Below, piece after piece: positions 1 through 64,000 of a stretch of 64,000 bases of DNA. The stretch's first letter is position 1; each line of letters opens with the position of its first letter. The DNA lies in contig NC_073403.1 of the NCBI RefSeq assembly GCF_028641065.1, positions 19,530,001 through 19,594,000 of the forward strand, in the 5' to 3' direction. A model generated the notes under the pieces. It had not been told where the DNA came from, did not search any database, and was given only the letters and a program-made list of their open reading frames with translations. Both the position numbers and the translations under genes were made by a program. Source of the stretch: Leucoraja erinacea (Eukaryota).

Positions 1-870
1 TTTAACGTGATACCGCTGTTGGATAAATAATGGATAACGATGAGTCAGTGTACAGGAGAGAGACGGAACATCTGATTAAAAGGTGCCAGACAACCATCTT
101 ACTCTTAACATTAACAAGGATCCGAATGTTGACTTCAGGAAGGAAAATCAGAGGATCCATGAACCCATTTTCATTGACAGGTTGGTGGCGGAGAGAGTTC
201 CCAAACATGCATATCGCTGCCTTGGCTCGACATGTCGAAGTAATTACAAAAAGCTCATCACGGAGACTGTGTGTCTACAAATACTCTATTGATCTTCTAC
301 AGTTATACATTAGTGAGCATACTGACTAGTTACATAACTTCATGGTGCAGTAACTCATAATGCCGGAAAGAAGGTAGCTGCAGAAAGTAATAGACATTCC
401 TCAGTCCATCATGGTAATGACCTCCCAATCATCGAAAGGGATACTACCAAGAGGCGTTGCCTTAAAAAGGCAGCTAATATACAAGACGTGCTCCACCCTG
501 GCTACATTTTCATTTTGCTGCTACAATGGGAAGGTGGTACAGTAGCCCAAGAACTATGACCTCCAGATTCAAGAGTTTTTTCCCCAGCAACCATCAGACT
601 CTTGAACCACACGGCATAACACAATTTCACCAATGATCTACTACTTAGTTTTTGGTTGGACTACATACTTCAGTTTTGCACCATTATGGTCTGGTTACCT
701 CATTACTGTTTATTAATTTATAGTATTATTGATTACAATATATATTGTACATACTGTATATTTATTTGTTGTGTGATTGCATCAATGGGCATATAAAGCT
801 GTAGCAAGAAAGAACATTATTTTTCTGTTCCCAGTACATATGACAATTAAATACTTCTGAATCTTGAAAA
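1..870 (+). mobile_element. Degenerate Rex1/Babar-type non-LTR retrotransposon 3' part
   Basis: Frameshifted RT C-terminal remnants (DNHLTLNINK...VDFRK; later HPG...FFPATIRLLN) and an AT-rich 3' UTR. Confidence 0.65.
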
Positions 871-1592
871 AAAAAACTACACCCTGGAGAACAAAATAGC
901 TGATATTACCACACCCGTAATAATAGGATTAATCAAGCATTCTTGTTGATAATCAGCCCTCAGGATCGGAATTAAACAAATTATTGCACATTCATAACTC
1001 TTAATATTATTCATTAATTACTTAATTCAATTCTACAGATTTAAAACAGATTTATTATCAGAGACAGAATGATGCAAAGGAACTATTATTTTAAAATATA
1101 CTAATTTATACAATAATATTCTTCCAGCAGAACAGGCTAGGTTTCAACTTTTCTATCTTGTCTCAGCTTCAAGCAAATATTATCAATTTATTGATATAGA
1201 TAATGGGTGACGATCTTACATCAAAACATAGAAATAATTTTAAATATATACTTTTTAACAGAATCAGTACGTGAAAGTCCATCCCTGGTTGGAACTACTC
1301 AATCTGCTCTCCAGTAACATCAATGCAATGTGCACTGCTTCCAAAATTCATGACATTAAGTTCAAAAAGGAAGATACGCTAACAGGTTCTGACACAACTA
1401 TATAGTGGTTAGCACTATAGAACAGGGATGAATTTGGGCATGTATTTAATGATTTTACTTGAGGAGATTCCGAAAACCTTGTTTCCCCCATTTAAACAAC
1501 TGTTATTTCATAGCACAACCTTTTTAATTCTTTGAATTGGAAACAATTGTCTAAATTATTTATGAAATAAATCATTAATAAAACTGAACTTA

Positions 1593-1703
<111 letters not shown>

Positions 1704-4479
1704 CTAGGAATAAAATAACAATTTAAATCCGAGTTTTCTGCCACCACAAGCAAGTTGTCATCATGCTGCAAGCAATTGAAAAATTGCAAGTTATTGAAAA
1801 TGTCATCACCAAGCTTTTATGGTAATTTTAAACATATCTTGTGCAGCTGTGTTATCAAAAATAATATTTTGTCATTTCTTCAAATAATATCAAGGTGGTC
1901 ATTTAAAAAAAAATCTTAGGTGGCGCTTGCAATTTGACTAAATGTGGAAGAATAAACTGACAATAAGATTGATACTTAGAGTAGACCATACTTAGAGCAT
2001 CTCATATTCCATACAAGGTTACCAAATTAGAAAAGCAAGTTAACATAAACCTTGAGCTAAGGTATAGTTCCCATTCTGTCAATTGGAAGCTAAAATGTTG
2101 TTAGAATGCTGTAGTAGTTGTACCACAATTAGCAATTTGGTGTCGAGAGATGGGAGGTGTGGAAACATAGGAGAAGCCAAATGTTATCTACCATATGTAC
2201 AGATCTAGATTTGGCTGCAATACCAAAAAACAAAATGAGCCTAGACAACAAACTCTTATTAAAGTTGGTTAAATCTAAATCGACAAATGCAGTATCCGGT
2301 CCTACCATAACTGGTATAACTTGTTAAAAATGCAAGAAAGATCTGTTGTTATATTTGTTGGACTTAAAATGTGCAATACTCAGTAAGATTTGTTAGAATA
2401 ATGAACCAGGAAGGAGAAGATTTAAAAGATATCTAAGTATTGCATCAGGGCAATGAAAATGAAAAAGTGCAAATTAAAACGAGACTTAATCCAAACAGCA
2501 TTTGATCTAGTTTACTCGAGACTTAGAAAACATAGCATAAAATTTCATTAGCATTTACGAATGTTTTGTCTATTAACTTGCAGTTAGGAAATTCAATTCT
2601 GCCAATTCAATTCATATACTTGCTCCATCAGGACAAAACATGTTTGAAACCAGTTGTCAGGAGTCAGGAAATCAGACCACAATTGAAATGGCAAATTCCT
2701 GATTTTTAACAAATTTTGAATTAAAAAACTTAAAAGTGTATAGTTCATCGAAATGTATCACCACACAATCAAATTTTAAACATCTCATTGAGAGCTAGAT
2801 TCTGAAGACGGATGAGCCAAAAAAAAAAAAAAAAGGTAGTTCAGAACTAACGTACATGAAATGGGCGGCGAGTATCAGCAAATGCTGTGGTTTGTGAAAA
2901 AAATCCTCCATGTAATGGCCAAAACTATATTTACTGTAAAAGCAGCAATATATTGTACATAGTTTGCAGGAATTTAATCTAATTAGTTTATACATTAGAA
3001 AAGATCTACATCCAGCCAGAGGCACACGCTTTGCATGCAGTGTCAATATGCAAATGAATTTCATGCTTATTTAAAAATATTTCTCGACTTTCTGGAAAAT
3101 GTGGTCCATGAACTGCGCAAAATGTCAATGCACTTTTAAAATTTATCCAGAGGATAGAAATAGGATGCATATTTTAAGGAAAATCTTTTTTTAAAAATGA
3201 TAGGCATTAGCGGAAAAGAACAGTGAACAAACCTATGGTTAAAAGTAAATATCCTGGAAAATCAGTGGAATGTGTCAAAGAGCTGAAAATAAATCACAAT
3301 CAAGAATTCAGATGGAAGAGCAAAAGAGCAAGGAAGTAGCAGTGGGAACAGACATATCTGTCTGTGTATGAAGAATGATCTTGCGCAATAAATAACAGCT
3401 TGATGCAGTGATTCGGATGCTACTATTTCCTCCCAAGAGGCAATACACACCTGCAAGGTTGTAGGTTCAATTCCAAGTCAGATTTCCATTAAGGCAACAA
3501 CAGAACCATACAGATGCCATGACTCCACAATATGAAACAGGTGAACCAACATGGACCTTGATTCTGCTTCCTATTCTACTATGCCTAACATAAATCACAT
3601 GCATACAAATATCAAGATCAAGTTCAACTGCATTGCCGATTACATTCAAATAACCTGCTGGCACATAACCGGCGTGGGGGGTTTACGTGAACAATGATTA
3701 ATTACTAAATCATCCGCAGAATAATCTCAGAGTGCCATCAACATCAGGAAAAGAGGAAAATACTTTCTCTAATGACATAAATCACTGCATCGAGTTTGAC
3801 AGAATACCAATAAAATAACATATCCATTGTGCCTAATTTGGTCAGTTGTGGGGCTTACTTGGCTCAGTAAACTGTCAGGCAAAATTCTTTGTTAAGTGAG
3901 TGGAGAAATAACAGCATCCCTCCTACCCCCCACCCCCCCCAAATAGTCTTGTAGCTAACCTTCTTGTTACCAGAGTGCATAGAACTTCAGAGGATTTATC
4001 CCATCGCAATAAGTACTGTTTTTTTAACATCTATAAAAGTAAATTAGATTTGAAGCACATATTGACAATAAGATTGTTGAGAGCACACAAGAGAAGACAT
4101 AAAGGGACAGGAGACATAACACATGCAAGATTCTAAAAAATAAAATCAACAAGCCAGTGACATGACAAATTGGCATTATTGTTTATTTTTGTTCTCTTGG
4201 ATAGGGCTGTAATTTAAACTAGCGAAGGCAATTATGACAATTACACTATTAAAATTAATAAGGCTAGCTTAAATCTAAAATTAATTATATACATCATCAA
4301 GGCTTGATTGAATATTAATACAAGTGTTAAGTTGTAGCACCGAGTGTTAGTTGGAAGCAGTAAGATTCAGAGCAATAGCACATGCTGCAGAAAAGATTGT
4401 AATCCTTTTGTACGCTTTCCTCAATTTGCTGGTGTAGACATTTCAGTGTTTGTTCGGGAAGCCTGATCCAGGAAGCCTC

Positions 4480-5103
4480 AACCCATCGATATTAAGGAAG
4501 GCAAATGCAATGTTGGTATACATTTCGAAATGCTTAGGCTTTAAAAGGCACTGGCCAGACCACATTTGGAATTTTGTGAGTAGTTGGGCTTCATATCTGA
4601 AGAAGGATGTGCTGGTGTTGGAGAGAGTCCATGGGAGGTTTATGTGAATGATCCAGGGGATGATTGGGTTAACCTATGAGAAGCATTTGAAGGTTCCAGG
4701 CCTGTACCCGGAGTTTAGAAGGATGAGGGGTACATCTCGGATAATGAAAGGCCTAGATAGTGGATGTGGTAAGGATGTTTCTAGTTGTGCGAGAATCAAG
4801 AACCAGAGGGTATAGCTTCAGAATAAAAGAATGTACCTTTGGAATGGAGATGAAGAATTCATTTAGCCAGTGAATCTGTGGAATTCATAGCCACAGACAC
4901 TATAGAGGATGTAATTGACGTAATCTTATTTGAAAACAGAGATTGATAAGTTCTTGATTAGCAAGGGATCAATGGTTAGGGGCAGAAGGTAGGAGAATGG
5001 GGTTGAAAGGGAAAAATAGATCAGCCAAGATTGAATTGAATTGATTTAGATTTAAATTGAATTAGATTTGATGGGCTGAATGGATATTTCTGCTCCTATG
5101 TCT
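4480..5103 (+). mobile_element. Degenerate CR1 3' fragment
   Basis: RKANAML...RPHLEFC...KKDVLVLERV remnants and a CR1-type tail ending gctcctatgtctt. Confidence 0.7.
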
Positions 5104-6555
5104 TAAAACCTCCGGGCTGAATGGGGAGGGGGTCTCTGGAGAGAAGATGCTGCCTGTACCGTTGAGTTACTCCAGTACTTTATGTCTATCTTCTAATTTT
5201 TAATGATGCTCTCCCATCTCTGATCATTGACTGAATCCAGAATCCAACTCCCCATTTAGCCCAGTTTTAAGACATTGGAACAGAAATACCCAAGGCAAGT
5301 ATTAGGACCAAGCATACAGTGGGTATTCCTTTGACTTAATTTAAAAGATACGTCACCAGCTGCTGCATTGCAAGAAAGATTCATGGGAGAATAACACTAG
5401 CACCAAGATACAGAGGACATTTAAATGAACAAAGCAGAGGTAGAAAGAAATAGTCAGGATAAAACACATTCTTCTCAACCATGAATCCTAGAAGCTTTGT
5501 TGCTCAGATTTAAAATATCATCCCAGTTAGAAAGTGGGAAGGTGAGAATTTAATATAACAATATTAACAATTAGGATTGGGGTTCTTCTGAACAGTCAGA
5601 AGGATTCAATTTAAAATACAGGGTAATAATCGATGGATCTTTAGCTAAACGATGTACAAATTATCAGAGTCAAATATGTCCTTGTTAAATCCATAAATGA
5701 AAGGATGGATCTGTGACAGTGGCTTTGATCGTGAGATAATGGTGTCAGGGGCAAGGGATGGTGCAAGAGCTTGGGGTAGAAACCATTTATAACAAGGCTA
5801 TATTAAAAGTTGTTGTGATTAAAACAGCTAGGTCTGCAGGAAAAGTTATAAATAAAAAGACAGCAAAGGAGTTAATGGATTTATAAATGTTCAAGAATAT
5901 ATAGCCAAGTAGTATTCTGGATATTGGTCAGAAGAGTGCGACAGGGAATTTAAACATTAATTGCAGTGAATGAAGTTAATGAATGAAATGCTTAACCTGA
6001 TATTTGAATTCAAGTAGATTAATCTGAAAATAAATTTATGCAAAATATAACTGATGCCAATCAAACAGGAAAAATGAAAAGAGAAACCAGTTAAAGTTTC
6101 ACATATATGACGCTTCATCAGAAAAGAGAATGATGTTTTTGATTTAGACCATGTGGTGAATGGGATTGAAAATTAAATATGCTACTGTTCTTGACATTTG
6201 GAAAGGACAGAAAAAAAGGGTAGCCCCAATAACAAGTAAAGACATGCATCACAGTGATAAAGATACACCTTAAGAACCTGACTTAATACCTGTAGAAGAA
6301 TAATAAAGTGACAAAAACAAAATGTTACAAGCGGCTTGGTCAAATAACAGCAGCAAAGGTGTGCAGAGTACTATGAAGAAACTGATAGCAAAGAAAATAT
6401 GCAAATTGTGTGGATTTAAACCACTATAGAGTAGGCGTCAACTTGTTAAAAGTAGCTTGGGGGATGAGTTCATAAAAACAATTTAGGACAATTTCTTGAA
6501 ATGATAAATTATGGAATCTGGAACATCCTTCTTACACCTCATTCTTCTCGAGTCT

Positions 6556-6633
6556 ATCGAATAAACCTAATTAATTCAATTTCTTATATTAAGAATCGAA
6601 TAAACCTAATTAATTCAATTTCTTATATTAAGA
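6556..6633. repeat. Perfect 39-bp tandem duplication
   Basis: atcgaataaacctaattaattcaatttcttatattaaga twice. Confidence 0.9.
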
Positions 6634-8061
6634 ATCCTGCCATCCTCAGAATTAGCCTGGCAAGCCTTCACTAATTTTTTTCCACAGTTAAAACATAGAA
6701 ACAAGTCCTTAAACAAGACCAAAAATGCACACAATATTCAAACTGCAGTTTCACCATGGCTCCTGTAAGTACTCCTATATTCACATCTACTCTCTGGTAA
6801 GGCTAGGCTATCATTTACCATTTGATCACATGTAGATTTGCATGTTTACCTTCAGTAACTGGGATCCTGTAGTATTCACTGCTATTATGCATACTAGTCA
6901 TATTGTCTAATATGTACGACTAATCACTGCTTGTCATACAGGAAATAAGTTTATTCCTACTCCGTTTCTAGTCAGCCAATCACTTCTCTATCCACATAGC
7001 ACCTTGTCCACAACCAAATGTACGTTATGTTTTTCTCCCTAAGACTGCAGATGGCGAAATCTTGAAAGACACAAGTGCTGCAGTAACTCAGCAGGTCAGG
7101 TAGCATCTCTGGGTAACATGAATAGGTGATGTTCCAGGTCAGGATCCTTCCTCATTAGATTACTTTAATTTTGCATGCTAATATCTTAAATGGAAAATTA
7201 CCAAACTTTTTTTTTAAGCCCAAATCCACCACTCTACCAGTTCTCCCTCATCTATTTTGCTCATTGCACCCTCAAAAATTCAGACAGATTGAATCGACTT
7301 TAACATTGCCCAAACCTGTTACTCTTCTCCAAGTGCTATGATATTACACATTTTGCAGTGAAACTCCAGCATTGTTCCCACCACTTACACTGGTCTAAGA
7401 TTCCCCATTTTCCTTCTGCCTCCTTTTTTTAAATATTGGGAGAGGGTTACAGGAGTTACCCAATAACAATCATTACAAAGTTTTGCAGAGTCAAGAGAAT
7501 AATGGAAATGGACCACCAATGAAACCCCCATTTCTAAGGCCACTTTCATTAATGCATTGGGATGCAGTCCATCATTGGAGATTTGTCTTTTAGTCTCATT
7601 TTTTTTAATGCTGTTTTCCTACCGATACAAATTTCACCTGTTGCCATATTCTCCAACATTCGTTGAAAATTATTTGCATCCTTCTTTGTGAAGAGAGAAT
7701 GAAAGTTTGAATTTAATTAGTCTGCCATTTCTTAATGTTCCCCTTTATTAATCCTCTCATTACACACTGCAAAAATGTATAGGTGGATGAATTCTCAAAA
7801 ATGGTTTCTTCCACTATATTCACAAGTACATTTAAACCAATCCTATATGCGAAAAACTGAAAACTGCTGGAGAGTCAACATCATTTCACCTCTGCTACTT
7901 TTTCCACTCATTTCTGCAATACAAATGAATAATTATGAACACAACTCTAAACAAACAAAACAACTTAAGCCATCACTCGAGTTTACAGAAAGCCAAACCA
8001 CACCACTGAAAGTTACTGACAAAGTAATCGTACAAACTCATCCAGGGAATATTTAGAAATT

Positions 8062-8363
8062 GGGCAGTCACAGTGGCGCAGCGGTAGAGTTGCTGCCTTA
8101 CAGCGAATGTGGGTTTGATCCCGATTACGGGTGCTGTCTGTACGTTCTCCCTGTGACCTGCGTGGGTTTTCTCCGAAATCTTCGGTTTCCTCCAACATTC
8201 CAAAGACGTACAGGTTGTAGGTTAATTGGCTTGGTAAATGTAAAAATAAATAAATAATAATGTCCCTGGTGGGTGTAGGACAGTGTTAATGTGCAGAGAT
8301 CGCTGGTCGGCGAGGACCCGGTGGGCCGAAGGGCCTGCTTCCGTGCTGTATCTCTAAACTAAA
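8062..8363 (+). mobile_element. tRNA-derived V-SINE (HE1-like)
   Basis: Box A (tggcgcagcgg), box B-like gggtttgatcc, V-domain gttctccc.gtgacctgcgtgggttt...ggtttcctcc, CR1-derived tail gggccgaagggcctg...ctaaa. Confidence 0.85.
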
Positions 8364-11300
8364 TATAAAAATGGAACAACATTCTCTCAAAGAGTGTGTT
8401 AATTTTTGAGAATTTAAATATATTTTTCATGCTGTCTATGGAAACTGGGAGATGATACAAGAGAAATGCCCATGACAACACGCTCTTTGAAATCTTCAGA
8501 TATGCAAATTCAAATCACGACAAAGCCCATCTCATCATGCAAAGAACACTGTTAATTCAGAGAAATCAATTCTACAGCTTTCTCTGTTGTACAATAGAAA
8601 TGTTTATAAGACCTCTAAAAGCATAATCAACCAATGGTTAGGCCACCAAGCAAAACATCTCAGGAATTGCTGCACTGAAAATGATTCTCAAAGATTTTTC
8701 TTAAAAAGGAATTACTACTTGTGGTTTAAATGGTGTGCCGTGTAACCCTATCATTATTCAAAAGATATATAATGAGAACTCACAATATGAAGTCAACATT
8801 TAACATTATGTTCAATAACTGAAAATTGACCATAATTAAATGTCACTGTCACATCTTTGAGATGGTGAGATTTCCAAACCTCACATCAGTTACGATTGGG
8901 GTGATTGAGGCTTTTTAAAGATATTGCCTTCACTGACAAGTTCTCAGCCTCTGAAGTTTAATAATACATTTAATTTGTGCTTACAAGAATCTTTCAAGTA
9001 ATGGCAACAGTAGCAAATGGATGAAAATGATCAAGTGACCTGACAAACAAAATCATGCGTTTTGCTCTTTCACTAAACCGTCACTTAAAGTCGATCAGGG
9101 TTCATGAATTTACTACACATTGTGAAATTCTTATTTTGCTTGATAAAGCTTCACATTAAACACAACACTTTACATTCAGGTGTCGTTCTTCTTGTACAGC
9201 CACCATAAGAATTAATTTCCAACCAAACTGTTCAAATATTTTTGCAAATTAGTTCCTCATCTATGCTGAGCTGATCCAAGAGAAAATAAACAAGAGCAGA
9301 GACATTTTTTACAGTGTTTCAGTGATCTTTGCTGAAATGTGTACGTAGATAAAAAACTGAGATAAGATGAATGTTTTGGAAACAGAAGAGATGTGCAAAT
9401 TATGCATGAATGAAAATATATCAGCAAGAAAGAGATGAATGAGAATAACAGTCTAATTTATATTAAAAAATAGTGGCTTTAAAAATGCACATCAGAATAC
9501 TTGTCTTTCTACTGAATAAAATCATTTATAAAACTAACATCTAAATTATAGAAGGGTTAGAGAGAATAAACAAAAGAACAATTTCTCATAGTTAACATTT
9601 TCTGTATATTTACAGGAATTAGAAGTTCCAGTCACTCTACAAAGGAGACAAAACACAAAATATTTTTTTAAAAGGAAAATGGGATTCCAGCAGGTGTTCA
9701 ACTAGAGCAGGTACTGAGAAAACAGGATAAAATAATTTTAAATTTCTAGAAGACTTTTGTGATTTTCAGACCTCAACATCATAAATTGTGCATCTATTTC
9801 AAGCCAGTTGCTGGACAATAATTACCAAAGTCACCTTATGGTAGAGAAACAAAAAGAATGATTTGATTCAGAAAGTAAAAGTGAAAGAATGCATTGCTCT
9901 GAAACTGGTGAAGATTCTGGAAATATAATGCAATAAATGATTGGGATCCACACCACTTCCTTCTCCCCCCCAAAAATTAAGATAGATCACGAGCACAACT
10001 AAGATATTAAATGCAAACCATTTAATCCATGAAGTAATCCATGCCATGAATAAACAGGCAATCATTTGAAATTAAATTGTGAAATAAATGTCAAAACTTT
10101 CCATGAGACATTCTACAAATGTGTGCATATAAAACAAACGCAAAATATTCACAGTTACTATCTGTAAAAAAATTGGCAAGACGACTAATTTTCAGTTGTC
10201 CATTTATCCAGTAGATGTGTGACTCGTAACTCCCAGGATGGCCTAATTCAATTCAAGCGCTGTGCTAAATTAGAATTTCTCTACCATAAAGGAGTTATGG
10301 TAGAGCTCCAGCATTTTGTGTCTGCATCTACCATTAGGGCTCCAGCTCGGGATCACAATTCAATAACTATTAATGCTGCAATTAACCATACATTGCGAAA
10401 TGACACTGATATTTGATTCATGGAATCATCAGATAGGTTATAAGGAAATCTGCCAATTTTGGATTGAATCTTAAAAGTGCATGACTCGTAGTACAATAGA
10501 CTGCAGTCATGTCAGGAAAATAAATGCTAGTGGTCAAATAGCATCAGCTTATGGATACTAGAACTGCAAAGGCCACGCAAAACTCATTACCAAGCCTGAA
10601 GAAAACTTAAATTTGTGAGCAGAGAAATGGCAGATGAATCAAGCAAGGGTGTGTGTACAGGCGAAGTGCGTGATGATAGAAATCCCCAAACCGTGAGAGA
10701 AGCCCAAAAACCTCCGTCCATTGGTCAAAGGATTGAGTATAAGAACATGAAAATCATGAAGGAGCTTTATAGGACTTGGTTAGGCCACACATGAGTATTG
10801 CATGCAGTTCTGATCACCCCAATACAGGATGGATGTGGAGGCTTTGGAAAGGGTGCAGAAGAGGTTTACCACAATGAAGCATGGATCACAGAGCATTAGC
10901 TACAAGGAGAGGTTAGACAGAGGGATTGCTTTTCTCATTTGATTGTAGATTGCTCAGTTAATTCACAGATATAAATGTTTTATTAAACTTAAACACGAGG
11001 GAGATCTGATAGAAGTATACAAAATTATGAACAGGAAACACACCCGAAGAGGGAAGCCACCGAGCCGGATCCCTGCTCGCTTGATGGACCAAAGACGGAG
11101 TTGGAATCAGACAGGACTGGTAAGCAGACATGCTGCAGGAGGCAGTGCTGTGCACCGCAACAGCAGAGTAGTCAACTGGAGGCTCTACAGCTTCCGCACC
11201 AAGAGGCTGAAAACGTGGACCGGGCAATGCACAGAGCAGTGGAGCAGCAGTGCAGACATCAACGGTCACACTAGGCTGGGCTGACCCAGCAGGACCACGG

Positions 11301-11898
11301 TATCTTTATGGCCAGGTTAAGAACTCTACACCTAGAACTGAGACTTGGAAATTGTGCCAAATCTGGCGACTCTGTATACTGTCTCAATGTACTACTACTA
11401 TACACTTGTACTGTATCTGAGACGCTATCTAAGATGTATTCAAGTGCTTATGTATAGTGAAACATGTACTGAACTGTATACAAAAATGAATATTACTGCA
11501 AAAATGTATATTTTGTTTATAGCAGGTACATTAATTGAATTGCTATCTAGAGAAGGTGCTTTTACTGCCTGCTTGGTAAAGAAACAGATCTAAGTGTATT
11601 AGGCCATCCTAGTCTTTTCAGTTCACATATCCACAGAATAAATAACTATTGGACATTGGTCCTTTTGTAATAATGCAAATTTAAAATCCGACTTCTTCGG
11701 TAAAAAAATACTTGCATTGAATTTTATGTGCAAATTCATAATATGTCCAATTGAAAAAATTGGTATTAATTTAACAATAATTTCAGGTTCAAATGGCTTC
11801 CTGGATTATTTTAAATGCATACAGGCAAAATCTTTATTCTTCCCTTGAGTATCATCAAAGAAAAACAAAACATATTCAAAAAATTCAACGTGTTATTA

Positions 11899-12177
<279 letters not shown>

Positions 12178-13309
12178 TTACACAAAAAAGCTGGAGAAAC
12201 TCAGCGGGTGCAGCAGCATCTATGGAGCGAAGGAAATAGGCAACGTTTCGGGCCGAAACCCTCAAGACACCTCAGAAAAACTCCATCCTATCACCCTTGG
12301 TTAAATCCCTCCCTACCTATGTTCAAGACACCTCAGAAAATCTTACCCAGAATAATCCCAATGGTACCCTTCCCCAGACCATTTTCCTGTAGCCCTGCAA
12401 CATTTCCTCCCACATTAACTCCCCTTTAACTCTTTGTCATTCCTCTACACAATGGAGTAATTTACAGTAATCAATTAATTTATATGGAGAATTTTGGGAT
12501 CAGGTAAGATACTGGAGCACCTATCGGAAACCCACATGTTCACAGAGTGTGCAAATTCCATAGAGACAGAACCCCAAATCAGGATTACACCTCAATCCCT
12601 GGTGTTGAGGGATGGCCCACTTTGCCACCCTTTGCCCATTTCCAGATTTCAATAAATTGACAAAAGCATGCAATGAAATGTGCCGTTTTATAAGAAAACA
12701 GTTAATATTGTTCAATAAAAGATTTTTCTTCAAATCCACTACTTTTGCAACTGAAATTCACGAGTACGTCATTGGTTATTAACCTCGACAATCATACAAA
12801 ATAGTTTGATGATTTGCTAGTTAGTTACATTCAACATAAATTAAAAGATTTGTATTGGGTTTTGCAGCACTGATGCTTGTGTAAAGTATAGTCTAAATAG
12901 TGAAAATTTAATTAGCAACTGAAATTAAAGATATTCAACATCCTGCACAGAAATGGTATTTTTGTTATTCAACATTTACGTTTAAATGTTAATTAAGTTT
13001 TCTTAACATATAGTTGATATTGAAATCCAGTTCATTATAAAACATAATATCTACATGAGATTTAATGGACTTAGTATCCTGCAGTAAGTTAACCTAATAT
13101 TTAATCACAACACACTGGGATTTTATTTTTAAATTGTAAGTCACCCACAAAGACAGTATAGGAAACTTTGTATATGGACATCTCAGGCCAATTTGTAAAC
13201 CATTTGTATTATTTTCATTACAGATTAGATGATCAGTCCTACGATGTAGTGGATACGTTCTGCAACTTTAGATATTAAACTTTCATATAGTGATTTATTG
13301 CTTAAAATC

Positions 13310-13916
13310 TGTTACATTTTGCCACGGGCACCAGTCTTCTCCAAGGGCCACTCTGATCCCAGTCACTGGCGGACAGGCAAGGAGAAGCCAACGACAAACA
13401 ACGCCTCGCTGCCAGAGAGCACAGTACCCTGGGCAGAACCGAGGCCAGTCAAAAGAGAAACACCCGAGTCTAATTAGCTGTTATTGGATCATCTCACCTG
13501 TAGCTCGGCAGCCCTACTCCTTATAAATCAAGGGAGTTCCAGACAGGGAGGGAGAGGAAAAAAGGGAAAGAAGATGGAAGACTTCCACCTTCCAACTGCC
13601 CCTCTTTATGCAGGCTAGGAAGCAGACCGAACCACCAGGACAAGCCTGGGACCGCCTGAGCCCCCTCGAGGCCAGAGTTAGCTGCTGGGAGGAGCATGAG
13701 ATTGCCTACGCCTTATTTCCGAGGCAAAGATTAAGTTGCCAGGACTAGCCTGAGATCACCAGTACCTTCTCACAGTCGATGAAGGACTGTGTCTCCACAT
13801 GGACCTGGACCTTTGTGTCTGTACCGTTCTCCACTATAAATAAACCATATGATGCGAGTTTACCCTAACATGAATGTGTCTGTTATTATCGACCTAGTAT
13901 CATCGTCGACGCCACA
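13310..13916 (+). mobile_element. Solo LTR (ERV or Gypsy)
   Basis: TGT...ACA termini, 4-bp TSD AATC (13306-13309 and 13917-13920), TATAAA at 13522-13527, AATAAA at 13839-13844. Confidence 0.8.
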
Positions 13917-14959
13917 AATCTCTGAAAATGTTCAATGAAATGTTCAGTCAAACTCCAAAGAAGTTCCTGGTCCTTGAACATATTTTAATCCATTCTTTGT
14001 GGGTGTTGACCATTCCTAATTATCCTCAAGATGATGGTGATAAATCCCATTTTGAATCACAGCAGTTTGAGTGCCAAGAATAGCCCGCAGTGGGATTAGA
14101 TGGGGAGCTCGAGATTTTGACCAAGCAATGGAGGAGGAACAACATTTTTTCTATTTTGCGGTAGTAAGGCTTTTGGAGATGGTGATGCTCTCATTCTCTT
14201 ATTGCCGTTTCCCTTCACAGCACTGTAGTCGAGATTGAAGGTTTGAAGTCACTGTGGAATAAAACCTAGCAAGTTGTTTCCAATACAATTGAATACAAAG
14301 CTTGACATGTTGCCCAGCAACAGTGAAGTGAATTCCCAGTGATAGATGAAAGGAAGAAAGTAGAGTTGATTCCAAACTGATCCCGTCGAAAATATGTGCA
14401 TGTAAACGTTTGATTTTTGTCCAATCCCTATAGCCAAGATTGAAATGTTATCCATCATGCTAACATATAATACGTTGGTTTAAATCGAACCCTAATCCAA
14501 CACATATACAAACATTAATACTCAAAATAAAAATCAAGAAAAACTGCACGCTAAAAGCCCAATTAAATTTGAGATATTAATTTTGCCCAGTCAAGGCAAG
14601 CTAAATAGGTACGTACCAAAGTCATTCCTCTGGAATCGTCTCTGCAATTCTATTAAAATATGGCTCTGTGCATTTACAGACTTGTTTTCTTTCACAATTC
14701 TGGCACCTTATGTAAAGATACCGGTCAACCCAAGACATAATTTAAATAGCATCCAGCATATTTTGGCGAACGACATGAGGAATTTTTTTTACTGGTTTTA
14801 TAAAAACTAGATCCCAAAATCGATGAACATTATTGAGTCTGCATCGTCTCATTTCAGATATAACTTCAGTGAATAATTAACCTTGCTCGCTAAATATTCC
14901 CATCAGTTCACATAACCGAATAAGGATTATATTTTTAATCTTTGATAATATTTACATCA

Positions 14960-15715
14960 GCGAAGCCAAGCGTAGATTTGGCAACCATTTGGCTGAACAC
15001 TTGCACTCCACCTGCCAAAGTCTAAAGAAGGGTCTCGACCCAAAACATCACTCATTCCTTCTCTCCAGAGATGCTGCCCGTCTCGCTGAGTTATACCAGC
15101 ATTTGCGTCTATCTTCTCTTTAAACCTGCATCTGCAGTTCCTAAACATTTTGTATGCTGAATCTCCCCGTTGCCGACCATTTAAATCCCCTTTCCCATAC
15201 TGAACTCTCTCCTGGTCCTCCTCCATAATGAGGCCACATGCAAGCTGGAGTAACAGCATCTATATTCCTCTAGGGTAACTTACAACCAAATGGTATGAAC
15301 GTTAAATTCTCCAATTTTAGGTCAATAAACCACACCTCACTGCTCGCTTTCCTCCCCCACCCCTTCTTCCCCCTCTTTTCCCTGTGCCCCACCTGGATGC
15401 ACACCTATTTCTCCCTTCCACCTGTTCCATTCCAGCTATATTCCTTAAATAAGCTTTACATTTCATGCCTCTTCTATCCTTATCTCATTTCACACCTTTT
15501 GGCTTTTCAATCAAAACCCCCGCCCCCCCATCCCCCCAACCATGATCAATTTGAAGAAGGGCCCCAACCCAAAACGTTGCCTACCCACTTTAGCCAGAGA
15601 TGCTGAGTAACTTATCCAAATTACTGGAGTAACTCAGCAGATCAGGCAGCATCTTCGGAGAACATTGGTGTTTTGGGTGATGTGTGACGTTTCGGGTCAA
15701 GACCCTTCTTCAGAC
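14960..15715 (+). mobile_element. Degenerate Penelope GIY-YIG fragment with inserted and inverted Penelope tails
   Basis: KRRFGNHLAEHL-like segment near 14965 resumes after a tail insertion (about 15020-15140) as ...KLE*QHL...LQPNGMNVKFSNF. Tail motifs occur at 15551 (+) and 15686-15713 (-). Confidence 0.7.
15686..15713 (-). ncRNA. Minimal hammerhead-ribozyme-like motif in a Penelope tail
   Basis: Minus strand reads CUGAAGA-A-GGGU(CUUG)ACCC-GAAAC-GUC. Confidence 0.5.
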
Positions 15716-16184
15716 CAAATTCTTCAGGGCCCACACTAAAATTGAGGAATGTGTTCAGGAGCCCTTGATAGTTCAATATATCCATTATAAAATGCGAAAC
15801 CACGCAATGTTGCAAATAGACAGTGCTTCATCTTTTCTAAAAGATTACACAAAGAAGTTGGAAGCACAAAAGGAGGAAGACTGACTGAACTTTATTGCCT
15901 TCCATCACAGTGATCACTGTGGTGGATTTTTATATTAAGTTCTATCGTTCTTTTAATTGCGTTGTGTTCTTTTAATTGTATGGCTGCATGGTAACTCTAA
16001 TATCATTGTACCTTAATTGGTGCATGTGACAATAAATGTGAATTTGAATTGCTAGATTAACACAAACTTTAGGATAGGTTCTAATAAGCCTCGTCTTCAT
16101 GACAATTACAATAAATAAAAACCGTGAGCTGTTAATAGATAACTTGAGAAGTATTCACAAAACGTCATCACAACTCCATTCCAA

Positions 16185-17998
16185 AATGCTGCCTGGATTA
16201 GATGGTGTTAGCTACAAGAGGAGGTTTGTCAAATCTAGAGTATCAGAGGCTGAGGGGAGATCCGATAGAAGTATATAAAACTATGAGAGGCATAGATAGG
16301 TAGACAGTCAGAACCTTTTCCCCACGGAGAAATGTCAAAGACTGGAGAGCATGAGTCTAAAGTGAGAGGGCATCCATTTTTTTCAAATGGGTGGAGCTTT
16401 TTAAAAATATATACACAGAATGTGGATATATACACTGGAACACTCGCCCAGGATGGTTGTGGAGGCAGAAACGATAATGGCATTTAGGAGGCTTTTTGAT
16501 AAGCATATGCAGGGAATGGAGGGAAATGGATTCCATGCTACCAGAGGAGATTAGTTTAAACTGGCATCATGTTCAGCATGAATATTGAGCCGAAGGGCTT
16601 CCTGTGCGATATTGTTCTTTGATGCTAGGTCTCTTGAAGACCATTAAGGTGGATAAGTCCCCAAGCACGGATTGGGTCTAGGCGAGGCAAACAAGATTTC
16701 TGGGGCCTTGACAAAGATCTTTGTAGCTTCTCTAACTGCAGGCAGTCTCAGAGAACTTGAGAATACCAATGTTATTTTTCTTTGTGTAAGGTGGGAAATA
16801 GGGGTAATCCAGAAAATTATAGGGTTACAGACAATGAAGGAGATTGTCAAATGATAAAGCAGCATATGGATCAGGTACAGTTATGGGCAGAAAAGAATGG
16901 GAAATGTGTTCAAACATGAGGTGGTGCATTTTAGGGGGTCAAATGTAAGGGGCTATTGTTAATGCCTGGACCCTTAATAGTTTGGGTGACACAGTCGCAC
17001 ACCTGGTAGAGCTGATGCCTCAGTGCCAGAGAACCGGGTTTGATCCTGACCCCGGGTGCTGTCAGTGTGGAGTTGCACATTCTGGAGGAAACCTACATGG
17101 TTACAGGAAGGTGCTCCGTTTTCCTCCCACATCACAAAGATGTGCGGGTCGGTTAGTTAATTGACCTCTGTAAATTGCCCCTAGTGTGTAGCGAGTGGAT
17201 GTGAAAGTGGGTTTCTATAAAACTAGTGTAAACGATGAATGATGGGCATGGACTTAGTGGGCCGAAGGACCTGTTTCCATGCTGTCTCAAAACTAAACTA
17301 AAGCATTGATGTATTTAGGGTCCAAGTCCATAGCTCCCAGAAAGTAGCAATACAAATAGATAAGAATGGTAAAAAAAGGTATAGAGAATGCATGCCTTCG
17401 TAGGTTGGGGCATTAAGAATCAGGGTCAGGAAGTCATCTTACAGCTTTATGAAACTTTAGTTTACATTTGGAGTATTGTGTGCAATTCTGGTCACCTTGT
17501 CACAGGAAAGATATGAAGGCTTTGAAGAGGGTGCAGAATTTTTCCAGAAAGATGTCTGGATTAGAGAATATTAGCTATCAAGGACAGGCGGGACCAATCT
17601 GGATTGTTTTCCCTGGAGCGTAGGCTGGGGGAAGTTTGCTAAAGTTATGAGAGGCATAGAGTTTGGATTGAAATTCAAACCTTTTCCCCAGGGTGGAAAT
17701 ATCAAATACTAGATTTAGTATTTTGGGCGTAGCTTTAAGATGATGGGCAAAGTTTAAAGGAAATACAAGAGCCTTTTTTTAAACGACAGCTGTGGGTGCC
17801 AGAACACACTGCCACGGTGATGGTTGAAGCTAATACGACACTAGTGTTTAAAAGGCTTTTGGATTAGCACATGATAATACATGGAATAAAGAGATATGAA
17901 GCAAAGGAAGAAGGGATTAGTTAAATATGGCATCATGTTCCACATAGATATTGTGGGCCGAACGGCCTGATTATGTGCCATACGATTCTATGCTCTGT
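16185..17998 (+). mobile_element. Cluster of CR1 fragments with a nested SINE (16984-17301)
   Basis: RLRGDxIEVYK and HLEYCVQFWSP remnants with gggccgaa tails. The host sequence ggacccttaatag|cattgatg rejoins across the SINE. Confidence 0.7.
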
Positions 17999-18060
17999 AC
18001 TCTTGGTCAAATATTACATTAAATTGAACTAAACCGTTCATAATTTCTATATTATTGTTA

Positions 18061-18100
18061 TTGTAGTGAAATGAGGCACATCTGCCTCATTTCACTACAA
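18061..18100. repeat. Perfect 18-bp-arm hairpin
   Basis: ttgtagtgaaatgaggca-catc-tgcctcatttcactacaa. Confidence 0.9.
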
Positions 18101-19329
18101 AGACTACTTATTTTCTCTGCAATATCACCACCATGTGTGCCAAACCGTGCCTCATTAGCCAACATTCATGATGTTCCTGACATCTTCCCACCCTGATCAT
18201 TGATTCGAGCATCAGCAGCTCAACTTAAAAATTCCTAACTCCAAGATCAATTCCCTGTATGGGTCACATATTTCAGACTACACTCCCCTTAATCGTCCAA
18301 ACTTACAAGAAACACACATTTTTTTTAACCCTGGATATTTATGAATTCCGTTACGCAACATAATAAATAATTTCTGTTGTATCCTACCTAAAAGATCACC
18401 TTGCTTTCCTCCTATAAAAGTCCTCAAATTCTCTCTTTTACAAAGCTTTTGGTCAACTACAATTCAGCATTGCCTATTTTTTCCACATAAACTCAAATTG
18501 TCAGATTGAATGAATGCAAGTTATTATTTTGAAATTCTACGTAATTGTGTACTCTTCATCCAGCTGCAAGTTAAACTGTAAATTTAAAACACCTATACTT
18601 CAATACCAGTAGTCATTGTATGTTAACATCAAGTGTAAACCTACGCATTTGGTCCAATGTAAATACTTTTACGTTGCATTTTAAATAATTTTACAAACCT
18701 GAAGCTACAGCTTTACTCAACTGAGCAAGAACAACTTACTCGCTGTAAAATATGGAAGATACTCTCCCCAAAATACACATTACCTTCACACCAATCCACC
18801 TTTAACGAGTTTCAATACCTTTCAAGATTAAAACGATCATTCGCTTACTCTGCGACATTTGCGTTATGACTTATCCATTTGCCGGAATGTAATAGCAAAC
18901 AGAAACCAAAACGGCGTACTCAAGCTTTAACCTATCCATGGTAACCACATTAGCAGTTTACCATCCTTACTCGGATGCAGCCTCACGCTGCCAAGACACC
19001 GTATGATCAAAGATTTTAAAAACATAGAATTTAGGGATTAATATCTGCCGTCGCGTAACAGTTGTTAGATTACAGTGCCACATAAAGGATTTTTCATACA
19101 ATGAGCAACCAACAGGGCCATGATGCAACCAAGGAACTGCCAAATAGTGGCTACTCAATCTCACCTTGTGCCAGATAGCGCACTGACAACTGTAAAATGA
19201 AAGACTACATTCAGGTTGGAAGGATGACAAGGAGGACATGTGACTGCGGGCGTGTTTAGATCGGGTTAAATACAACAGGAGGGGAGCTGAAGCGTGATTC
19301 TAGTTTCTACGGTAGCACACTATTTGGCA

Positions 19330-19825
<496 letters not shown>

Positions 19826-19905
19826 TCAGGAGGACGGTGGAATACTCTGCACCAATGCAACTCCAGAGGACAAAGCACATGCACAGATGAGACCTCAATC
19901 TGTAC

Positions 19906-19943
19906 CAAAGATCCTATAGCAGAGCTCTGCTATAGGATCTTTG
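19906..19943. mobile_element. 38-bp perfect palindrome with 8-bp TSD (hAT-type micro-MITE)
   Basis: caaagatcctatagcagagctctgctataggatctttg flanked by atctgtac on both sides. Confidence 0.75.
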
Positions 19944-21294
19944 ATCTGTACCATCCACAAGGTGCACCACACAGCAACTCACTTTGGTAGCATCTCACAC
20001 CCATGACCTTCACCAACCAGGACAAGGGCAGCAAGCACATGGAGAAACAAAATCACAGAGTGTAGAAATAAGGAACTGCAGATGCTGGTTTACAATCTCC
20101 ATTTCACCACCTGTAATTGAAATAACATTAGATTAATTTGCTAATTAATTAAATATATATTTAATTATATGTTTGGTTACTATTTGAAATAACAAAATTT
20201 GAAATTACACTACTCTGGAGAAAAGTTTGTGTTTTTATATGCAAAGATATCCTGAGAGGTATCACAGCTTTTAAAGTCTGAAGACTGGTCCGGACCAGAA
20301 ATGTCTCCTATCTATGTTCTCCAGCGATGCTGCCTGTTGAGTTACTCCAGCTCTTTGTGTCCACAGCCTTAAAAGTTGTTTGATAATTGAATCAGTTTTG
20401 TAATTTGAGAGGTACAGCGACCAATTTACAGATAGACATTTTCAACAACAGCCTATTCCTCCCTTTCCTCCAACATTTCCACCAGCATTAACTAATAAAC
20501 TTGACTTGACTTAACATTCACTATGTTTTAATACATGTGTTTGTTAATGTTCTCTACACTGCAGTTTGTACAATTACAATTGAACTATTTAGTTTTTTTA
20601 GTTATTCAATCACAGGATCTGAGTATTGTGACAAGAATACTGTGTCCTACACATCCCCTAAAGGAGTTTAAATAGATGGTGTACTACCTTATTGAACCTC
20701 TGCAGTCCATACACTGAATGTATTCTCGCAGTGCTTTTGGGTACAAAGTAACAAGATGGTCACCCATTACGATGAAGGAACAATAATATTTACAGAATAG
20801 AAACAGAAAATTGTTTCCATGTATTTGTTGCCATCTTTCTCTGGAGATCATGTGTGGGTGCTACCAAAATAAGTCACGGTGTGTAACTCCAGTTCATCTT
20901 GAAAATGGTCACATTTGCGCCTTGGCAATGGTGGTAGGAATGAAGTGTTTTATCCTGAATGGTATTACATGTCATGAGTTTTGCTGGAGCATTTATGAAT
21001 GTGGAGTAAGTTCCATCTCATTCCTGCATTGAGTCCTATTGAAGATAGAAGAGCTTTGGAGATCTTGAAATGTCATTGCCACAGAATTCCTCACCTCTGT
21101 CCTAGTATCCACTGTATTTACGTCGCATATTTGCTGCTCTTTGAACGCCTTTAAAATTAAGTTATTCATCATACAATTGGAACATTTTCTTGGAATTTAT
21201 CCTACGTGACAGAATTTTGTCAAACAATATTATATAAACAATACATATAAAACCACATTCTAGACCATTTTAAGATAAACAGACAATCCAACCA

Positions 21295-21435
21295 NNNNNN
21301 NNNNNNNNNNNNNNNNNNNNNNNNNNNNNNNNNNNNNNNNNNNNNNNNNNNNNNNNNNNNNNNNNNNNNNNNNNNNNNNNNNNNNNNNNNNNNNNNNNNN
21401 NNNNNNNNNNNNNNNNNNNNNNNNNNNNNNNNNNN
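21295..21435. other. Assembly gap
   Basis: Run of N. Confidence 0.99.
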
Positions 21436-21599
21436 ATTGCACAATACTGTGCAACAAAATTCCATTGCATCTCCTCCGGTTAAAAAATACAAACACGACA
21501 ACCATTGACACATATGTACACTTATTAGTAAAAATAATAAATAAGTATTTAATAAGAATTTTAAAAGAATGTTGCATTTCTTGGAATTACATTTTGCTT

Positions 21600-22075
21600 C
21601 CCCAGTGTTCTCTGTTGGAATTAAGCTCTTTTATCGCACATGGGTAGAAACTATTTTTTAGTCTACCGGTGAGCCTTCAGAGACCTGAATCGCCTCCCAG
21701 AGGGTAACAGAGTGAAAAGGTGGTTGGCAGGGTGGGATGTGTCCTGCTTGATGTTTGTGGCCCGGCGCAAGCATCGGGCCCTGTATATATCATCCAAGGA
21801 GGGCAGTTGAGCGTTTGTAATGCTCTGTGCAGTTTTTATAACTCTCTGCAGTGCCCTCCTCTCAGCCACAGTGCAGCTAGCAAACCACACCAGGATGCCA
21901 TAGGAGAGGATACTTTCCACGGCGCATCGGTAGAAGGACAGCAGCAGCGGCTGTGAGACGTTTGCTCTCCGCAGAGACATCAGGAAATACAGCTGCTGCT
22001 GTGGCTTCTTCACGAGAGTGACGGTGTTCATTTGCCATTTGAGGTCCTGGGAGATGTTTATTCCCAGGAACAAAG
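21600..22075 (-). mobile_element. Rex1/Babar-type LINE RT C-terminal fragment
   Basis: FLGINISQDLKW...KKPQQQLYFLMSLRR...FYRCAVESILSYGILVWF...LQRVIKTAQ...DTSHPANHLFTLLPSGRR, then RLKNSFYP in a shifted frame. Confidence 0.85.
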
Positions 22076-22297
22076 CCAGTGACTCTCTCTGATGAAGAAA
22101 GAGTTTAACATGAACAATCATTTGTATTAAATATGAATACAGTAAGTTGGAGGACAATGAAAGTTCAAGTTTTAATTAAAGTGTGGAGTAACTCAAAGGG
22201 TCAGACAGCATCTGTGGAGGGAATGGATAGGTGATGCTTTGAGTTGGGACCCTTCTTCAGACTTGTGGAATAGGGGGAGAAAGCTGGAAAGGGGAGG

Positions 22298-23070
22298 GTA
22301 CACAAAAATGCTGGAGAAACTCAGCGGGTGCAGCAGCATGTATGGAGCGAAGGAAATAGGCAACGTATCGGGCCGAAACCCTTCTTCAGACTGATAGGGG
22401 GTGGCGGGGAGAAGGAAGGAAAAAGGAGGAAGAGGAGCCCGAGGGCTGAGGGAAGGGAGGAGACAGCCCGAGGGCTGAGGAAGGGGAGGAGACAGCAAGG
22501 GCTAACAAAATTGGGAGAATTCAATGTTCATGCCCGCAGGATGCAGACTCCCCAAGCGAAATATGAGGTGCTGTTCCTCCAATTTCCGGTGTTGCTCACT
22601 CTGGCCATGGAGGAGACCCAGGAAAGAGAGGTCGGACAGGGAATGGGAGGGGGAGTTGAAGTGCTGAGCCACCGGGAGGTCAGGTAGGTTCTTGCAGACC
22701 GAGCGGAGGTCTTCGGCGAAACGATCGCCCAACCTCCGCTTAGTCTCACCGATGTAGATCAGCTGACATCTAGAGCAGCGGATGCAGTAGATGAGATTGG
22801 GAGATACAGGTGAACCTCTGTCGCACCTGGAACGACTGCTTGGATCCTTGAATGGAGTCGATGGGGGAGGTAAAGGGACAGGTGTTGCATTTCTTGCGGT
22901 TGCAACGGAAAGTGTCCGGGGAGGGGGTAGTATGGGAGGGAAGGGAAGAATTGACAAGGGAGTTGCGGAAGGAGCGGTCTTTGCGGAAGGCAGCCATGGG
23001 GAAGATGTGGCGAGCGGTGGGGTCACGTTGGAGGTGGCGAAACTGACAGAGGATTACTTGTTGTATGTTG
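22298..23070 (-). mobile_element. Penelope-like element 3' part (GIY-YIG endonuclease plus tail), nested in an older Penelope tail
   Basis: NLIYCIRCSRCQLIYIGETKRRLGDRF...VAQHFNSPSHS...EQHLIFRLGSLHPAGMNIEF, an upstream Cys-rich linker (CNRKKCNTCP), and a tail with a CTGAAGAAGGG...GAxACG motif. Confidence 0.88.
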
Positions 23071-24454
23071 TATGGAAAGGAGAGGTGCAGGCTTGATTAA
23101 GCCTGGTAAGTGATAGATGGATACAGATGAGGGGGGTTTGATTGGAAGATGAATGGTGTAAGTGACAAATGCTGGAGATCAAAAGGGTGTCAAATGAGGA
23201 AAGAAGAGGAATGACATGTAAAGTTGGAGGGAGGACATAGGTGGAGGAGGACAGAGCTTTATCCCCTCCACTACAATCACTGATAAAGGGCCAGGCCTGA
23301 AACGTTACCAGGGCATTCCTTCAACAAATGCTGACTGTCTCTCTGAAATACTCCATCACTTTGTATTTTTCTCAAGATTCTGGCATCTGCAGTTCCTTGT
23401 GCCTACAAATTTTTACAGTTTTGTCCCATTTAACTTATGGATTCAAGAATTAACATTTACTATAAACACAGTTACTTCAGACGGAGACCAAATATATCAG
23501 CATATGACTGGCACAATAGCACAGTTATTTGAGCTGCTGTCTTGCAGCTCTACAGACCCAAGTTCAATGCTGATCTCCAGTGCTGTCTGTCCTCCCACAA
23601 TCCCAAAATAATGCGATGGGTTAATTAACTGTGGTGCATTGCACCTAACGTGTAGGTGAGGGATAAAACCTGGGAAAAGTAAACTTGAACTTGGGGAGAA
23701 TAAAATTGGATCGGTGTGGTGTTCGGGTAAATAGGTAATTGATGACCAATGTGCACTCTGTCCAAAAGGACGTGTTTTTATGCTATGTGACTACATTTTA
23801 ATCACTATCAAGCTCTGAAAGACTTCTCCTTCCCGTGGAACAGCGGAAGAAATTAGGCCGAGATAATGCCTGTTAATCTTATTTATATCATGTGCTCAGC
23901 TAAACTCTATTGTAGCTATGAATCACAGTCATTTGCATATTGCATGTTTATGTAAACAATTAAATTCCTATGTTAAACAAATATAATTATTTACACTGCT
24001 AAAGTAGTAAAGGAATGTAATTTAAAAAATGAACCTTATTCCCCAATATCTCACAGTGTGAAGAAAAGGACCTTGTATTTTCTGCATGTGTAAAACCAGA
24101 CATACGCCGTCAGGAGGCAGATCATATTTTCACTGTAACAGATATTGCCTATAATGAACTAAGATCATTGGAACATTGCATACAAAGTGTCTCCATTTAT
24201 TGCAATCATTTATCAGCTCCACTGTCAGCTCACTGTTCACCTATCAATTGAATCACGTCAGATGCTTCAACTCTGAACCTCTTGCAAATGTCCTTGCTAA
24301 ACATAAGCCTCTTCCAGCATATGAAAGTATTTTTATCCTGCAAAGGCATCAATGAAATTACAGTTATTTTTAGTTATTTGTGCTTAAGGAACAATTTAAG
24401 GAACCACTGGCCGACACCTCTCCAAAGTTTCTAATTAGAAGTTTCACATTTTTC

Positions 24455-24818
24455 TCTGGAATGTGAGATGTTGAGGGGAGACTTGATAGAAGTATATAAA
24501 ATTATGAGAGGCATAAATACGGTGGACAATCAGAACCTTTTTCCCAAGGTGGAAATGTCCAACACTAGAGGGTATAACTTTAAGTTGAGAGGCAGAAACT
24601 TTAATGGTGGTGTGCAGGGCAATTTTTTTACACAGAGAATAGTGGGAACGCATTGCCAGGCATGGTAGTGGAGGTACAATAGTGGCATTTAAAAGGCTTT
24701 TAGACAGGCACAGGGCTGTGCAGAGAATATGGATCATGTGCAGGCAGCTGAGATCAGTTTAACTTGACATCAAGTTCGGCACAAATGGTCCATCCCTGTG
24801 CTGTACTGATCTATGTTT
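24455..24818 (+). mobile_element. CR1 3' fragment
   Basis: LRGDLIEVYKIMRGI...NLFPKVEMSNTRG...FFTQRIVG. Confidence 0.75.
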
Positions 24819-26284
24819 AATGTTTTTAAAAGATCATTGCTCATAAGTATCTCTGTCACTTTTGTCCGCACCTGGTTTCTGAAAGCATGAGGGCCATTTC
24901 ATGGAGAAGCTGAAGAGAAGGTCATGCCTCCACTTCTCTTCCACAGCATTCGGCTTCTCTAGCACATGACTACAATTGCTCTTTCTTTTCTTACTAAAAT
25001 ATGTAACTTCTCACATTTTAACAATGTATTGCATCTGCCACGCGTTATCTCAATCTCCAGTGATCTAGCATACATCCACATTTAATAAAGTCTTGATAAT
25101 CTGCTGCATCATTTCCCAAAGGCTCTTGAAATAAATTATACTGAGTCCTTGCACTTTGTCTTTTTAACCAAACCAATATACCTGAATTTTCATTTTATCT
25201 AACACCTAGTCCTTCCCCACTAAATAATTCATCTTCTCTTCAATTTCCAATTTTATCATGAAGGCAAATATTACACAACTATAAAATATCTCTGCCACTT
25301 ATGCTCAATTTTACCAGCTCCATTGATATAAGATGGTATAAGTTGCTTTTGTGGGATTCAGATTATTTTCCTTCTACATAACATCACATTCTTCTTGAAA
25401 TCATTTTTCTTACCTTTTCACATTATCCTATTTGTCATCTTTGCTTGTGCATAATACCTACAGCTTTATAGTACCTCTTCACTTAGAATCGGTTTCTAAC
25501 AATGCTGCCTGCACTGGTGAGGACTCGGAGGGAGTGGAGTGGAGTGCCGTGAGTGCAGTGATCAGTGTTTTTGCAGGGACATGGTTCTATGAGGATATCC
25601 GGAATCTTGTGTGAATGTAGACGGCTTTCTGATTGTTTGGGTGGACAGGGACTGCAGAGAGAGTGACAGCTGTCAGTACAACTCTCGTCACATAACGGTG
25701 AAGGCCCGAACATTGTGGCCCGAACATTGAATTGATGGCTGTGGGTCTCCTTCTTATGCCGTGTGCCTAGGGGATTCTCACATGTCGCTGTGGTAACTGT
25801 TAGTATATGTTTAATCTGTATTATGCACTGTAGTTATGTATCTTGTTGCTTTTTTTGTATGACGGTATGGTAAATCAAATTTCACTGTACCTCGGTACAT
25901 GTAACAATAAAAGACCGTTGAACCATTGACATTAAAACACAGAAATTGGCCCTTTGATCCATTGAGCATGCACCACTAATCAAGCAAGCATTTTTACATT
26001 AAGCATCCTCTGATCCATTTTATTCTCACATTCCTAACAACCCTCTCCTCCCCTACATTTTCCTATTCATTCTCCTTATTGGAGGCAGATTACCGTGGTG
26101 GATTAACCTATTAACCCTTACATTTTTGGACGTAGAAAGAAACAAGCATCCAGAAGAAGCCTCGCTATCACATGGAGAACAAGCAAACTTTACACAGAGA
26201 GCACCAGAGTTCAGTACTTAAACTTGACTAGAGGTGTGAGACAGCAGACCTATTAGTTGTGCCACTCTGCCAGAGTTCACTGGT

Positions 26285-26955
26285 GAAGGTAAACATGCAG
26301 GTACAGCAGGCAGTGAAGAAAGCAAGTGGCATGTTGGCCTTCATTGCGAGATGATTTGAGTTTAGGAGCAAGTTGGTCCTAGTGCAGTTGTACAGGGCCC
26401 TGATGAGACCGCACCTGTAGTATTGTGTACAATTTTGGTCTCCTAATTTGAGGAAGGACATTATTGCTATTGAGGGAGTGCAGCAGGTGAATTCCTGGGA
26501 TGGAGAGACTGACATATGATGAAAGAATGGGTTGACTGGGCTTGATTTCACTGGAAATTAGAAGGATGAGAGGCAATCTTATGGAAACATGACATTCTTA
26601 AAGGATTGGACAGGCTAGATGCAAGAAAATTGTTCCCAATGTTGGTGGTCCAGAACCAGGGGTCGCAGTTTAAGAATAAGGGATATGCCCTTTCGGACTG
26701 AGATGAGGAAAACTACTTTACCCAGAGAGTTGTGAATCTGTGGAATTCTCTGCCACAAAAGGCAGTGGAGGCCAATTCACTGAATGTTTTCAAGAGAGAG
26801 TTAGATTTAGCTCTCAGGGCTAAAGGAATCTAGGGATATAGGGAAAAAGCAGGAACGGGGTACTGATTTTAGATGATCAGCCATGATCATATTGAATGGC
26901 AGTGCTAGCTCGAAGGGCCGAATAGCTATTTCTGCACCTATATTTCTATGTTTCT
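26285..26955 (+). mobile_element. CR1 LINE 3' fragment
   Basis: QQAVKKA...LYRAL.RPHL.YCVQFWSP...FTQRVVNLWNSLP, then the gggccgaa...tttctatg tail. Confidence 0.85.
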
Positions 26956-27010
26956 AAGGATCAGAATATATATGCTGTTTAGGAAGGAACTGCAGATCCT
27001 GGTTTAAACC

Positions 27011-27152
27011 CAAGATAGACACAAGCTGGAGTAACTCAGACAGCATCTCTGGAGAAAAGGAATAGGTGACGTTTCAGGACTCGACCCAAAACGTCACCTA
27101 TTCCTTTTCTCCAGAGATGCAGTCTGAGTTACTCCAGCTTGGGTCTATCTTG
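27011..27152. repeat. Fold-back of two Penelope tails
   Basis: 64-bp arms, 62/64 identical, with a 14-nt loop. Confidence 0.85.
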
Positions 27153-28800
27153 AGTTACTCTAGCTTTTTGTGTCTATCTTCAGAATATATACCACTGGAT
27201 ATACAATTAGATATTTATTTTTGTTCTTATTTTTCTACTATACGTTGTGTCAATAGCCAACTTCATAGTCTATGGACCTAGTGCTGGTAAAAGAGACTAG
27301 TACATATTAGTACGATTATTGGCATGAACAGTGGCTGAAAGGCATATTCTGTTTTGTATCAACTCTGTAAGTCGATAACACCCATGCTTATGGCCCATTT
27401 CCAAGACATGGATCATAGGCACCAGCTAGACCCTTGTCAATATCAAACACAAAATATTGGAAATGCTGTAAATATGAAATTTAAAACATTGAGACTCAAG
27501 AAATTGCAGATGCTGGAATCTTGGGCAAAACTTTACATTTTCCAATTTTAGTTTACATTTTTGTCTACATTTGGATTCACACCCATTTCGCCCCATCTCC
27601 CTCCCATTCCTTTCTCAAGCTTCTTAATATTCACGAATATTCCTTCCTGCAGTTTCTCAATCTTACTTCTTCTAACCATATCTCACAGGGAGGAGGGGTC
27701 GGGGGCTTCACCCGGCCCCGCTCCACCCGGCCCCGGCCCCGTATGTGGGCGCTGCCGACCCACAGCCCGACAATGCGGCCCGCAGAAGGAGACGGGGCGG
27801 AGGGCAGCTGTGGCCGGACAGCGCTGATCCCGGGGGGGGAAAATGGGGGCTGTCCCGAGGGATGCGCTCCTTCGACACCTTGGTGCTCGGGTTCAGAGCA
27901 AAGACACTAGAGCATTTGGTTCTGAGCGCTCAGTCACCCCAAAATAATAACCCCACAACATTGCAATCAAATGGCTCTGACTTTGAGTTTGTTTGATATA
28001 GCGAAGGCTTATCGAGATGATGCTGTCTGGATGAATGCTGCTATTAGTCGCGGATTGTAAAAGGCTCTACATCATGAGATAATACCAGTTAAAACCTGAT
28101 ACCTTCCCGCATTCAATGACAGCACCCACAATTATTTACATGGCAAAAAATAACAATTTCGGTGGTTTTTAACAGGTAAGGAAGTACATGTTTCGTGTGT
28201 TAACAGTGTGCCGAGGCCGCCATGTCCTCCACATGGATTGAGCTGCTCTATGCGTCACGCCCTTTGACCCGATGACCTTACGTGCAAACCCTCTACACTT
28301 GCCAGACTTTGTCCTGCCCTTCCAGCTTTCTTCCCACCCACCCCACCACAATCTGTCTGAAGGGTCCCAACCACAAGCGTCACCTATCCATGTTCTCCAG
28401 AGATTCCGCCTGACCCGCTGAGTTACTCCAGCACTTTGTGCCTTTTATTTTTGAAAACAAGCACCTGCAGTTCCTTGTATCTCATCTTCAACTTGTCTGC
28501 AGGTTTCACTGCTGAAAACATATTGAGACATTTCACGGAAGTATCTCACTCGTCCAAGAAGCGACATCAACAGCGACTTTAGCGTCGAGAGGTTGAAACT
28601 TCAAGCGGTTTATGATTTTGCCTTGACTGCAATCGCAGTATGAAAGGCGAAGTTTGTCACCGTTGGTTTACTGTCCGACGAGGCTGGGGAAGCGAATGCA
28701 AGGGTTTGGGGCAGATTACAGAGGCATTGAGCCACCCGGTGGCTCACGGAGAGGAGGGTTCTCTGCTGCCGGGACACGCACACGGGGCTGGCTGTGAGCG

Positions 28801-29018
28801 ATGGAGCCCATCTACACGCACGGTATCCAAGTGGCTGAACGTTTGCAGCAAACTCTCGGCGGCTTTGAGAAGAGTTTGCTCTTCATGACTTGGATCGGTG
28901 ACCCGAGAGCATCTTTTTTTATTTACTTCCCTATAACGTACTTTCTCAACAGAAAGATCGGGATCTCAGTCTTGTGGATCACTGCACTTACTGAATGGTT
29001 AAACTTAGTATTTAAATC
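28801..29018 (+). CDS. G6PC3: Glucose-6-phosphatase 3 exon 1
   Basis: MEPIYTHGIQVAERLQQ...GDPRASFFIYFP...LWITALTEWLNLVFK. 218 nt, donor gtaagt. Confidence 0.95.
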
Positions 29019-30018
29019 GTAAGTTTATCTTTATTTTTTTTGGGGGGGGGGGGGGGGGGTATCTAATTTATTGTCTCCCTTCCAATCCAACCTGGACCTC
29101 GACTGTTTTCCGCATTCAGGCAAGATACGGATGGATGGTGATTGAATCGTTAAAAAAAAATACGATACAATGAACTGCAGATGCTGGTTTACAAAATTGC
29201 ATTGTTAATCTGCCTTTTTGTGCTGCAACTTTGCTTTGCTCTTATTTATTCCAAAGTAAAGGCTTTAAATATGTTGCGATGGGCAGTTTTTAGTGCTGCG
29301 GCAATTTGCTGCAGTTCTGCAAGTGCTTATGACCAGGTGACATAAGTCTGAAGAAGTATCTCAACCCAAAACGTCAACCCATTCCTTCTCTCCAGAGATA
29401 CTGCCTGTCCCGCTGAGTCACGCCAACATCTTGTGTCTATCTTCGGTTTAAACCAGCATCTGCAGTTCCTTCTTAGACATAAGTCGGTGCCTTGTTTGTT
29501 CATCGTTACCTGGTTTAGGCGAATGTTAAAGATCAAATCAAATGTTGAGTAGAAAGCTCTTCTTCCATAACAGCTTTAATGCTTTTGGAAAATGGCTGCC
29601 ATGTTGGCCTCCATAAATAACTTTATTATTTATATTTATTGAAGTTATATTTCAAAAAATAAGCACGTATAATCAAATATGTTTGTTGTAGTTGAGATAA
29701 CTAACCTAAGTCAAGGTTGAAAGGGGAAAAAATCAAGTTCAATCAAGTAAGAAGTTCTTTAAATTGTATAGTTAAAGTTAAAAATAACCATTGTTTGTAA
29801 TTATAATTCCTCTTGTGAAAAGGTTTGCTACTGTAGTTAATGCTTTGAGTAAATAAATGACTAAAGGGGTGTTGGTGGGTACATGGGAGGAACAGTTACA
29901 AGGTTGCAGGAAAATAAGGAGGGGAAATGGAATTGAGGATAGTTTTGTCGGAAGTTGGCATGAACATGATGGCCTGAATGGCCTCCTGCGTCTTAAATAT
30001 TGTTTTCTCATTATGGAA

Positions 30019-30753
30019 CAATACAATACAATACAATACAATACCATTTATTTGTCATTTGAACCTCACATGAGGTTCAAACAAAATTTGGTTCCTGCAG
30101 CCATACAAGAAAAGAACCAAGACACACACCAACACAATTTACACAAACATCCATCACAGTGAATCTCCTCCTCACTGTGATGGAAGGCAAAGTCTTGTCT
30201 CTCCCCTGCTCTCCATTCCTCTCCCGAAGTCAAAGTCAAAGCCCCCAGCGGGCGCTAGCAAGTCCGCGGCCATTTAAAGCCGCGCCGGGCGATGTAAGGC
30301 CCCGCAATTCGAGCGGGAGAAGTCGCCGTTGCCGGTGCCCCGCAAAGCGGTCTCCCACCGGGGACCCGCGCGCTCCCGGTGTCATCATCCACCGGAGTCG
30401 GGTCGCAGCCGCGCGCCACCGCAGCTCTCCATGCTCCTCACGCTCCGAAGCTGGCCAGCTCCACGATGGTAGGTCCGCAGCTCCGCCGGCTCCGTGACTT
30501 GAGCCCCCAGGTAGTTCTGTTGGACGCCACCCACGGTGCTAGGCCCCAACGACAACGGAGACCTGACAGAGAAAAAGGTCGGGTCTCTGTGCAGGGAAGA
30601 GATTTAAAAGTTTCCCCCCCCCATCCCCCACACATACACATTTAAAAGCCCACTACAAACTATACCCTCAACGGGACAAAAAACCCCAAAAAAACAGCAG
30701 ACTGCAGAGGCCGCTGCGACGTCGGTCGCGCCGCCCACCCAATGATGTGAGGA
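30019..30753 (-). mobile_element. CpG-rich non-autonomous retroelement with a (TATTG)n tail
   Basis: Minus-strand AATAAA then a (tattg)n tail. 7-bp TSD tatggaa (30012-30018 and 30754-30760). Confidence 0.65.
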
Positions 30754-31582
30754 TATGGAATATTCGGGCAACATTAGATGCTGAGCATCTGAGATGCTAC
30801 AAATACACAGCATTTAAAGTTGCCTGAATATTCGTTCCAACATTAATTTAGATCAATTAAACAAAAGCATGAGAAACTCCCTTGTTGCTATTCCCCAATG
30901 GAATAGTCTGAAGACCTCGTCTGAAGAAGAATCCCGATCCGAAATGTTGTCTGTCCATATCGTCCACAGATCCGCTGTGTTTCTCCAATACTTTGTGTAT
31001 TGCCCAGGATTCCAGCATTTTGGGTCAACTATTTTTTTAAACTGTATAGGAATGAACTGCAGATGCACATTTAAATAATGTTAAAAGTATTCTTCCAAAG
31101 ATGTGAGTAGAACCTACCATTCCTAATACAATGACACTATATAGTTCAAAATGGACAGATTTGCTGGCTAATCTCAGAAGAATAGACCAGGCGGTGTGGA
31201 GTGCTGGCCATTGAATTTAGTTGGATTCAACAATGCTTCTCTCGCGAGAGACCAAATATTGGCAAGGCCATCTGGCATATACTTATAATCTTGCCCACGA
31301 TAAATCACTGAACAATAAAGCAGGAACATCTTATCCCCAATTAAGTCCGTTAAATATTTCAAACGATTTTCTTTATTTCTGAAAACATCAAAATATAGAG
31401 AATTCACAACTCTCTCTGAAAGTAGAAAACTGCAAAGATTTCCAATAGTCTGAGGAAAGAAAATTATTTTTGGTGTTCCTGAAAGCTGGCCAAAATAAAC
31501 TGTCTGGCAAAATGAAATTTAACCTTCCAATCGATTGGAAATCAATTTTTCAACTCAATCAACTTTCTAATTTTCTTAATAG

Positions 31583-31692
31583 GATTCTGTTTGGTGAGCG
31601 TCCGTTCTGGTGGATTCATGAGTCGGGGGTCTATGATGAGCACCAGATGCCCAAGTTGAAGCAATTTTTCTGCTCCTGTGAAACTGGCCCAG
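31583..31692 (+). CDS. G6PC3: G6PC3 exon 2
   Basis: ILFGERPFWWIHESG...KQFFCSCETGP, containing the RP of phosphatase motif 1. Acceptor taatag, donor gtttgt. Confidence 0.95.
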
Positions 31693-32950
31693 GTTTGTCC
31701 CAGCAAAATGCAATGTGACTGGTTAGCTGTTTATTTTATGTCACTTCAGTGACAGATTTCACATTTATTCAGTGGAATTAAGTTTCAAATTTCTTTAATA
31801 AAATACTTTTTCCAATAAATGTCTCTACAATTTTATCTCCTGTAAGGGATGGTTTTAAATGTCACACATTGACATGATTCTCCTTCCCAAGATGAAATGG
31901 TTGCAGTAAATTCCTCAGTTTAAAAACTCATTTTGTTGAATTATTGAATTCTGAACAGACTTGAATTTAATGTTTAAACATTTTTTATTAATTAGCAACT
32001 TAGAATTGAAAAATTGCCAATCTTCTTACGTAGTGGTCAGTTTTAAGGATTGCAGTTGTTCCCTGTTCAGTTGGATGCTATTCTTGGTAACTGTCCCTCA
32101 GTTAGAAAAAAACATTGCAAATCGGCACATGGTTTGCACTTCAAAGGTATTTATTTGTCCATCCAATAGAAAGGAACTGCGACATAGAAGAATAATGGGA
32201 TACTCAGGAGAAAAGGGTTATAAAGGTTTGTGTCAGAACCAAGTGTAAGGTTATCTTTATAGCAGCCACCTATTCATTCACTTTTAAATTAGCATTTTAA
32301 CATAATTGAGTTGAAGCCTGATGCCACCCCATCAGACTCAAATTTACTGGTTACAAGAACTACAGCTGATTTTATTTTACCCACTACTACCCCCTCTCCA
32401 AGTCTCCTTTTCTATAAACCCACTGGAAGCTACAATTGCCAAATACTTCCCTGTGCTGACATCATGGATTCTGCCAGCCAGTTATCGCTATTTTACTTTG
32501 ATGTGAATAAGATCCCTGTCACCCTAACTAATTGTAGATGGTTGAATAGATAGGGAGAGGGCTGATGACATGTCTTCCACTAATGAAACTTCCTTCCATA
32601 TGTTTTCCATTGCTTCCCTCACCCACGTTGCTGCAGCGACAATGTGGCTTTTCATCAATTAATATTTTCCCCTAAGTTTTTGGCATGTTTCCTTTGCTTA
32701 TCTAATCTTGTTCCACCCCTCTCTGCTGTTACTTAATACTCTTACCCTCTACCACATACTTAACTACCGTGTTATGTTTCTCTCAGGTACCCTCTCTGTT
32801 TCTCTCTCTGTTTCTGTGCCAATTCACTTTATTCTCAGTTTCACCTTTAATCTCCATACGATCTCTTCTGAGTTTGCTCCCCATCACACTTCCTATGACT
32901 TTTCCTTGCTCCATTTACATTCCCCCTTTACCATATCACGTGGCCTCACT

Positions 32951-33218
32951 AGTTTAGTTTAGAGATACAGCATGGAAACAGGCCCACCGTGTCCCCGCCG
33001 GACAGCGATCACCTGTAGACTAGTTCTACGCACATAGGGACAATTTTTACAGAAACCAATTAACTTACAAACCTCGACATGTTTGGAATGTGAAGCACCT
33101 GGACAAAACCTACAGAAAGAACATACAAACTCCATACAGACAGCGCCTATAGTCAGGATTGAACCTGGGTCTCTGGCGCTGTAAGACAGCAACTCTACCC
33201 CTGCGCCACTGTGCCACC
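32951..33218 (-). mobile_element. HE1-like V-SINE
   Basis: Reverse complement of the same head and tail, with a (TAAAC)n end. Confidence 0.8.
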
Positions 33219-35034
33219 ACTAATGTGCTAATCATAGAAATAATGATCTCGGATTTCTTCTGTGCACCAATCTCCACCCACACCCCCTCTTCACTTCCTA
33301 ATGTCATTTCTTTCTGAGTCTTCCTTCAGAAAAAACACTCCTGCAGTTTTGCTGAGAACAATGTTTCGAACACCCTACATTTTAGCCTTGTTCAGCATTC
33401 TTCACAACATTTCTGCAAGGACTGATCTGTTCACTTCCATCTTTAATCCCGTTATCCCCGTAATAAAAAAAACAAAGTCTTTCACCCTAGCTGTCGCATC
33501 TTTATTGAAAGTTCAAAGACTGAAGAACTAAATATCTTTGGTATGCAGTTAGTTTAATCATTCAACACCTAATCTAAATGGACAACTTAATCTGTTTTTG
33601 TATCGTAATCTGCTCAATAATTACCGTTTACTATTCCAAGATCATCCCACAATAAAAAAGATAACCCTTTTCTAACTTCTTCATCTCAAACCATATCTCA
33701 CCCCACACTTCCTCATCTCCAAAGATTGTGTCTTGCCATGATTGTGAACTCGCATTTCTCCATCCTATGTTTCAACATAGACTTTCCAAATGTATCTTAT
33801 CCATTAGGTACATCTTTTTGTTCCCTCAACTTTATTCCCACCAAACTGCTCAGAATGTAACTTCCCTTCCTGGCTTGTAACCCACCTTACCTTGGTTGTT
33901 CTTCCATTTTCTGGATTCTAACTCCCACTTTGCAAATATGCCATTTTTTTCCTCGAAAGCATATAATTACACACTGTTATACCATCTCTTACTGTCCCTT
34001 TACCTCCTAGACATTTGTCAAATGTGTCCCACCTTCCCTGCAGTTACCCTTTTGAATTCAATGATTCTCTGCCAAAGCAATGAAATGGATAATCAGATTC
34101 ACAGATGATATCTCATGGAACTTAATGGAAGCATCTCCTTGAATAATTTGTCCTTCATGGAACCATGACTGTATAGGACATCCATTATTTCTTCCATGTA
34201 AACCTATCCACAGTCTTTCATACAGTTAATAAAAAACACAGGAGCAGCATTAAGCCAATTGGCCCATAAAGTCTGCCCCACCATTCGATCATGGCTGATC
34301 TATTTTTCCCTCTCACCCTATTCTCCTGCCTTCTTTTACTCTTTTACTCTTACTAATCAAGAACCGATCAATCTCCGCTTTAGAAATACCCAAGAGCGGC
34401 CTCCATAGCCATCTGTGGCAATGAATCCCTCAGATTCACCACCCTTTGGCTAAAGAAAATCTTCCTTACGTCCGTTTTAAAGGCACATTCTGTGGCTGTA
34501 CCCTCTGGTCCTGAACTCGCCAACCACTGGAAACATCCTCTCCACATTCACTCACTCTAGGCCTTTCATTATTCGGTAGGTTTCAATGAAATCCCCTATC
34601 ATCCTTCCAAACCCAGCTGCCCCATCTTCCTCAATGCCCTTTCCTATTCTGTAGCAGTCCTCTACTTTGCTCCATCTAATCTCTCCAAGAAACTTCTGTC
34701 ATAATTTATTTTCCCTGCTCCATTACATTTGTAATTCAGCAAGGATCTATCCTTGGCACTCATGCAATTCACATCCACATGTTGGTCCTCAATAACATTA
34801 TTTGAAGCATGTCAGGTCCCAGATGTACAATCCTGGAACCCACTTCTACCTCACTATCATCTCTCATGATACTCCATCTGTTTCCAATTTGTTACATTGC
34901 TTACATTCATCATCTAAGCAACCTGAAATGTCGTCTGTCCATTCTCTCCACAGATGCTGCCTGTCACACTGAGTTCCTCCAGAACTTTGTTTTTTCTTTT
35001 ACTAAATTACATACATAGCAGGGTAGAATGAACA

Positions 35035-35392
35035 AGCATTTATAAAATCATGAAAGGAATAGATCGGGTAGATACACAGAGTCTCTTCCCCCGAGTAGGT
35101 GAATCGAGGACCAGAGGACATAGGTTTAATGTGAAGGGGAAAAGAATTAATAGGAATCCGAGGGGTAACTCTTTCACACAAAGGGTAGTGGGTGTATGGA
35201 ACACGCTTCCAGAGGAGGTATGTTGAGACTGGGACCACCCCAACATTTGCAGTAAGACAGGTACATGAATAGGGCAGGTTTGGAGGGATATGGACCAAAG
35301 GCAGGCAGGTGGAACTAGTGTAGCAGGGACATGTTGGCCGGGTGTGGGCAAATTGAGCCAAAGGGCCTGTTTCCACACTATTACTCTATGAC
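35035..35392 (+). mobile_element. CR1 3' fragment
   Basis: YKIMKGIDRVD...FFTQRVVGVWNTLPEEV, then tail gggcctgtttcc...ctctatga. Confidence 0.75.
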
Positions 35393-35718
35393 GCTAACAC
35401 ACAGGTTTTATTACAATTCTCATGGAATGCATTCATTAGATTTCTTTTTACTTTGAATTAAAGTGAGTTATTCTCAGGGTGTGTGTTCAAAGCTGAAGTA
35501 CCATTATGATTAATAATATACTGTCACAATTTTATGATTGGAACAGAGAACAATACAACCCAAGAACTGACCCTTTGGCCCATGATGTCTGTGCTGATCA
35601 TGATTTCAATTTAAACTAATCAGATCTTCCTGCACATGATCCTTATCCTTCTGCGTCTTGTCTGTTCACGTGCTTGTCTAAAGGCTCCTGAATGTTACTG
35701 TCATTATACTATATTTTA

Positions 35719-36421
35719 TCTGTTACTAATGGCCCTGTCCCACTGTACGTGTTCATTCAAGAGTTCTCCCGAGTTTACCCTGCTTCGAACTTGGAGATTT
35801 ACGGTAATGGCCGCTCATAGGTACTCGGGGCTCTCGTGGACATTTTTCAACATGTTGAAAAATCTTCACGAGTCTTCCCGAGCTTACCACGTTTCCTGAG
35901 TACCTGCCATTAGCGTTACGAGCCGCTAAGAGACGTCCCAAGCTCCGACGTACCCGCTACATACATTCTACGTGCTTCCACGAGTTTGATTTTTTTAATA
36001 CTCGGGAGAGCTCTTGAATGAGCTTGTACAGTGGGACAGGCCCATTAAACTCTCATCTTGTTTGTTAGTTAGTTTGTTTGTTTGTTCCCGAAACTCCGCA
36101 AAAATGGTACACGATAGCGCAACAAATTTAGGCCCACCTTACTATTGCTCTGTGATGTGCACTAAACATGTTTCGTTCAGATTGATGTTATATTTTACAA
36201 GTTAATGACATTTTAAACTTTAATAAACGTCGCAGTCCAGCTCCCACTTGCCGGCCGAGCCTGCGCAGTTGGGGGAGGGTTGCCGTGACTCGCGTCACAA
36301 CTGGGTTCACTGGCGTCACAACCGGAGCCCATCAGCCGTGCCTGCGCAGTTGGGGGCTATGGGTGAGTGGTGGAATTTTGCGATGGGGGACGAGGACCCA
36401 ACGGGTCCACACTTGGTCTAG
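35719..36421 (+). mobile_element. Non-autonomous Helitron containing a MITE
   Basis: 3' hairpin GGACCC-AAC-GGGTCC (36394-36408), then CTAG|T at 36421. Probable A|TC 5' end at 35719. Confidence 0.7.
35730..36044. mobile_element. MITE / non-autonomous TIR DNA transposon
   Basis: About 45-bp imperfect TIRs (tggccctgtcccactgtac... / ...gtacagtgggacaggccca) at a TA/TAA-type site. Confidence 0.8.
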
Positions 36422-36593
36422 TAACAAATAAGTGTGAGATAGTGTGAAGTAACTTTGCATGTATGATTTGGTTACCGTACCTACTCCACCACTGGTTTGG
36501 CTCAGATTCAGCCTTTGAAATAAGTATTGCATCAGATTTTGAGCCTTGCAAAATAAAATATTACTGCAATTGCAATGTTTGTTTCTGCTTCAG

Positions 36594-36684
36594 GCAGTCC
36601 TTCCGGCCATGCGATGATCACGGGTGCAGCATGGTGGCTTATAATGACCAGTCTTTCCACATGCATTTTCAATCGCACTAGAAG
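36594..36684 (+). CDS. G6PC3: G6PC3 exon 3
   Basis: GSPSGHAMITGAAWWLIMTSLSTCIFNRTR with the PSGH motif. Acceptor cttcag, donor gtttgt, 91 nt. Confidence 0.95.
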
Positions 36685-39539
36685 GTTTGTGCTACTCTAA
36701 CCGTTTAAATATCAAAATGGTTAAGTAATTTTACAACATTTAAACACAATGCATACCTCACCCTATCACTGACTGCTCTCTCCTCTTCTGAATGTGCTGC
36801 ATGTTGTTTGCTTATTGTTTCAATGGGTGGATCCTGGTTACTAATCGCCTTTCAGTCTCATTACTTTCTCCAAGACAAGAGCTCTCTGGGTTATGAATGA
36901 CCTGATTTATGTAAACCTGACATTATGAAAATGCGCCCATAAATATTTTAAGGATTTTGAAATAATAAAATGTTTCATGGTATGAATTGACTGGATACAG
37001 TTCTATTCTGTTAGATAGTAATATCAGGGTGAATATTCAAGGCAATGAACCAATTATAGCAAGTGTATGTTGAATAATACAGTATGGGTTACTTTAGAAT
37101 ATGGACATATAGGACACAGAAAAATTGTCTTATGGACAATTCTCAGAATGGACCCCAGTAGAACCAGGGGATGGGCTGTACTAATTTTTAGCAAAGTCAA
37201 TTTATTAAAATTCATTTACTTTAGACTTGTGGTCTTCTCGCATCTCTGGAAGGAAGACAAATAAAAACTGCAGATGCTGGTGTCTGGAGCAAAAGTGAAA
37301 ATGCTGGAAGACGTCAGCCAGGCAAACGGCATCTGCGGAAAGAGAAACCAGTCGAAGTTTCAATGACCTTCAGGACTGAGAGACGCTGACCCGAAATGTT
37401 GGCATCCACTATCTTCAGATGCTGCTTGCCTGAGCAGATTTTTCGCCATTTCTATTTTTGTTACTATTTCTGGAAGGTTTTCGGTGTCCTTTTCCCTGGA
37501 GATATTTGTATAATTTTCTTTATTATGTCCTTATTCTCCAATATAATTTATTTTGCTTCAATCAGCAACAAACTATGTTAAAAATTGCTGTTCTCATCCT
37601 TTACATTGCCCTAATTTTCTACTTTTCCTCACTGTATCAAGACCTTTGCTGAATTCTGAAAAAATTACAAATATCAATTTAACTGCTTTTTTGGCAACAT
37701 TACAAGCTTTTTGCTTTAATCTAACATTATCTTTAGCTAATCCTTGCAGCCATATGGGATCACTTTTCCTGTTTTGTTTTTTTGCCTTACTTGCAAATTA
37801 TGTATTAATTCTTTAAAAGTCAGCCTTTATTTTTTACTGTCGTGCCTTTTAAAGTTGACTCCCAATGTACTGTAGCCAATCTGTAACTACCTTTGAGCTT
37901 TAATTGAATGTAATCATTTACAAAGCTCATATAAAATTCAGTCATAATATGACCACAATTTCCTATTTCCCCTTCACAACCATATAAGCCTTTTCTCAAT
38001 AATAATTTAAAGTAACCTGTTAAATCCCATTCTTTAATAATAGGTTTACTCCATTTTCCATTTTGCCTGTCTATTCTGAAAGTGAAGTATCTTGGAATAT
38101 TGAACTGCCAACCTTGACCACTTTGCAATCAGATCAGTGGAGGGACTGTTGGGTTTCTGTTTCTGTTTGTGCCTTCAGTGACAGGTGCCAAGGCAGGAGA
38201 ATGGGGTTAGGAGGGAGAGATAGATCATCCATGATTGAATGGCGGAGTAGACTTGAAGGGCCGAATGGCCTAATTCCACTATTCCTTATGACCTTATGAC
38301 TTTGATACTTGCAGTCTGGTAAAGTGCCTTCATTTTTTACTTTTTACCACTCTCCCTTGCCCTCACACTGTTGGAAGAATACAATTGAGTTGATGTGCAC
38401 TATTACTGTTTTTATTTCCCAATTTACTGCCTGCACTATAGCTCGGCCCTTTCCTTATAACTTTCTAACCTTCCCCTCCCCCCATCAAAACCCCCACCCC
38501 ACCATCTAGTTTAAAGGCATATTTACAACCGCAATTGTTCGATTCACCGGGAATTAGTCTTGGCCCAATTCAAGTTAGGTCCATTCCAGTAGAAAAGCTT
38601 GTTCTTTCCCTATTTCCATGCCCCATGTATTGAAACCAAATTTTCCTGCATTAAACGTTGATCTACACATTCAATTTGCTGATCTTTTTTTACCTTTTGC
38701 CAATCTTCTCGTGGTTCAGGAAGATCATTACCTTTTTAGGTCATCTTGTTAATTTAGATCCATATTGCTCATATTCCAACAGATCCTGCCTTGCCCTATC
38801 TATTGTCATATGTTTAGACCAACATTAAATCTTTCTCCGCCTATGAATTTATCTCCAGCCCTGAAGAGTCATCCTTAATCCTGGCACAATCATTAGGACA
38901 CAGGCTTGCATCTGTAGAGAACATGTTTTCCTCTGCTAACTATATTGTTCCTATTACCACTTCAACTTGAATGGTCCCATGCAATATTGTGCTGTGGCCA
39001 ATTTGCTAATTCATCTTGCCATGACTAATCTTATGCACAGCCACTGCAAAACCCCATACCTATTAGACAAGTGCAAGGGCTTAGGCTCATACAATGTTAT
39101 TTTCTAGATCGCCTTATTGCTTCACTCAAAGTCAAACTCTCCTGTGCCATGGGACTGGCCATTTCTATAGCAGTAAATGTAAGCAGGGCAACTACTTCCT
39201 GGAACGTCCCTTCTCCCCGAGGCAGCATTGAAGCTCAGACTCTGGTTCATCAACTGTGAGCCAATGTCCCCTGTATATATGATGCACTTTCTGAAGCTGC
39301 AGGTGATATTACATTGATTTCTGATAAGGACTCCAAATTATCCATTGACCCTTAATTTGTCATTGTCAGTGTAGTGTAGTCCTAAAGTTGACTCTTTACT
39401 CCTCTGCTCTCAGCTAATGTCCTCAGGCAACCCTTCTTTTGGACTTGATTTTAACACTGAATACCTAAGTGTGAGTGCCTCTTCCCAACATCATATAATT
39501 CATCAAAAGTAATATTTCTAAAAGTTTCAACCATTATAT

Positions 39540-39724
39540 AGTAGCTATATTTAAGAGGGAGTTAGATGTGGCCCTTGTGGCTAAGGGGATCAGGGGGTAT
39601 GGAGAGAAGGCAGGTACGGGATACTGAGTTGGATGATCAGCCATGATCATATTGAATGGCGGTGCAGGCTCGAAGGGCCGAATGGCCTACTCCTGCACCT
39701 AATTTCTATGTTCTATGTTTCTAT
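39540..39724 (+). mobile_element. Short, well-preserved CR1 3' end just upstream of G6PC3 exon 4
   Basis: FKRELDVALVAKGIRGYGEKAG, then the cagccatgatcatattgaatggcgg...gggccgaatggcc...(tttctatg) tail. Confidence 0.8.
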
Positions 39725-39766
39725 TAAACTATGCTAATATTAACATCATATTTTTTCTACTTTAAG

Positions 39767-39885
39767 CTCGCTGGCAAAGAACATTCCTGTAGTATTGTAC
39801 ATCGTTCTGCTGCTGGCAATCGGCATCTCCAGAATATTTATTTTGGCACATTTTCCTCATCAAGTGGTTGCTGGAATAATTACAG
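39767..39885 (+). CDS. G6PC3: G6PC3 exon 4
   Basis: [39 protein letters not shown], containing the SRxxxxxHxxxQ motif with the catalytic His. Donor gtgag, 119 nt. Confidence 0.95.
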
Positions 39886-40362
39886 GTGAGAGCATTAATT
39901 GCAAGGTGCACGATGGACCAACAGGTGAAGATTTTGTATCTGAAAAATCTGATACTAATACTTGTCATTCATTTTGATTTGAAATTCCTTCCCCATCATT
40001 CTCAAAGTGCGCAGCACGTATTCTTATGGTTGCAAACCAGCAAATATTAGGGAGCATACCTGAATCTTATACAGAAGGGTAATTAACATCAGAATATCTA
40101 CCAGTACCATTGCTAAACACAAAAATATTGTCATATCATCAGTAGACACGACCAGTGTGTAAATGTGACTTGCATCTCTCCTACTAAAGTAGTGACGCTC
40201 TGGTGCATTTTTCATTGTATTTCACACAAAGGGTGGTGAATGTATGGAATGAGCTGCCAGAAGAGGTAGTTGAGGCAGGGACTATTGCAATGTTTAAGGA
40301 TCAATTGGACAGGTACGTGGATAGGACAGGTGTGTAGGGATATAGGCCAAACACACAGACGG

Positions 40363-40393
<31 letters not shown>

Positions 40394-41408
40394 ACACACT
40401 AGCGTAGGTGAAACATGTTGATCGATGTGGGCAAGTTGGGCCAAAGGGCCTGTTTCCACGATGTGTGATAGCACCATGGCACTCGGTTGCAGAGTTTTTT
40501 ATTGATCTGGCGGAAGACTACAAAGGGAGAGCGAGCTATCTCTTTTCCCCAGTGTTCTTTTGGTTGTTCTCATGGTCATGGGCCATTCACAGGGTCGATG
40601 GCAATCCGAGCAGCAATCAAGCAAGTTATTACAGATAGATAACAAGGAAAGAAAACCTTAAGCTATATTATCTTAAAACATTTTACAGAGTGCAATATAA
40701 AGCTTAAGGCATACGTGCAAGTTTTAGGTGGAAGTGAAAATATCTTTTTTTAAATATAGTTATTATTTTTATATCTTTATATTTTGAGGTAATTGCAATC
40801 TACATGGAAATGTTTAGGATAAAAAAAATTGCTAGGTAGTAATCACAGCATAATGCAACATTTTAAAACTCAACATGGAACAATTTTGTACCTGCTCAAG
40901 ATTTTTTTTGAGTAGAACGTAAAAAGGAGAACTTTTGCAGTCATTGCAAAGTATAAATATACATTTTATCTTTTAAATTTGTTTTGGTAATTACACAGCT
41001 TTGTTGTTTTTTTAACGCTGAGTTGCTGTATTTGAGGTTTGCTTTTCGTGCTTTGTCCCTTCATGCGCTTTAGCCAACTCAGCAGGCAGCAGGAAATACA
41101 TGCAAGGCTCTGCTGACTGGTTTTCATTCCTAAACAATGTTCCATTAACCCCTTGAGTCCTCAGGGAAGGAGAGATTGGGTCACTTTTCTCTTCAGAAAC
41201 CTGGATTTTTCCAGGATCTGAGTGCAACTGAGTGAAAATGGCCGCGTAATTCAGTATCCGTGCAAAACCTGATGCATCCGAGACCAGTCTGTGATTGCCT
41301 TTGGTGTCATGCTTTTTTCAAATGTGGTATGACACTAGTCATGCTAATAATCTCCGCATGATTAAACAATCTGAACATGGATCCCATCAGTCAGATATAG
41401 CTGTGACA

Positions 41409-41732
41409 GTTTAGTTTAGAGACACCCCATGAAACAGGCCCTTCGGCCCACCGAGTCCAAACATCGATCATCCGTTCACACACTAGTTCTATGTTATCCT
41501 ACTTTCTCATCCACTCTCTGCACATTAGCGGCAATTTTTAGAGGCCAGTTATCCTATAAAGCCACATATCTTTTGGTTATGGGAGAAAACCGGAGCACTT
41601 GGGGGAAATCCACATGGGGTCCATAAAGGAAGAATGTGCAAACTCCACACAGACAGCACCCAAGGTGAATATTGAACCCGGGGTCTCTGGCTACGAGAGA
41701 CTGTGGCTCTCCAGCTGCATTACTGTGCTGCC
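41409..41732 (-). mobile_element. HE1-like V-SINE
   Basis: Same head, V-domain and tail motifs on the minus strand. Confidence 0.75.
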
Positions 41733-41889
41733 CAAAATGTGTCACCATAGCAGTTTTTTAACATGCCATTGTGGTTTCACCTGCGACCAACCATTTCAAG
41801 ATTTCCTGAATGTGAACGTTTAAAAGGATGTAAATATTCTGTGAACATGCAAGGAAATTACTTACCAATAATTCCATTTTGTATTTTAG

Positions 41890-42031
41890 GTGCTGTACTT
41901 GGTTTTCTGCTGGGCCAATACATACCCGAGAATATCAAATTCATCCAATATGTTGTGACCTCAATCTTGTTGCTGCTCAGTGGTATGTGCCTGTACTGGG
42001 GATTGCATTACTTTGGTGTAAACGTTTCTTG
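41890..42031 (+). CDS. G6PC3: G6PC3 exon 5
   Basis: GAVLGFLLGQYIPENIKFIQYVVTSILLLLSGMCLYWGLHYFGVNVSW. Acceptor ttttag, donor gtaagt, 142 nt. Confidence 0.93.
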
Positions 42032-53665: not shown

Positions 53666-56600
53666 TTCTAAGGGTCTTGACCCAAAACATTTTCAGTCCA
53701 TTTTCCTCAGAGCAGTTGTCTCCTTACCTTAATTAGGCTGCCTTCTACCAGGCACTCTCTTCAGTAGATGTCCTGGTCTCCTTATCACAGAGGATCTCCC
53801 TACTGGCATGCATCTCCCTGTCCATAACATTGTCCCTTAAAGTGCATGTGGACCTGTCTCCCTTGCTCGTGTCTTTGTGTCCTCTACAGCCGACAGTGTG
53901 CTATTGCTGTGTGGTTTTCACAGGGATTGTGACATTGAGGCCTAACACCCATTTTTTTAAGTTATAGACAACAAGGGGCCAGGAACCGGGATAAACTGAA
54001 GGCTCGTTTAGGAATTGTACAAATGTCAATTTATCTTTGGTCTGTATTTTGGCCAATTTTATGATTTTTGCAGTGGATTAAGTTGGCACAAGCAATGTGT
54101 TAGCACTAACACTAAATGTGTTAGCACAAAAATAAATGGAATCCAATATCCAAACATATGCATACAAACAAATGAACTTGTACTGCATGTGAAACTTTGG
54201 TAAAAAGTACACATCAAAGTTCCTATAAACATGTCGAGCTGGGCTGAGCCTCAACAGATTTGCAATGGACAATTAAACGTGTTGTTATTACAACTAAAGT
54301 GTCAGGTTCTGTTACCCACACGCCAGATATTAATCAAAAGTACACAATAGAGTTGCTCAAGATCACAGCATATCTCTAACAAATGTTTACCAAACGGGGA
54401 TCACAGCTTAATTGAAACAAAAAGACTTCATTGATTCCTCTTGCACTTGACTTTGACAGGTTCATCTAACACTGCTAATGATTACATTTTTTAGTCTATA
54501 GGTAAGTTTAGCCCAATTGTATAATATTTGCTATATCAAGCAGTTCTGCAAACTACAAAAGTTTAATTTAGAGATAGAGTATGGAGACTGGCTAGTGAGT
54601 CCATGTTAACACAAGTTCAATGTTACCCCACTTTCTCTTCCACTCCCTAGATATTAGGAGGAATTTTACACAGGCAAATTAAACTATTGGGATTCATTTT
54701 TGGGATGTGGGAGGAAACCGAAGCACATGAGGAGACTCACCCTGCCACACTGACAGCACCCGAGGTCAGGATCGAATTTGGGTCTCTGGCGCTGAGGCAG
54801 CAGCTCTACCCACTGCAGAAATAAAAGTGTTTCTGTATCACTGAAAATTTGTGTGAATGTGAATTACAAATTTATATAAATAAAATTACTGAAAATATAT
54901 ATATTTTAAATTACCACTCTATTTTGGCTATTTTTTATAGACTGAGTATTCTGTGAACATTTAACCAAATTAAAAAGGATTTTTTTTAACCATTAATATT
55001 CCCTACTCTCGGACTGAGCTCTCTTGCTGAGATGCGATTCTTGGGAGACTGAAGGAAATTGGTGAGATTTGAACACCAGAAGCCTTGCTGAACAGTGTTA
55101 GCTGTCGCACTGCAACACAGTCACAGGGAGAAAGTGCACACTCTACACAGACATACAAGATCAGAATTGAACCCTTGCTGGATCTGTGATGCAGAAGCTC
55201 TGCACTGTCATAGTTATATTATAAACAGGTCACACTCACACAATTCAAAGGCATTAGATTTATTCTGTCACCTTTGCCTGCTCCTGTAACTTCTTCAAGG
55301 AACTTCTTGAAGATAGACACAAAATGCTGGTGTAAAAGAGGCAGCATCTCTGGATAGAAAGGAACTTTTTAAGTGCTTAGTTCCAGCAAATCCTTCCTTT
55401 TTTAAATCCTCGTTGACAATTTCTCACACTTCCTTTGATTTAAATGTTATATTTTCCATTGTGAGTGGCCTATCAGCACAGATTCCCTCCAACTGCCACA
55501 TCCATGAAAGGCAGACTTTGTATGACATTTCCATTCAGAAATATAAAATGCAGCCCTGAAAAAGGTGTGAACTATTCCAATAATCTGTAATATTCTTCAC
55601 ACCTAATACAACTTGAAGGAATAAATGAAAAGAGGAAAATAATTCATCATTTCAAATCTTTGACATATTCATCAGTCAGATTAAAAAGAGCATGTTGATA
55701 TTTTGTGACTGTCAGTGATTCAGAAAGATGCAGATTTGAGTTGCAAAAACATAGAACAGCAGATGCTGATTTATACCAAGATATGCATAAAATGTTGGAG
55801 TAACTGAGTGGGTCAGGCTGCGTCTCTGGTGAAATGGGATTGGTGACATTTTGGGTCTGAAGAAGGGTCCCCCACCATCCTATGTCTCCAGAGATGCTGC
55901 CTGACCCACTGAGTTACTCCAGCACATGTGTCGTCTACACGAGCAGAATCAAGTCTTACTTCAAAACTCGAATGGACAAATATTCAGGAATTAGTTGTGT
56001 ACCACCAGAGGTGAAATAAAGATTGGAACTTAAATAAAAGACAACGTTTTTTTAAACACTGTTCAGAATTTGAAAATGTCCTTAAATGCCTAACTCATAA
56101 AGTAAATTTGAGACATTAGGAACTGCAGATGCTGGAATCTTGAACAAAACACAAAGTGCTGGTGGAACTCAGCGAGCTAGGCGGCATCTGTGGAGGGAAT
56201 GGAAAGAAGATATTTTGGGTTGGGACTCTTCTTCAGACCCACATAAAAACCATACACATTTATGTGGGAAAACATTTTTAATCACACGTCTATGAAGATA
56301 GACCTAATAAAGCTCTGAAGAAGTGTCCTGATCCGAAGCTTCATCTGTCCATTTGATCCACAGATGCAGACACAAGGAATTGCAGAAGCTGGTTTACAAA
56401 AAGAGACACGAAGTAACGCTGCAGATCATGTGGCATCTCTGGAAGTCATGGAAAGGCGATGTTTCAGGTTGGGGCACTTCCTCAAGCTATCTGTAGCGAG
56501 AGGTGCGGCGGTGAGGGGGGCGGGGGGGGGTGAGGGGGGGGGGGGGGGGGGGGGAGAGAGAAAGCTAAGAAAAGAGGTGGGGGTGGGACAAGACCAGGCA

Positions 56601-58691
56601 CGTTATAGGTGGGTTCAGGGAAAGGGGGCGGGGATATGAGGGGTACAGATGATATTTGGCTCACTGTTCCTCCAACACATTGTGTTTGCTAAAGAAACCT
56701 CAATTGGTCTAACCAACCATTTTGATATAACAACTAGTATTCGTTTTCATCCAAACTTTGCAAGCAACATAAAGCCTGCCCCTTTAAATATGCGTTAATT
56801 GAATGTTGGGGTTTTTTTCTTGGGGGGTGGGGTGGGTGTATAGGGCAACATTAGTGGTTAGAGCAACATTCAAGACCTTCAAAGACACTTGTGGAAGACA
56901 AGCTGTTCCGATTACTATTGCCCGAGTGATCGATTGAAAGATACAACATAGAAACGGCCCTTTGGCCCGGTCACAACATTTCTATGTTATACCACCTTCA
57001 CAGCCACACCCTACACACTAAGGACAAGTGACAGAGGCAAATTAACCTACAAAGTCGCGAGTCTGTGGGATGGAACGTGCAAACTCCACACTGCAGCCGA
57101 GGTCGGGATCGAACCCGCGTCTCTGATGCTGTGAGGCAGCAGCTCTACCAGCTGCGCCCCCCTGCGCCCACCCCACCCAAACAAACATAAGATTATTACA
57201 ATGAAAGCTCCGAAGTGGCCGCTTTTGGCTATTGAGACATGATTGATAATTTTGTCTGTGCTAAAGCAATCACCACACTCCCATTTTGCAAATCGTGCTT
57301 TAAATAAATGCAAACCTCTGCCTTTAGTCGGCACCTCTGGTTCTCAGAGGCAGCAAGACTGCGGAAAGACGCTGGGGGGCGCGCCAACCCACATAGACAA
57401 CACGGATAGCTACAAACAACAAGTAACGGGCAAACTTTCTTGTGCATAATTGTGTCCAGTGACTTTTAAACATCACACTTTTCCTAGAATATCTTGAAAT
57501 TACTTTGGCGTATACTTTGCGATAATCGAAGTTTTGTTTTCGCACTCCAGTAAAACAAAAGGAGCCGGGGAAAGTTAAATACGTTAATATTCCACCTTTT
57601 ACGGGCAGTTTTGTCCCAGTCTGTTGCGTCTCCGTTATCTTCAGAGAGGTGAGCGGATGTCCCAGGAACGCTTGGTCGTAAAGGAGGGCAGCTAAAACTA
57701 AATTACTTAAAAATCTAAGCCAGCAGCACTGCAAGAAGAACTGAGTTACAATTCTACATTTAAATCCATTTTAATAAGAAGGATCTGCCAGAAATTCTGT
57801 GACTGAAAAATCCCGGTATGTGTTAATATGCATGTTCCGTTCGTACTGCGTCGCTATCCGCATTATTTAGCTAAAGAACAAATAAAAGTGAAATATGTAT
57901 ATATTTTGTTAAAATACACAATTCGCGACAGAGCGTCGTTCCGTTATGCAGAACTTTAGTAGGACCGTTCATTAGTTGATTCAGAAAAAAAAAATGCGCA
58001 TTGATTTTTATGAACATTTTTCAACCAGATGTTTAAAATCAGTAGAAGGTTAGAAACAGAGCATTTCATTACTTCTTTCAACGCGGCATCTTCAGGTTAC
58101 AACCGTGCAACCATTTAAAACCTAAAATTCTGAGTCCAACCAACCAACCCAAGCGGTTAAGTTTCAAGTAGAAATTATACTTCACAATCCGAATTTATGA
58201 TTTCTCAAAATGTAACCATTCCGTCTTTTGTTCCCGAATCGCGAATTCTTCTCGAATTAACCACCGCCGGACTAGTTAATTTGCAAGTCTTGTTACATGA
58301 AACGTTTTGTAGCCGAGTACATTCCACTAAGATATCCTTTAAGATCAACTTTATTCTTTGGAAAAAAATGGGAGTTGGTCCGCAGGCTGATTTTATACAG
58401 ATGTTAGTGGGTGTTTTCAGCGCTGTTTGCCAACAGAATACTCCCACTCATTAGAGGGAATGTGGCCCAATCATTTCTGAGCTTCCCCAGGATGTGGGCC
58501 CTGACTTGGATCTTGAAAGCTAAAACCCCCACGAAACCAGTGAAAGATAGAAAGAGGAATTAAGGACCGCTGGGAGTAAAGTTGCTAAGCACATCTGTAA
58601 GTTTGTTTATTTTTGCAAATTCACAATTTCTGTTTACAGTCTCTTTTCACTGCTCGCTGACGCCAACCTTCGAGGCTTGGTTGAACACAAT

Positions 58692-59165
58692 ATGCAAGAG
58701 GATTCCAATTCTCCGTTTTCTCCAGTGGATAGTTCAAGCAACAGCGAGGGGGAACAGGACACGCAGCAGAAGAGAAATGGCAGGAAGAGGCGTTCGGGCC
58801 AAAGGTCTCATAGACCCAGTACCGGGAAGAAAGGCATGAAGATCTCTCCTCTGGCGCAGAGCTTAGAGGACATTCAGACCCAGAGAGTCGTGGCTAACGT
58901 GAGAGAGCGTCAGAGGACGCAGTCCCTCAATGATGCATTTGCAACTCTTCGCAAAATCATTCCCACTTTGCCTTCAGATAAACTCAGTAAAATCCAGATC
59001 CTTAAACTGGCCACGAGGTATATCGACTTCCTTTACCAAGTTCTGCAGAACGACGAGATGGATAGCAAGGTAACGAGCTGCAGTTATCTGTCACACGAGA
59101 GACTCAGTTATGCCTTTTCAGTTTGGAGGATGGAAGAATCCTGGCCTTTGTCTGCCGGCCCTTAG
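58692..59165 (+). CDS. twist: Twist-family bHLH transcription factor (twist-related protein 2/3-like; paralogue identity uncertain)
   Basis: N-terminal [17 protein letters not shown] motif, basic RKRR, b[58 protein letters not shown], and WR/Twist box [14 protein letters not shown]. 157 aa in one coding exon. Confidence 0.96.
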
Positions 59166-59182
59166 CGTCTGCTGTCAATCAG

Positions 59183-59994
59183 GTAAATATGTAGCACTCG
59201 GTGCCGAGATGTTTTCAAAATAGCCCCGTTGTTTCCACTATATAACCGAAACAGGCAGCTGTTCGGAAAGATAGTGACATGTGTAACCCGTGCCATGTAG
59301 AAGAGGTTAAATAAATACCTAACAATAATGAGCTCTTTTCATCTCAATTTCAAGCGTTCCCAGATGATGCCGACCTCATGCTGTTTAGTTACTCTTTCAC
59401 TTTTCCAATGTCCCCTTCAAACCTGTATTTTCCTTCTTACTTTTACTTTTAAGTAACATTTATCCCCCCCCCCCCGTGTTTCATTTCCTTCGCACCCCGT
59501 CTTATGTACAAAAGGGGCTTTGAAGGGTCAAGATATGGAACCCATCAGTGGCCGCAGCCTCCCTTGCCCCGGCTATTTATTGAGTCTGAATCCAGAGCGT
59601 GAAAGAAAGTTTAAGTCAACAGTGAAAGTTTCCAGTCCCCATTGGTGTCTCGTATCCCAAATCTTGGGAAACGTTAATCGTATTCTAATCTACACACTCA
59701 TCCCGGTACTCACAACGCTCTCTCTACACAACAAACACATTTCCCTGATTCTCAATAACATGATCACCCTCAAAGGTATTTTGAAAAAAAACATGCGTGT
59801 TGTTGTACCCAAGCAATCGTCGGCTGTTGCTTTGCATACCTCGTGTATAAACAAAACATCCGCTTTCGCCTTTATTACTACCGAGGCCTGGGACACCTCA
59901 AAAGTGCCAGACACGGGGCTGGAAAGCTGTTATTTACTTCAGATATTTTATTATTTGTTCAATCATTCCTATCATTTTCTCTCTTGAACTGTAG
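59183..59994 (+). other. Probable intron in the Twist 3' UTR
   Basis: Donor CAG|gtaaat 17 nt after the stop codon. Candidate acceptor cattttctctcttgaactgtag| at 59994. Vertebrate Twist genes have an intron just after the stop. The acceptor is inferred. Confidence 0.6.
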
Positions 59995-60394
59995 GTATAT
60001 TGATTAGCTACGTGGGAACTCTACGCCAGCGCATCAAGAACATTTTAAAGATGAACTGAGTGTAAATCAAAAGACAAGAGCACTTAAATACTGGGCTGCG
60101 GATGTGGGTACAGCTAGAATGATACCGAGAGACCCAGCAACATTGGTCCGTGGATTCCATATCTATTTATTTGCATGTGTCTGCAAGGCTTCAATCCCAC
60201 CGTATATCGGGTGGCGAGACTGAGAAATCGTTTTGATTAACAAGGAAGAAAACAAAGAGACATAAACTCAGAAGTTTAGAATATTATTTTTTTATATTTT
60301 AATTGGAAACCGAACTTTATTTCTGAAGAATGAGCTCCGAATTTCGTCGACCGTCTTGTTACTTTAAGGAAAGCTATATGGCGTTATGTTTTGT

Positions 60395-60400
60395 AATAAA
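60395..60400 (+). terminator. Candidate polyadenylation signal of the Twist gene
   Basis: AATAAA after an AU-rich segment, with a U-rich tract downstream. Confidence 0.4.
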
Positions 60401-63400
60401 CGCACACACATTGCGTCCATTTTATTTCTGTTTTATATTATGCATCGAATTTTGGAGACTCTGCGCTCCCTGTGGGGCAGTGGGGGCCTTTAGCAGTTAA
60501 ACAAAAAAAAAAACAAAACCTCATGCAGATAAGCTTTGAGAGAAATAACGTTTCTATATGTTTTACGTGATGATCCCTTCAAATAACCCACACGGTTATC
60601 AGACTTATCGAGTTGCATCTCCACAAAGAGCAGTCCCCGAGGTTTTAAATGTTTAAAAGTTCCACTCCCAATGAATCTGAAGATTCCGACATTTAGAACC
60701 ACTCCCCCTTCAAAATAAAAACAAAAACAATTGGGATTAGTGATTCAAGATCTGAAAATAATCCCACTTTTCGTAAAACGACACAGGTAGAATGGCGAGA
60801 GTTTAATTATTATACATCGTCTATGAATTTCATCCCCAAACTCAGCCCATGACCAATGTACAGGTTTTATCTACAGTACGCGGCAAGTATAGGCTCGACT
60901 TTGCCAGAAATCCCATTTACCAACACGCCGTTATGTTAAAGCTTTGCTGAGTGCTTTACCAAAATCTATTTCTTCTCTAAGTGGCCCCTTTCTCACAGAC
61001 GATGGGTTATGAGTGAGAAATAACGGTGGCGAGTTCCTAGTGCAGGTGTAGAGGGATTTGATGTTGGTTCCCGTGAGGACGCGTGACAAGAAGAGGAATT
61101 CATCCAACACAAAAGTTTCAACCTCAATCATATGGTTTGCTATCAATAATAAAAACAGAAGGAGAGAGAAAGGTCGCAGTTTATAAAACGATGCTGTTGC
61201 ACCCGTCCGCTGTCAACAAACCAACCTGGATTTAGCACTGAATTCAATGCAGTGTTAAAAATGCAGATTTAATTGGTTCCAAAAATTGCAATTTCTCTCA
61301 AATGTTTGCATTGTGCTCTAAAGTTTAGTCACGAGTGATTTTAAATTGTGACGTATTTACCTTTTTAACAGAAAATTCAAATTTGCTTTTAATTTTCTTA
61401 TAACTTGAAATAAGCGTAAAATAAAAATGGAACAGTGCTTTCAAAAGATCGCAGCAGTGTATTGGTTATTTAATGCGCAGTCTACGGTTCCTGCTCCTAA
61501 TACTTTGTAAATGTGGGTTAAATAAAGCTGTAATGGTTGCATTTAATACAGGAGAACACTTATAATACAAACCTAACTATTGTTCATCAGCTCACTTCCT
61601 TGCCGCAATAATATTGTGTGACAGAACTCTATTATAGAGATGATTCTGGAGATCAGAGTGGACCTTTGGTGCAGTGCTGCTAATAAATTGTCCCACTTCT
61701 GACAACAGCGAATGTTCTGTTTCCAGCTGGTTCTTGTAAGATGGGGAAGGCTTAAAATCCCCAGTCGACACCTGGGGCGGGTTCGTTTCCTCCATCTGAC
61801 CCCCTTTGTGTAATTCCAGTTTCCCTGCTCTGTAGCAGTGCAAAACACACTGCAAACACACAGGACCTCACTCACTCACACCGAGGTCTCAAAACACACT
61901 TGCTGACCAACTAAGTTCAACATAGCCTCGCTCCTTCCCCCCTCCCCCCTCACCCACCCCCAGGTTTCAGAGTACATCATAACATGTGCATCCAATGTAT
62001 GTTTCATGTCTCCGAAATCATACACTGAAACCACAAACTAAAACGAGTCCTTTACTTTCCTCTTGATTTATTGGATTTGATTTATTTATCTGATCAATAT
62101 CAAAATCACCCAGCCAAAAGTCACCAAAACTCCACTGCAAGGACACTGGGTTGTTTATTCCAACTTTTGGGATAACGAGAATACATATTACCTCAAACGC
62201 AAGGCTTCTGAACCTTTCCTTCCACCATGTACCTGTCTCATGGCAAGTGCAAAGAGCTTTCGAATCCTCTGTTGTGATTTACAACCATGCGGCTGATCGC
62301 GTGGAGTCCGATTCTATTATTTAAAATGTAACGAAATAGCAAAGGAGCAATTTTGTTTTTACACAGAGAGTGTGGTGGGGCCCTGAACGCATTGCAGGGA
62401 GGGGATGGTGGAGGCAGATGCGACAGTAATGGTTAAGAGGCTTTTAGATAGGCACATGGATGTGCGGGGAACGGAAGGATATGGACCATGTGCAGGTAGA
62501 TGAGATCAGTTGTTATCATGTTCGGCACAAACATAGTGGGCCGAAGGGCCCGTTCCTCTGCTGTACTGATCTAAGTTTTATGTTTAATAGTCAAATATAG
62601 GTCGTGCAGTGATTTAATTAAAAAAAAAAAAAGAGAGTAGGTAACAGAATGGAAAGACAAGTGCGATTGACAACTTTTTCTTGGAAGGATGAGGATGCAA
62701 AAAGTTTAGCTACTGAAGGAGGAGAGATAAGACAGTGAAGATGGACACAACTTTCTGGAGCATCTCAGCGGGTCAGGCAGCATCTACGGAGAAAAGGAAT
62801 AGGTGACGCTTCGGACAGTCTGAAGGGTCTCGACCCAGAAACGTCACCTACTCATTTCTCTCCATAGATGCTGCCTGGCCCGTCGAGTTACTCCAGCATT
62901 CTGTGTCTATCTTCAGTGTAAACCAGGGCATATCTCTTAAAGTAAGGCCCAGGATGACTTCTGAAAGACTAGTATTTGCAGTACCCACCCCCGAGAAATA
63001 GGAAGCCCGCAGGTAGATTATGTTTTCAGGGTTAGTGCTGGAGGCAGATACGACAGTGGCATTTAAGATGCCTTTAGATAGGCACATGGATATGCAGGAA
63101 ATGGAGAGGTATGGTTCACATGCAGGCAGAGGTGATTAGTTTAACTTGGCAACACGTATGGCACAGCCATTGGGGGCCGAAGGGCCTGTTGCTGTGCTGT
63201 TCTATATTCATCGGGAGATGATCTGTAATCCTCGCCTTCAGCAAACGAGGCGAGTCCGATGTGAGAGTGCGGGACATCCATCCTTGCAAGGTCAGGGTGA
63301 ATGGGGGTGATGCTGGAGGAAAGGTCGGCTCTGGGTCGAGAGATCACGGCCACGGTAAATATCGTGGATAATGAGGCGAGGAAGTCTGGGCGAGGTAGGA

Positions 63401-63487
63401 CGTTCTCTATGTATACATGATCAACATACACAAGGTGGAGGTTAGTGCGAGGGTTGAAGTCGGAAGGAAGGACCGATGGATGAGAGT

Positions 63488-63519
<32 letters not shown>

Positions 63520-64000
63520 AGTGTGGTGGGGAAGAATATTCATCATTCGCTGGGAACGAAGAGATTAACCCCAGCAATGGCTACTTTCCACCGGACCAGT
63601 CTGGCGGCGACGATAAATACAGCCACGTCGTTTCTACTGATCCTAGGTTACTCGCAATATCAACATTTTGCTTGCAAAAGGCACTCCGTGCAGCGTGTAA
63701 TTTGATTTATTTTATACGACAAATTATATCCGGAATAAACTTTTTTTTAACCCCCCCGATCTTGAGTTAAGATAAACTTCTCTTCCTCCTAGCTTGTCAG
63801 TTTGATTCCCTATAACGTCGTTGCGTCAAGCAATGCTTTAGCTGGGCCAGCCTTAAAGAAAAAGGTGACAATGCTTGCTTGCACTAATGTTGCAGTGATT
63901 TATCTGAAACCCGTCACACTGAGCTTCTCTAGCAGTGAACAGCGTAGAGCCGCCCCTAGTGGGGCAACGGAGCACTGCGCGCAAACTGCCCCATAAATGA

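What the first reader, a model, noticed from the sequence alone, without database searches (positions are those of the whole stretch)
58692..59165. Candidate fourth vertebrate Twist ohnologue on the LSM12-G6PC3-(HDAC5) / HoxB paralogon
Seen: an intact 157-aa Twist ORF about 8.5 kb downstream of G6PC3, in the order LSM12(-), G6PC3(+), Twist(+). Known: at human 17q21.31, LSM12-G6PC3 is followed directly by HDAC5 with no Twist gene, while TWIST1 lies beside HDAC9 and TWIST2 beside HDAC4. From memory (unverified), fish and bird twist3 lies near HDAC7. Inference: a Twist-class IIa HDAC pair was quadruplicated in the two vertebrate genome duplications, and this is the HDAC5-linked copy, kept in cartilaginous fish and lost at least in mammals. 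Automatic annotation would probably call it twist2-like. It does share the QILKLA signature of twist3, so twist3 orthology is the main alternative.
Basis: partly seen in the sequence, partly recalled or inferred. Interest (0 to 1): 0.85.

Follow-up and report, generated by a model that had tools for sequence, protein, structure and literature searches.

The report
Fourth Twist gene kept by sharks
An intact, spliced Twist developmental-regulator gene sits beside a class IIa histone deacetylase gene (likely HDAC5) in a cartilaginous fish and is likely the missing fourth copy from the early vertebrate genome duplications, so the third Twist of sharks would not be the same gene as the twist3 of fish, frogs and birds.

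Summary
Confirmed. The 157-aa Twist ORF is intact, spliced in two transcript sets, and 97% identical to a chimaera protein. It lies tail-to-tail with a class IIa HDAC, beside G6PC3 and LSM12, on the Hox-bearing contig C27. The genome shows three Twist-HDAC pairs, not four. Published paralogon tables place twist1, twist2 and twist3 at alpha1, alpha2 and beta2 (twist3 beside HDAC7 in gar, frog, chicken) and leave beta1, the HDAC5/LSM12 block, empty. This gene fills that slot. Its bamboo-shark orthologue is the locus tag next to the beta1 HDAC, and a lamprey Twist lies 6 kb from LSM12, so the linkage is ancient. No HDAC7 or twist3 was found here, which suggests reciprocal loss. Against: the bHLH-WR half groups with twist3 (99/95); the N-terminus groups with Twist1 (91/91); AU tests reject neither. 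Position as the fourth ohnologue is about 0.9 likely; a pure, unconverted coding history about 0.65. Not found in print in my searches. New member of a known kind.

The parts
58692..59165 (+). Twist ORF, 157 aa (P0001): N-terminal [12 protein letters not shown] motif with the Twist1-type Asn, basic NLS-like stretches, bHLH 64-114, WR/Twist box with an altered C-terminal tail. Its partner, a class IIa HDAC (likely HDAC5, - strand), lies outside the window at G000:C27:19,622,896-19,725,711
   Evidence: HDAC:
58464..59182 (+). Exon 1 as covered by transcript contigs (5' UTR, whole ORF, 17 nt of 3' UTR); true start not shown
   Evidence: run X1 record 3; X4 record 10 from 58530
59183..59994 (+). 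812-nt GT..AG intron just after the stop codon; the two other Twist loci also show a donor-like GGTACG within 30 nt of the stop
59995..61446 (+). Exon 2, 3' UTR; AATAAA at 61420; lacks the full Twist1 AU-rich element
57000..61000 (.). CpG-rich domain over the gene (observed/expected 0.71-0.94 against 0.47 for the window)
28801..50150 (+). Glucose-6-phosphatase family gene (G6PC3 by recall and published annotation), first to last coding exon
1593..19609 (-). LSM12, from an AD-domain exon to the start codon (may continue left of 1593)

Best explanation
This is an intact, spliced Twist gene lying tail-to-tail with a class IIa HDAC beside G6PC3 and LSM12 in a cartilaginous fish, and it is likely the fourth (beta1, HoxB-side) Twist copy of the two vertebrate genome duplications, likely lost in bony vertebrates while cartilaginous fish likely lost the HDAC7-linked twist3 instead. 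Shown: gene, splicing, neighbours, three Twist-HDAC pairs in this genome, orthologues across sharks, rays and chimaera. Inferred: an ancestral LSM12...Twist-HDAC block was quadruplicated (Twist1-HDAC9 alpha1, this gene-HDAC5 beta1, Twist2-HDAC4 alpha2, twist3-HDAC7 beta2), and the two fast-evolving beta copies were lost reciprocally. The twist3-like look of its bHLH half is inferred to be convergence or long-branch attraction between the two beta copies. Function is inferred from the family: a bHLH factor that dimerises with E proteins, binds E-boxes and acts in mesenchyme (fin, head, sclerotome), probably driven by enhancers in and around HDAC5 as for TWIST1-HDAC9. After a long stem branch it became nearly fixed, which suggests a distinct, selected role.
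For: Three Twist-level hits only, each + strand with a class IIa HDAC on the - strand downstream, on the three contigs that carry Hox9. TMEM106 paralogues on C2, C27, C40 and HROB on C27 fit the paralogon. Hagfish-paper Supp Table 9: alpha1 twist1, beta1 '-', alpha2 twist2, beta2 twist3. Its source data put HDAC5 and LSM12 in beta1 and twist3 beside HDAC7 in gar, Xenopus and chicken. The bamboo-shark beta1 HDAC is Chipu0013899 and the orthologue of this gene is chiPu_0013898 (P0005). Sea lamprey Twist LOC103091686 and LSM12 lie 6.3 kb apart on chr19. Xenopus lsm12 and hdac5 are two gene numbers apart, and none of the 8 bony-vertebrate Twist rows among 18 is beta1. Lamb 2021 pairs HDAC5 with HDAC9. 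Twist1-type Asn in 17 of 17 orthologues and 0 of 150 twist3-type proteins. N-terminal tree groups it with Twist1 at 91/91. Whole-protein identity to coelacanth Twist1/2/3 is 73.9/70.7/65.6%. The gapless VDR-TMEM106C-COL2A1 stretch on C40 holds no HDAC7 or Twist; a paper found no HDAC7 in four chondrichthyan genomes.
Against: No genome with all four Twist genes was found; this one shows three. The bHLH-WR half groups with twist3 at 100/98 and at 99/95 and 99/96 with invertebrate outgroups and a site-mixture model. The 46-row full-length tree gives 93/80 for the same pair. Support for Twist1 sisterhood is unstarred, rests on 54 columns, and the split point was chosen after seeing the alignment. 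The beta2 region is badly assembled here (SLC48A1 on a 66-kb scaffold that runs into a CA repeat), so the twist3 loss is not proven. HDAC5 identity was not tested by my own tree. No paralogous non-coding elements were found in the parts compared. One published table pairs the paralogons differently, though Lamb corrects that scheme.
Confidence: 0.68

Rival explanations
1. Mosaic fourth copy: the locus is the beta1 slot, but its bHLH-WR exon segment was homogenised with twist3 by gene conversion or homoeologous exchange in the gnathostome stem, before the reciprocal losses.
For: Opposite signals in the two halves: N-terminus with Twist1 (91/91), C-terminal half with twist3 (100/98) (99/95). A short motif before the bHLH is shared with coelacanth twist3. 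The whole ORF is one exon, an easy conversion tract.
Against: AU tests reject neither grouping in either half (p 0.18 and 0.22; 0.12). Only 4 columns are exclusive to each of Twist1 and twist3, and 3 to Twist2. Two of the shared states are common in mostly invertebrate Twists (D in 38 of 123, ED in 58 of 123). Both genes have long stems. Post-1R rediploidization is reported as mostly ancestral.
Confidence: 0.22
2. It is the true chondrichthyan twist3, moved to the HDAC5 side (alone or with its HDAC) in one of the two lineages; gnathostomes never had more than three Twist genes.
For: Three Twist genes in this genome; no chondrichthyan among the named rows in the best 120 of 1,883 hits of a twist3 profile; bHLH trees nest it in or beside twist3.
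Against: It needs a jump into exactly the paralogous slot and orientation. The Twist-LSM12 link already exists in lamprey. The neighbouring shark HDAC is classed beta1 with bony HDAC5. A catalytic exon scores 69 bits to HDAC4 against 49.8 to HDAC7 (a second exon 69.1 against 65.6). The Twist1-type Asn is present.
Confidence: 0.07
3. A chondrichthyan-specific duplicate of Twist1 (retrocopy or segmental copy) that landed beside G6PC3.
For: Twist1-type N-terminus; weakly nested in Twist1 in the 31-row tree (21/36).
Against: It keeps the 3' UTR intron; it does not group with chondrichthyan Twist1 in any tree; it is only 68% identical to this genome's Twist1; its position is the expected ohnologous one.
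Confidence: 0.03

Closest known systems
Vertebrate Twist1 (HDAC9-linked, CLGB alpha1)
   Same: Two-exon layout with the ORF in exon 1; N-terminal NSE motif; tail-to-tail with a class IIa HDAC; predicted 2R sister; highest whole-protein identity among coelacanth paralogues (73.9%).
   Different: A separate locus; this genome has its own Twist1 on C2 (68% identical). It lacks the full Twist1 3' UTR AU-rich element and has an altered C-terminal tail.
twist3 of bony vertebrates (HDAC7-linked, CLGB beta2)
   Same: bHLH-WR half groups with it; shares ED, NDAF and YL states; QILKLA is shared with ray-finned twist3 only.
   Different: Neighbours are G6PC3/LSM12/HDAC5, not SLC48A1/HDAC7/VDR; the N-terminus has Asn where twist3 has Thr/Ala/Val; lowest whole-protein identity (65.6% to coelacanth twist3).
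Twist2/Dermo1 (HDAC4-linked, alpha2)
   Same: Similar length; databases name the orthologues 'twist-related protein 2-like'.
   Different: The genome's Twist2 is on C7 beside the HDAC4-like gene; grouping with Twist2 is the worst of three options (AU p 0.07).
Ohnologues kept in chondrichthyans and lost in bony fish (wnt6b, cspg5; 68 differential cases in PMC10115646)
   Same: Same class of event: hidden paralogy through differential loss after 2R.
   Different: Here the loss appears reciprocal and concerns a core neural-crest/mesenchyme regulator; Twist is not named in that paper's main text, and the held part of its tables names only two Twist models.

Membership tests
Twist family bHLH | Twist-type bHLH | tested here: met
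   Pfam HLH; human TWIST1 bHLH E 2.5e-31 against TAL1 1.4e-13
Twist family bHLH | C-terminal WR/Twist box | tested here: met
   [14 protein letters not shown] core intact, tail changed
Twist family bHLH | ORF in exon 1, intron in the 3' UTR, transcribed | tested here: met
   Spliced contigs in 2 of 4 runs
Twist family bHLH | E-box binding and dimerisation with E proteins | not tested
   Inferred from the family; no complex prediction or assay was run
2R ohnologue of CLGB beta1 | Lies among beta1 markers on the HoxB-type chromosome | tested here: met
   LSM12, G6PC3, class IIa HDAC, HROB, TMEM106 and Hox9 on C27; LSM12 and HDAC5 classed beta1
2R ohnologue of CLGB beta1 | Linkage older than the duplications and shared across species | tested here: met
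   Bamboo-shark adjacent locus tags; lamprey Twist 6.3 kb from LSM12
2R ohnologue of CLGB beta1 | Gene tree sister to Twist1 | tested here: inconclusive
   91/91 on the N-terminus; the C-terminal half prefers twist3; AU p 0.12-0.36 for the Twist1 grouping
2R ohnologue of CLGB beta1 | All four copies in one genome (sufficient proof, not a requirement) | tested here: inconclusive
   Three Twist loci in G000, with the beta2 slot not fully assembled; three is expected if the losses were reciprocal
twist3 orthologue | Linked to HDAC7/SLC48A1/VDR | tested here: not met
   VDR is on C40 and SLC48A1 on C1651, the gene on C27
twist3 orthologue | Clade with bony twist3 | tested here: inconclusive
   Starred for bHLH-WR, 93/80 or absent at full length, absent for the N-terminus
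Twist1 orthologue | Linked to HDAC9 | tested here: not met
   That place is held by the C2 gene
HDAC5 (the neighbour) | Groups with bony HDAC5 in a tree | not tested
   No named HDAC5 sequence was in hand; the indirect tests were closer to HDAC4 than to HDAC7, closer to HDAC9 than HDAC4 in one exon, published names and classes, and recalled residues

The most novel reading that the evidence does not exclude
The ancestral jawed vertebrate had four Twist genes, each chained to a class IIa HDAC. Cartilaginous fish kept 'twist4' (beta1) and deleted twist3 with HDAC7; bony vertebrates did the reverse for Twist. Twist4 then diverged in its DNA-binding and Runx-binding regions and froze, and it patterns fin and skeletal mesenchyme in a way that bears on why the two lineages build their skeletons differently; it may also record a gene conversion between the two beta-subgenome copies.
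Probability: 0.3. Interest if true: 0.85.

Novelty: new member of a known kind. Interest (0 to 1): 0.68.

Why it matters
Twist genes control neural-crest ectomesenchyme, skull and limb development. Print counts three ancestral vertebrate Twist genes, and a recent paralogon table leaves the beta1 cell empty. This gene would complete the quartet and turn 'sharks and bony fish both have three Twist genes' into hidden paralogy, which matters for any shark-versus-fish expression comparison. It was easy to miss: databases call it twist2-like, one published skate model merges an HLH domain into G6pc3, and the bamboo-shark model has a wrong C-terminus and is absent from the published family. It gives a testable case of reciprocal loss between beta-subgenome copies.

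Tried and rejected
Literature: no paper naming a fourth or HDAC5-linked Twist in searches (listings only; one search showed 40 of 301, mostly unrelated). Gitelman 2007 and Yeo 2009 are not held and may discuss shark Twist genes. The skate paper's list of 68 differentially kept ohnologues was not in the held, cut file; Lamb's held file, also cut, has no Twist row; the catshark supplement was unreadable; 12 of 24 whale-shark files were searched without a hit; bioRxiv supplements are closed. Any of these could already list the gene. The G6pc paper had nothing on G6PC3 synteny. Atlas searches did not name the paralogues. Run search: no RNA holder listed on record. Raw-read runs X21 and X24 (6% and 1% read) had no reads on the ORF; tissue unknown, so no inference. 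No paralogous non-coding element between C27 and the 200-kb stretches of C2 and C7, which cover only the 3' part of those HDAC genes. The LSM12-linked lamprey Twist is long-branched and did not group with this gene. QILKLA as a twist3 signature was rejected. Pfam scan of 150 of 596 candidate ORFs 3' of VDR found no HDAC or HLH. No earlier scan findings. One search failed on a faulty pattern and was redone.

Full report
OBSERVATION. The ORF at 58692-59165 (+) encodes 157 aa with a Twist-type bHLH. Upstream lie a glucose-6-phosphatase family gene (28801-50150, +) and LSM12 (-). The gap from the G6PC stop to the Twist ATG is 8,542 bp. Contigs from runs X1 and X4 (two studies) cover exon 1 (from 58464 and 58530), skip an 812-nt GT..AG intron and continue to 61446 and 61350. 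The skipped form shows a real transcript. The two raw-read runs laid had no reads on the ORF. The gene sits in a CpG-rich domain.

DISTRIBUTION. P0001 falls in a 90% cluster of 20 members; the 14 named members among 15 listed are all sharks, rays or chimaera. It is 96.8% identical to the chimaera protein, more than this genome's Twist1 (91.9%) or Twist2 (88.8%) are to theirs, yet it stands on a stem of about 0.6 changes per column. No bony-vertebrate protein of this type appeared in the best 120 of 1,217 and of 1,153 hits. No named chondrichthyan appeared in the best 120 of 1,883 hits of a twist3 profile; nine unnamed hits that I read looked like tetrapod or sturgeon twist3.

OWN GENOME. Searches with P0001 (13 matches, 65 candidates) and coelacanth twist3 (38 matches, 63 candidates) each gave three Twist-level loci: C27 (this gene), C2 and C7. 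Class IIa HDAC searches gave the same three contigs (one search also lists other HDAC loci). Each HDAC is on the opposite strand, downstream of its Twist. These are also the only three contigs with a Hox9 hit. The C7 HDAC matches human HDAC4 almost letter for letter in the Gln-rich exon. The C27 HDAC ends about 34 kb from the Twist stop. It scores closer to HDAC4 than HDAC7 in two catalytic exons (69 against 49.8 and 69.1 against 65.6 bits) and closer to HDAC9 than HDAC4 in the MEF2-binding exon. I call it HDAC5 by exclusion, by recalled residues and by published classes, not by a tree of my own. The beta2 paralogon is C40: VDR(-), TMEM106(+), a fibrillar collagen(-) in a gapless 400 kb with no real HDAC or Twist match (one hit at E 0.049), while the same queries light up C7 as a control. 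3' of VDR comes a PRY-SPRY exon in repeat-rich DNA. SLC48A1 sits on a 66-kb scaffold that runs into a CA repeat (60 of 66 kb read), so the twist3 slot itself is not fully assembled.

PUBLISHED SYNTENY. Chicken lists HDAC7, TWIST3, SLC48A1 together (PMC4592986, passages). Zebrafish twist3 is adjacent to an hdac7a-related sequence (PMC3426487, supplementary legend). The hagfish genome paper (PMC10972751, passages and supplement rows) assigns twist1 alpha1, twist2 alpha2, twist3 beta2 and leaves beta1 blank. Its source data class HDAC5 and LSM12 as beta1, put twist3 next to HDAC7 in gar, Xenopus and chicken, and list 18 Twist rows, none beta1. Two rows are decisive. First, the bamboo-shark beta1 HDAC is Chipu0013899, and the orthologue of this gene is chiPu_0013898; that model has a wrong C-terminus and is missing from their family. 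Second, in sea lamprey a Twist gene lies 6.3 kb from LSM12, so the Twist-LSM12 linkage predates the jawed/jawless split. Lamb 2021 (PMC8040251, passages and supplement rows) pairs HDAC5 with HDAC9 and HDAC4 with HDAC7 and corrects an earlier pairing; that earlier pairing still stands in a skate-paper table. PMC6539745 (passages) found no HDAC7 in four chondrichthyan genomes. A preprint (10.1101/2025.02.26.637739, passages) shows the HoxC region is on the often fragmented elasmobranch X, which limits all absence claims.

A HIDDEN MODEL. In the little-skate paper (PMC10115646, passages and supplement rows) the model named G6pc3 carries both HLH and PAP2 domains, and it differs between anterior and posterior pectoral fin (log2FC -2.28, the same sign as the two named Twist models at -4.8 and -2.8, while Lsm12 is +1.0). 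This suggests the Twist gene is fused into that model and expressed in fin mesenchyme, but the counts mix two genes. I do not treat that dataset as independent of G000.

TREES, FOR AND AGAINST. Full length, 46 rows (one chimeric Sphenodon model dropped): sister to twist3 at 93/80, unstarred. With 15 more rows dropped (long or redundant): unresolved; AU p 0.36 for grouping with Twist1, 0.38 with twist3, 0.07 with Twist2. Split after the fact: the N-terminal 54 columns group it with Twist1 (91/91), the C-terminal 107 with twist3 (100/98). With invertebrate outgroups and a site-mixture model the twist3 grouping holds (99/95, 99/96), though Twist1 sisterhood is not rejected (p 0.12). The published Twist1/Twist2 marker (PMC4996418, passages) is the Twist1 Asn in 17 of 17 orthologues and in 0 of 150 twist3-type proteins, 39 of which gave no motif match. 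Some states shared with twist3 are common among the 123 of 148 representatives parsed, mostly invertebrate by their look. QILKLA is confined to ray-finned twist3 and this gene. The skate paper notes that beta segments evolve faster, the setting in which two beta copies attract each other. So the tree cannot prove the beta1 reading and in part argues against a pure history; the position does the work.

HOW IT LIKELY WORKS. Shown: an expressed, strongly conserved Twist. Inferred: a pre-duplication LSM12...Twist-HDAC block was copied four times; Twist stays chained to its HDAC because enhancers lie in the HDAC gene, as reported for the TWIST1-HDAC9 locus (PMC6233932, search listing only; detail recalled); my search for shared non-coding elements found none. 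The two beta Twist copies were partly redundant; bony vertebrates dropped beta1 Twist but kept HDAC5, and cartilaginous fish dropped beta2 Twist with HDAC7. From family knowledge (recalled) the protein binds E-boxes with E-protein partners and restrains Runx through the Twist box; its changed tail and lack of the full Twist1 AU-rich element (PMC13554066, passages) hint at altered partners and mRNA control.

VERDICT. Fourth ohnologous position: about 0.9 (best reading 0.68 plus mosaic 0.22). Relocated twist3: 0.07. I found no description in print in nine searches, but two key older papers and several supplements could not be seen. Retained shark ohnologues are a known class, so this is a new member of a known kind, notable for the family it completes. 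Interest 0.68.

Noticed in passing
G000:C2:95426835-95427053, C2:95451806-95452042, C7:47353293-47353523: Other bHLH genes lie just upstream of Twist1 (two) and Twist2 (one), probably FERD3L-like (name recalled); none upstream of the C27 Twist. A FERD3L paralogue beside Twist2 would be another retained ohnologue.
   Followed up: no
G000:C27:5299353-5299782 (L041, L042): The Hox9 activation domain on C27 is split over two reading frames: a frameshift or an assembly error in the HoxB9-type gene. No fourth Hox9 was found.
   Followed up: no
G000:C1651 (L047-L052): 66-kb scaffold with an SP1-like gene (name recalled) and SLC48A1, then at least 36 kb of CA repeat; likely an unplaced piece of the beta2 chromosome.
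   Followed up: partly
G000:C27:24600313-24600819: HROB is about 4.9 Mb from the HDAC5-like gene, although adjacent in human (recalled): a rearrangement on the 5' side of HDAC5.
   Followed up: no
G000:C19, C22, C32: Three XendoU/ENDOU-family loci, none on C40.
   Followed up: no
window 57500-58498: Low-depth contig pieces upstream of the Twist exon in runs X1 and X4: possible upstream, antisense or G6PC3 read-through transcription, which could explain fused gene models.
   Followed up: no
window 21663-22121 and 47742-48395: Retroelement-like (LINE-type) ORF fragments (class recalled).
   Followed up: no
P0235 / P0406: The catshark orthologue (ABY76997) and a lamprey Twist of the LSM12-linked cluster (ABY76996) have adjacent accession numbers, so the gene may already have been used under the plain name 'twist'.
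   Followed up: partly
P0292: A tuatara model joins a twist3 N-terminus to a Twist1-type C-terminus, probably a mis-assembled model.
   Followed up: no
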